Positions 1-64,000 of a DNA stretch of 64,000 nt are shown here, in pieces; position 1 is the first letter of the stretch; each line of letters opens with the position of its first letter. This stretch comes from Carcharhinus amblyrhynchos (Eukaryota). The position numbers were made by a program, and so were the translations under genes. Below the pieces are notes generated by a model that was given only the letters and a program-made list of their open reading frames with translations, searched no databases and had not been told where the DNA came from. The stretch spans positions 15,128,001 to 15,192,000 of the forward strand of contig OZ336878.1 in assembly GCA_965287045.1 (NCBI GenBank), written 5' to 3'.

Positions 1-1185
1 ATTCCCACAGTGTTGTTATGCGAGTAGTCCCAAGATTTTGAAGCAGCAACAACGAAGGAACAAAATTATATTTCCAAGTCAGCTTGGTGCAGAACTTGGA
101 GAAATGGCTAGGGTTTCCAATGATCCTGAAGCCCTTTTCCTTCTAGGTGTTAGAGATGAAGGGTTTGGTTGGTGCAGTTGAAGCAGGCTTGGTGAATCAC
201 TAAAATGCATCCTGTGTGTGGGACACACCGAAGTCGGATTAGTGATCAAGAACGCGACACCAATAAAGTTTGATGCAGGTAGCTCCTTGGGTGACTTTCG
301 AGCTGAACTCATCCAGTTAAGTGAAGAGTGTTTATGGCATCACATTCCTGCCTTGTGCCTTACAAATATTCAAAAGATTTAGGGGAGTCAGGAAACGTGT
401 CACTCACTACACTCTACTTAATGTTCGACCTGTTTCTAGCCACAGTACTTATGTGGCTGGTTCAATTAGATTTCTGGTCAACGATGATCCCCAGGGTGTT
501 GATGGAGGGAGATTCAGAAATGAACATGCAATTGAATGTCATATTCTCTGTTGAAGATGGTCTTTGCCTGGTATTTGTGTAACACAAATGTAACTCACCA
601 CTTATCAGCCCAAGCCTGAATGTTGTCTGGATCTTGTTGTAAGTGGGTACAGTCTGCTTCATCATCTGATGAATTGTGAACCGAACCAAACATCACACTT
701 CCAATTTTATGATATGAAGGTTATTGATTAGGCAGCTGAAGGTGGTTGGGCCTCAGACACTACCCTGAGGAATACCTAGAGTAATGTCTTGGGGGTGGAA
801 ATATGATATGATTAGCCTCCTACAATTTTTTTGTTGCTAGTAATGACTCCAGTATTGGAATTTTTCTCTGGAAGCCAGGCTCTTTGAAGCTTCACCCAAA
901 ACTGGTATAATGAGGTCTAAAGTTAAGAGGCTCAAATGAAACCCAAACCTAAGAAGAAGAAAAAAAGTCGGTAAGCACTTTATTAGCAAGCAATTGCTAC
1001 TTGTCAGTCCTTTGTCACCTTGCTCACTGAGACTAAAGTGATGTGGCAGTAACTGGGCAAGTTGAATTTGTCCTGCTTTTTATTAACAGGACGTACCTAG
1101 GCAATTACTCACACAGTCAGATGCCAGCATTGTAGCTGGATTAGAACAACTGGACTAGAAGCACAACTAGTTCAGGAACACACCA
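1..1185 (-). mobile_element. Degenerate CR1-clade LINE fragment (same family as 48450-51710)
   Basis: The reverse complement of ~1130-1185 encodes a decayed CAPELAAPLAKLFQYSY-like motif that matches the plus-strand LINE near 49400. Many stops. Confidence 0.6.
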
Positions 1186-1586
1186 TTTTTGATTTGATTT
1201 GTTATCACATGTACTAGTGTACAGTGAAAAGTATTGTTTCTTCCGTGCTGTACAGACAAAGCATACCATTCATACAGAAGGAAACGAGAGAGTGCAGAAT
1301 GTCGTGTTACAGTGGGTGTACAGAAAGATCAACTTAATGCAAGGTAGGTCCATTCAAAAGTCTGATGGCAGCAGGGAAGAAGCAGATCTTGAATCGGTTG
1401 GTACATGACCTCAGGCTTTCTTTTTCCCCAATGGAAGGGGGTGGAAAAGAGAATGTTAGGCGTGGGTGAGGTCCTTAATTATGCTGAATACTTTGCCAAC
1501 ACAGCAGGAATGTAGACAGAGTCAATGAATGAGAGGTTGGTTCATGTGATAGATTGGACGACATTCACAACCTTTTGTAGTTTCTT
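1186..1586 (-). mobile_element. Rex1/Babar LINE 3' end; continues at ~2300-2930
   Basis: Starts with the (TTTGA)n tail and is the reverse complement of the Rex1 3' region at 6400-6822. Confidence 0.75.
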
Positions 1587-1602
1587 ATTCATTGTCACAA
1601 GT

Positions 1603-1752
1603 AAGAACATAAGAACATAAGAAATAGGAGCAGGAGTAGGCCATCTGGCCCTTCGAGCCTGCCCCGCCATTCAATAAGATCATGGCTGATCTGTCGTGGC
1701 TCAGTTCCACTTTCCCGCCCTCTCCCCATAACCCTTAATCCCCTCTCTTATC
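1603..1752 (-). mobile_element. Short 5'-truncated CR1/HER1 3' end inserted into a SINE tail
   Basis: Begins with the (AGAACATA)n tail and is near-identical to the reverse complement of 50834-50938. Confidence 0.8.
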
Positions 1753-1754
1753 AA

Positions 1755-2290
1755 AGGCTTGCATCCACACTGCAATGAGGTTACAGTGAAAATCCCCTAG
1801 TCGCCAGATACCAGCACCTGTTCGGGTACACTGGAGGGAGAATTTAGCATGGCTAATTCACCTAACTTGCACATGTTGTTGTTGTTGTTGATTTATTTAT
1901 TAGTCACAAGTAAAGCTTATATTAACACTGAGAAGTTCTCCAAGATGCCACACTCTGGCATCTGTTTGGATCAATGCTCCTAACCAGCACGTCTTTCAGA
2001 ACATGAGGGGAAACCTAGTACCCAGAGGAAACCTATGTAGACTCAGGGAAAACATGCAAACTCCACACAGACAGTGACCCAAGCTGGGAATCAAACCCAG
2101 GTCCCTAGTGCTGTGAAGCAGCAGCAGCATCTTTTGGACTGCAGGAGGAAATCAGAGTACCTGGAGGAAACCCACGCAGACACAGGGAGAATGTGTAAAC
2201 TCCACATGGACAGTGATCCAAGCCAGGAATTGAACCTTGGTACCTGGCACTGTGAAGCAGCAGTGCTAACCACTATGCCATCGTACTGCC
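1755..2290 (-). mobile_element. Cluster of three partial HE1-type V-SINE copies
   Basis: Repeated GAGGAAACCCACGCAGACACAGGGAGAATGTGTAAACTCCACA core and tRNA-derived head (reverse complement GTGGTTAGCACTGCTGC). Confidence 0.85.
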
Positions 2291-2427
2291 CCATGCAATC
2301 TTTGGCAGATCAGAAGCCATATCACATATGCATGAAAGCTGTGAATGTTTTCTATGGTGCATCTGTAAAAGTTGGAGAGAGTTGTAGATGACATGCCAAA
2401 TTTCCTTAGTCTTCTGAGAAAGTAGAG

Positions 2428-3345
2428 GCATTTTGGTAGGAAGAATTGGGAGTGGCATACATGCTAATTTCATAGAATCATACAGAAATTTTTAAATGTG
2501 CACAAATCTTTGAAAATGGCAGGACAGGTTAATAAGATAATTAACAAAACATTTAGGATTCTAGCCTTTATAAATAGGACAGAAAAGGAAGGAAGTTATG
2601 ATGGCTGTGATGAAAATATTGGTTTGGTCTCGACTCGAGTATTATATCTAATTCTGGGCACCACACTGTAGGAAGATGTGAAGTCATTTAAGATGATGCT
2701 GAAAAGATTCATCTCAATGAATTACTATAGTGATTCATTTCTTAACTATCATGTCAGCACAGGGAGCAAGGGAGCAAACCAGGACAGTGATCTGAACATC
2801 TAAAAACTTGAAGCTCTCCACCCTTGCTACTTTGTCCCCATTGATGTAGACAGGGGCATGTTCTCCTCTAAGCTCCCTGAAGTCGATGACCATCTTCTTT
2901 GTTTTGTTGACATTACAGCCAGGCTATTGTCAAGGCCAATAAACTTTGTTGTAACCTCATGACTGAACACCCCCATCAAATCTAATCTTCTCTAAGAGCA
3001 GCCCCAGCTTCTCCAATATATCCATGTAACCAAAGTTCCTCATGCACAAAACCATCCCTGTGAATCTTTTCAGCATCATCTCAAATGACTTCACATCTTT
3101 CTACAGTGTGCTGCCCAGAATTAGACATAATACTCAAGTCGAGACCAAACCAATGTTTTCATCACAGCCATCATAACTTCCTTACTTTTCTGCCCTATTT
3201 ATAAAGGCTAGAATTCTAAATGTTTTGTTAATTATTTTATTAACCTGTCCTTCTATTTTCAAAGATTTGTGCACATTTAAAAATTTCTGTTATGATTCTA
3301 TGAAATTAGCATGTATGCCACTCCTAATTCTTCCTACCAAAATGC
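2428..3345. repeat. Long inverted repeat: arms ~2428-2711 and ~3061-3345, spacer ~350 bp
   Basis: GCATTTTGGTAGGAAGAATTGGGAGTGGCATACATGCTAATTTCATAG...GCTGAAAAGATTCA pairs with TGAATCTTTTCAGC...CTATGAAATTAGCATGTATGCCACTCCTAATTCTTCCTACCAAAATGC. Confidence 0.95.
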
Positions 3346-3607
3346 AAAGACCACACAGACACCAGATCTTCCGCTTCCCACTTCTTGGTGGATATTGCTG
3401 GTCTGACTTCCCAGAATGCACCAGTGAAGTCCCTCAGCCACCTTTACCAGCCACATGGCAGTATTTCACCTGAGCCAACACCCAAGGGGCATGGCTGTAG
3501 CAACTGAATGTCCTGGTAAAGCCAGGCTGAGGGAGCAGCCAAAAGATTGGCCGCCTGTGGGCCGACAGCATGGGAACTGTGTGTTGTGGGCAGCCTCTGC
3601 TGGCAGC

Positions 3608-3729
3608 AAAAGCCTACTGCACCTGACATTCCCAGGCAGTCTCCCATCCAAGTACTAAACAGGCCCAAGTCTGATTAGCTTCCGAGATCAGATGACATCA
3701 GGCATTTTCAGCCTAGTGTGGCCGTAGGC
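3608..3729 (-). rRNA. 5S rRNA gene copy, probably a pseudogene or orphon
   Basis: Reverse complement is GCCTACGGCCACACTAGGCTGAAAATGCCTGATGTCATCTGATCTCGGAAGCTAATCAGACTTGGGCCTGTTTAGTACTTGGATGGGAGACTGCCTGGGAATGTCAGGTGCAGTAGGCTTTT. This is full-length 5S with a C box and T4 terminator, and several CpG-decay changes. Confidence 0.92.
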
Positions 3730-4056
3730 ATTCATTTGGCTGCTTTCTGGCCAATTCAAGCCTGATAGTTCAGCTGCTTCTTTGCCGTTCTTTTGAATTC
3801 TTTTCCCTCTCTCCTCCTCCTCCTTTGTGCAGTCTTTCCCTCTAACCGCTTTTGGCAGTCTGCATATTTACCCTACCCCACAATTGTGTCAAATTTCATT
3901 TGCCATGTGGCCCATTCCATGACATCATCTTGAAGTGTTACTATCTTTCTTACTGCACGCTTCCCAGTTTCACATCATCTGCAAATTTCAAAATTGTATC
4001 CCATATTTCCAAAGTCCAGGTCAATAATACATACCAAAACAGTGGTTCAAGTACTG

Positions 4057-5790
4057 GAACATAGAACAGTGCAGCACAGTACAGGCCCTTTGGCCCACAA
4101 TGTTGTGCCAAGCTACGTCTAGACCCAAGATCAAGCTATCTCACGCCCTATAATTCTGGTGTGCTCCATGTGTCTATCCAATAACCGCTTGAAAGTTCCT
4201 AAAGTGTCTGACTCCACTATCACAGCAGGCAGTGTATTCCACACCCCAAACCACTGAGTGAAGAATCTACCTTGGGCACCCTTCCTATATCTCCCACCAT
4301 AAACCTTATAGTTATGTCCCCAAGTAACAACTACATCCACCCAAGGAAACAGTCTATCCCCCTCATCATCTTAAGTTGCCTCTCATCCTCCTCCACTCCA
4401 AAGAGGAAAGCCCCAGCTCCCTCAACCTTTCCTTATAAGACCTACACTCCAAACCAGACAGCATCCTGGTAAATCTCCTCTGCACTCTCTCCAATGCTTC
4501 CACATCCTTCTTATAGTGAAGTGACCAGAATTGAACACAATATTCCAAATGTGGTCTCACCAATGTCCAGTATAGTTGCAGCATAACCCCACAGCTCTTA
4601 AACTCAAACCTGTTAATAAAGGCTAAAACACTATTAGCCTTCTTCACAGCTCTATCCACTTGAATGGCAACCTTCAGAGATCTGTGGATATGAACCCCAA
4701 GATCTCTCTGCTCCTCCACATTCCTCAGAACCTTGCCGTTGACCCTGTAATCTGCATTCAAGTTTGTCCTACCAAAATGAATCACCTCGCACTTATCAGG
4801 GTTAAACTTCATCTGCCACTTTTCTGCCCAGCTCTGCATCTTATCAATGTCTCTTTGCAGCCTGCAAGAGCCCTCCACATCATCCAATACTCCACCAACC
4901 TTGGTGTCATCAACAAATTTACTAAGCCACCCTTCAGCCCCCTCTTCCAAGTCATTGATAAAAATCACAAATAGCAGAGGACCCAGCGCTGACCCTTGTG
5001 GTACACCACTGGTAACTGGCCTCCAGTCTGAAAATTTTCTTTCCACCACCACCCTCTGCTTTCTAATGACACAGCCAGTTACTTATCCAATTGGCCAAAT
5101 TTCTTTCTCTCCCACACCTCCTCACTTTCTTCATGATCTTACCATAGGGAACCTTATCAAATGCCTTACTACAATCCATGTATAGGACATCAACTGCTCT
5201 ACCTTTGTCTACACACTTAGTTACCTCCTCAAAGAATTCAATCAAATTGGAGAGGCAGAACTTGCCCCTCACGAAACCATGCTGACTATCCCGGATTAAG
5301 CTGCATCTTTCCAAATGGTCCCTTTCCATTAACATACTGACCACCGAAGAAAGACTAACTGGCCTATAATTACCAGGGTCATTCCTATTTCCTTTCTCGA
5401 AGAGAGGAACAACATTCCCCACTCTCCAGTCCTCTGGCACAATCCCCATAGACAGTGAGGACCCAAAGATCAAAGCTAAAGGCTTGCGATCTCGTCACTT
5501 GCCTCCCAAAGTATCCTAGAATGTATCCCATCTGGCCCAGGGGACTTATCGACCCTCAGGTTTTTCAAAATTGCTAATACATCTTCCCTCAGAACATCTA
5601 CCTCCTCCATCCTATCAGCCTGTATTATGCACTCATCCTCAAAAACATGGCCCTCTCCTTAGTGAGCACTAAAGAATTCATTTAATGCCTCACCTATCTC
5701 TTCTGACTCCATGCACAAGTTCCCACTACTATCCTTGACTGGCCCTAACCTCACTGTGGTCATTCTTTTATTTCTCACATAAGAGTAAAA
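4057..5790 (-). mobile_element. HER1/CR1 LINE, 5'-truncated, reverse-transcriptase region
   Basis: ORFs 4366-5052 and 5063-5473 contain GVPQGSALGP, KFVDDTK, NYRPVSL and LVRPHLEYCVQFWS. Ends in a (TTCTATG)-type tail. Confidence 0.95.
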
Positions 5791-6029
5791 GTCTAGGGAA
5801 AACCACCACGAGCCTTCCTCGGATCTGAAAAACAACCATTCACTATAACATGCTGTTTTCTTTCCCTCAACCAAGTTTGCATCTATGCTACTACCGTTTA
5901 ATCCCACGTATTTCAATTTTGTTAACAAGCCTATTATGTCATAGTTAGTCGAACATCCTCTAAAAATCTAAAAAAAATCAAGTTAGCCAAATATGATTTT
6001 CCCTAAAAAATCCCACTTTCGTAGAATAC

Positions 6030-7020
6030 AATCATAGAATCTCTACAGTGGAGAAGGAGGCCATTCAGCCCATCACCTCTGCACCGATCTCACCCAGACC
6101 CTATTCCCATAACCCCTCATATTTACACAAGAAGCACAAAGGAGAACATGCCCCTGTCTACATCAACAGGGACAAAGTAGAAAAGGTTGAGCACTTCAAG
6201 TTTTTAGGTGTCCAGATCACCATCCTGTCCTGGTCCCCCCCATGCCGACACTATATAGTTAAGAATGCCCACCAATGCCTCCACTTTCTCAAAAGACTAA
6301 GGAAATTTGGCATGTCAGCTACGACTCTCACCAACTTTTATAGATGCTCCACAGAAAGCATTCTTTCTGGTTGTATCACAATTTGATGCAGGTCCTGCTC
6401 TGCCCAAGACTGCAAGGAACAACAAAAGGTCATGAATGTAGCCCAATCCATCACTCAAACCAGCCTTCCATCCATTTACTGTCTACACTTCCCACTGCCC
6501 TGACAAAGCAGCCAACATAATTAAGGACACTCCACACCCCGAACATTTTCTTTTGCCTTCTTCAGTCAGGAAAAAGATACAAAGGTCTGATGTCACGTAC
6601 CAACCCACTCAAGAACAGCTTCTTCCCTGCTGCTATTAGACTCTTGAATGGACTTACCTTGCATTAAGTTGATCTTTCACTACACCCTAGCTATGACTGT
6701 AACACTACATTCTGCAATCTCTCTTTTCCTTCTCAATGAATGGTACTCTTTGTGCGTACAGTGCCAAGAAACAATACTTTTCACTGTATGTTAATACACG
6801 TGTCAATAATAAATAAAATCAAAATGCTAATCCCCGACAGTAGAGTTAATTTAGCATGGCCAATCAACCTAACCTATGTTTGGAGTGTGGGAGGAAACCG
6901 GAGCAGCCGAAGGAAATCCACGCAGACATGGAGAGAATGTGCACACAGACAGTGACTCAAGACTGGAATTGAACTTGGGTCCCTGGCATTGAGAGGCAGC
7001 AATGCTAACCACTGTGCCAC
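6030..7020 (-). mobile_element. HE1 SINE split by a Rex1 insertion
   Basis: SINE tail at 6030-6125 and SINE body/head at 6825-7020. Confidence 0.75.
6128..6823 (+). mobile_element. Rex1/Babar LINE 3' fragment
   Basis: VEHFKFLGV...QCLHFLKRLRKFGMSATTLTNFYRCSTESILSGCIT, followed by the AATAAATAAAATCAAA tail. Confidence 0.9.
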
Positions 7021-8364
7021 CTCTGACAATTCTGTTTATATGCCCATAAAAGACCTTAGAATTTCCCTTTTGTTGTTAGCTGCTGATCAAGTGCCTATTT
7101 GTCCCTTTTTTGCTTCTCTATACATTCTGCATTCAGTCTGATTTTTCATTTTTCCAAGCTGGATCTCTCTTTTATTTTCTCAAAGTAGCCCTTGCTTTTT
7201 TTAAAAAACAACTCTGGATTGCTCATCTTTCTCCATATTAAATATAGGTTTTATGACACCACAATCACTACTCTAAAGAAGCTTGCCTACTGAGGTGACA
7301 GCAATTGCACTTGACATCAAGACAAGGTTGACTGAGTGTGGCCTGCACCAGATGGACAGTAGCAGTTCGAGGCAACGCACCACCTCTTTCTCAAGGGCAG
7401 TTAGAGATGAGCAAAATATGCTGGTCTTGCCAGCAATGTCCACATATCATGCGAGAATGAAAAAAATACTTTACATATGACCTACATAATTCCCCAAGAC
7501 TACATTCACCAAAGCTTCAAAACAAAAAAAAACAGAAAAAGAGAACTCATTTTATAGCCTAAATATGGTAGAGGCGCAAAGGAAACAGAGACAGATACAC
7601 AAATCATTAAAGTAACAGCATTGATTGACTAAACTATAACGAAAACTGCAAAAAGCAGGAGTTTAAATTTTTGAAACCTGCTCTGTAAGAAATGTTAAAC
7701 AAATAGACCATTGGTTCAATTACACTTGAAAGATTACTGTGCACAATTCTGGACTTTGTATTATAAAACAGACAGAAACACTATATATAAATTTATTTAT
7801 TTACAAGGATGACAGCTGCAATCGGTAAACTCAGCTAACAGGTGGCACCAAACAGGTTAGGGCTCTTTAGATAGAATCTTCTCCAAGATGAAAGATGACT
7901 TAATGGAGGCTTTTAAAACCATGAAAACATTTGATGGCGTAGATGTAGAGAAAGTATGTGGGAGCTGGAGGAAGAGGTGGGATGTGGGGAAACAAGAGTC
8001 CAAAATTAGCAGCTATGAATATAAGCTAGTCAATAATAAGGAATTCGGGAAAAAAATTTAAACTGGAAAGAACAAATGTGCACTCACTCACAGAAGTGAA
8101 GATGAATACTGTAGATACATTTAAAGGGAAAGCTAGGTATGCACAAGCGAGAAAGAATGAAGGAGGTAAGAGGCTCTTGAGGAACAATGGTCTGCTGTGC
8201 TAAATGACATGTTCTTGTATTATTACTGAGAATTTACACCACATGTCCATTGCCCTTTGTATTTTAGAGTTTGTTATAATTTGTAGTTTAATTGTCTATG
8301 GTAACAAGGTTTTTTAATCATCTTTCCTTTTATTACTGATCTTCCTCTCTCCCTTCAACTCAGT

Positions 8365-9085
8365 CCAGATCTAATGTAGGGGGGGACCTATACAATAAAT
8401 GGCAGAACCATCAGGAGTATGGACACACAGAGGGACCTAGGGGTGCAAGTCCACAGGTCCCTAAAGGTGGCAGCACAGGTGGAGAGGGTGGTGAAGGCGG
8501 CATATGGAATGCTTGTCTTTACTGGACGCGGCATAGAGTATAAATGTTGCAGCTATATAGAACGTTGGTTAGGCCGCATTTGGAATATTGCGTCCAGTTC
8601 TGGTCGCCACACTACCAGAAGGACGTGGAGGCTTTGGAGAAAGTACAGAAAAAGTTTACTAGGATGTTGCCTTGCATGAAAGGTCTTAGCTATGGAGGAG
8701 AGATTGGGCAAACTGGGGTTCTTCTCCCTGGAAAGACGGAGGATGAGGGGTGACCCAATAGAGGTGTATAAAATTATGAAGGGCATAGATAGGGTGAACA
8801 GTGGGAAGCTTTTTCCTAGGTCAGAGGTGACGAACACAGGGGGTCACATGTTCAAGGTGAGGGGGGCAAGGTTCAACACAGATGTTGGGGGACGTATTTT
8901 ACACAAGCAAGGTGGTTGAGGTGGACACGCTGGGATCGTTTAAAGACTTATCTTGATAGCCACATGAACAGACTGGGAATAGAGGGATACAAACGAATGG
9001 TCTAGTTGGGTGCATGAGCAGCACAGGCTTGGAGGGCTGAAGAGCCTGTTCCTGTGCTGTACTGTTCTTTGTTCTTTTGTTCTTT
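8365..9085 (+). mobile_element. CR1/HER1 3' fragment
   Basis: QRDLGVQVHRSLK, LYRTLVRPHLEYCVQFWSP and a (TGTTCTT)n tail. Confidence 0.92.
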
Positions 9086-9480
9086 GAAGAGGCTATGTAA
9101 ATGCCTGGGTTTTGTGATGACTGTAACAGAACTGAGCTAAAAGCACAAAAAACAACTTCTAGTGCACTAAAAGTATATATTCTGAACATAACAAAAAGGA
9201 TTCCCAAAAAATTTCAATATACTTCGTTTTTTTTTTAAAAATTAGTACTTTGTAGTTTTGTGGATATTTTGAATTGCACAGGTATAGCACAGGCAAATAA
9301 AAATTTCCATTAGAATACCATAACTACATATGCAGATATCAAAAGTAAAGTCTACAAATAGTTCATTTTCAATCATGGTTGAATACAGCTGCAACAATGC
9401 TCAAGAAGCTTGACACCATCATGAACAAAGCAACCCACTTGATTGGCATCTCCCCCACAAACATTCACTTCCTCCACCAC

Positions 9481-10830
9481 CATGGGAAAGGTTCCAGTGA
9501 ATTGGAAAAATGCTAATGTAGTGCTCTTATTCAAAAAAGGGAGGGGGCAAAATGTGGGAAATTATAGAGCAGTTAGTTTAACATTTGTTGTTGGGGAAGT
9601 GTTAGAATCAATCAAGGAAGCAATATCAGGAAATTTGGAAAGTCAAGTCAAAACGTTATCCATCAGTCAGTGTGGTTTTAGGAAGGGCAAATCACATTTG
9701 GCTAATTTACTAGAGTTCTTCAAAGATGTAACAAGCAAAGTGAATAATAGAGATCCTGTAGATGTAGTACATCTGATGAGGTGCAGCACAAAAGGTTAAT
9801 TCACAAGGTTAGATCACATGGATTTGGGGTAATTTATTACCTTGGATAGATGGACTGACTAATGAACAGAAGTAACAAATGAGGTGTCCCTGCTATTTAC
9901 AATCTATATTAACGACTGCGATACGGGATAGAAGGCTCTGTAGCCAAATTTGCAGATGACACAAAAACAGGAGGGTCAGTAAGTAGCAACAGGGAAATAA
10001 GAACCTTACCAAATGGATATAGATAGCTTAGGAGAGTGGGCCAAATGTGGCAGATGGAGTTTAACATGGATAAGTGTGAGGTCATGCATTCTGGTCGCAA
10101 AAATAGGAAGATGAATTATCTAAATAGGGAGAATCTTCAGGGTGCCCAGTGCAGAGGGATCTAGATGTCCTCACTCATGAATCACAGAAAACTAGCATGC
10201 AGGTACAGCAGATAATAAAGAAAGCAAATGGAATGTTGGCATTTATAGCTAAAGGAATAGAATATAAAGGTAAGGAAGCATTATTGAACTATACAAGGCA
10301 TTGGTGGAGGCCGTACCTGCAGTATTGTGCACACTTTTGGTCCCCTTATTTGAGGAGAGATGTAGTGGCATTGGAGGCGGTTCAGAGGAGATTCCCTAAG
10401 TTGATTCCAGAGATGAGGGGCTTGTCAAATGAACAGAGACTGAACAGTTTAGGCCTATACTCTCTGAAATTTAGAAGAATGAGGGGAGATCAAATCGAGG
10501 TGTACAAGATGAAAAAAGGTACAGATAAAATAGACAAGGAGCAGATGCTTCCTCTTATGGGGCTTTCTAGGACAAGAGGTCATAGTCTTAAGGGGTAGCA
10601 AATCTGAAACACGAGTTGAGGGAAACTACTTCTCTTGAAGGGTTGTGAATCTGTGGAATTCACTACTCCAAAGTGTGATGGATGCTGGGACAGTGATTTA
10701 GTGAGAAGTTAGATAGATTTTTAACCAGTAATGAGTTGGAAGGTCATGGGAAGAAGCAGCAAATCAGCCATGATCGAATGGTGAAGCTGACTCAATGGGC
10801 CAAATGGCCTAATCATGCTCCTATATCTTG
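9481..10830 (+). mobile_element. CR1 LINE RT fragment, frameshifted
   Basis: WKNANVVLLFKKG, NYRAVSLT, KFADDTK and LEAVQRRF. Confidence 0.92.
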
Positions 10831-10834
10831 TACG

Positions 10835-11715
10835 TACACGTATTAACAGTGAAAAATATCGTTTCTTGTGCACTATTACAAACAAGGCATACCATTTGTT
10901 GAGAAGGAAACGGGAGCACAGAATGTTGTGTTTTATACAAGGAAGGTGGTTGAGGTGGACACGCTGGGAGTCAAAGCTAGGGTGTAGAGAAAGATCAACT
11001 TAATGCAAGTCCATTCTGACAGCAGCAGGGAAGAAGCTGTTCTCAAGTCAATCGATACGCGACCTCAGACCTAATGCAAGTCCATTCTGACAGCAGCAGG
11101 GAAGAAGCTGTTCTCAAGTCAATCGATACGCGACCTCAGACCTTATATCTATTTCCTGAAGGAAAAAGGTGGGAGAGAGAATGACTGGAGTGCGTGGGGT
11201 CCTTAAATTATGCTGGCTGCTTTGCCGAGGCAGCGGGAAGCATAGACAGAGTCAACGGATGGGAGACTGGTTTGTGTGATGTATTGGGCTACATTCATGA
11301 CCTTTTGTAGTTTCTTACGGTCTTGGGCAGAGCAGGAGCCATACCAATCTGTGATACAACCAGAAAGAATGCTTTCTATGGTGTATGTGTAAAAGTNNNN
11401 NNNNNNNNNNNNNNNNNNNNNNNNNNNNNNNNNNNNNNNNNNNNNNNNNNNNNNNNNNNNNNNNNNNNNNNNNNNNNNNNNNNNNNNNNNNNNNNNNNNN
11501 NNNNNNNNNNNNNNNNNNNNNNNNNNNNNNNNNNNNNNNNNNNNNNNNNNNNNNNNNNNNNNNNNNNNNNNNNNNNNNNNNGTGATCTGGACACCAAAAA
11601 ACTTGAAGCTCTCAACCTTTTCTACTTCAGCCCCATTGATGAAGACAGGGGCATGTTCTCCTTTACGCTTCCTAAAGTCAATGATTATCTCCTTTGTTTT
11701 GTTGATGTTGAGGGA
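10835..11715 (-). mobile_element. Rex1/Babar fragment spanning the assembly gap
   Basis: Reverse complement of the 6128-6823 sequence. Contains a 71-bp tandem duplication at 11001-11142. Confidence 0.85.
11397..11581. other. Assembly gap (185 N)
   Basis: Run of n. Confidence 1.
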
Positions 11716-11719
11716 AGTT

Positions 11720-11995
11720 CATAAGATATGGGAGCATAATTAGGCCATTCAGCCCACTGTGAAAATCTGCCACACTCTGGCACCTGTTCAGGTACACCGA
11801 GGAAGAATTTAGCATGGCCAATACACTCAACCAGCACGTCCTTTGGACTGTGGGAGGAAATTGAAGCACCTAGAGGAAATCCATACAGACAAAGGGAGAA
11901 CGTGCAAACTCCACACAAAGTGCCCCAAGCCGGGAACTGAACCCAGGTCCCTGGATCCGTGAGGCAGCAGTGCTAACTACTGTGCCACACACCAC
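11720..11995 (-). mobile_element. HE1-type SINE
   Basis: V-SINE core and tRNA-like head. Confidence 0.85.
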
Positions 11996-12709
11996 CCATG
12001 AAATGACTGACAGCAATAATGCTTTGCTTAAATTCAAACCAGGCTGGTTGGTTCTGATGGGTCAAGGCATTGCCCTGGGGAATGAACAGAGAATGGTTGT
12101 CACCTATTTTGTTCAGTTGAAACAATGCCGTTTGTGTACGTGCTCTCTCTCATGTAAAAAAAAGGGCTCAGTGTATTTGTAACTTCGAGGCATAGGCGTG
12201 CCACAACATGAGCCCGATTGATGATCTTAAATCATCAATGTAATTCTTGAAACACTCAGGACTGTGAGACAAATGTTGTTCAACTGCAAAATTAAATTTA
12301 ACGCTGGACACTGGTTTTTGCAAACACAGGCTATTTGTGTACAGTCAGTATCTCGCCTGTTGTGAACCACTGAAAGGGCACATTATGTGATATGATCCAC
12401 CAGTCTTTCAGGCGTACGGCCTACATAACTTGCTGACCGTATAAGCTTGATTCCGAAATAAAGTGCATCAAAGCCATCCTCCAAGATAATAGCAATCCTG
12501 TGGGAAAACTCATGAACGGGCCTAAGGGCTGCCACTTTTGGTCCTGAAAAGTGCCTAGTCTACCAAAATTACCCTGGTAAGGCATCTCAAAAATTTGAGC
12601 AACAAGTAAAACTAGCCATTTCACACAGCAACTATGTGGCAGCAACATGTGTGGTGTTCACCACTAAGTGGGTGTTGCTATCAAGTCAAAAAGATGTTTT
12701 GCCCTTCAT

Positions 12710-13005
12710 ACAGGCAGCATAGTGGTTAGCACTACTGCCTCAGTGCCAGGGACCCTGACTTGATTCCCAGCTTGGACCACTGTCTGTGCGGATTCTATAC
12801 ATTCTCTGAGTCCGCGTGGGTTTCCTCTGGGTGCTCTGGTTTTCTCCGACAGTCTGAAAGATGTGCCAGTTAGGTGCATTGGCCACACTAAATTCTGCCT
12901 CAGTGTACCCAAACAAACACTGGAGTGCGCACCTAGGGGATTTTCACAAGTGACTTCATTGCAGTGTTAATGTAAGCCTACTTGCGGCTAATAAGTAAGC
13001 TTAAA
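12710..13005 (+). mobile_element. HE1-like V-SINE with an alternative (non-CR1) 3' tail
   Basis: HE1 head and core, followed by GGGGATTTTCAC...TTCATTGCAGTGTTAATGTAAGCCTACTTG...AATAA. Confidence 0.85.
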
Positions 13006-13576
13006 AAAATACAAATTATTACATTGATAAGTGAATCTCAGGCCATATGATGCTGGGTATGCAAGCATACATCCCAAACACAAGCAGACCATTTGATATA
13101 GCACATGTCTTTGGTTATTTGCAACTGGCAAAGTATAGAAAATACCTACACAGTCTTTTAAAACAGCTCCAACATTAGATGCAATTCCAGGATTGGACAA
13201 CATTTGCTAAACAATCCTGAGTGTTCCAAGCGTCACACTGACAATCAGTTGAAGATTGTCAGCCTCCAAATCATTGCACATTTATGCATGCTAGAAGCTG
13301 CATTAATTATTAGAGAGCCCTATATATTGTAGGCTGAAAGAATATGTATACACTTTATACCCATTTCAACTAAACAGAGTTGACTACAGCCATGCTTGGC
13401 TTCATTGTTCAAGGCATTGCCCTGGAAAATCAAGAGTCTATCTGCCTGGTTTGAACTTAAACAAATCCCAATAATCAAACTACTAGTCATCAGTTAACTG
13501 GTATTCACCATGGCAATGCCCAACTTGCCAACCAATCAGCACTCTCTTATACAATATATTTGGCATTCTCACAAAT

Positions 13577-13608
13577 GTCCTGATGAGTGCACAACAAAAA
13601 GCTTCAAC
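13577..13608 (+). ncRNA. Minimal hammerhead ribozyme relic in the Penelope 3' terminal repeat
   Basis: GTC-CTGATGA-GTGCACAAC-[A]AAA-AGCT-TC-[A]AC. Restoring two CpG-decayed G residues gives the canonical core with a palindromic AGCU stem-III loop. Confidence 0.6.
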
Positions 13609-15149
13609 CTGTCTCTTCTTTCAGTGATACTTAGGAATGAATGTACTCAATACTATTATAATGCAGTAAACTCCCACCATTCACAGGGGTTCCCTTCCTG
13701 TGAAATCTCTCAATGCGTGAAACCACAAATGGCTTCCTTTGTGAGAACAATGTGAAGAAAGTAATTTAAACTGTGATGAGTGGATCCTGAGGCCATGAAC
13801 TGAGATTACATGTACAAATACATTTGTACAAGTAAACAAATTTGTGATGGGCGGGGTGTCACAAATGACAGAGGTTTACTGTATAGAACTTAAAGTACTA
13901 GTGAAATTAATTTTAGCAGCTATTTCATATGCTTGGTTTAAAGATATTTGAGATTCACAATACTCCAGTGATGTACAATTTTAAATATGCACTTCAGCAG
14001 TATTACACAGTGCACAGTCCATTCACTAAAGAAGCTTGGTAGTAATATGATCCTGAAAACTTTCAACTACATTTTTAAGAAACTGACACTAAAAGTGCTG
14101 CCTGAAAATTGTCTGAATAGTTGTCAGTTGTCATAACTTTGTCCAGCTAGATTCTTGCTTGTTTGATCAAGATTTGGCAATATTCTAAAGGACTACCTTG
14201 ATGTTTTTGGCTTCTTTCCCCTTGATTTTCTCCCTTATGCTAAAAATAGATCAACTAAAGGAAATAAAGCTCTTGCATGTATTTCTAGGACATTGCTGTA
14301 CAGAGTGCTATTGTGTTTGCCCATCTAACAACAGCAATTATACTGCAAAAGTGATCCTTTAGTTGTAAAAAACCATTTTTAGTCTTCCCGAGAGCATGAT
14401 TGAAGTGTGAAAGAAACAACTCATGCCCAACGAAAGAAAGAAAAGTTCACAAGGTTTGACTTTTGAAGGTTTTTACAGTCAAATGAACTGCATGGGTGGG
14501 TGGGGATTGGGGGGGGGGGGGGGTGGTGAAGGAGGAGGGGTAGAAGAGATGGCAAGGAGAAACTACAAATCAAAGTCCATCCTTTACCGTCTCCAATCAT
14601 TTTTCAACTACAGAAAAATAGAAGACAGGATTAAATAAAAGTATGTAGTGCTAAGTCCTTGTCAACAGCCATTGCAATATACATTCCAGTGAATAGATTT
14701 AAAATTCAGGAGGAAATAGGATTCTAAAAGTCATATAAAAGCAATCTAAAATAAAAACCAAAGTACTGGAACCATTCAGCAGGTCTGGCTGCATCTGTGT
14801 GAGAGAGAGAGAAAATGAATGGCCTGAGCCGAACACTCGCGAATCCTTTGAGTCAGTGGGGAATGCATCCTATCAATTCCAACAGGCTTGCTGCCATTTC
14901 ATACTCAATTGAGCAATAAGTGACAACAAGTGGGACTTAGGTCCACCCTTGTAAGCAGCCCTGCCTTGGAGGGCCCTCAGCCAATCACTCCAGGCCCAAA
15001 ACATCAATGGCTACAAGTAGTACTGCAGTGGCTAGAAGTGATACTGCAGTGTCATGCCTGAGGCTAAGTGCTATGACTTACGTTAAGTACCAGGTGCGGG
15101 AGGGTGAGCCAGAACTGTCCCAAGTGGCCTAAAAATTGAGATGGGAGGC

Positions 15150-15177
15150 GGTGGTGGTGGCGGGGGGGGAGGGGGGG

Positions 15178-15224
<47 letters not shown>
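15150..15224. repeat. G-rich run plus (GT)n microsatellite
   Basis: Direct reading. Confidence 0.95.
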
Positions 15225-15226
<2 letters not shown>

Positions 15227-15359
15227 ATAGTGGCACATGTGGGCTTCAGGTCTGAGACCCTGTCCACCCTACCATGAAACTACATCTGAGGTGGGCACGA
15301 TCCCCAGACGGGAAGCTCATCCGTGCAATTTTACACCATCCCAACCCCACTCAGAGCAG

Positions 15360-15675
15360 AATCCCTAACAGTGCAGAATGAGATCATTCAGCCCATCAAG
15401 CCTACACAGACAACAATCCCACACAAGCACTAGCCCTTTAATCCCACGTATTTACCCTGCTAATCCCCCAATACCAAAGGGGCAATTTATCATCACCAAT
15501 CAACCTAGCCCACACATCTTTGGACTGTGGGAGAAAACCAGAGCTCCCAGAGGAAACCCACACAGACACAGGTAGAATGTTTAAATTCCACACAGACAGC
15601 AACCCGAGGCCGGAATTGAACCAGGTCCCCTGTCGCTGTGAGGCAGCAGTGTGCCTCACTATTGCCACCATGCCA
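15360..15675 (-). mobile_element. HE1 SINE
   Basis: V-SINE core; ORF-track signature DCGRKPELPEETH. Confidence 0.88.
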
Positions 15676-16654
15676 CTCATGTCAGAACCCACCAGGGTAG
15701 AGTTAAAACTCTGGCCAATGTTTCAAGTCAAGCCTTACATTTCTTCAGAACTGGAGCAGAATTCAGTCCTAAAAATCATATTGAACTCAAAACTGAACTC
15801 GTTTCTCTCTCCACAGATGCTGCCAGACCTTGTGAGTTCGTCCAGCACCAATTTCATTTGTCAAAGTAGCAGTTTGAAAATCGTGGAAAAGATAATGGCT
15901 TACAGGAAAGCAGATTCCTTTTCCAAATGCTTTTCTCATGTTACTGCTTGAATCAATAAGCTGAAAAGAAATATAGAATGGTTATAGCACAGGAGGCTAT
16001 TTGATCCATCGTGTCTGTACCAGCTCTCAAAGATCAACTCAGCTAGTCCCACTCCCCCGTTTCCTGTGACCCTTGCCTGCAATTTCTTTTCTCGTCAGAT
16101 AATTATCCAATACTTTTTTGAGCCATGACTAAATCTGCCACAATTCCCTGACAGCGTGTTCCAGATTTTAACCACCCACTGCATAAATAAGTTTTGCCTT
16201 AAGTATTAATATTGATTCTTGGGAGCTGCACTATATCAATATATTCATGTATTCACTGGAAGTGATGTCACAGGTCGCTAGCACATGATAACTGCCAGAC
16301 AGAAGAAGCAACCATGTAGTGAACACCACCGTAAATAAAGCTGTTATTTTTAACACTGTGCTTTTTAGCACCAATTCTCCAATATACAGTGCATCACCTT
16401 TGATTCTTTTCCTCCATTCACCCTAAATCAGAGTTTTCTAGTTTTCAATTTTTTTTTCCAATGGGACCAGCTTCTCCCCATCTATTCTTTCCAGTTCTCT
16501 CATGATTAAATCTCCCTCAACCTTCCTTCTGAGAACAGCCCAGTTTGCTCAATGTATCTTGTCACTGAAAATCTCTTACCTGGGACCATCCTTGTAAGTC
16601 TGCACCTCCCTAGTGCCATCACATCTTTCCTAAACTGGAATCATAGAATCACCA

Positions 16655-16740
16655 GACACTCATCTGAAGGAGCAGCACTCCGAAAGCCTGTGGTTCCAAA
16701 AAAGCCTATGGGATTTTAACCCAGTATTGTGAGACTTCTT
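16655..16740 (+). mobile_element. Partial copy of the Penelope-derived hammerhead element, within degenerate CR1 sequence
   Basis: GAAGGAGCAGCACTCCGAAAGC...TTTTAACCCAGTATTGTGAGACTTCTT matches 32150-32225. The catalytic core is degenerate. Confidence 0.7.
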
Positions 16741-17665
16741 TCTATTTATATAGCCTACATCCCATATATTTTATTTACTTATTCCTCGACTTCCCCCACC
16801 AACTTCAAAGATTTGTGCACAGATGCCTCTGGGGCCCTCTGCCACTGCATCGCCATTAGAAAACAACCCATGCTTGTTTTCTTAATTTACTCACATTTGT
16901 CCAAGTGACTTAATTTTCATTATGTAGTTCTGGGTCCTGCCCTTTATCGAGCCGGGTCTCAATTTTCATCACAACATCAGATCCCATTTGGCTATCTGTA
17001 CCTGCAGCTCATCAACCTACTTACCATTCTGTTTTCACATATACACAGAACACCTAATATAAATGTTATTGCATTCTCTCACACCAAACTCACTTAATGC
17101 CTTACTATTTCTTACTCCAGTGTTGTTTCTCCCAATTCTTGTTGCACATCTTTTTTCCTTCTCTAATCTCAGATCTGCTTCCCATCCCCTTAGCAAGTTA
17201 GTTTCAACCCTCCCTAAAAGCACCAGGAATTCATCTTTTCAATTAATTGGTCCCAATTCTCTTTGGATACAATGTACAAGTTCCATCTTCCCCAGAATCA
17301 ATTCCAACATCTCAGAAATCTGAAGCTCTCCTTCATGCACCATCTCTCCAGCCACTCATTCAATTGTTCTTTTCCCCCTATTTTGTATCCACTACAGATA
17401 GTAATCTAGAAATTTTTGAGGTCCTATTTACTAGTTACTTTTCTGGTTCCCCAAAATCCTGTGGAGCCTCATATCCCTATTCATTCTATTTTCTCACACA
17501 TTTCCTTTGCCTCACCCCCACCCCCCCCCCCCCCCAACAAATGAAACTTCATTGCTGTGTTAATGTAAGCCTACTTGTGAGACTAATAAACTTAAAACTT
17601 CATATCCATCATCTGGGGTGTACGGTCGCATTCCATTGGGTACATAGGTGACTATCAAGACAAAC

Positions 17666-18203
17666 CTGCACCCAGAAGGTTCGATATACAGGACAGGATG
17701 CTGTAGATGATTGAATTTTGGATGAGCTGCTGGCTTGAGACTTCCTTTCCTTGTACCTTCTGACTCTGAAACACTTGTACTAGTGTAGTACTGTGAAGAA
17801 TGCTAATTTGCAATGCCCATCCACAGGGAGACTGCATTTTAAGTGGTACTGCCCACTGGCAGTTTAACATCTAGAAGAATCAAGTCTATGGGACTGAGCT
17901 TTTGAAGCTCATTGATTTGATTTTGAGTGTTGTTAGTAGATTTCAGTTCATTTGAAATGCTATAATTTTGGCACTAACACAGGGTTTACCACCTCCAGAA
18001 CTGGTTCAGTAGAAAAGGGAAAGCATCAGAGTTTTCACTTCAAAAAACTGTCCCAGAACTTCAGCTGGAAAATGGATTGGGCTTTGTTACCATAACAAAG
18101 TGAACAGTCTGCCATCACAGGTCGCATCTGAAGAATGGCTGCTGGGCAAGGTCTCTAAGGCCTGTTGACGTTAACAGACACATAAGCGAATAAGAGTCAC
18201 TAA
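17666..18203 (-). other. Candidate large non-coding (5'UTR) exon 2 of the minus-strand gene
   Basis: About 0.5 kb with no recognisable TE. Acceptor CTGTCCTTTTCTGCTCTCCTAAAG| at 18204 (alternative CAACAG| at 18162). Donor TGCAG|GTTTGT at 17666/17665. Several upstream ATGs and stops in all frames. Confidence 0.5.
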
Positions 18204-18619
18204 CTTTAGGAGAGCAGAAAAGGACAGATAGACAGTGGTTAGTGAAGAAACTGATGTTGTGTTTAAAAAGGTTAATACAGAAACTTGCACATATTATTAT
18301 TAGAAATTAGAGTTCGTCATACATTCCTTTGAACCTGCCCACCAATAAGAACAGAGCTGATCTGGTTTTTAAACTCAGCTAGCTTCACTTTTCCACCATG
18401 TCAATTCATCAAATAAAAACGCCTTTAAAACACGTAGTTGACTTCCCAGTCAAGGCTGAATGCCATCTTCTTGTCACGTTTAACTTATTTTTCTGTGCAA
18501 TGTCACACCTCTCACCAAGCAAGTACAGTGCCCATTGCAGATAAGTATGGATGCTGCAGTTATCGTGTTTCAGTGGGTTAGGCTTGGAATAGAAAAAAAA
18601 CACAACAGAAATACAGCAC

Positions 18620-19500
18620 ATTTTGTTCAGAGAACTCTATGCTACTGATGTTGCACTAGCCACGAACGGGGAAACCCATCTACAAAGACTCATGGGGTGT
18701 CTCTCACACACCAGAAACTAGTTCTCCATTAAACTATAAATGTCAAGAAAACTATGGTTATTGGACAGGGTGACATGGCTCCAACCCAATCACATGAGAT
18801 AGCACCCCACTGGAAGAGATTAGAAAATTCAGCTTTTGGTCCATATGACAGACAATCCATCTCAAGGCAGAACTCAATACACCACATTGGGAAAGCAGCC
18901 ACCTAATTCACAAAATGTGCATGGAATATCATTAAGCCGAATCTTAGGGCCAAGCGCTGGTGTTCTCAGCACTTCATTGTATGGCTGTGAAAAATGGGCA
19001 GCTTACAGCTATCAAGAAAGAAGCTCAACAGCATTCAACTTTGCTGTTTGTAGTGCATTCTGGACATCTCATGAAAAGATATCACAAATACAGTAGTCCT
19101 CTGAGAGGCAAGTCTCCAAAGTATGGTGACAATCAAGCAGGGGTAACTTCACTAGCTCAGGTAAATTTATAGATAAGCAACCATGTTTCCACTCAAAGGA
19201 TTTTCTGTATGGCAAGGTAGCCAGAGCCAGATGGCCAGCTGGACGCCCAAAGCTCTGCTGCAAGGATGCTTGCATGCCTGACATGAAGACCCTAAAGATC
19301 TCTTCTTGTGCCCAGGAAGACACTAACCAATGAAAATATCACCTATGGGCCAGCACTTGCAACCACGATGATTAGTGGCTATAACGGTTTGACAATAGGC
19401 AACACCAAGAACGAGCTAGTGACACCCAGTAACGACTTCAGATGCCGCACTTCGGCAGAACTTGCTTCAAACAGATCGATTTCTTCAGCCATCAAAGATG
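18620..19500 (+). mobile_element. Degenerate RTE-clade LINE fragment
   Basis: Decayed RELLYADD-like motif, VLSTSLYGCEKW, FLYGKVA and GRPKL. Confidence 0.7.
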
Positions 19501-20734
19501 TACCATATGAAGTTACCAAAGCTCCAGTGGATTTAATTTACTACATATCCTTCAATCTACACAAGATAATGGAAATCAACAGGTTTAGAATGACAAGATG
19601 GTGGCCAAATTGGTAGACCACATTCAGCCGTTTAAAACATCACTTAAGTAAAATGTATACAACTTCATAATGATGCATATTAATCTGCTGAGTTGTTTAA
19701 GTAGGACTATCCCTTTAAGGTTACAATGTTTCATTTCTGGATAGAAGCATAACCCCAGTAAATCAAAGATTAATAATTGTAAGAGTGCATTGTTAAGGTA
19801 AAGAAAAGAATATTTTTTGTCCCTTATAAAAGCTTTTGACATTCCCAAAGTACAATATGTCCAATAGTATCCTCATACATTAAAAAAGGAGAGAAGAGTG
19901 CTGCATTGGTTTCTCAGTAAAAAAAACACTCAAGCCAAGGGAAATATTAGAAAAACCTGAGATAACTCCCTTCATGCTGCACAGTTCCAGGAAGTTGCAT
20001 AAAATTTAAATTCTATCAATGGCACCCAAATCAGCAAGTGCTCTCTCTTTGAAATGATGGTAGCATATATTTCCAATACACAAGCCCTCTGGGCCACTTA
20101 TCCACGTGGCTGGAAACAGACTACAATTTACACAAAGAGAAGTTAGAATCATATTGTAATAAGGCATAGCGTTCTCACCTCAGTGCTAAATGATTGGTCC
20201 TTATCAAGAGACTATGCCCCCATTTCTCATTTCCCCGCCCAGGTGAAAACATCTCAGAGTTTACACTGTTAAACTCTTTCTTTCAATGAGATCACGTCTC
20301 ATTCTTCTAAAACCCAGAAAGCATAGGCCCAATATGTTCAACCAATCTGGTATTCTTTTGTTGTATCACCTCAAATGCAAATAAAGCCTTTCTTAAATAC
20401 AAAAGGTCAACTGCACACAATATTCCAGATGTGGTCTTATCAAAGCTCTGTAACAATTATAGAAAGACTTTTGTTCTTGTACTTCAGTATTCTTAATTGT
20501 TTGCTGTACCTGCATATTAACTTTGCGTTCCTTGTTCGAATACATCAAAGTCTCTCTGAGCATCAACATTTAGAGGTTTTGTGTCTTTTTAAAAGTATTG
20601 CTTTTCAGACACCTAGATAGGCTGGCGCTATAGTTAGCCAACAGGTGGAAGTAGTTTTAATTCTAACTTTTCCTGGGCAACCATTTTGTGCGTATAAATC
20701 CCAAGACTCTGTTTCAACACTTCTTTAGAATTTC

Positions 20735-21070
20735 GCACAGTGGCTAGCACTACTGCCTCACAGTTCCAGGGACCTGGGTTCAATTCTGGCCTTGCTGACT
20801 GTGTGGAATTTGCACATTCTCCTTCTCTCTGTGGGGGTTTCCTCTGGATGCTCCAGTTTCCTCCCACAGTCCAAAGCAGTACAGGTTAGGTGGATTGGCC
20901 ATACTAAATTGGCCCTTAGTATCACAAGATATGTAGGTTAGATGGATTAGCCATGGTGAATGTGTGGGGTTACAGGGATAAGGCCCAAGTAAGATATTCA
21001 GTCAGAGAGTCATTGCAAATGCAATGGCCTGAATAACCTCTTCTGCCCTGTAGGGATTCTATGATTCTGA
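20735..21070 (+). mobile_element. HE1 SINE
   Basis: Full head, core and CR1-like tail ending GATTCTATGATTCT. Confidence 0.9.
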
Positions 21071-21127
21071 TATGAAAATTATCCTTACGTTAGAGTTGAG
21101 AACAGGGATGGAATCTTCAACTCCCAA

Positions 21128-22310
21128 TGTACTTGGGAGTGTTTGGACATGCACAGACTGGGAGTGGGCTGCACTTGTACAGTTTTGCAGTGTAAGTTCT
21201 GTATTCTGCACATAAAATAAGAGCAAATAAAGATGTGAAAACTCAGGTGAGGTATCCAGGAGTAGAGTGCCACAAAAGACCAGTGTCCCAGGCAAAGGAC
21301 AGGAAGAGGTCTCAAAGGAAGAGTCCCAGAAAGGCGACAGGGACAGGAAACAGTCCCAGTTCATTTAAAATGAGAGGAGCAGAGACACAGGCTCCCAATA
21401 GCAAAAGAGCTCTGGGATGCAGACTTTAAATGAATAAGACAGCCAAAGATGATCCCAATTCTACACTGCAAGCCTTTAGAACAAAAGTACACATTTAAGT
21501 GGCCACGTCCTGCTCAGGGCAGCTGAAAATCTAAAGTTGTGCTTGTTTATTAGTGTCTAAGTGTGCACTCAGAAATTCAGGGGAGCAGAATCTCAGGAGA
21601 CAAGATCTGAAAACTGCAAATTGGTCCATTGATGATGCTGCCTGAATTACGGCATTGATGAGGGCTCAGGGGAAGCCTTAAAGATCCAAGAACGTAGCCA
21701 AAGTTTGGTGACCCCATGTTGCAGGCCATTAAGGCAAAGGTACCCCTTTTGAGCAATAGTATTCTACTTCGTATGACCTAGGAGTTGAATCTGTGTTTGT
21801 GGGTTGGTGCTCGAGTGCAGATTTTGGAATCCAGGGAATTGAGACTAAAACCCTGTGAGGTGGACATTGTTGATGCTGTCAAGTTGGAGTGGCTTTGTGA
21901 GAATTGTACGGTTAGGTCTTTAAAAGGTGAAGGCTGGAACCTCTCATAATAGAGACGGAGTTTCTATGAGATTGGTTTACTTAGCGTTACTGACATCTGG
22001 GTGGGTTGTTGATAATTTGCGGACTCTGTCTTGATTGCATCTGTCATTTATTGTGGAATGCATTCAGCCATAGTTTACCTAATTATCCTTCCCGGAATGT
22101 TCAAGAATGTTCATATATCTTTGTGGTTTCTTTTTTTCCTGACCCCATATAGTCAAGTTTATTTTTGCTTTTTTAAAACCAGTGGAATCTTTTGGCTTTA
22201 TTCCATGAGTAAGTGTCTTGAATCTCAATCTGCATCTACTTTAAACAAAAAATTATGGTCCCTAACCAGATCTTAGCAACAGTTTGGAGGTTTGGCCAAG
22301 GATCATAATC
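21128..22310 (+). mobile_element. Probable solo LTR
   Basis: About 1.2 kb non-coding block starting TGT and ending GGATCATAA, followed by a CR1 fragment. No TSD confirmed. Confidence 0.4.
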
Positions 22311-23519
22311 CTTTACTATATATTGCCTCTTCTCATTCTTCTGACCAAAATCCATTTCTTCACACCTCTCAGCATTAAATTTTATCAAGTATGTGTGCCC
22401 ATTCTATCGGACCGTCTATGGTCTCCTGAAGTCTGTCACCCCCCTCAGTTCACGATGTCCCCAAGTTTTATGTCATCTGCAAATTTTGAAATTGTGTCGT
22501 GCCGACATACCGAAGTCATTAATATAACAAGCAATGAATCTGGTACCAATCCATGGTTAACTCTACAATCTATACCACCCTCCAGGTCAAAAATATGCTA
22601 TCACTATTTCCTGTCACTTATCCAATTCTACATCCGTGCTCCCACCATCCCTTTTAGTCCATGAACATCAACTTTGTTGGCAAGTCTACATGATCTTTCA
22701 AATGACATTTGAAGTTCCATGTACATCATAGCAACCACATAACCCTCATCAGCACTCTCTACCTCTCGGAAAGCTCAGGTTAAACACAACGTTCCCTTGA
22801 CAAATCCATGCTAGGTTTTCCTTATAATGCACTATCCATTACCTTTGACATTTAATATCATTTTACAGACAGCAAAATAATTGGTTGGGACATGCACGCA
22901 CGTTTTGGAATTATGATTTCAAAGAGAAAAAGAAGAAGTTTTTTTTGAAGAGCCAGAGAAATTCATTACAGAATTAGTCCATCACTAAAAATCAAATTAT
23001 ACCTCAATCACTGTTTAACATTCCAATGGCTTTGAAAATGAAACAAACTCTTTATAAGGGGAAGTTCTCATCATTTCAATTTCTGGCTGGATTTCTGCCT
23101 TTAACTGTGCATACATAGACGCTAGGAATTGTTGTCAGTTTCAAGCATGACAACGAACACTGAGTTTCTCTATCATCACCAATAGCAAAATCCAAGCCAT
23201 TAAAGAAACATCTATCCCATGGGCAAAGTAACTTATGTTCCTACAAAAAAGTTTATTTATTACAAGTAAGGTTTACATTAACACTGCAATGAAGTTACTG
23301 TGAAGTTCCCCTAGTTGCCACACTCCAGCACCATTTTGGATTAATGCACCTAACCAGCACATCTTTCAGATTGTGGGAGGAAACGCATGCAGAAACAGGA
23401 AAAAACCTCTGCACACAAGACAGTGCAAATATGGGCCAAATTACTTTCAAGTAAATCAAATCCAAAAGGCAATGAAGTTTAATTATGCTAAAAGGTTTTA
23501 AATCATAGATTCAGCTTCA

Positions 23520-24501
23520 CAAGATTCTTCCCAACTTCTGATTATAAACTAGAAAAAAAACTGTTCCATACACCATATAATAGCTTTCCACCACAGTGTA
23601 ATGTGTGAATGTTTATGTTAATCTTTGCAGGTCATTGCATCACGTCTGAACCAATACAACTTTGATAGATGTGCACAACTGCCAAGTCTTTGTATCATTT
23701 TTGGTTGAATAATTTGGGCATTCCTTACTTCTGCAACTTTGCTCGCTTACCAAAGTGAAGCGTCTATGGATAGTTTGAGTCTAGGGTGCACTCTCATGGC
23801 AATCAAGGAAGTTTTACAAGGACACTAAAGGCTTCACTTAGAGGAATTTGAGTCCTGAGAGAAGCTAGCTCAGGATCATTACACCTAGTACAAGCAATTT
23901 TTTTTTGAAAAAAGTATGGCCTCCTTCAAAAGTATGCACATTTCAGAGGAAAAGGGAAACTCAGGCAGAGCAAAACACAAGAAATCCCAAGCCAGTAACT
24001 CACCTAAAACTCAAAATCTGTGATATCCTACTTGTAGCAGAACTTTCCCAGCACATATCAGCATTGGCTATCTACCTATCAGAACCTTATCAAACACCCC
24101 AGTTACAGGCGTGGGATTTTTTAAAAAAATTGCTTGTACTAGGTGTAATGATCCCAAGCTAGCTTCTCTCAGGACTCAAATTCCTCTAAGTGAAGCCTTT
24201 AGTGTCCTTGTAAAACTTCCTTGATTGCCATGAGAGTGCACCCTAGGCTCAAGCTATCCATAGACGATTGACTTTGGTAAGTGAGCAAAGTTACAGAAGT
24301 AAGGAATGCCCAAATTATTCAACTAAAAATGATACAGATTTGGCAGTTGTGCATACCTATCAAAGTTGTTTTGGTTTAGACCTGATGCAATAACCTGCAA
24401 AGATTCACATAAACATTCACACATTACTAATGGAAAGCTATTTTATGATGTATAGAACAGTTCTTTCTAGTTCTCTATAATCAGAAGTTGGGAAGAATCT
24501 T
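23520..24501. repeat. Long inverted repeat: arms ~23520-23906 and ~24122-24501, loop ~215 bp
   Basis: CAAGATTCTTCCCAACTTCTGATTATA...GATCATTACACCTAGTACAAGCAATTTTTTT pairs with AAAAAAATTGCTTGTACTAGGTGTAATGATC...TATAATCAGAAGTTGGGAAGAATCTTG. The inner ~90 bp are a perfect match. Confidence 0.97.
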
Positions 24502-26319
24502 GGTCATTTTCACCTTGAAGAACTTTGCTATCAACGTTCATGAAGCAAATCAGTTAATTTAGCTAAATGGTGAAATTGTGCATTATTCATGGAAGCAATC
24601 CAGCTCGCAACTTTTAATGACAAGATTAGAATTTTAACTAAATATTAGCTGAAAGAGCTACAAAATTGCACACTAAGGAAGTGTGCAAGACTTGTATTGG
24701 AAACCAATCATCATTGGGGCTTTTAAATGAGTATTTGCCCAACTCTCTGGCCAAACATTGCTTGCAAATATTTGAAGTATTCTATGGTGAATGTAATTGT
24801 GATTACTTCATCAACTACAAACAAGGTGCCACATCAAGCAGGTGAAGTATCCCTAGTTGGCTTCAAAAAGAATCTTGCTCTAGTAAGTGAAATTCAAGTA
24901 GATCAGACCAGACAACGCACATAAAATGAAACATTGAAAAGCAATGCCGATCCAAGACAGGTTGAATTTGTTCCACAATACAATGCAGAATGACCAAGAA
25001 TTCTCTCTCAACCATCAGACAAATTAAACAGTCATTCATTCATTTTGTGGGACCTTGCTCTGTACAACTGGAGGCTGCATTTGCCTATATGACAGGTACT
25101 GCAATTCAAAGACAGATCATTGGATAGGTGTAAACAGACTTAAGAGAACTGCAAGTTTGCTCTAAACTGTTAAGGGCATTCTGAAACATTATCAAGCACA
25201 CATTTTGGATCAAACCAGTAAAAATAAACAGCATGCAGCACCCATTCTCAGCAACCAAGACAAGAGAGTTTCACACCTTTGTTTTTGATTTGATGTTCTA
25301 TAATCTCAATTAAAACTTGGAAACGACATCATTCTGCAGCCATTGTCATGCAACCATCTTAATACTGGTTGCAAACTTTTTAGCACTCTGCATTTCAAGG
25401 ACCAAATTATAAATTATTGTTGATTAAGTAAACCAAAAAGAAAATAGCATCAATGCATAATTTACAACAGTTTAGAAATTGTAAGGACTTAAAAACAAAT
25501 TTCTGACAAGATGCTTCATATCTTCTAGACAGATCCATTTGTAGGTTAATGGCTGTTCAATGGCATTTTAAAAATAACTTCAATTGTCTTACATAAAAGA
25601 ATCCAAAGATTAATGGTATTGTACATCACTGGACTTTGAATCTACTCTTTGGTGACAAAAGCCACCAAACACCATGCAGATTAAATATTCGGGCAAATTT
25701 CAAGACCAGCAGTCCATGCTGGAGGCAGAGTAGGAGCTTTGAAGTACACTGCAGTTCCTTTCAATTCCTACAACACTGCTGGCATGCTTTCCCCCATTTT
25801 GCCTAGAATCAGTGCCAGTGTTCACTTTAAGTGTGTGTGTGTGTGTGCAGAGTTGCAGTGCAGAACCTATTCAAAAAAATAAAGAACTGCACAAAGCTCA
25901 AAGAAATTACACTGGGGGAGAGGAAAAAAGGGGAAACCCAACTTTTCTGCTGTTGCTGTTGGGGGGTGGTGGGAAAGAGAATGATAAAACCCACCCAAGA
26001 CTTGGAGGGAGGGGGGGAGCAAGAATTGGTCGGAGATGTCATGTTGCGTGGCAGAGGAAGACATGGAAGCAGAGTGTGCTGTGCCGTCCCGCCTGAATTG
26101 CCTGTCACGCTGTCGAGCTGGCTGGGTCCAAACCACAACCCAACAGCCAACAAGCTGGAGAGAGGGGAAGGAATTGGGAATGGATGGCAGGCAAAATACA
26201 AGACAAAACTCCAACCGATCACCACCCACCTCAACATTACTATCACCACACAAACACCTCCCCCCCGCCACCACACCACACCACACTCTCGGTGAGCTTT
26301 ACTGCGACACGCAACGTAC

Positions 26320-26520
26320 CTTTATTTATTTTTTGGCACAAGGGAAGTGCGCGGATGAGCGGCGGGCCGGGTTTTATTGTCAGCGCTCGTCCTCCATCCA
26401 TCCAGCCACCGCCGCCATTTTGCTCGCTATTGTGCCCGGAGATGGTTGAAGGCGGGAGGGAGTGAGTGAGGGGGTGGGAGGAGAGAGTGAGTGAAAGAGG
26501 AAGGGGGGGAGTGAGTGATA
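26320..26520 (-). other. Candidate non-coding first exon with uORF MAAVAGWMEDER* (26418-26380); 5' end approximate
   Basis: AAAATGGCGGCGG on the minus strand and donor AAG|GTACGT at 26320/26319. Confidence 0.55.
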
Positions 26521-26699
26521 CAGAGGAGAGAGAGAGAGAGAAAGATGGTGGTGGTGGTGTGGAAAGAATGGGCAGCGAGGGGCCGGCCGTCGGGATGCCC
26601 TCCTCTCCGGCACCGGCCGGGCTGGGTGGTTGATTGGAAAGTGGGGTCCGGGGAGGGGGGGGGCGCCGGTTTCCTGTCACAAATGCGGGAGGCGGAATC

Positions 26700-26851
26700 C
26701 TTTGTCCCCCGCCAAGTGCGTGCTTTCCAAACACCCCCCCCCCCTCCGGCCGCCAGTGGAAGCGCCCTCCCTCGCGGACGCCTTCTCTCGGCCGTTTGTT
26801 TTTAAAGTGGCAGCTGGGGAAGCATGGAAATGGTGGCGGCTTCCTGACCAG
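26700..26851 (+). other. Candidate first exon of a divergent plus-strand transcript; 5' end approximate
   Basis: Donor CAG|GTGAGA at 26851/26852 inside the CpG island. Confidence 0.35.
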
Positions 26852-27949
26852 GTGAGAGAGAGAGAGAGTAGAGAGAACAGAATCCTCTGGCTTTCCACTG
26901 GTGCACACCCACGTTTATACACACACACACACACAATACCCCTGGGGGCTTGGGCTTTTTCTGTCCAAAGGAAAATGGCAATAAACACTACCAAATCAGG
27001 TGTCAAAATGGAAGGCAACTCGACGCTGCGAGGAAAATAATGTGTGGTGGCCAACTGGGCCAGTTCCCCATGGGACGCTGAGGGGAACCAGGCCTTCAGG
27101 AGAAGAGGCCACATCAAATTTTAAGCTCATACATAATAAACATCCAGCTCTGGCATGACCCGCGTTCTTTTAAACAAATCAATCTGACATCATTACACAT
27201 GGGAAGGTCGTTGCTTTTCTGCTGCCAGTGGTGTGCACATTTTGTATAGAAGCGGTGACAAAGAGCACCTTAATTAATATGCAGGGAACTATTTACTGCT
27301 GACTCAATGACTTCTGTCTTTGTAGCTGCTGGACAGGACATCTTCAAGAATTGTCAGCTGCCCATCTACAATTTAGGGAAGGTTTCTCTCAAAATTCCAT
27401 AACTTCTCCATTCTCATGGCAACTCTATCTCAAACACAATTCGTATTGATCGGTTCAGCATCTTTCATTAATTTTTTTATGGGTTATTTTTAAGCCTTGC
27501 CTTGGTTATTGTGTTTTTACAGAACATATCCCATTAAAGGATGATACTGTTGTCCTTTTTTTTAAGAAAATGGATGAATTGCTTCCATGCTTAGCATTTT
27601 ACATAATGGAAGCAGCAAATGACTTCATAGACGTTGACCATGTTTCAGCAGTGAGGATCAGCACTGTTATTTTAAATGGAAATTTCTAGAACTAAAATAA
27701 TTCAAACATATCTCCAAATCATCACTAAAATCAGCTAAAAGGTAAATGGAAAAGAAGATTGTGGTCAACTGTGGTGGTAATGGGAAAAGTTTTTCCAGTA
27801 TGAAGAGTCTATCATATTGTTACATTGAAAGAAACTGAGGACAGGTTACAAAGGCATCTTGGGATGATAGAAGTATTAAATTAGTACCTTTCATCAGTCT
27901 TCATCTTGAAGATGTTGCTCAATCAGCAGAATTTAATGATGTTAACAAT

Positions 27950-28770
27950 AAAAAATAGTATTGTTTTAGAGTTAGGAACCTTAAATTTTGTTGGGTAGCT
28001 AATCAAAATGATCTCCATCCAACAGTTCTCAAGGAAATGGAAAAGGTGCTGTGTGAGCCACTTGCTAGAGGAACAGGTTTTTTCTTCCAGCCTCTAGTAT
28101 TCCCCAAATCATCCCCCCACCCCAAGACTGGAAGAAGGCTAACATGGTTCCCATCTTTAATAAGGGAGAATAAGATATTTCTGGGTATCTACAGGTCATT
28201 AGTCTGACATCAGTAATAAGGAAGATGCTTGAGGGATGATTAGGCATAACTTCAGAAGAGGAGGTGCTGTCTTAATAATTTGATTGTATTTTTTGAAGAA
28301 GTTGTTAAGATAGCGAATGAGGTAAACATCAAGCTTTGGAGAAGGTAATTTATAAGAAGCTTCTCAAAATGGTTGATGCTTTGGGTTGAGTGGCAATCCA
28401 CTGCCCTCTGAGTTGAAAACCAGCTGAAAGCCATTGGCAAAAAGTGGTTATAGATTTATTGGGATCTGGCTGGAGACCTGTCACCAATCACAGAAATCAG
28501 TATTAGGACAATTGCTATTTACTATTTTTATTAATGATCCAGACGTAGTTATGGTGGGATGATCTGCAGATTTGCAGATGATAAATCCGTACATACAAAA
28601 GTAGAAAATTTAGATGCTGCTTGACTTTGAAATGTTGCTTGATTTTGAAAAGTGCAGTGTTATGCCCGTGAGCAGAGTAGATGCTAAATGTGCAAAAAAG
28701 CTTTCAGGGAAAAGGAGTAAAGCAAGCAGAGAAAAAGATCTGGCCATTCTGTTACAAATTAAGTGCATGG
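27950..28770 (+). mobile_element. Old degenerate CR1 RT fragment
   Basis: Decayed DWKKANMVPIF and FADD motifs. Confidence 0.65.
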
Positions 28771-28774
28771 ATTT

Positions 28775-29110
28775 TAGAATTCCTATTGTGTAGAAGGTCA
28801 TTCAGCCCATTGAGTCTGCACTTAATCTCTAACAGTGTTTTATCCAGCTCCTATCCCCTGCCCTATCCCTGTAACCCTGCACATTCACCATGGCTAATCC
28901 ATCTAATCTACACACCTTGGAACACCAAGGGACAATTTAGCATGGCCAATCCAGTGGACAGTGGGAGGAAACCCAAGCACCTGGAATAAACCCCACACAG
29001 ACATGGGAAGGAAGTAGAAATTCCACATAGACAGTTATCCAAGGCTGGAATTGTACTTGGACCCTGGTGCTGTGAGACAGCAGTGCTAACCACTGTGCCA
29101 CCATGGCACC
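28775..29110 (-). mobile_element. HE1 SINE
   Basis: V-SINE core and head. Confidence 0.88.
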
Positions 29111-29187
29111 CTTTCCTGAGGTTGATGACAAATGCTATCTTTTATAGCTAGAGTTTAGGGAGTACGTTTACAGCACAACAGGGTATG

Positions 29188-29575
29188 GTGACAATAATGA
29201 TTATGCTACCAGATTAGTAATCCAGACTAATGATCTGGAGACATGAGTTCAAATCACACCATGATGGCTGGGGAATCTAAATTCAGTTAATTAATTAAAT
29301 CTGGGGGGAAAACCTGGTATTAGTAATAGTGACTATGAAACTCTGGGATTGTTGTAAAAATCTCATCTGGTTCTCCAATATCCATTGGAGAAGAAAATCT
29401 GTTCTCCTATTTACTCTGGCCTGTATATGACTCCAGACCCAGATGTGTTGACCCTTAACGGTCCTCTGAAATTGCTTAGCAACGTACTCAGTTGTATCTT
29501 AAAGGCAATTAGGGATGGACAATAACTGCTTATCTTGCTAGTGATGCCAACATCCTGTGAATGAATTTTTAAAAA
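29188..29575 (+). mobile_element. tRNA-headed SINE sharing its 3' end with the CR1-clade LINE at 48450-51710
   Basis: B-box GAGTTCAAATC. Tail GGCAATTAGGGATGGACAATAA...CATCCTGTGAATGAAT resembles 51639-51708 and 7395-7467. Confidence 0.65.
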
Positions 29576-29974
29576 TACAAGATTTAAAAGCCGATTATTT
29601 TGTCCATGTAAATGACCTTAGGCTTCAGCTAGAATGCTGTGATTACTTTTCTCTTCGTATGGTGGAAGATATTGAGGCTTTGGAAATGGTGTATTGTGGT
29701 TAAATAGGCCTTTTACTTTCATGATAAATTGTAGTAAATACATTAAAGTACACAAAGGCAGTAAGCACTTTAAAGTAAAACAACAGTTCCCAGATTGAAG
29801 CCAGGAATTTGACAACATAGCCTTTCTCTGGGCAGAGGTAAACTTAAAGCAAAAAGAGGACATCAACTTTCAGGTTGCAGTAAAATTGATAGTGGAAGTA
29901 GCTCTTTGGATTGTAGAAGGTTGAGAGAAGGAAGATGTTGCTGCCTATCAGAGCTAGTAACTGAAACAGATTTG

Positions 29975-30290
29975 GAATGGAGGCACAGTGGTCAGCACTG
30001 TTGCCTTACAGCACCAGGGACCTGGGGTTCCAATTCCCAGCCTGGGTCACTGCCTGTGTGGAGTTTTGCACATTCTCCCCATGTCTGTGTGGGTTTCTTC
30101 CAGGTATTCCAGTTTCCTCCCACAGTCCACAGATGTGTAGGTTAGGTGGATTGGCCATGCTAAATTGCCCTTACTATCAGGGGACTAGCTAGGCTAAATG
30201 CATGAAGTTATGGGATAGGGCCTGGCTGGGATTGTGGTCGGTGCAGACTCGATGGGCTGTGTGGCCTCCTTCTGCACTGTATGATTCTAC
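29975..30290 (+). mobile_element. HE1 SINE
   Basis: Full head, core and tail. Confidence 0.9.
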
Positions 30291-30644
30291 TACAATGAGA
30301 GTGGAGTGGAAAGAGGCAGTGGGAGAAATGAAAAAATGGTGGATGCTGGAGCTGTAAAATGACACAAAAAGTTGGTGGGGGTGAAAATTACAAGATCAAA
30401 CAGCATCAGTGGAGAGAGAAGCAATTAACATTTCAGATCAATTACTTTTTGTGTTGTTTTGGCAGTTATGGTGTCGTCAATAGATTTCAGGCTTTGTTAA
30501 GAACAAAAGATATTTATTGATAAGAGAACTTTATGCAGCACAAAGGCTGCCCTGGGTCAGAGCCCAATTCTACATGCATACTACACAGTTCAGAGTAAAA
30601 TGCCTGCAGGAGGGACACTTTTCATCAGAAGTTAGGAAGGTAAC

Positions 30645-31580
30645 AGGTTTTAGAGCCATAGAGGTATGCAGTGCAGAAAAGGCCTTTTGGCCCACTTGCC
30701 TGGCTTTGTTACCTAAAATTAAGTTCACGCTGCCCCCTGTCTCATAGTACCTTCTACATTCTAGATTAAAAAGTTATCCTGGGGCACTTTTTAAGATTTC
30801 CGCTCCCTCTAAACTTTTTACATTATGGTTACTCCAGTTAATGTGGGAATGTTGAAATCCCCTAAAATCACTACCCTATTACTTTTACATTTCTCTGAAA
30901 TTCGCCAACATATCTGCTCTTCTATTTCTCTCGGACTGTTAGGGGGCCTATAGGACCATCCCAGCAATGTGATTGTTCCTTTTTGGTTTTTACATTCTAC
31001 CCATATGGTTTCATTTGAAGAGCCTTCTAAGATGTCATCCCTCCTTACTGCTGTAAGTGATTCCCTGATTAAAACAGTGCCAATGTTCCAGAAATCTACA
31101 GTCCTGCGTCCTGCACCATCTCTCCAGCCATGCACTCATTTGAACTAATCTCATATTTCTATACTCACTGTGGCACCAGAAGTAATCCAGAGATTACTAC
31201 CTTCTGGGTCCTGTTTTTTAATCTACTTCCTAACTTCCTAAATTCTGCTGGCAGGACCTCATTCTTTTTGTACCTATATCATTGATGCTTATCTGTGCCA
31301 CAATATCTTATCTGTTTGCCTTCTCCCTTTAGAATGTCCTGCAGCCATTCAGTGACATCCCTGACCCTGACACCAGGGAGGCAAAATACCATCCTGTAGT
31401 GTCTTTCGCAGCCCCAGAGATGCCTGTCTTTTCCCGTAACAATTGAGTCCCCTACCACTATAGCCGTCTTGTGCAGTAGACCCACCATGGTACCATGAAC
31501 TAGCCTGCCACTGCTTTCCCTTGCTCAATCATCTCCCGCAACAGTATCCAAAACAATATATTTTGAATAGGTACACAAGC
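30645..31580 (-). mobile_element. Internally deleted CR1: ORF1 esterase, ORF2 APE endonuclease and 3' tail
   Basis: IVVGDSIV...CLPGVRVRDV (SGNH esterase), YRPPNS...VILGDFN (APE), and a tail-like sequence at 30645-30700. Confidence 0.8.
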
Positions 31581-31599
31581 GGAAAAAGGACAGTGAAGA

Positions 31600-32345
31600 C
31601 AAGAACACAGGGGATGCCTGTGATAGGATGGAAAGCAGAACTGATTAAGTATCAAAAGGAAGGATGGTGGAAGGCAAAAGAGGCAGTAATCGGACAGGTA
31701 AAAAAAAAGGTGGTTCAAGAGCAGCTGTAAATAACAATAGAAGAATCATTATCTGCCATTTGAAAAGTGGTTATAACCTGAAGTTATTGAAATCAAAGTT
31801 AAGTATGGAACATTGTAAAATACCTAACTGAAAGACATTACAATGTTCCTGAAGCTTCCATTGAGCTGCTTTAGAACAGTGTATGGAGCCAAGGACAGAG
31901 AGGATATGGAGCGGAGGATTAGTATGAGCTGGACTGAAAGCTCAGGATCAGGCATGCAGACTGACTGGAGGTGTTCAGCATCATCCAATCTGCATTTGGT
32001 CTCACCAGTTTACAGGAGACACCATTGTGAACAGCAACTACAGTAAACTTAATTGAAAGAAATCTCACAGCATCAGGATAAAGTCCAACAGGTTTATCTG
32101 GAATCACAAGCTTTTGGAGCACTGTTCCTTCATCAGATGAGTCACCTGATGAAGGAGCAGCATTCCGAAAGCTCATGATTCCGAACAAACCTGTTGGATT
32201 TTAACCTGGTGTTGTGAGACTTCTTACTGCGCCAACTCCAGTCCAATGTCAGCATCTACATATCTTAATTGAAAGAAGTATATTCAATCACAGTTTCACC
32301 TGGAAGAAGTGTCTGGGCTCCTGAATGGTAGGAGGGGAGGGAGTG
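31600..32345 (-). mobile_element. Penelope-like GIY-YIG endonuclease relic
   Basis: The reverse complement of ~31990-32050 reads VYCSCCSQWCLL*TGETKCRL, a decayed LLYIGET motif. Confidence 0.7.
32062..32263 (+). mobile_element. Palindromic Penelope-derived mini-element with two hammerhead-like motifs and a 14-bp TSD
   Basis: CTTAATTGAAAGAA is duplicated at 32048-32061 and 32264-32277. Arms are inverted about 32141. TCAC-CTGATGA-AGGAGCAGCATTCC-GAAA-GCTC at 32142-32174. Confidence 0.85.
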
Positions 32346-32462
32346 AAAGAGAACATTAGAACAGAAGTAAGCTATTCAATGCCTGGAACCTGTTTTGTTA
32401 TTCAGTGAAATCAAGGCTGATCAATGACAACTTCATTCACCCAATTTTGCTACATCCTCCTG

Positions 32463-33395
32463 AGAACATAACATAAGAACTAGGAGCAGGAGTAGGCCAT
32501 CTGGCCCCTTGAGCCTGCTCCGCCATTCAATAAGGTCATGGCTGATCTTTTCGTGGACTCAGCTCCACTTACCTGCCTGCTCACATAACCATTAATTCTT
32601 TTACTGTTCAAAAATGTATCTATCCTTGCCTTAAAAACATTCAATGAGGTAGCCTCAACTGCTTGAATTCCACAGATTCACAACCCTCTGTGTGAAGAAA
32701 TTCTTCCTCAATTCAGCCCTAAATCTGCTCCCTCTTATTTTGAGGCCATGCCCCCTACTTCTAGTTCCACCCACCAGTGGAAACAACTTCCCTGCTTCTA
32801 ATCTATTCCCTTCATAATCTTATATGTTTCGAAGAAAAGATCTCCCCTCATTCTTCTGAATTCCAATGAATATAACCCCAGTCTACTTTGTCTCTCCTCA
32901 TAAGCCAACCCTCTCAACTCCGAAATCAACCTAGTGAATCTCCTCTGCACCCCTCCAGTGCCAGTATATCCTTTCTCGAGTAAGGAGACCAAAACTATAC
33001 TCCAGGTGTGGCCTCACCAGCACCCTATACAGCTGCAACATAACCTCACTGTTTTTAAACATCATCCCTCTAGCAATGAAGGACAACATTCAGTTTGCCT
33101 TCTTAATTGCCTGCTGCACCTGCAAACCAACTCCTTGTGATTCTTGCACAAGGACATCCAGGTCCCTTCACACAGCAGCATGCTGCAGTTTTTTACCATT
33201 TAAATAATAGTCCATTTTGTGTTATTCTTGCCAAAATGGATGACTTCACATTTACCAACATTGTACTCCATCTGCCAGACCCTCGCCCACTCACTTAAAC
33301 TATTTTTATCCCTCTGCAGACTTTCAGCGTCCTCTGCACACTTTGCTCTGCACTCATCTTCAAATTTTGACACACTACACTAGGTCCCCAATTCT
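32463..33395 (-). mobile_element. CR1 3' fragment
   Basis: VQRRFTRLI and LYSLEFRRMRGDL, with an (ACATAAGA) tail. Confidence 0.9.
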
Positions 33396-34499
33396 TGGCT
33401 AGCAAAAGTCAATTGATCTCAGGTTTAAAATTATTACTGGTATTAACATCTTTTTTTTCTGGGAGAGAGATCACATGTTCTATCTTTCGCATGAAGGAGT
33501 GTTTCCTAATTTCTCTCCTGAGTGGACTGGTTCTAATTTGAAGTCCTTGGTACCCCTACCAGCAGAAAGAAAAATCTTCCAATTCTTTCAGTTCCTTTCA
33601 GAACTGTAAACGCCTCAGTCAAATCACTCCTCTATCTTCTTTATTTCGAGGAATACAAGTCTATGATTTACATCAGAAAGACGTGCTGGTTAGGTGTATT
33701 GGCCATGCTAAATTCTCCCTCAGTGTACCCGGCCAGGCGCCGGAGTGTAGCGACTAAGAAATTTTCACTAACTTCATTGCAATGTTAATGTAAGCCTACT
33801 TGTCATACTAATAAATACATTTTAAAAACATAATCTGGCTTCATATTCTAACCCTTGGAGCCCTTATAACATTCTGGTGAATTCGTAGTGCAAATGTTGC
33901 ATCTTAAGTACTGGTACAGAAAGGTGCCAGGGTAAAAGAAGCAAATGTTGGTTGGAAACAGAAGGAACAGTATGCTGAAATATTTGGGGAGGAGAAGATG
34001 TGTTTGGTGGTGGCATCATGTTGGAGAGGACAGTGATGATGGAGACCAATCCGATTCAGGAGACAAATATTCAGTAAAATATTTCAATTGTGGACAAATC
34101 AGTGTTTTATAATGGCTCGTCATAACTTCCATGCTTTTGTACTCTGTGGGCTAGCTTTAACAGTTTTTGGCAGGGTGAGGTAGGCAGAGTGAAATGTGAG
34201 TGGTCAGCCTGCTCCTGCTCCACTGCTTTAGCACAACAAGTCGAACAGATGACCAATTAACAACATGAAGGAGGGCTTTATTGCACCCAATAGAGTGCCT
34301 CAGGCAGGACATCATACGGTAGCGGGGTTGTGTTGTGAGTAGGAAATAGGTCAAATACAAATTTAAAGGGCACCTGCTTTCTCAAACTCTCCCCATTTCT
34401 TATGGCAGGCATAAAACAGTTAATAAATGAAGTGAAAATGACATACAAATGTTACCACCTTCATCAGCAGACTCCAGTGCTAGATGCAGCCATGGTCCA

Positions 34500-37400
34500 A
34501 TTGGAACACCTTTTCTTCCACTGTTCTGCCACCTCTTCTTACCTGGCATACCTGTATGGGCAAATATCCATCATTATCCCAAGCCACTACTCAGACTGCT
34601 AAAGGAGGACAGGCTGGTGTCGCCCATAGCATTCGCTCAAATCCAGCGGTGGACTTTATTACTGGATGCCTACAATTATCGATCAGACCATTGTCCAGGA
34701 GGCTGAGTAGCCAACGCAGATACCTTGAGTTGGCTACCGTTAGCAGACACATCATCAGTGGTACCCCCAATTGAAGAGACAGTGATGACAATGAATATTT
34801 TAGAAACTCTCCCAGTGGCAGTAAATAATATTCAGCTGTGGACCCAAAAGACCCAGTTAGTACTGACCAAAAACAAAAAAGCCATTACAGCCCACATTTT
34901 ACCCATACTAAAGTCGCAGAGAGCAGCTGGAATTTGCATATTCCTGTGGTATTCCAGCGTGGTCATCCTGAGTTAGGGCCACTGTCTCATCCTAGCCAAA
35001 CTTCACCATGGCCACGCAGGAGTGAAAAAAATGAAAGTGCTCGCAAGGAGCTATGGTTCACCATGGTAGGCTTCTGCAGAAAATGCAGATGTATGGGATT
35101 GGGGGTGATCTAGGTAATTGGATCAGGAATTGGCTAGCAGATAGGAGACAGAGGGTGGTGGTTGATGGTAAATATTCGTCATGGAGTTCGGTTACGAGTG
35201 GTGTGCCTCAGGGATCTGTTTTGGGGCCACTGCTGTTTGTAATTTTTATTAATGATCTGGATGAGGGTATAGTTGGGTGGATTAGTAAGTTTGCTGATGA
35301 CACCAAAGTCGGAGGTGTGGTAGATTGTGAGGAAGGGTGTCATAGTTTGCAGGGTGACTTAGAAAGGTTGCAGAGCTGGGCCGCGAGGTGGCGGATGGAG
35401 TTTAATGTGGAGAAGTGTGAGGTAATTCATTTCGGTAGGAATAACAGATGTGTTGAGTATAGGGCTAACGGGAGGACTTTGAATAGTGTGGAGGAGCAGA
35501 GGGATCTAGGTGTATGTGTACATAGATCCCTGAAAGTTGGGAATCAAGTAGATAAGGTTGTTGAGAAGGCATACGGTGTCTTGGCGTTTATTGGTAGGGG
35601 GATTGAATTTAGGAGTCGCAGCGTCATGATGCAACTGTACACAACTCTGGTGCGGCCGCACTTGGAGTATTGTGTGCAGTTCTGGTCCCCACATTACAGG
35701 AAGGATGTAGAGGCTTTGGAGAGGGTGCAGAGGAGGTTTACCAGGATGTTGCCTGGTATGGAGGGGAGATCCTATGAGGAGAGACTGAGAGATTTGGGGT
35801 TGTTTTCGCTGGAAAGAAGGCAGCTAAGAGGGGACCTTATTGAAACATATAAGATGATTAGAGGTTTAGACAGGGTAGATAGTGTTAGCCTTTTTCCTAG
35901 GATGGAGAAAGCTAGCACGAGGGGGCACGACTTTAAATTAAGGGGGGGTAGTTATAGGACTGATGTCAGGGGTAGGTTCTTTACCCAGAGGGTGGTGAGG
36001 GACTGGAATGCCCTGCCAGCTGCAGTTGTAAATGCGCCTCGTTTGGGGGCGTTTAAGAGATCTGTGGATAGGTTTATGGACGAAATGGGATTGGTTTAGA
36101 TTAGTGGGTTAGTGTTGTTTTTTTTTAAAAGCTGGTCGGCGCAACATCGTGGGCCGAAGGGCCTGTTCTGCGCTGTAATGTTCTATGTTCTATGTCTGGT
36201 GACCAGGCATGGATACAGATATAGCTGGACTCGTGGGTAAGTGTCGGCATTGCCAACAAGGGCAGAAGCTATTACCAGCAACTCCTCTGCACCCCTTGGG
36301 AACGGCCAGGAAGGCCGTGGACTTGGCTACACATTGTCTGTGCAGGTCCGTTCATGAGTTTAATGTTCCTAGTAATGATGCCCATTAAAAATGGATGCAC
36401 ATACACAGGGTGAATTCATCAAACACAAGAACAGCAGTGGAGAAACCTCATGCCTCTTTCGTGACACACGGGACCCAGTTGTGCTGGTTTCTAACAATGG
36501 ACCATCCTTTACCAGCCAGGAATTTGCTGATTTTATAAAGTCAACTGGTATTCAGCACATTAGGACAACACCATATCACCCATCATCTAACAGTCTGGCA
36601 GAAAGAACAGTCCAAACATTAAAGGCAAGTTTAAAGAAACAGCCCACAGCCTCCTTGGACATCAAACTGTCCAAATTCCTCTTCGATGACTTGACAACAG
36701 CCCCCCCGCCATGCAACTACTAGAATAGCCCAAGCCCAGTTGCTCATGGGCAGACCGCACCAGATTGAGCCTGATCTTCCCAAACTTGGAGGCAGGGTGC
36801 AAAGGCATCAGGAAGCACAGTGCCGAGCTCAGAACAACTCCAGCTGGGAGAGACTCGTAAAGGTGGGTGATCAAGTGTTATTAAAGAATCATGAAACTGG
36901 CCCTGCCTCATTACAAAGCACATTCGACTCAAGGATAGGACCTACAATGTCCGTGTGGAAGATACTATCCTACAAAAACACCCAGACCATTTAAAAGCTG
37001 TTAAGCCCCAGACCATGCTGGAACAATCTAAACCCAGCATATTGGAAGCCTCGGAAGAAATTCTGGGATCTGCTGGTTCCCACTCTCCATCTCCAGTCAT
37101 TGGAACCTCGGAGTCAGAACTAGACACGGTGGACTTAGTCACATCGACTCTTGCCACCCGATGAAGAAAGTGAACCCATGCTTCGACGCTCGAGACAAAA
37201 GACGCGAGTTCCAGTCCGTTACTACTCACCTACATCTCACTAGAGCTGGAGGATCTGGACCCGGTGTTGAAATGCCGCAAAAGGCTCGCAAAGCAAATGA
37301 CCCACTGAGGTTCCTTGGACCTGGAAGGGGAGGGATTTTAACTTGTTGGAATATGAGCCCCTTGATTGAGACAATTAATGCTGCCTAATCCTGGAGTCCT

Positions 37401-37546
37401 GTAATGGTATATAATGTGGAGTGGCCTGGTTATCAGCACTCAGAGTGTATACTGTGTACTGGGAAGTACCTGTCTAAGAATTACTACCTATTGTAAATAA
37501 ATCTGGATTTAGTGAAGGGACAATGGCCTTGTGGGAGTTATTTCAC
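34500..37546 (+). mobile_element. Ty3/Gypsy relic: RNase H end, integrase and 3' LTR (~37337-37546)
   Basis: IQRWTLLL.AYNY, KMKVLARSYVW.PG, VSNNGPSFTSQEF and TPYHPSSNSLAERTVQTLK. Polypurine tract GGAAGGGGAGGGA at ~37323. LTR has AATAAA and ends in CA. Confidence 0.88.
35056..36194 (+). mobile_element. Young 5'-truncated CR1/HER1 copy with an uninterrupted RT C-terminal ORF, inserted in the Gypsy integrase
   Basis: 348-aa open frame 35053-36099 (GVPQGSVLGP, KFADDTK), CpGs retained, (TTCTATG)n tail, and CTATG at both junctions. Confidence 0.95.
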
Positions 37547-37704
37547 AATGCATCTTATATACACTGCTGCTACTGTTCACTGGTGGTGGAAGGAGTGAAT
37601 ATTTGTGGAAGCTGTGCCAATCAAGTGAGCTGCTTTGTCTTGGATGGTGTCAAGTTTCGTGACGGTTGTTGGAGCTGCACTCATCCAGCTGCCTGTCTCT
37701 CATT

Positions 37705-38300
37705 TCCAGCAAATAGAAGGGATGGCTCTGGATAGCTACATGAGTTCTTGTTATTCCTGTCTTTTTGTGGGGTATGTGGAACATTCCTTGTTTCAGTTCA
37801 ATTCAAACCTCCTCCCACAATTCTTTTTCAGGTACATTAATGAATGTATCAGTGCCACATCATATGTTATCTGGACCTGGAAAAATTTATCAATTTTCCT
37901 TCCAATTTCCACTCTGTCTCACCTTCACATAGTCCATCTCCAACACTTCCCTTCCCTTCCTCAACCTCTCTGTTTCCATTTTTGATGATAGACTGTTTAC
38001 CAATATTCATTACAAATCCACTGACTCTCAGCTACCTTGACTACAGTTCCTCCCACCCCACTTTCTGTAAGAACTTCATCCTATTCTCCCAGTTTCTCCA
38101 CCTCCGTTGTATCTGTTCCAAAGATGCTACCTCACAAAATGGCACTCCTTTTTCCAGAACCAAGCGCCCCGCACCCTCCCCACTGTGATTGACAACTTCA
38201 CTGCTCATCTGTTCCAACCCATCTCCTGCACTCCTGCCCTCACCCCTTTCCCTCTCTCCCTATGATGGAGGCTCCCTTGTGCTCACTTTTCACCCCAGCA
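37705..38300 (+). mobile_element. Penelope-like RT relic
   Basis: QIEGMA, CLFVGYVEHSLF, FFRYINEC (YIDD site), YLDYSSSHP and SQFLHLRCICS. Confidence 0.85.
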
Positions 38301-39339
38301 ACTCAATAATTTATTAATTGCTTATTTTGAAATGAAGGACAGGCTGCTGATTTCCATGCCGTCTCACCTTTCGTAATATCAGAAACTGGCATGATGACAT
38401 TATATTCCAGAGCTGATATCATCAAGCCTGTGACAAGTAGCCTACCTAATTTGCGGCCATAACATACACCACAGACCTTCATCAATCTAAAATGATTCTT
38501 AGCTCCTGAAGGTTTATTCTTTTTTATCTTTCTCAGCCTGGTAACTTGCAATCTTGTTCTTTCACAGTGAGGTTTTCTTTTAGGGTATTAGGGAAGTTGA
38601 AATCTACCAGTATTACTGTTATTTGCATACATATGTTCTCTTCTATCTCCCTGAGTGGTTGATTGTGTGATTAGTGTGATTGCTATTTTTTGTTCCTCAA
38701 TTAAATACATATGGTCTCATTAATGATCATTCGAGCATATCATCTGTCCTCACAGCTGTGATTCTTTCTATAAATGGAACCTGCCCACCTTTTCTGTCCC
38801 CTCTATTCCGTCTGAAAACCCTGCAACCAAAAACTGTGGAACTGCCATTCCTCTCCCTCTCCAAGCCATGAAGCTATCTTTCTCATTCATCCTTTCAAAT
38901 GGCTTTAGGAGCAGAAGCTGTCATCAAAGCCAAGTTCCCTAACCATCCAATGGCCTGACAGAGAGTAAGTGTAAATCCAGGATGTTGCCCTTGAATGTGA
39001 GACGGAAGCAAGATGTTATGCTGTGCTTCGTGGTTTGTTTAGAGTTTCTGCAGTCACAGCTGGGGGGAGACTTTAAGGTGTCACTTGTCCTTTAGATGGC
39101 CACATCAGCCAAGTCCAGTCTGTATTCTATTGAGAGTTCCCATGTACCCCAGGGAAAATTGAAACCTGATAGTTGAGATGTTGGGTCAGAGAAAGTGACC
39201 TCCCCTCCTGCCACGGGAATCGGAGCAGGCAAAGGGCAGACAGTGGGAAGATCCATTGACCTCGGATGGGATTTTAAGGTTTTGGGATGAGCGAGACCAG
39301 ATGAGGAGATCCAAATTGTTGCTGATATGAGTTATTTCT

Positions 39340-40325
39340 CTGTGTGTAACTGTGTCTCATCAAATAGGTGGACAATATTTGAGAAGACCACTGGACTGGA
39401 GTTGATCTCAAAATTTCAGAGATTATCTCATCACAAAGTGAAGTTGTGTGTTAGTGAGTTTGGTGTGACGTCTTGAGGCCCCTTTAGGTACACAGTACTT
39501 AGCAGTCAAAAAAACCAGAGCTATGACAGAAGTACAAGGGACTATGCATTTTGCACCGAAGCTTCTGCTGATATGTTGCGAATGATGTTCACTCAGATCT
39601 TGGTGTTTCTGAGGTGGTGATAGTAAGGTAGGGACTGATTTTGCTCAGTGACTATCACTGTTTGCTGTGCAGACACATGGATTTGGGCCAGTGTCTGTGG
39701 GAGTTTGCGCATTCTTCCCGTGCTTGCGTGAGTTTTCTCCGGGTGCGCCAGTTTCCTCCCACACGCCAAAGATGTGCTATTAGGCTGTTTGGTGGTAATA
39801 AATTGTCCCTAAATTAGTTTTCCCTCAATATGGAATGTCATAAGCATAGATAAGGGTCATGGGTGGAGGGGGGACTCATAATGTTAAAATGGCGGCGTGG
39901 GCTTGTTGGGCCGAAGGGCCTGTTTCCCGGGCTGTTTTTGTTCTTTGATTAGCAATCACTCCAAAGTAGGTGGGAGTCAGGTCATGCCCACTTATTCTCC
40001 ATGTAAAGTGACATTTACGATGTTCTGTACCTTGTAATTTTCAAGATGGAATGCAGAGACAATGAACTTGGCTGGGTTTGGTTGCAGTCTCCATTTGTAG
40101 AAATACTCAACCAATTGTTTTGATAGGCCAGAGTTTATTGTGGCTTCCATGTCCTGGAAAGATTTTGCCTGAGTTGTCAAGGCAATATTGCCAGCGTAAA
40201 TAAATTTTTATGATGATATGGTGGCCATGTTTCTTATGTAGATGTTAAAAAGTGTTGGTCATGGAACATGGCCCAGTGAGAGTCAATTGTTGAGTGTTCC
40301 TGGAGTGCTGATCTTTTCATTCATG
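39340..40325 (-). mobile_element. Ingi/Vingi-type (I-group) LINE RT relic, interrupted by an HE1 SINE at ~39695-39945
   Basis: PTLFNIYI, KFIYAGNIALTTQ, YFYKWRLQPNPAKFIVSAFHLEN and PTYFGV. Confidence 0.7.
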
Positions 40326-40509
40326 GGATATGGGCACTGTTCACCACTCTGCAGGGGCACTGGTCCTTGCCCTCCATCATCGTGCTACTGAACCTGTGGA
40401 CTCTCCAGTATCATAGTCTTGGATTAGTACTGCACCTCAGATTAGGGAGTACAGGGGTCTCCTTCCCTCTGGTGTCACACATCAGTATCAGTCCCTCTGG
40501 TGCCACACA

Positions 40510-42870
40510 ACTGGACAGGCTGAGTGAGTGGGCATATGCATGGCATATGCAGTATGATGTGGATAAATGTGGCCAGCAAATGTAAGAGGTAGATTATTAT
40601 TTGAATGGGTGTAAATTGAGAGGGGTGGATATTCAGCAGGAACTTGGTGTCGTAGAGTCATATAAGTTTACAGTGTTGAAACAGGCCCTTCAGCCCAACT
40701 TGTCCATGCTGCCCTTTTTTTAAGCACTAAGATAGTCCAAATTGCCTGCATTTGGCCCATATCCCTCTATACCCATCTTACTCGTGTAACTGTCTAAATA
40801 CATCTTAAAAGACAAAATTGTACCTGCCTCCACTACTACCTCTGGCAGCTTGTTACAGACATTCAGCACTCTGTGTGTGAAAAAGTTGCCCCTCTGGACC
40901 CTTTTGTATTTCTTCCCTCTCACCTTAAACCTATGCCCTCTTGTTTTACACTCCCCTACCTTTGGGAAAAGATATTGACTATCTAGCTGGTCTATGGCCC
41001 TCATTATTTTATAGACTTCTATAAGATCACCCCTAAGTCTCCTACGCTCCAGGGAAAAGAGTTCCAGTCTCCCCAGCCTCTCCTTATATCTCAAACCATC
41101 AAGTCCTGGCAGCATTCTAGTAAATCTTTTCTGCGCTCTTTCTAGTTTAATAATATTCTTTCTGTAGTAGGGTGACCAAAACTGTGCACAGTATTCCAAG
41201 TGTGACCTTACCAAAGATAATCCAGTGTCCTGACCAATGAAACCAAGCATGCCAAATGCCTTCTTCACCACTCTATTTACCTTTGACCCCACTTTCAAGG
41301 AGCTATGAACCTACACTTCTAGATCTCTTTGTTCTATAACTCTCCCCAACACTCCACCATTAATTGAGTAAGTCCTGCTCTGGTTCAATCTACCAAAATG
41401 CATTTATCTAAATTAAACTCCATGTACCATTCATCAGCCCAATGGCCCAATTGATCAAGATCCCATTGCAATCCTAGATAACCTTCATCACTGTCCAATT
41501 TTGGTGACATCTGCAAACTTAATAATCATGCCTCCTAAATTCTCATCCATATCATTAATATAAATTACAAATAACAGAGGACCCAACATCAGTCCCTGAG
41601 GCACACCACTGGTCACAGGCCTCCAGTTTGAAAGACAACCCTCTTCAACCCCTTCTGCCTTCTGTCATCAAGCCAATTTTATATCCATTAAGCTACCTCA
41701 CCCTGGATCCCCTGAGATTTAACCTTATGCAACAACTTACCTTGTGGCACCTTGTCAAAGGCCTTGCTAAAATCCTTATAGGCAACATCAACTGCACTGC
41801 CCTCATCTACCTACTTGGTTACCCTTTCAAAAAACTCAAATCAAATTTGTGAGACATGATTTTCCACTCACAAAGCCATGTTGACTGTCTCTAATCAATC
41901 CTTGCATCTCTAAATGCTTATAGATCCTGTCTTCCTCAAAATACCTTCCAACAACTTGCCCACTACAGATATTAAGCTCACCAGCCTGTAGTTCCTACGC
42001 CTTTCCCTGCAGCCTTTCTTAAACAAAGGCACAACATTTGCCACCCTACAATCTTCAGACACCTCACCTGTGATTGTTAATGTTTCAAATATCTCTGCTA
42101 AGGGGCCCACAATTCCTTCCCTAGCCTCCCACAAAGTCCTGGGATACTTTTCACCAGCACCCAGGGATTTATTTACCTTGATGCACTTTAAGACTTCCAG
42201 CACCTCTTTCTCTATAATATGTACGTTCCTCAAGACAGCAGTATTTATTTCCCCAAGTTCCGTAACATCCATCCTCATGCATTAGTTGCTGAAAGTAAGT
42301 GTAGGCAATAAAGAAGATAAATGGTATGTTGGCCTTCATAGCAAGAGGATATGAGTAGGAATATTTTACTGTACTTGTACAGAGCATTTGGTGAGGCCAC
42401 ACCTGGAGTATTGTTTGCGCTTTTGGTGTCCTTACCAGAGGAAGGATGTCCTTGCTATAAAGGGAGGGCATTAAAGGTTTACAAAGCTGATTCCTGGGAT
42501 TGCAGGTCTGTTATTTGAGGAGAGACTAAGTCAGTTAGGATTATATTCATTGGATTTTAGAAGAATGAGAGGGGATCTCATAGAAACATATAAAATTCTA
42601 ACAGGATTAGACAGTAGATTCAGAAAAAATATTCCTATTGGTGGGAAGTTCAAACTGGTCATAGTTTGAGGATAATGAGTAAATCTTTAAGACTGTGGTG
42701 TGAAGAAATTTCTTTACCCAGTGGGTAGTGAATCTGTGGAATTTACTACCACAGAAAGTAGCTGAGGCCAAAATGTTGGGTGATTTCAAGAATAAATTAG
42801 ATATAGCTCTTGGGCTAAAGGGATTGGGGGAAGGGGGATATTGAATTTCACCATCAGCCATGAACAAAAT
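40510..42870 (+). mobile_element. CR1 fragment split by an antisense CR1
   Basis: LDRLSEWA..W.MQYDVDKC at 40510-40650 resumes at ~42275 (VRPHLEYC). Confidence 0.8.
40652..42270 (-). mobile_element. CR1/HER1 RT fragment
   Basis: ORFs 40720-41298 and 41910-42278 with typical CR1 motifs. Confidence 0.93.
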
Positions 42871-44506
42871 GAATGGATTTTGTGGAACCTTATGCAAAGG
42901 CCATTGCAAGGGTAGAGACTTGTGACAGTCTGATAGTTAACAGATTCCAGGCAAACTAAGTTGCTGAGACATTTAGGGGGCAGTGATCATTATATCACTC
43001 CCAATTCCAATTCTCCTCCCATACCGAGCAGTGCACTAAGACAGACTTTTGTCTGTTTCCATAGCTAGTTATTCCTGGAAAATGTTACTAATCTGTTACC
43101 AGAGGCTTATAACTTAAGGGGCACCACTTTTCATCAAGCATGACTCACCAAGAGTCTCTCCCACTCTTACCCCCTGCCGTTTGGCATGTTAGAATAATTT
43201 TGCAAGTTGACACTCAACGGGGACAATTCTTCCAGCCTGCTACACTGCTCAAGCAGCACAGTGGGCCGGGAGACATAAGCGATGGCCGTTTTACAGGATT
43301 CAGGCTGGGCAGCACAGCCTCCGTGCATCTCCCAAAGTCAATTTTTCAGTATCATCAGCTACCCATATTTTTGAGCATAATTTCTCCAAACCTATATAGG
43401 TCTTAGTTAGGGTTTCCCAAACATTTTGTCTGTTTCCAGATCCTTTTTCTATTGTGTCCAAATGTGAACCCCTCCCTTGTTGCATTTCCTGCAGCATCCC
43501 CATCGGTCTAACTCTCTGTCGCTGTAAAAAGGAGAAGTCCTCCTTCTGCCCTGTTCACTTGCACTTCCTTTAACCACATCCCTTTTCTTCCAAATATTGT
43601 ACTTCCAATATTGGTCTAGTATATAATGTCCTGTATACTTTCAAGGCAGAACAACAGGCCTGTACTAGATTTGCTACTTGCTGGATATCTTTCCCTGTCC
43701 AGCTGCTGCATTCACTGTGGCACTGCCAATCTATGCAGGGAATGAATGTAAAACACGGAAATGACTGAATCTTGACATACTGCCAGATCAGCAATTAGCA
43801 ACATGCACTTGCAACACTGCTACTATGACAGGGCCATACTCGAGATAATGCCAGTGACATCACAGTATTTCAAGTAACCATGATGTCAGCCTCATTAAAT
43901 TGGAGGATGATGTTAAAGTGTTCAAAAAGGAAGCACTGAAACAAATGATACTCAACTTAAGGTTGACCATTCTCTACTGAGGTCCATTTGTTTGTTTTAC
44001 AGGTTCAGTTTGGTGACTCTGCACTCCCAGTATGGAACTGCACTCACAGGGAGCTGCAATTAGGCAACACCACTAGAGAGCTGATCTTCCAATTCACACT
44101 TCAGTTGAGGATGACTTCCCATGAGAATGCCTAAATTAATTTTAAATATAGAGCACCCATGCAAGAAAGTAAACAAAGGATTATAATGTCTTATAACACA
44201 ACAATGAGTTGGTCCCATTTGGAAGGATCAAAAAAATTGCACATGAGATGGCCTTTGTCAACACTTATGTCAGCTGTGACAGGCAGAAATAATAGTGGAA
44301 ACAACAGCTGGATTGCAGTGTGGACGCACAATCTCTGTGAGAATGAGGGAAGTGCTGTCCATTATTTCTTTTGGAATCATTAGACATTAAATTTGAAAAT
44401 AAAAATACTCATTTTAATGTAGAATGTACCAGACCATATTTGCTAAAAACTTATAGAGATATCGAGAAAAACCCTAATGTACTTTTTGCTGTTTTCCCTC
44501 CTTCAG

Positions 44507-44561
44507 TAGTACAGTCTGTGTTTTGGTGCCTAGCAACCATTTCCATGAGTAGACTTGAGAG
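44507..44561 (+). other. Candidate small internal exon of the plus-strand transcript
   Basis: Branch point CCTAAT at ~44473, long pyrimidine tract, CAG|TAG NAGNAG acceptor and GAG|GTTAGT donor, in sequence without recognisable TEs. Confidence 0.45.
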
Positions 44562-44944
44562 GTTAGTGTGAGAGTTTTTTTTATTTGACAAAATAAAATG
44601 ATGGTTGAATTGCTTTAGTTGTAGTCATAATTAGAGAGTTAGTGAATGTGTTTCTCTATAATAAAGCAAACAAAAGATTAGATTGCTACAGTCTTGGCTG
44701 AAAAAGAAATATGTTGGAGAGATGATAGACACGGGCTACACTTATGCAACATGTTAGTTAAAAGATAAAATGAAAAAGTGATTCAAAGGCAGTTGCTCAG
44801 AAAATCTACTAACCGCATTAACTACCATTCTGGAACAGATGAAACATTATCCCAACCTAATATATTTTTGGTATAAATAGAATAATTAGTTGACTTCCTT
44901 AAATGAAAATCAACAACAATTTGCATCTATTATGGTGTTTTTAA

Positions 44945-45243
44945 TGAGGGTGCCACGGTGGTTAGCATTCTGCCTCATAGTGCCAGGGACCTGGGTTTGA
45001 TTCCTGGCTTGGGTCACTGTCTGAAGTTTGCACATTCTCCCCATGTCTGCGTGCGTTTCCTCCAGGTGCTCCAGTTTTCTCCCACAGTCCAAAGATGTGC
45101 GAGTTAGGTTGATTGGCTTTGCTAAATTGCCCCTTACTGTCAGGCAGATTAGCAGGGTAAATATGTGGGGTTACGGGTGCAGACTCGATGGGCTGAATAG
45201 CCTCCTTCTGCACTGTAGGGTTACAATGTATTTCAATTCTATG
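44945..45243 (+). mobile_element. HE1 SINE
   Basis: Full head, core and tail. Confidence 0.9.
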
Positions 45244-45739
45244 TGGAAAACTTCCTGAAATGTTTCACAGATACTTAACCATTGGAGGGAAATGGTTTTT
45301 GTGTTGGATATAATAGGGAGTCATAAGCTCAGCTCAGAGACAAACAAGATGCCAGTTATGCTAACAATCTGCCTATATCCGCTGCCAATGATGTACTCCC
45401 CCCACCCAACAAACTGCAACTATTGGATTGTTCTGTTCAGAAGTTGGTTGATTTTGCTTCGTGCAAAACTGACCAGATGGCATTGGAGCACCTATTTACC
45501 ATCCACAGCTTGCAATCCAGATAAGTCTCATAGTATGCCTGAGCCTGTTTTATCCAGTTAGTACTCAACCAATGTTTTATCCTAGTAAGATGCAATGAAA
45601 CATCTACTTATGAAAGCATATTTGATGCCTGGTTTGACAAATAACAAATATACTGCCTTCAGTGCTGTTATAGAGAGTTATAGTGGGTACACTAAGCATA
45701 TTCCTATTCAATATGTATACTAATGTACGTAGTAAGAAT

Positions 45740-47850
45740 AAGAATGCTTACCCACTGCTGCAGATGGATGATCTGTTTTCAATGTTTGCAGGAGGCAAGA
45801 TGTTGCCAAAACTTGACATGAGCCATGCCTACCAGCAGCTCTTATTAGAGGAGGATATAACACTCTCAAGAGTTTGTTCAAATTCAACTCTAAAAAATTC
45901 TTAGAGATTAGAAATGGATGCGAACAGTGCAGAAGATATTCAAAAGATCGTGCGCAGGTAGGCGCAGTGCTTCAAATGAGAAAAGAGGCAGCAAACGAAA
46001 AGGCAAGAGCAGTGGAGTGTTTCAGCTGAATGTGGAGTCACCATGCAAATAATCGCAAATTCATGGACACCGTCTGTCACTGTTGCAACAATAAAGAACG
46101 TATAGCTAAAAAGTGCAGGAGCGCTAAAAGCAAGTCGAAGGCTGGGCTGGAAGATTCAAATTCAAAAAAGCCTCTGTCAGCTGCACATCACCTGGAAAGC
46201 ACAGAGCAGGTAGAGGAGTGTTCCTACATCGTGTTCAATGTGAGTGAGGTGCCCGCAGAACCTATCAGTGCTCCAGTGGGGGTCGATGGAAGGGAAATTA
46301 AGGTGGAAATGGACATGGGAGCCTCTACATCTGTTTTCAGTGAGGAGACTTACAAAAAACTTAGGCTCTGAACAGGTACCGCCCTTACTCAGGAAGGGAT
46401 GAAATGACCGACGTACACCAGAGAAACTATACCATTGCCTGGGGCATTAGAGGTGGATATTGCATAAAACAGCCAAGAAGCAAGAGCATGGTGGTAAAAG
46501 GGAAAGGACCTAGTCTACTGAGGTGTGACTGGCTCAGTAAAATTCCGTTGAAATGGAGTGAGATAAAGCACACACAAGACACAGAGGATGTCATTCAGAA
46601 ATATTCTGAGGTTTTCAAAGATGTACAGGGTACATTGCATGGCACCACAGTTAAGTTTTTTGTAGATTCTCAGGTTACTCTTCACTTTTTAAAACCCAGG
46701 GTAGTGCCCCATGCCATGCAAGGCAAAGTGGAAGAGGAGATGGTGCAGCTGCATTGCTCATCTGTAATTCCATTCGACATTGAGCCCATTCAGTTCTCAC
46801 ATTGAGAAGCTCCGATTGCTGTTGTTTTTAAAGATGTTGGTAGGGTGCGCATTTGTGGGGATTATAAACAATATCAATCAGGCCTCCAAGCTGGATGCTT
46901 ACCCACTGATGCAGATGGATGATCTGTTTGTAATGTTTGCAGGAGGCAAGATGTTGTCAAAACTTGACATGAGCCACGCCTAACAGCAGCTTTTATTAGA
47001 GGAGGACATAACACTCTCAAGAATCTGTTCAAATTCAACCGTCTGCTTTTGGGATGTCTTCCAGTCTGGCGATATTTCAAAGGACAATGGATAATCTGTT
47101 GTAGGGAATTGCTCATGTAGCAGTTAACTTGGATGATATCTTAATCACAGGGAAAACTGAGGAGGCACACGTCAGCAACTTGGATGCAAAGTTGAAGGGA
47201 TTTCTACCTAAAGCATAGAGGTGCATCTTCCCGGCATAGAGTCTGGAATATTTGAGTCATAAAATCACAGAGTAGAGTCTATCCCCGGCAGAGGACAAAG
47301 TCAGAACTCTCAAAGAATCTTCAAACCCCTGAAGTGTGTCCGAGCTTATTTCTGGGCATGGTAAATTACACAGAAAGTCTCTGCCTGACCTTTCAACAGT
47401 GTTGGTGCCACTCTTCACAGAGAAACTCAATGGAAGTAGGGGCATGCACAGAAGAAAGCTACAGAAGAAAGTACAGACGACAAGACACTGATGAGCCTTT
47501 TTAGTGAAGCCAGGTGCGTTCCTCTCATATCCTCGGTGAGAATACAGTGCTGGCTCTTACACTGTTAGCCTACCAGTATAACATTGTATACAGGGCAGGG
47601 AAGGGAAGGACAACGCAAACACAGATGTGCTGAGTCGTCACCCTTTCCATACTTGCCTACCAAGAAATCTGTTCCTCCAGAGACAATTTTATTGGTCGAA
47701 AGGCTTTCAATTTCTGTGATAACACGAGCCCCACAGGGAGATCAGTCATTGATTCTCCATGGACCAAGTGAGGGTTATCACAAATGCCAAACAAATTAAG
47801 CAGTGGACGGACCAGGATCCTGTTGTATCCCAGGTGAGGATATTATTGCA
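45740..47850 (+). mobile_element. Ty3/Gypsy relic: gag zinc knuckle, protease, RT and RNase H
   Basis: CHCCNNKERIAKKC, MEMDMGASTS, GPSLLRCDWL, YPLMQMDDLF..FAGGK..SKLDMSHA and LDDILI. Confidence 0.9.
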
Positions 47851-48307
47851 GCGACAAGGGGCCTATGCATAGCTGCTGCCAGGTTATGTGTCCATGCTGT
47901 GCTATTCATTATATATTTTTGTAAGTAAAGAAGATTAAGCATCAAAACATGTCCGTCTACTTTTGTCAAGTTACCATAAATGCAATAAAATGTCTCAAGG
48001 CATTTCAAAGGAGAAATATAAAATGAAATATGACACCAAGCCAGATAAGCAGATACAAGTTCAGATTACTCAAAGCTTGCTCAAAGAGCCAGATGTTATA
48101 GCGTGTCTTAAAGAATAAGAGAGGTGGGATGGTGCAGAGAAGAAATTTCAGATCATTATGAAAACAAAATATAATAAAATATGAATAAAATAAACATTTC
48201 ATTGATGTGTATCCGATTTATTAATGTGCATTGCCTTAAAGGTATTGCAATAGAAATAACATTTGTAGTTCAATGGTAGCACTGTCATCTCTCAGTCAAA
48301 GAAAATG

Positions 48308-48430
48308 GCCAGAACTCTACCACTTCACCTGCCGTGGAATTGGCACAGGAGAGGGTCCGACAACAGAAATCTCCACTGACTCGGGTAGGAATTTCTAGTC
48401 TCACCCAAGCAAGACCATAAAATCGCACCC
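48308..48430. mobile_element. Short MITE-like element (related copy at ~39185-39310)
   Basis: Ends GGCCAGAACTCT and AAAATCGCACCC resemble the TIRs of the MITE at 58102. Confidence 0.45.
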
Positions 48431-50287
48431 AATGAATCAGGTCACACTTCAAAGACTTGACTGATGAATAGATCCAAGCCAGATCTACAAAATGTACAAA
48501 ACAAGACACAGATCATTTCCTTGATTCACAGGATGCAGCATTATAGGTTTCTACCTCTTAACTATCCACCCAGTGTCCCAGCAGACTCTCATTATATGTG
48601 CTCTCAGTCCTGATAATGCTCATCACATGAAGCTGCATCAAGCATACCTAAAAATGAGACAATCAATCTGCAAAACAAGACTACTTGCAAGCCAAAGAGC
48701 AGAGGCAGCATACAATAGACATAGCAAAGTAATCCCACAACCAATTGATTAGAACTAAGCTCTACTGTCCTCCCACATCCAGTAGTGAATCATAAAATCC
48801 CTACTGTGCAGAAGGAGGCCATTTGGCCCATCAAATCTGCAATGATTCTCCGACAGAACATCCATCCAGGCCTAATCCCTGTAACCCCTAACCTACACAT
48901 TTTTGGACACTAAGGGGCAATTTAGCATGGCCAGTCCATCTAACCTGCATATCTTTGTACTGTGGGTAGAAACTGGAGTACCCAGAGGAAACCCATTCAG
49001 ACACGGGGAGAGTGTGTAAACTCCATACAGTCATCCAAGGCTGGAATTGAACCTGAGTCCCTGGCGCTGTAAGGCAGCAGTGTTAGCCACTATGCCACCC
49101 TTGGTGGACAATTAACTCACTGGAGGAGGTGGATCCACAAATATCACCATTCTCAATGATGGGGGAGCCCAGTACATCAGTGCAAAAGATAAGGCTGAAG
49201 CATTTACAACCACCTTCAGCCAGAAATGCTGAGTAAATGATCCATTTTAGCCTCCTCCAGAGATCCCCAGCATCATAGATGCGAGTCTTCAGCCAATTAG
49301 ATTCACTCCACGCGATATCAAGAAACAGTTAAAGGCACTGGATACTACAAAGGCTATGGACCATGACAACATTCTAGAAATAGTATGAAAGACTTGTGCT
49401 CAAGAATGTGCCATGTTCCTCATTAAGCTGTTCCAGTACAGCTACAACACTGGCACCAACCCGGAAATGTGGAAATTGCCCAGGTATGGCCTGTACACCA
49501 GAAACAGCACAAATCCAACCTGGCCAATTATCAGCCCACCAGTCTACTGTAATCATCAAAATGATGGAAGGCAGTGAGCAGAGTGAGCAAGCAGCACTTA
49601 TTCAGCAATAACTTGGTCACTGACACTTAGGTCCCACAAGGGCCAGCTCCTGACATCATTACAGCCTTGGTGCAAACATGGACAAAAGAGCTGAACCCAA
49701 GAGATGAGGTGAGAGTGATTGCCCTTGATAAATAGCAAGTAACATTCACACCACACAAAACCAGTTCCAACAAGACAAAATTCAACCATCCCCCAGTGAC
49801 ATACAATGGCATAACCATTGCTGAATCCTCTTGAATAACATGCTGAGCTTACCATTGCTTAGAAATTGAATGGACCAGTCATTAAAATACTATGGCAACA
49901 ACAGCAGATAAAAGAATAGGGATTCTGCAGAGTGTAACCCACGACCTGACTATCTAAATGCAGTCCACCTTCAACAAGGCCCTAGTCAAGAGTGTGATGG
50001 AATATTCCACTTGCCTGGATGATTGTGACTCCAACAAAACTCAAGAAGTTTGATACCGTCCAGGACAAGGCAACCATTTGATTGACACCCTATCACGTGA
50101 AACATTCACTCCTTTCACCACAGGGACAGTAATGTATTTCACCTACAAGATACACCGCAGCAACTCAAGGCTCATCCAACGGCACCTTCCAAACTCATAC
50201 CCCAATCACTTCAAAGGTCAATGGCAGCAGTCAGAAAGGAATACCACCACCTACCATTTCCCCTCCAAGCAATCCACCATCCTGACT

Positions 50288-51512
50288 TTGATTTGATTTG
50301 ATCTGATTTATTATTGTCACATGTATTAGCACACAGTAAAAGTATTGTTTTTTGTGCACTATACAAAGCATACCATTCATAGAGAAGGAAACGAGACAGT
50401 GCAGAATGTAATGTTACAGTCATTGCTAGGGTGTAAAGAAAGATCAATTTAATGCAAGGGAAGTCCATTCAAAAGTCTGACAGCTGCAGAGGAGAAGCTG
50501 TTCTTGAGTCAGTTGATACGTGACCTCAGACTTTTGTATCTTTTTCCCAACGCAAGAAGGTGGAAGCGAGAATGTCTGGGGAGCATGGAGTCCTTACTTA
50601 TGCTGGTTGCTTTGCCGAGGCAGCGGGAAGTGTAGACAGAGTCAATGGATGGGATGGGAGGCTGGTTTGTGTGATAGATGGCTACATTCACAAACTTTTG
50701 TAGTTTCTTGCAATCTTGGGCAGAGCAGGAGACATACCAAGCTGTGTTACAACCAGAAAGAATGCTTTCTATGGTGCATCTGTAAAAGTTGGTGAGAGTT
50801 GTAGCTGACATCCCAAATTTCCTTAGTCTTCTGGGAAAGTGGAACTGAGCCACGACAGATCAGCCATGATCTTATTGAATGGCGGGGCAGGCTCGAAGGG
50901 CTAGATGGCCTACTCCTGCTCCCATTTCTTATGTTCTGAGAAAGTAGAGGCGTTGGTGGGCCTACTTAATTATGGTGTTGGCATGGGGGGACCAGTGTAG
51001 GTTGTTGGTGATCTGGACACCTAAACCTTGAAGCTCCTGACCCTTTTCTTCCCATTGTTGTGGACAGGCATGTTCTCTTCTATGCTTCCTGAAGTCAATG
51101 ACAATCTCTTTCATTTTGTTGACGTTGAGGGAGAGTTTATTGTTGTCGCACCAGTTCACCAGATTCTCTATCTCATTCCTGTACTCTGTCTCGTTACTGT
51201 TTGAGATCCAACTCACTACAGTGGTGGCGTCAGCAAACTTGAAAACTGAGTTGGAGGGGAATTTCGCCACACAGTCATAGGTATATAAGGTGTATAGTAG
51301 GAAGCTGAGAACACAGCCTTGTGGGCACAGTTTTGAGGATAATTGTACAGGAGATGTTGTTGCCTATCCTTAATGATTATGGTCTATGGGTTAGGAAGTT
51401 CAGGATCTAGTCGCAGAGGAAGGAGCCAAGGCCCAGGTCAAGGAATTTGGAGGTGCGTTTCATAGGAATAATGGTGTTAAAGGCTGAGCTCCAGTCAATA
51501 AGTAGGAATCTG
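50288..51512 (-). mobile_element. Rex1/Babar LINE fragment
   Basis: KFADATTVV, LSLNVNKMKEIVIDFR and RRLRKFGMS, with a (TCAAA)n tail. Confidence 0.92.
50834..50938 (+). mobile_element. ~105-bp CR1 3' end nested in Rex1
   Basis: TTCTG at both junctions (50829-50833 and 50934-50938); near-identical to the reverse complement of ~1612-1715. Confidence 0.85.
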
Positions 51513-52860
51513 ACACTTGGAACAATACTGCTGTTCCTTCATTGTCACTAGGTCAAAATCAAGGACCTCCCCTCACCGTTGATGTGCCATCACCACACGG
51601 ACTGCAGTGGTTCATGACGTTGGTTCACCACCTCAAGGGGCATTAGGTATTGGCAATAAATGCAGTTCTAACTGGCAATGCCCTCATCCCATGAATAAAT
51701 TAAAAAAATCCCTTGAGAGAATTTTTTAAACTTGTGTACCTTTAGCAACATAATCAACCAAACATTAACAGATTCCCTTTCTTTCTTTAAACAAAATATT
51801 TATATCACACCAAAACGCAATCAAATAAAAAAATTGAATTTCCATATTTCTTACAATTCATCAGAACACAAGACCTCTTATAGGGTCTCTTATGATTTCT
51901 GGGAGCATGCATTTCTCTTTGTAGAACAGTCTGGTCGTTGGTGATTTGCACCAATTGCATTTTATTTAAAAAATCTCTTTTCTTGCCAAAATTCTCTTTT
52001 ATCTAGCAAGGTCAACTTTTTCTCAATGACACTGTTGAATGAACATCATCCCAAGAGAGTAGTCATCATGCAGCATTCAATGGGTAAATTTTTCTCAAAA
52101 TGCCCTTTGAAAAGGATTTCCTTCAGAATGTTAGTTAATTATAATACCATTTCAGTTGTGATTATGCAGCTGAGTACTTTTTTCTTCATTTTTCAGGTCA
52201 GGGAACAACACTTTCCACTTTTCCCCACTAAGAAAATAATAAACCTACCTGCATTCGAATATCCATCTGGAAGATTGGCATGGGAAATATTGTTAAAAAG
52301 AATAATTTCATATCTTTTGGATCACCGAAGTCTGTGTCATTCTCCAGAATTGATTTCTTTAATATTTTTACATTCAATTGCCCAGAAAAGGTAGAACTAA
52401 TTGTAGCCCCTTCCAAGGGCAAAGGATGATCACACATCACAGAAGATATTTTTGGATTACTCTCATAGACCAATAGATAGGCACTATAGCTCCCAACCAT
52501 ATGAAGCAAATTCTTTGCATGGGTTGTTCAGATCAGCAAACGTTAGCTTACAATTTGGTTGGTCAGCTGAGATCTAATGGAGCATCTCATTAATCACCGT
52601 GTGATTTATTTCACAAAGCCAATTAATTACCGAAGGGATTTTCAGCCACATTGTTCAGCATTACAATGTTCATATTTTCACACATGCCTCTAAGTTGGTC
52701 ATTGGGCCCATTTCCCCCATTGTCAATCGGGAATAAAGCCAATGCCCCCAGTTTGGTCCCTATCAATTTTTCCATGATTTTATCTACAATCACTCTTATA
52801 CCTTTACCACATATTACTGCAGTCAGACTGAATCTTGTTGCAATGTCGATGAAATGAAAG

Positions 52861-53744
52861 AGTGGGATTTTCCCAAAAAAAATTGTAAGTGCCAAATTCA
52901 CATAACAACTGAAGTAATTCCTGCTGGTTTTTTCAGCGGGATTTTCAAAATTAATCTCCCACAGTGTGCATCACAGAGATCCCTAATGTGAATCTCATTA
53001 AAAAGCTGCGGGCAAGGCCTATTCCCACTGGAGAGGCTGGCAGCATAACGCTGAGTAGGCCGCTGCACGTGCACCAATCTGTCAGTGCTGAGATTGGTGC
53101 ATGTGCAGTAGCCCCACACTGCCAGACTGCCAACCGCTGGCCAAATCAATCGCTAGACAGCCCCGTGACCCCACATTGCTGGCTATGCAATCCCCCCCTC
53201 CCCCTGGGCTGCCTTAATCCCTACTCCCACCCAATATTCAGCCCCAATTGCTGGCCTCCCTTTGTTGCCAAATCTGTGCAGAGTGGCAGCAGGACCCCCC
53301 CGTGCCCACTGATCTCCGTCCAGAGCCACCCCCCCTCCCCCTGCTCCATTAGCCATTGTCCCCTCTGATTCCTCCCTTGGTACTGCCCAAGGGCACCTTA
53401 CCATTACCCCCGACCTCCTGGGGGGGGGCTTCCATGGCTCCTCTTCACTCCAGCGGGGTTGGGGCACAAGCTCTCCACTAGTGGGGAGCTATTGTAAACC
53501 CCGCAGGAGTGAAACACTCCTGGCGGGGGGCAGAAGGGAGGCTAGCTGGGCTGGAGATTTCAGTCCTGGGTCGCTAATGACATGTAAATGAATATTAGCA
53601 TAATTTATACAGTCTGCGCCGATTCTTGGCACAGAGCTGAAGACACCAAAAATCTGGGGGCCGGGGAGAAGCCTGTTACACGGCCTCCATTTGAGTTTCC
53701 CAGCCTGCCAAGCTGCTAAAGCAGTGAGCAGGGAGGATTGTCCC
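52861..53744. mobile_element. Non-autonomous DNA transposon (MITE) inserted in the Copia integrase
   Basis: GC-rich block with ends GGGATTTTCCC and GGGAGGATTGTCCC that splits the integrase reading frame. Confidence 0.65.
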
Positions 53745-55092
53745 CAAAACATTTCCGTCCTTGTCCAATGCCTTTAAATTCATAGCTATTGCTTCATTAA
53801 AGCCTCGTGCTAATACAAGACATACAATAAGTCATGATTGTGTCCTTTGATACTTCTTTCATATATCACGTTTTTCACTAATCTCTTCAATGAGTTTTGC
53901 GTACTCATTATCAACTGCCCCTGTATCCTTCAGTAGGATTTTTAATCTGTGACAAGAGGGATGAACAAATTGCCGATGCAATTTAATGTCAATTTGCTTT
54001 TTTCTCTCAAATTCCTGTCACCTGATGCCATTAATACCTCTTTAACATTCTGATTAGAGATGCTAGGTGTTGTTAAAAGGATGCAATAATGTCCTAATTG
54101 GGAAAATTACAAATCTACTGATTTAACAAAGACATTTGCTTTATCATATTCCAAGTCAAATTTCATTTGTGCCTTTTTCATGGATGATTTGCTCAGTTGC
54201 AAGGTTTCTTCACTAGATATTCCAGCTCTGCAAATAAAGTGGCTCACCCCATTAGTCAAATGGAATCACCACTCTTTTCAATGAGTTTACCATGTTGTCA
54301 TCCTGAGCCTGAACCCAGTAGAACTTTCATATTCCTTGACCTTACTTTGACCCTTACTGCTGAGTGAATCTAAATAACATTTCCAACAACTTATTCCACA
54401 TACTGTGGATGTGCAACCACTGTCCAATATAGTGTATTTAAATGAATCCATTACTATGACACTCTTTGCTGGACTGAAGGTTCTTATGATCAATCTAATT
54501 CCCTCAATATCTTCTTCCACTTTTGAACCTTCCATATCATGCTTTTGCTCAAAAATCCTGTTATTCCATTTTGGATAATTTAGTGCATAATGGTATTTCA
54601 AATCATATCTGAAACACCAGTTCATAATTCCCTGGGAATTCCTGCAGTTCATTCTTCTGTTATTACTGTATTCCTGTTGTTTGCCACATCTGCCAAACAG
54701 GTCTCCACCCTCATGTGTTCATCTGTGAATCTTCTGTTGTAGTGGTGCCACACCCCCTATCTGAACAGTTTTGAAATGTTGTGAGCATTGCATCCTCCAT
54801 GTCTTGTGACACTCCTGATTGTACTATTTGTGTACGAAGACTATTGGAAATTATGGTTTTCCCTTTTAAAACCTCAAACATCAGACCCAAAGCATGTCAC
54901 TTTCTGGAAATCTCACTGGAAATCTAAGACCTGGATCAACAAATTTGCATAATGCAACAGTTCAAAAGCAAGCAATGAATCGAGAGTTTCCAGATAAAAT
55001 TTCTGCAATCTTGCATATAGTCTGTTAAACTCCATTATATGGTCCTCTTGAGAATAGACATCCATTTTTCTAAATTTATTAAAGTCCAACCT

Positions 55093-55960
55093 GGGGCTGC
55101 AGACGGACTTGGACAGGTTAGGAGAGTGGGCAAAGAAGTGCAGATGGAGTACAATGTGGAAAAGTGCGAGGTTATGCACTTTGGAAGGAGGAATGGAGGC
55201 ATCGACTATTTTCTAAATGAAAAAATGCTTAGGAAATAAGAAACACAAAAGAATTTGAAGTAATTGTTCAAGATTCTCTTAAGATTAATATGCACGTTCA
55301 GTTGGCACTTAGGAAGGCAACTGCAATGTTAGCATTCATGTCGAGAGGGCTAGAATACAAGAGCAGGGATGTACTCCTGAAGCTGTATAAGGCTCTGGTC
55401 AGACCCCATTTGGAGGATTGTGAGCAGTTTTGGGCCCATATGTAAGGAAGGATATGCTGGCCTTGGAAAAGGTCCAGAGAAGGTTCACAAGAATGATCCC
55501 TAGAATGAAGAGCTTGTCGTATGAGGAACAGTTGAGGACTCTCAGTCTGTACTCGTTGGAGTTTAGAAGAATGGGGGGATCTTATTGAAACTTACTGGAT
55601 ACTTTGAGGCCTGGATAGAGTGGACATGGAGAGGATATTTCCACTGGTCAGAAAAACTAGAACCAGAGGGCACAACCTCAGGCTAAAGGGATAATCCTTT
55701 AAATCAGTGATGAGAAGGAATTTCTTCAGCCAGAGAGTGGTGAATCTGTGGAACTCTTTGCTGCAGAAGGCTGTGGAGACCAGGTCATTGAGCATCTTTA
55801 AGACAGACATAGATAGGTTCTAGATTAATAATGGGATTAGTGGTTAAGGGGAAAAGGCAGGAGAATGGGGATGAGAAAAAATTCAGTCATGATTGAATGG
55901 TGGAGCAGATTCGATGGGCTTAGGGGTCTAATTCTGCTCCTATATCTTATGATCTTATGG
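55093..55960 (+). mobile_element. CR1 3' fragment inserted in the Copia gag
   Basis: CR1 motifs and a (TCTTATG) tail. CCAACCT and CTAACCT flank the insertion. Confidence 0.88.
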
Positions 55961-56149
55961 TCTAACCTTGCCTTGTATGCATTTAATAGATCATCCCTCT
56001 TATAAATCTTAACCATAAATTTCAATAGAATATTAAAACTTTCCTTAGAGTCTAACTGACAGCTCCTAGCTCCAAAAATATATTGAGAAAAGCAAGTTTC
56101 TCTGGATGCTGTATTCATAATTAACCAACCATTAACACTGAGCGCATAA

Positions 56150-56846
56150 TTCAATCTGACACTTTAGTAGACTAGTAAGGGAGTGCTGCACTGTTGGAGG
56201 TACCATTTCTCAAATAACATATTAGACTAAGGTCTCATCTGCCCTCTCAGGTGGATGCAAAATAACCCACAGTATTATTCACTGAAGAGCCGAGGAACTT
56301 ACTTTGTGACCTGATCAACATTTATTTCTCAACATTACCTGAAACAGGTAATCTGGACATTTATTTCATTACTGCTTGTCATAAAATCCCATTGAATCCC
56401 AACAATACAGAAGGAGGCCATATGGCCCACAAGTCTGTACTGACCCTCCAACAGAATATCTTACTCAGGCCCCATCTTGGGACACTAAGGGACAACTTAG
56501 CACGGCCAATCCACTTAACCTGCACACCTTCGGGATGTGAATGGAAACTGGACCACCTGGAGGAAACCCATGCAGACACAAGGAGAATGTGCAAACTCCA
56601 CAGAGTCAGCCAAGACTAGAGTGGAACACAGGTGCCTGGCAAGGTATTGCTGCCCCACCTGTGAGGCAGCAGTGCTAACCACTGTTCAACCATGCCATCC
56701 GTTTGTGGGAGTTTCCTCTGCCCAGATGGGTTGCGGACTTTCCTACATTATAATAGTGATGGTACTTCTAAAGTACTTCAGGGCACACAGCTCTTTGGAA
56801 TTTCTGAAGGTCATGACGGCATTATATAAATGCAGGTCTTCTTTCT
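56150..56846 (+). mobile_element. Deu-domain SINE (SacSINE1/AmnSINE1-like), split by an HE1 SINE at 56380-56700
   Basis: AGGGAGTGCTGCACTGTTGGAGG...TCTGCCCTCTCAGGTGGATG...GTTTGTGGGA...TATATAAATGCAGGTCTT. Confidence 0.8.
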
Positions 56847-58101
56847 AATATGTTTTATCTATCCTCCTTTTCTGTTTCATATGAAAAAAATGTTGTCTGT
56901 CTCGTGCTTCATTTCTAGCAGGTTCCCTCATTGTGACTGTCTGAAAAGCCTTCAGTTGAATCTTCCTTGGTTGGTATAAAATAAAACTTCATTGGTTTGC
57001 CTTGTGTGGTCTACACAGTGACTGATAGTTACCCATCCATTAGTGTATAATATGTCCTTGCACCATCCCCATTCCCCATCCACATGAGATACAAGTGCCA
57101 GAGGCTATGAACCAATTTTTGTGTCTGTTGGGAGACCAATCCTACAAGAACTCTGATCTTCCAGAATAAACGTTCTATAATGTCTACACAATCCAAACTC
57201 AAACAGAGTATGTACCAATGAAAAGGAAAATTGGGAGGTTTGAAGTACAGCTAGGCAATCCAAGAGAACCAATTTTTTGGTGTTGCTCTGCCAACGATTC
57301 TGTCTTTGATTGCCCTGTATTCGCTCATATTTCTCAATATCTAAATGATGTTTTACACAAGGGTGTGTTTTGTAAGTGGGTTGGTGCTTTCTGTCGTGGG
57401 GTATAGTGACATGTAACACTGCTACCCTGCTCTCTTCTGCAGAGTTGTGCATGGAATCTTTTTGTAAACGGAAATGGGTAGCGTATGAGCGGTGCAATTT
57501 TTTGCATAAGTGAAATAATTTGTTTCGCACAGAAAAGATGCAAATTTAAATCACTTTTGCAAAGGATATAGTTTCATATCATAATAAGACTAATCAGCAT
57601 TAGAGACAAGGCCTCCAACCTCTGTTTCACCACCCCCTCAATTAACCCAGTGCCAATATGTTCTTAAGGGTTTCATCCTAAGGAATGAGAACATTGTCAA
57701 CACTTGTCTTCCATTATTCAGCATTATCAAGGGTTGATTTTTATGGAAGAATTATAAGGTTTATGTTAAGTAGTAATCATATATTTCGTGAAAGCAAATT
57801 TTAATAACTGTATTTTGTACTATAGACTGTGAGGTGCACAAGCATTTCTGATGTTCTGCAACCAAAGTAGAAAAAATGCATAATATAGCAATTTTCACAT
57901 CCTCTGCACATTCCAAAGTGTTTCACATTTAAAATGTCACAGTCATTACCTAATAATCTAGAGAAAGCGATCAAATTCCACTTTGGCAAGTTGAGAATTT
58001 GAATTCAGCTTAAGTAAAAAGCTAGTACTAGTAAAAGTGATTACGAAGCTGTCAGATTGCTGTAAAAGTCTTTTAATGGAAGACAATCTACTGGTCTTAT
58101 C

Positions 58102-58971
58102 GGGCGGAATTTTACGGCCACTTTATGCCCATTTTGCGGAGGGAAAAGGCCATAAAATCGGGTGTAAAGCGGCTGGCTCGAATGATGCCTGCTTTCGCGC
58201 TTGTCGTGATTTTACGACATGCGGATTTCTGGCAGGACCAGCCTCTCGCTGGAAATGGGTGACAGGCTGATTAATTTATTTGAATTTATGTGTTTGTTCA
58301 TTTCATTGTTTATAGTGAGCCCAGTGCTAAATTGTCCGGGCTCACATGCCCTTATAACCTTGCTGGGAGAGATTCTTTCTGGCAAGAACACCTACTCCCC
58401 ATGAATGGTGAACAGTTGTGCTGGCCTGGCCGATGTAACCAGAGGCCCCCCCAGGGAGGCCAAATGCAGGGCAGTGCCAAACTAACACCTGGGCAATGCC
58501 CACCAGGCAATGCCGGGGGCAGGGCCAATGGGAGGGCAGAGGATGTGCCTGTGGAGGCAGTGCTGAGGGCAGGGCCAATCGGTCTGGGTGGCAGGACTAC
58601 AATCAGCCTGGGCTGCAGGGCTGCAGTCAGTTTGGGTGGCGGGGGCTTTATCTTGGGCCGTGGGCCCCCACAATTAGGAGGGGTTATTGCTTGAGGCTGC
58701 CTGTAGTATCAGGGGCCTGACAGCTCTCTGTCTGTGAGACCCCTGCCACTGTTAATGCGCTTGTGCAGTATCAAAGATCTGCACATGCGCAATACCTCCA
58801 TCTACTGGCTGTCCCACCCACAGTCTCTCTGACTAGAAACTGACTAGCCCATCTTTTTAGAGACACAGTGCATAAGATTGGGTGTGAAAACTTGCCCAAA
58901 AAATGGATTTAGAATTCTCCCATTTTCAGTCTTGCTGGACACCTAGAAAAAAAACTCGTAAATCTCCACCC
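58102..58971. mobile_element. PIF/Harbinger-like MITE
   Basis: TIR GGGCGGAATTTACG / CGTAAATCTCCACCC and a 3-bp TSD (ATC). A related copy lies at ~61110-62388. Confidence 0.75.
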
Positions 58972-59029
58972 ATCAAGTCTGGACTGTTGTTGTCATCAGC
59001 TGACCCTTGATTTAAACATGATGTCTGCT

Positions 59030-60390
59030 CAGGGTCACAAGTTACTTCCATGGGTCTTCATTAACTGAACAAACTGACTCTCAACCTACAGATCTTTGGC
59101 CTATGGGGCAGGATGCCTTATGAGTGGAATCCAGAAAGCAGGATGTGTTTCTTTTCCTTTCCTGCTCTGCCATCAACTGCTTCATGGTTAAGATGGTGTG
59201 ACTCAAAGCATGATGCAGCCTAATGGACAAATTGCTACACTCTGAATGTTTAGTGGCAAGCTCCTCCCAGTCATGAAGGTCACTTCAAAGAAGCCTTCAG
59301 AGTGTCAGTGAAGTCTTTTTTGTCCTATCCTGGAAAGCAGGACCTTGCGGAGGAAATTGTTTTTGGCCATCCGGACACAATGTCCAGTTCACAGGCAGTT
59401 TTCCTGAATGCATGGGGAGCTAGCTTTGAGAGAGACATTAGTTTGTTTGATGGTCCACCAGTTGAATGTCCAGGATTTGAGGGCAGCACGGTGGCACAGT
59501 GGTTGGTGCTGCTGCCTAACAGTGCCGGGAACCAGATTCAATTCCTGGCTTGGATTATTGTCTGTCTGCAGTTTGCACATTCTCCCCATGTCTGCGTGGG
59601 TTTTCTCTGCATGTTCAGGTTTCCTCCCACACTCCAAAGATGTGTGGGTTAGGTTGATTGGCTATGGTAAATTGTGCCTTCGTGTCAGAGGGTCTAGCTA
59701 GGGTAAATGCATGGGGTTATGGGAATAGGGCCTGGGTGGGATTGTGGTCGGTGAAGACTCATTGGGACGAATGGCCTCCTCCTGCACTGTTAGAGATTCT
59801 ATGGTTCTATGTGGTAGAAGGATTGCTGATGGAATTTCTCTAGTGCTCTTATGCAAAGTTGATTCACAGTCCAAGTCTCAGTGCAGTACAGGTGTGGTGA
59901 TGACAACTGTCCTGTACAATGGGACTTTTGTTGACTAGTGAAGGCTTTTGTTGTTAAATACTTACAATGTAATTAGTAGAAGGCTGGACTGGGGCAGCTG
60001 ATCCAGTGTTAGATCTCCTCGTCAATTGTGGCCTTGTGAGGTAAGGACTGCTAAGGTAAGAGTATTGCTCCCTTTTGATGAATGAAGCCTTGCAGCACAG
60101 TTTGTCAGCACCCCTATTATATTTCACAAGCTGTGCAAAGTCTTGGTTATGACCCAGTGTTTCAAAAGGCAGCTAGTTCCTCACTCCGAGCATCAGGTTG
60201 AATCTGAAGTTGCCCCACATGAGTCTCTGCCATTGTTCCACGGAGGTCAACACTTTACCCACTTTGGCATAGAAGGAGCTGTTCCAACTCTTGATCACAA
60301 ATGTGTACATTACAGAAACACCGCTCCACAACCTGTTTCCATGTCAGGTTTGATGTGTTGTTTTACTTTCTACTAATTTGATACAACTTG
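59030..60390 (-). mobile_element. RTE-clade LINE relic with a nested HE1 SINE (59480-59810, plus)
   Basis: The reverse complement reads LYRTVVITT...TETWT and PKTISSA. Confidence 0.65.
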
Positions 60391-61546
60391 TTAGGCTACA
60401 GCAGATGGCAGTTAAGACTCAGCCATGTAGATGTGGGAAAGGAGTCACATATAGGCCATATGCTTTCTGCATAGGAGAAACTCGGACTGTCCTTGAATGT
60501 TGTATCTATCTGCATCTGGTCAGACAAAATATTCCATTCCCCCATTGAACAAGAGACTCTGGAATATGTTCCCTTTGATACTCAGGCTGCTATCCAAGCA
60601 CCAAATCAGGAACGCAGCAAAAATGCACTCAGCCTAATCAGCTCTGCAATGCCCTCCTCACTTAAATTTGGAGACCGGTGCCCACGTTGTGTGAGCTGCT
60701 CTGCAGAGTGGTCAAACAACAACCTGACCTACTGATAATCCTGGGCTCTCCCATTACCATCCTTGCAGAAATCCCACGGGTAGACTAGATAAGGTAAGGA
60801 TGGCAGATTTCCTTCTCTAAATGACATTAGTGGTCCAGATGGGGTTTACAACAGTCATGGCCCAGGTTCCTAGAGGATTACCCTGGGTCTCTGGATTAAT
60901 AGTCTGGTGACAATACCACTATGCCACCACCTTCCATACAACATGGCATAGCATACAACACATTCTTTGTAGAGGCAATGTCCCATTGTGCCCCTGCTAT
61001 ATGTCTGCGAATGCACAGGTTTGTAAACTCCCCATAGCAACTAAGCCCTTTTTACATGTAAACTGGTACTTATTCTGGAGAATAATGTTGTGGTTGTTCT
61101 GAAGATTAAGAGCCAAATTTTAATGGCTTGCCCTGCCCATTGATGAGCAAGAACTGAGAAATCAGGATCATGCCTGATTTCTTGGCTCTCGTGATTTTAT
61201 GAGACCCGGATTTGCGGCGTGGTCAGCTTCTCACCGGAAAAGGGCATGAGGCTGATTAATTTATTTAAATGCTGTTTAGCGAGCCTGCGCTTAATCGTCC
61301 CGGCTCACTTGCCTTTACGGCTTTGTCTGGAGAGGTTCTCTCCGATGAGGAAAACACCTGCTCCCCATGAATGGGGAACAGTTGTGTTGGCTTTGCCGGT
61401 GGAACTGGAGTTCATTTAGGCCCCCTGGGGAGGCTGAGGGTAAGGCGGAGGTGCCCCTTGGGCAGTGCCAGACTTTCAGTGCCACCCTGGCACCATGACA
61501 CTGCCAGCTTGGCACTTGGGCAATGCCTACTGTGCAACTTAGCAGT

Positions 61547-61811
61547 CATGATGTAGAGATGCTGGTGTTGGACTGGGTAAACACAGTAAGAAGTCTCACA
61601 ACACCAGGTTAGAGTCCAACCAGTTTATTGATAGTAATCTTACTAGCTTTCGGAAACAGAAACGGTGTTCCTTCGTCAGGTGTGTGGAAGGTTCTCACAC
61701 ACCTTCCACGTACCTGATGAAGGAACACCATTTCCAAAAGCTTGTAAGATTATTATCAAATACACTGATTGGACTCTAACCTGGTGTTGTGAGACTTCTT
61801 ACTGTGTTCAC
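61547..61811 (-). mobile_element. Palindromic Penelope-derived mini-element with two hammerhead-like motifs and a 9-bp TSD
   Basis: CTTAGCAGT at 61538-61546 and 61812-61820. Minus-strand CAC-CTGACGA-AGGAAC...GTTTCC-GAAA-GCTA-GTA at ~61683-61641, with a plus-strand mirror at ~61711-61746. Confidence 0.85.
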
Positions 61812-62388
61812 CTTAGCAGTGCCAGTTGATGGGGCCACTGGGAAGGGTTGGGGACTGTAGGGTTGGGACTAAGAAGGCAGGGCCAATGTGGGAGTTGGGG
61901 ACTGTGGGGGTAGGGCCAATGGGGGTAGGCCAATGTGGGTAGAGCCAGTGAAGGGTGAGGGGGCCCGCAGCCACTCTGCCTATGATCGGTGGGGGAGGAA
62001 AGGTGTGCCTGCAGCCATTCTGCGTGTGATCAGAGAGGGACAGAGGGGCACCGTCACTCTGCTTGCGATCAGTGAGGAAGGGAATGGGGACGCATTCAGT
62101 TTGGGCAGTGGAGATGTGGCAAGGACTGCATCTCAGGCTGCAGGCCCCTGTGATTGGTGGGCAGTTGCTGGTTAATGCTGCCAGCAGTAGCAAGAGCCTG
62201 ACAGCTCTCTCTCTTGTGTGTCAGACCCCTGCTGTTGCATTTGCCATGTGCAGCATCAGAGGTCCACACGTGTGCAATACCTCCCTCTACAGACTAGCTC
62301 GCAAATTAAGCCCAGCCCACAGCCTCGAGTGGCTAGAAACTGACTAGCCCATCTTTTCAGAGACTAAGTGCAGAAGATTGGGTGTAAA

Positions 62389-62476
62389 ATCACCTGATGA
62401 AGGAGCAACGCTCCAAAAGCTCGTGCTACCAAATAAACCTGTTGGACTTTAACCTGGTGTTATGAGACTACTTACT
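62389..62476 (+). mobile_element. Single-arm copy of the hammerhead mini-element
   Basis: CAC-CTGATGA-AGGAGC-AAC-GCTCC-[A]AAA-GCTC-GTG. Confidence 0.8.
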
Positions 62477-62742
62477 GACATTAACACTGCAATGAAGTTA
62501 CTGTGAAAATCCCCCAGTCACCACACTCCGGCACCTGTTCGGGCACCCTGAGGGAGAACTTAGCAAGGCCAATGCACCTGACCAGCAATTCTTTTGGACT
62601 ATAGACGGGAACCGGAGCACCCGGAGGAAACCCACATGGACACAGGGAGAATGTGCAGACTCCTCACAGACAGTGACCCAAGCTGGGAATTGAAACTGGG
62701 TCCCTGGTGCTAAGCAGTGTTAACCACTGTGCCACCATACAG
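62477..62742 (-). mobile_element. HE1-like SINE with the alternative tail
   Basis: Same family as 12710-13005. Confidence 0.85.
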
Positions 62743-64000
62743 CCCCAGGTGCTCTCTACAGTGCATTAATAACAATGAAAGCCAAACAAATCTTCTTACG
62801 TGACAAGCGTGCCATGTAAGAAGCATAAAAGCGTCCAATGTTTTCCTTTTAATACAACTGTCTTCCCTCAATTTGTTCACTTCCAAACACTTTTCAATCT
62901 GTCACCTCTGTTCGCCTTCTTGGTTAGATGCATTTACCCGAACAGGCACCAGAGTGTGGTGACGCAGAAATTTCACAGTAACTTCACAAGCCTTACTGGT
63001 GACTAATAGTTTTTTTTTACTTTTTCCTCGAGGACCCATAAAAACAGATTACAATGTCACCTAGAATTTTCATGTTTTACTGTAGCTCCAAATTTAAGAA
63101 ATACATTTATTATAAGATCATCCAGCAGTGAAAATTTATTGTTTCTTTTGGCCTGCTCCCTTCCCCTTTGTGGTTCACTTGAGACCAAAAAAAAACTCAC
63201 TACACATGTCTGAAATTACCACCAATCTTTTTCATTAGTTCTTCCCACCTCATTAAATTAACTAGATCCTGATATATAAACCACACTGTACCAAATACAA
63301 GTGCCAAAATAAACGACCAGTCCACGAGAAAGTGTTACACTTAGCATGGATCAGCTTCTATTTTCAACTGTTACAAATTTACATTCAACAAACAGCGTTA
63401 GATTTACAAATAGTTTATTTTCTCAATTAACTCAATGCCTCTCACATAACTGAGAACTATTTCACTGAAGTCAGATTTTCAATTATGTGGAAAAACATGA
63501 GAAGTTAGAACTGTCCTCCTTAGACCAGTGAAGTTTAAAAGGAGATTTATTAGAAGTGTTCAAGATTATGAGAGATTTTGATGGAGGAAATAAGGAGTAA
63601 CTGTTTCCATTAACATCCATGGTGGGAGGATGTCAGTGTATGTTGGAAATGGAGATTGAAACTGTATAAAATGTCAGTGTGCAAGTAAATCGTCAAGAAC
63701 TTGTTGACTTCTGCATCTTAAGTCAAGTGTGTTCGTGACTGTATAGGAAAGCTTTTATTGAGACAGGCAGGCTTGCTTTAATGTATACGCAGAACCTTTA
63801 ACCATGAATTCTGGCTTTAACTGTCAGTACACAGATTTCCCAGGCATCAATAAGATGCCACATAAAAGGTTAGTAAGCAAAGTTTTAAAGCACAGAGTAA
63901 GGGGTAAGATACTAGCATAAACTGAGAATTGGTTAAAGGAGAGAAAACAGTAGGAATAAATAGGTCATTCTCAAGTTGGTAACTTGTGTCCAATGAGGTA

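What the first reader, a model, noticed from the sequence alone, without database searches (positions are those of the whole stretch)
32048..32277. TSD-flanked ~200-bp palindrome carrying two minimal hammerhead-like ribozymes: a possible non-autonomous, ribozyme-based retroelement family
Seen: a 14-bp direct repeat flanks a non-coding hairpin. Each arm reads stem I (CAC/GTG), CUGAUGA, an extra A, stem II (GGAGC/GCUCC), GAAA, then GC-UH. The same unit recurs at 61547-61811, 62389 and 16655. Known: Penelope-like elements carry minimal type I hammerheads with a palindromic stem III that cleave as dimers, and they leave inverted 5'-truncated copies. Inference: stem III is reduced to the 4-nt palindrome AGCU and could form only between two RNAs. 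The palindromic layout puts a motif in the transcript whichever strand is read. These could be retrozyme-like parasites mobilised by Penelope RT, and intronic copies could cleave pre-mRNA or form dsRNA. This copy sits inside a Penelope GIY-YIG relic.
Basis: partly seen in the sequence, partly recalled or inferred. Interest (0 to 1): 0.75.

Follow-up and report, generated by a model that had tools for sequence, protein, structure and literature searches.

The report
Decayed inverted Penelope retrotransposon end
This is a real but ordinary, aged footprint of a Penelope-type retrotransposon, in which two copies of the element's ribozyme-bearing end were inserted head to head, and its long hairpin and mutations make working ribozymes unlikely today.

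Summary
The anatomy is real: an exact 14-bp target duplication, 84-bp inverted arms (81% identical) and a minimal type I hammerhead motif in each arm. A second palindrome lies at 61538-61820 with a 9-bp duplication; 62389 and 16655 are single arms. The palindromes are lopsided: one arm runs 29-43 nt further. Inverted 5'-truncated ends, a one-sided 30-40-bp tail, variable duplications and this exact motif (extra base after A9, palindromic helix III, opposite-strand pairs) are all published features of Penelope-like elements (PLEs). The claim of two ribozymes fails. Only 2 of 6 arms keep the catalytic core; 3 lost G12 at a CpG. No arm has both an intact core and a 3-bp stem I. In either palindrome's transcript the motif is locked in a hairpin 30-36 kcal/mol more stable than a ribozyme-compatible fold. 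The two palindromes differ in fold-back point and sub-family, so they are not copies of one palindromic unit. There are no tandem repeats, so they are not retrozymes. The GIY-YIG host relic is supported on the left flank only. One lead remains: the 5' ends sit just upstream of the ribozyme core at 3 of 4 loci. Verdict: new member of a known kind, low interest.

The parts
32048..32061 (+). Left copy of the 14-bp target-site duplication of copy A; its last 5 nt are a microhomology with the element
   Evidence: Exact repeat; junctions. The endonuclease match begins inside it (32054, 32057).
32057..32140 (-). Short inverted arm of A (pLTR-like end without tail), ending 46-51 nt after the cleavage position
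32104..32140 (-). Minimal hammerhead remnant in the left arm: G12->A at 32115, H17=U, 4th stem II pair broken; predicted inactive
   Evidence: G12 is the general base per PMC6155905
32141..32142 (.). Head-to-head junction, 1-nt spacer, 4 nt upstream of the hammerhead core
32142..32225 (+). Long direct arm of A, paired part
32142..32178 (+). Minimal type I hammerhead motif in the right arm: core 32146-32152, extra A 32153, stem II 32154-57/32163-66, G12 32167, palindromic AGCU 32170-73, C17 32174; first stem I pair mismatched
32226..32263 (+). Unpaired 38-nt one-sided tail; in the single arm it can pair with the upstream part of the 3' region
   Evidence: fold z=-2.8 for A, z=-0.76 for B
32264..32277 (+). 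Right copy of the 14-bp target-site duplication
31780..32057 (-). Host: broken C-terminal GIY-YIG endonuclease relic of an older PLE (stop codon, frameshift)
   Evidence: tblastn to P0050 residues 358-400, 44%, E=0.001; flank-only profile hits at model 77-111 (iE 5.9e-5) and 126-174 (iE 0.009); Pfam on the relic itself found nothing
32278..32350 (-). Possible upstream continuation of the host relic; resemblance by eye only
   Evidence: Not detected; score 94 against a null mean of 108, with 1829 of 2000 random segments as high
61538..61820 (-). Copy B: 9-bp duplication (61538-46, 61812-20), 29-nt tail (61547-61575), arms about 61576-61692 and 61701-61812 (101 of 112 identical), 8-nt centre; left arm core intact with a 2-bp stem I, right arm G12->A
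62389..62477 (+). Copy C: single arm, G12->A, joined at its 3' side to another repeat through a 5-nt microhomology; no duplication found
16657..16743 (+). Copy D: single, most decayed arm, with a 3-nt deletion in the core and U16.1->C

Best explanation
Copy A is an extremely 5'-truncated insertion of an endonuclease-bearing Penelope-like element, of which only the pLTR end was copied, twice and head to head. Proposed steps: (1) the PLE GIY-YIG endonuclease nicked both strands 14 nt apart in an AT-rich site in an older PLE relic, giving the duplication (duplication shown; enzyme inferred). (2) The PLE reverse transcriptase copied uncleaved element RNA from two internal start points 30-40 nt apart, giving one tailed and one untailed arm (asymmetry shown; cause inferred from the anole PLE biochemistry). 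(3) Synthesis stopped just upstream of the hammerhead and the arms were joined, either by priming from both nicks or by cDNA fold-back (not distinguishable here). (4) The insert has since decayed neutrally, largely by CpG deamination. The hammerhead is the normal pLTR motif of the parent. It could work only as a dimer or with protein help in the parent RNA. In the palindrome's own transcript it is mutated or buried in double-stranded RNA, so it most likely does nothing. The claim shared with rival 1 (made by PLE enzymes, now inert) has about 0.87 confidence; the figure below adds that the template was an autonomous element.
For: Duplications of different length, 14 and 9 bp; 8-10-bp duplications around inverted pLTRs are reported in PMC3846280. 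One-sided tails of 38-43 and 29-30 nt; a 30-40-bp tail at one end plus an adjacent inverted 5'-truncated copy are PLE hallmarks in PMC8557442. In PMC11167929 the tail equals the distance between two internal RT starts, both strands are nicked and extended, AT-rich sites are preferred, and unprocessed RNA is the main template. The motif matches PMC4209133: extra base between positions 9 and 10.1, G10.1-C11.1, palindromic 15.2-16.2, and dual motifs 100-700 bp apart on opposite strands. Both arms of B share 12 private alignment columns, while no other pair of the 15 shares more than 1, so both arms came from one template at insertion. A and B fold back 4 and 13-21 nt upstream of the core. Decay: 20 of 41 polarised changes are C>T or G>A; CpG-type columns differ in 13 of 59 cells. 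Sequestration costs 30.5 (A) and 36.3 (B) kcal/mol, and the hairpin already dominates partial transcripts.
Against: No full-length parent linked to this end was found: no arm adjoins PLE coding sequence in register, and two scans of bacterial and archaeal genomes and one of plasmids found nothing (those collections are not expected to hold it). Random truncation would not predict that 3 of 4 loci have firmly bounded 5' ends within 4-21 nt of the core. Core bases outside CpG differ less than the rest (1 of 51 against 48 of 390, p=0.03). That count drops copy D's 3-nt core deletion and counts B's sub-family marks twice; with all sites it is 4 of 63 against 58 of 437, p=0.15. The 5-nt junction microhomology in A contrasts with the homology-free priming reported. 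Only two palindromes were available.
Confidence: 0.6

Rival explanations
1. Same PLE enzymes and same insertion chemistry, but the template is a dedicated short non-autonomous RNA (a solo-pLTR, SINE-like derivative of about 110-130 nt) that begins just upstream of the hammerhead. The hairpin is still made anew at each insertion.
For: 5' ends lie 4 nt (A), 13-21 nt (B) and 4 nt (C, bounded by a host repeat that matches 58636-58889) upstream of the core. No longer copy is among the 6 arms found in 64 kb. pLTR sequences suffice for mobilisation in trans (PMC3846280). Non-autonomous PLE derivatives are reported (PMC8557442; bioRxiv 10.64898/2026.07.22.740005).
Against: The 5' ends are not identical, and A and B belong to different sub-families. 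No promoter or tandem source array was seen. Strong 5' truncation is usual for autonomous PLEs. n=4.
Confidence: 0.27
2. One reading: the whole palindrome is the mobile unit, a retrozyme-like parasite whose two hammerheads cleave as dimers in transcripts of either strand and could cut pre-mRNA.
For: Two duplication-flanked palindromes within 30 kb. Two arms keep an intact core. An intermolecular AGCU helix can be drawn at -8.1 kcal/mol for A's right arm. Stem II pair 4 changes from G-C to A-U in B.
Against: The motif is buried in a hairpin 30-36 kcal/mol more stable. 4 of 6 arms have core lesions. The drawn hybrids (-8.1, -4.4) are no better than two monomers (-8.2, -7.2) and worse than the dimer minimum (-15.4, -14.6). 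Opposite-strand motifs cannot release a unit-length RNA from one transcript (inference). Copies span the cut site instead of starting at it. Centres differ. No tandem array. Covariation is not above the shuffle control (173-372 of 500). No A>G excess that would hint at passage through edited dsRNA: 4 A>G and 7 T>C of 41 changes (weak test).
Confidence: 0.05
3. A MITE or fold-back DNA transposon whose terminal inverted repeats happen to derive from a PLE end.
For: Short, non-coding, inverted arms flanked by a duplication.
Against: Duplication lengths differ (14 and 9). One arm has an unpaired terminal tail, so the termini are not inverted repeats. The outer ends of the short arms differ (46-51 and 62 nt after H17). 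Single arms occur.
Confidence: 0.04
4. A single PLE end was inserted and later duplicated in inverted form by DNA repair or replication fold-back.
For: Arms of one locus share private marks (B). Microhomologies occur at junctions.
Against: The duplication flanks the whole palindrome and no host DNA is included in the inverted copy, at 2 of 2 loci. Only 2 of the 4 self-palindromes found in the window are long, and both are this family.
Confidence: 0.04

Closest known systems
Minimal type I hammerheads (min-HHR) in pLTRs of metazoan PLEs (Cervera and de la Pena 2014, PMC4209133; read parts 1-2 of 4)
   Same: CUGANGA core, unpaired base before stem II, G10.1-C11.1, short stem I, palindromic helix III needing a dimer; found in fish Xena, Poseidon and Neptune PLEs, genome-wide as single motifs, and as opposite-strand pairs 100-700 bp apart.
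   Different: Stem II here is 4-5 bp. The two motifs of A are only about 10 bp apart. These copies are decayed. The parts read name no cartilaginous fish.
Inverted, tailed, 5'-truncated insertions of endonuclease-bearing PLEs (PMC3846280, passages and Discussion; PMC8557442, passages)
   Same: Head-to-head inverted pLTRs, palindromic junction, one-sided 30-40-bp tail, variable duplication, insertion into another PLE.
   Different: Here nothing but the two ends remains (about 200 bp, no reading frame). The passages read describe longer inserts.
Poseidon element of Anolis, PAc (PMC11167929; read parts 1-2 of 4; supplement search found nothing in 7,325 characters of text)
   Same: Two internal RT starts defining the tail, both strands nicked, AT-rich target, protein-assisted hammerhead not needed for insertion, uncleaved template.
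   Different: No sequence comparison was made. The clade of the parent of this end is undetermined. The matching distances are an analogy.
Animal non-LTR retrozymes (PMC7229834, passages; bioRxiv 10.64898/2026.07.22.740005, parts 1-3 of 5)
   Same: Non-coding, type I hammerhead, link to PLE pLTRs; the preprint reports them in one chondrichthyan genome.
   Different: Retrozymes are head-to-tail tandem repeats with a motif in each unit that yield circular RNAs. This is head to head, with no tandem units and mostly broken cores.

Membership tests
PLE-type minimal type I hammerhead (motif class) | CUGANGA ... GAAA ... UH core | tested here: met
   Family consensus and 2 of 6 arms; not met by the other 4 arms, including A's left arm
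PLE-type minimal type I hammerhead (motif class) | Unpaired base between positions 9 and 10.1, and G10.1-C11.1 pair | tested here: met
   6 of 6 arms
PLE-type minimal type I hammerhead (motif class) | Palindromic helix III positions | tested here: met
   AGCU in 5 of 6 arms
PLE-type minimal type I hammerhead (motif class) | Stems I and II supported by covariation | tested here: inconclusive
   87.5% of 48 cells pair, against 22-62% when slid; 2 of 8 pairs change on both sides, not above shuffles; n=6
Functional hammerhead ribozyme (these copies) | Intact core plus stem I in one arm, foldable in its own transcript | tested here: not met
   0 strict hits; 30-36 kcal/mol penalty
Functional hammerhead ribozyme (these copies) | Self-cleavage 3' of H17 | not testable with these tools
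   Needs an in vitro assay or RNA-end data
Endonuclease-bearing PLE insertion | Inverted 5'-truncated copy, head to head | tested here: met
   A and B, 2 of 4 loci
Endonuclease-bearing PLE insertion | One-sided 30-40-bp tail | tested here: met
   38-43 nt in A, 29-30 nt in B
Endonuclease-bearing PLE insertion | Variable-length target-site duplication | tested here: met
   14 and 9 bp; none found for C and D
Endonuclease-bearing PLE insertion | End sequence is the pLTR of an element with an RT + GIY-YIG reading frame | not testable with these tools
   No eukaryotic genome collection was available; searches found nothing in prokaryotic and plasmid sets; PLE relics in the window are not attached to an arm in register
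Non-LTR retrozyme | Head-to-tail tandem units, each with a complete hammerhead | tested here: not met
   None of the 7 tandem arrays overlaps an arm; the arms are head to head
Non-LTR retrozyme | Circular RNA formed by double self-cleavage | not testable with these tools
   No RNA data; the geometry argues against it (inference)
MITE / DNA transposon | Terminal inverted repeats reaching both ends, and fixed duplication length | tested here: not met
   One-sided tails; 14 and 9 bp

The most novel reading that the evidence does not exclude
The fold-back point is set by the hammerhead itself: either a short non-autonomous PLE RNA starts there, or the folded, uncleaved motif stops the PLE reverse transcriptase and triggers inversion. 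That would give an abundant family of about 200-280-bp lopsided hairpins built fresh at each insertion. It would also give the PLE hammerhead a structural role as a stop or inversion signal, and help explain why it is conserved although cleavage is dispensable for insertion in vitro. The basis is that 5' ends lie 4, 13-21 and 4 nt upstream of the core at the 3 loci where the end is bounded (of 4). I did not find this described in the listings of 8 searches or in the texts read; subscription papers and repeat databases were not searchable.
Probability: 0.2. Interest if true: 0.55.

Novelty: new member of a known kind. Interest (0 to 1): 0.22.

Why it matters
As it stands it matters little: it is one more PLE end family with the expected ribozyme motif, useful for repeat annotation and as a clean natural example of the tail-plus-inversion footprint. 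Such minimal inserts do record both nicks, both RT start points and the inversion point within about 230 bp. A genome-wide set could therefore separate double priming from cDNA fold-back, which is an open step in PLE transposition, and could test whether the hammerhead fixes the inversion point. If copies are transcribed, the likelier host effect is long double-stranded RNA, not cleavage (inference).

Tried and rejected
Rfam at E<=5: 5 matches, no hammerhead; the mir-552 match (27.9 bits against a cut-off of 100) only reflects the hairpin. Strict descriptor: 0 hits. A profile of the 6 arms found no further copy; the next best E was 0.067. The tail was not found elsewhere; the best chance match was 13 nt. 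Pfam on the GIY-YIG relic: nothing. Word-index protein searches: nothing for the relic or for the RT relic. In the whole-window profile search the relic was the top hit but weak, 0.9 bits and iE 0.11; it is significant only in the flank-limited test and by tblastn. The right flank as an endonuclease continuation failed twice. Covariation was not above shuffles. Excess core conservation was not significant over all sites. A conserved 3' stem-loop was supported in A (z=-2.8) but not in B (z=-0.76). Isolated motifs fold no better than shuffles (z=0.73 and 1.39). Related loci: none in prokaryotic genomes or plasmids. The shared lower-strand nick context of A and B is post hoc with n=2 and is not claimed. 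A dsRNA-editing signature was not seen. Left open: the names and organisms of the reference proteins, a language-model look-up of the relic, the metagenome and viral contig collections, any eukaryotic genome, the figure content of the PMC11167929 supplements and its GenBank file, and the preprint's supplements, which may list the chondrichthyan families. That the window comes from a cartilaginous fish is my recall of such repeats and comes from no call.

Full report
Context. The window is repeat-rich eukaryotic DNA (GC about 0.37-0.48; CpG observed/expected 0.24) with RT and integrase relics. That it is from a cartilaginous fish is my recall and was not tested. No gene model was built, so 'intronic' is untested.

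Observation. Copy A has an exact 14-bp direct repeat at 32048-32061 and 32264-32277, with a chance of about 2e-6 after allowing 400 offsets. Inside are inverted arms at 32057-32140 and 32142-32225, 68 of 84 identical, folding at -112.3 kcal/mol, z=-13.9. The right arm continues 38 nt (32226-32263) without a partner. Copy B (61538-61820) has the opposite orientation, an exact 9-bp duplication, arms 101 of 112 identical, an 8-nt centre and a 29-nt one-sided tail; it folds at -177.1 kcal/mol, z=-22. Copies C (62389-62477) and D (16657-16743) are single arms without a convincing duplication. A profile of the six arms found no seventh.

The ribozyme motif. The arms' consensus is a minimal type I hammerhead: a 4-bp stem I, CUGAUGA, an extra A, a 4-bp stem II, GAAA, GC, UH. 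A relaxed descriptor gives 3 hits against a mean of 0.13 in 100 Markov controls; one of the 3 is unrelated. Rfam's hammerhead models do not match. PMC4209133 describes this class in PLE pLTRs, including the extra base, the palindromic helix III, weak dimer-only cleavage and opposite-strand pairs.

State of the arms. Only A's right arm and B's left arm keep all 11 core bases. A's left arm, B's right arm and C have G12->A at a CpG; D lacks three core bases and U16.1. G12 is the general base (PMC6155905). A's right arm has a mismatch at the first stem I pair and B's left arm has two stem I pairs, so a descriptor needing three finds nothing. Pairing is 87.5% of 48 cells and falls to 22-62% when partners are slid, but covariation does not exceed shuffles. 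Core bases differ in 4 of 63 cells against 58 of 437 elsewhere (p=0.15). Without CpG columns it is 1 of 51 against 48 of 390 (p=0.03), but gap cells, including D's core deletion, were dropped and B's sub-family marks count twice. This fits selection on the source element followed by neutral decay; 20 of 41 polarised changes are C>T or G>A.

The palindrome disables the motif. Forcing stem II and an unpaired core costs 30.5 kcal/mol in A and 36.3 in B, and the ensemble probability of stem II rounds to zero. The antisense arm is transcribed before the sense arm on either strand, and partial transcripts already bury the core. Drawn intermolecular hybrids are no better than separate monomers; such energy models ignore tertiary contacts and protein help. 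Opposite-strand motifs cannot excise a unit from one RNA, and the copies span the cleavage site, so the template was uncleaved (inference from sequence).

How it arose. PMC8557442 lists an adjacent inverted 5'-truncated copy and a one-sided 30-40-bp tail as PLE characters. PMC3846280 shows head-to-head inverted pLTRs with a 31-bp tail, 8-10-bp duplications, junction palindromes and insertion into another PLE, and proposes self-priming. PMC11167929 shows that a purified PLE protein nicks and extends both strands at AT-rich sites, starts at two internal RNA sites that define the tail, uses uncleaved RNA, and assists but does not need the hammerhead. Here the long arms end 89 and about 92 nt after H17 and the short arms 46-51 and about 62 nt after it. 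B's arms share 12 private columns and no other pair of the 15 shares more than one, so both arms came from one template; A's arms share none in the compared region, which is uninformative. A and B fold back at different points and are different sub-families, so they are independent products. I infer staggered nicks, two cDNAs or one folded-back cDNA from the same pLTR RNA, head-to-head joining and decay.

Host relic. A search with an RT relic at 37698-37865 returned 98 unnamed proteins; 4 of the 9 scanned carry both RVT_1 and GIY-YIG. P0050 aligns to 32054-31932 on the minus strand at 44%, E=0.001. A profile of six such C-termini hits the left flank in two colinear pieces (iE 5.9e-5 and 0.009), starting within the duplication, although the whole-window score is weak. 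Pfam and a word-index search on the relic alone found nothing. The right flank failed. Whether this relic belongs to the family that made the insert is unknown.

Rivals and comparison. Non-LTR retrozymes are head-to-tail tandem repeats with a motif per unit; none of the 7 tandem arrays in the window involves the arms, so membership fails. Their derivation from PLE pLTRs is already proposed in a 2026 preprint that includes one chondrichthyan genome, so the parasite-of-Penelope idea is not new either. A MITE is excluded by variable duplications and one-sided tails. A short non-autonomous template remains open: the 5' ends at A, B and C lie 4, 13-21 and 4 nt upstream of the core; D's end is not bounded. 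No related loci could be fetched, so the link to a full-length parent is untested.

What I saw of each paper. PMC4209133: parts 1-2 of 4. PMC11167929: parts 1-2 of 4, supplement list and a term search without hits. bioRxiv 10.64898/2026.07.22.740005: parts 1-3 of 5, no supplements. PMC3846280: passages and Discussion. PMC8557442, PMC8969392, PMC6155905, PMC7229834: passages only. All others: search listings only.

Verdict. The feature is real, and it is an aged, minimal PLE-type insertion, not a working double ribozyme. New member of a known kind; interest 0.22. The most novel reading still open, that the hammerhead sets the 5' end or inversion point, has a probability of about 0.2 and would merit about 0.55.

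Noticed in passing
window 37698-38341 (+): Frameshifted PLE reverse-transcriptase relic; tblastn to RT + GIY-YIG proteins with E down to 3e-19. Not attached to any hammerhead arm.
   Followed up: partly
window 3611-3729 (-): Single full-length 5S rRNA-like copy, 81 bits to RF00001; probably a pseudogene or a 5S-derived repeat head.
   Followed up: no
window 2428-2711 and 3061-3345: 285-bp inverted duplication at 95% identity enclosing about 350 bp of other sequence.
   Followed up: no
window 26001-27000: The only CpG-island-like kilobase (observed/expected 0.58, GC 0.58); possible promoter or first exon, with an ATG near 26419 on the minus strand.
   Followed up: no
window 32048 and 61538: Both target duplications start with CTTA and share a 6-nt context around the lower-strand nick; post hoc, n=2, a possible endonuclease preference.
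   Followed up: partly
window 62470-62738: Copy C is fused through a 5-nt microhomology to a member of an abundant ~190-260-bp repeat with more than ten copies in the window; it looks like a deletion junction.
   Followed up: partly
window 35035-36096 (+), 4369-5082 (-), 50965-51363 (-), 36379-36720 (+): RT open frames (RVT_1; the longest is 354 aa) and an integrase-core relic. 52626-52970 (-) and 54290-54718 (-) look like further LTR-element pieces by eye; Pfam found nothing for the latter.
   Followed up: no
window 53444-53513 and 53063-53108: Two short imperfect palindromes unrelated to the hammerhead family.
   Followed up: no
window 11397-11581 and 11001-11143: 185-base assembly gap, with an exact 71-bp tandem duplication about 250 bp upstream; possibly an assembly artefact. 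45744-45888 and 46895-47039 form a 145-bp direct repeat at 93% around retroelement-like sequence.
   Followed up: no
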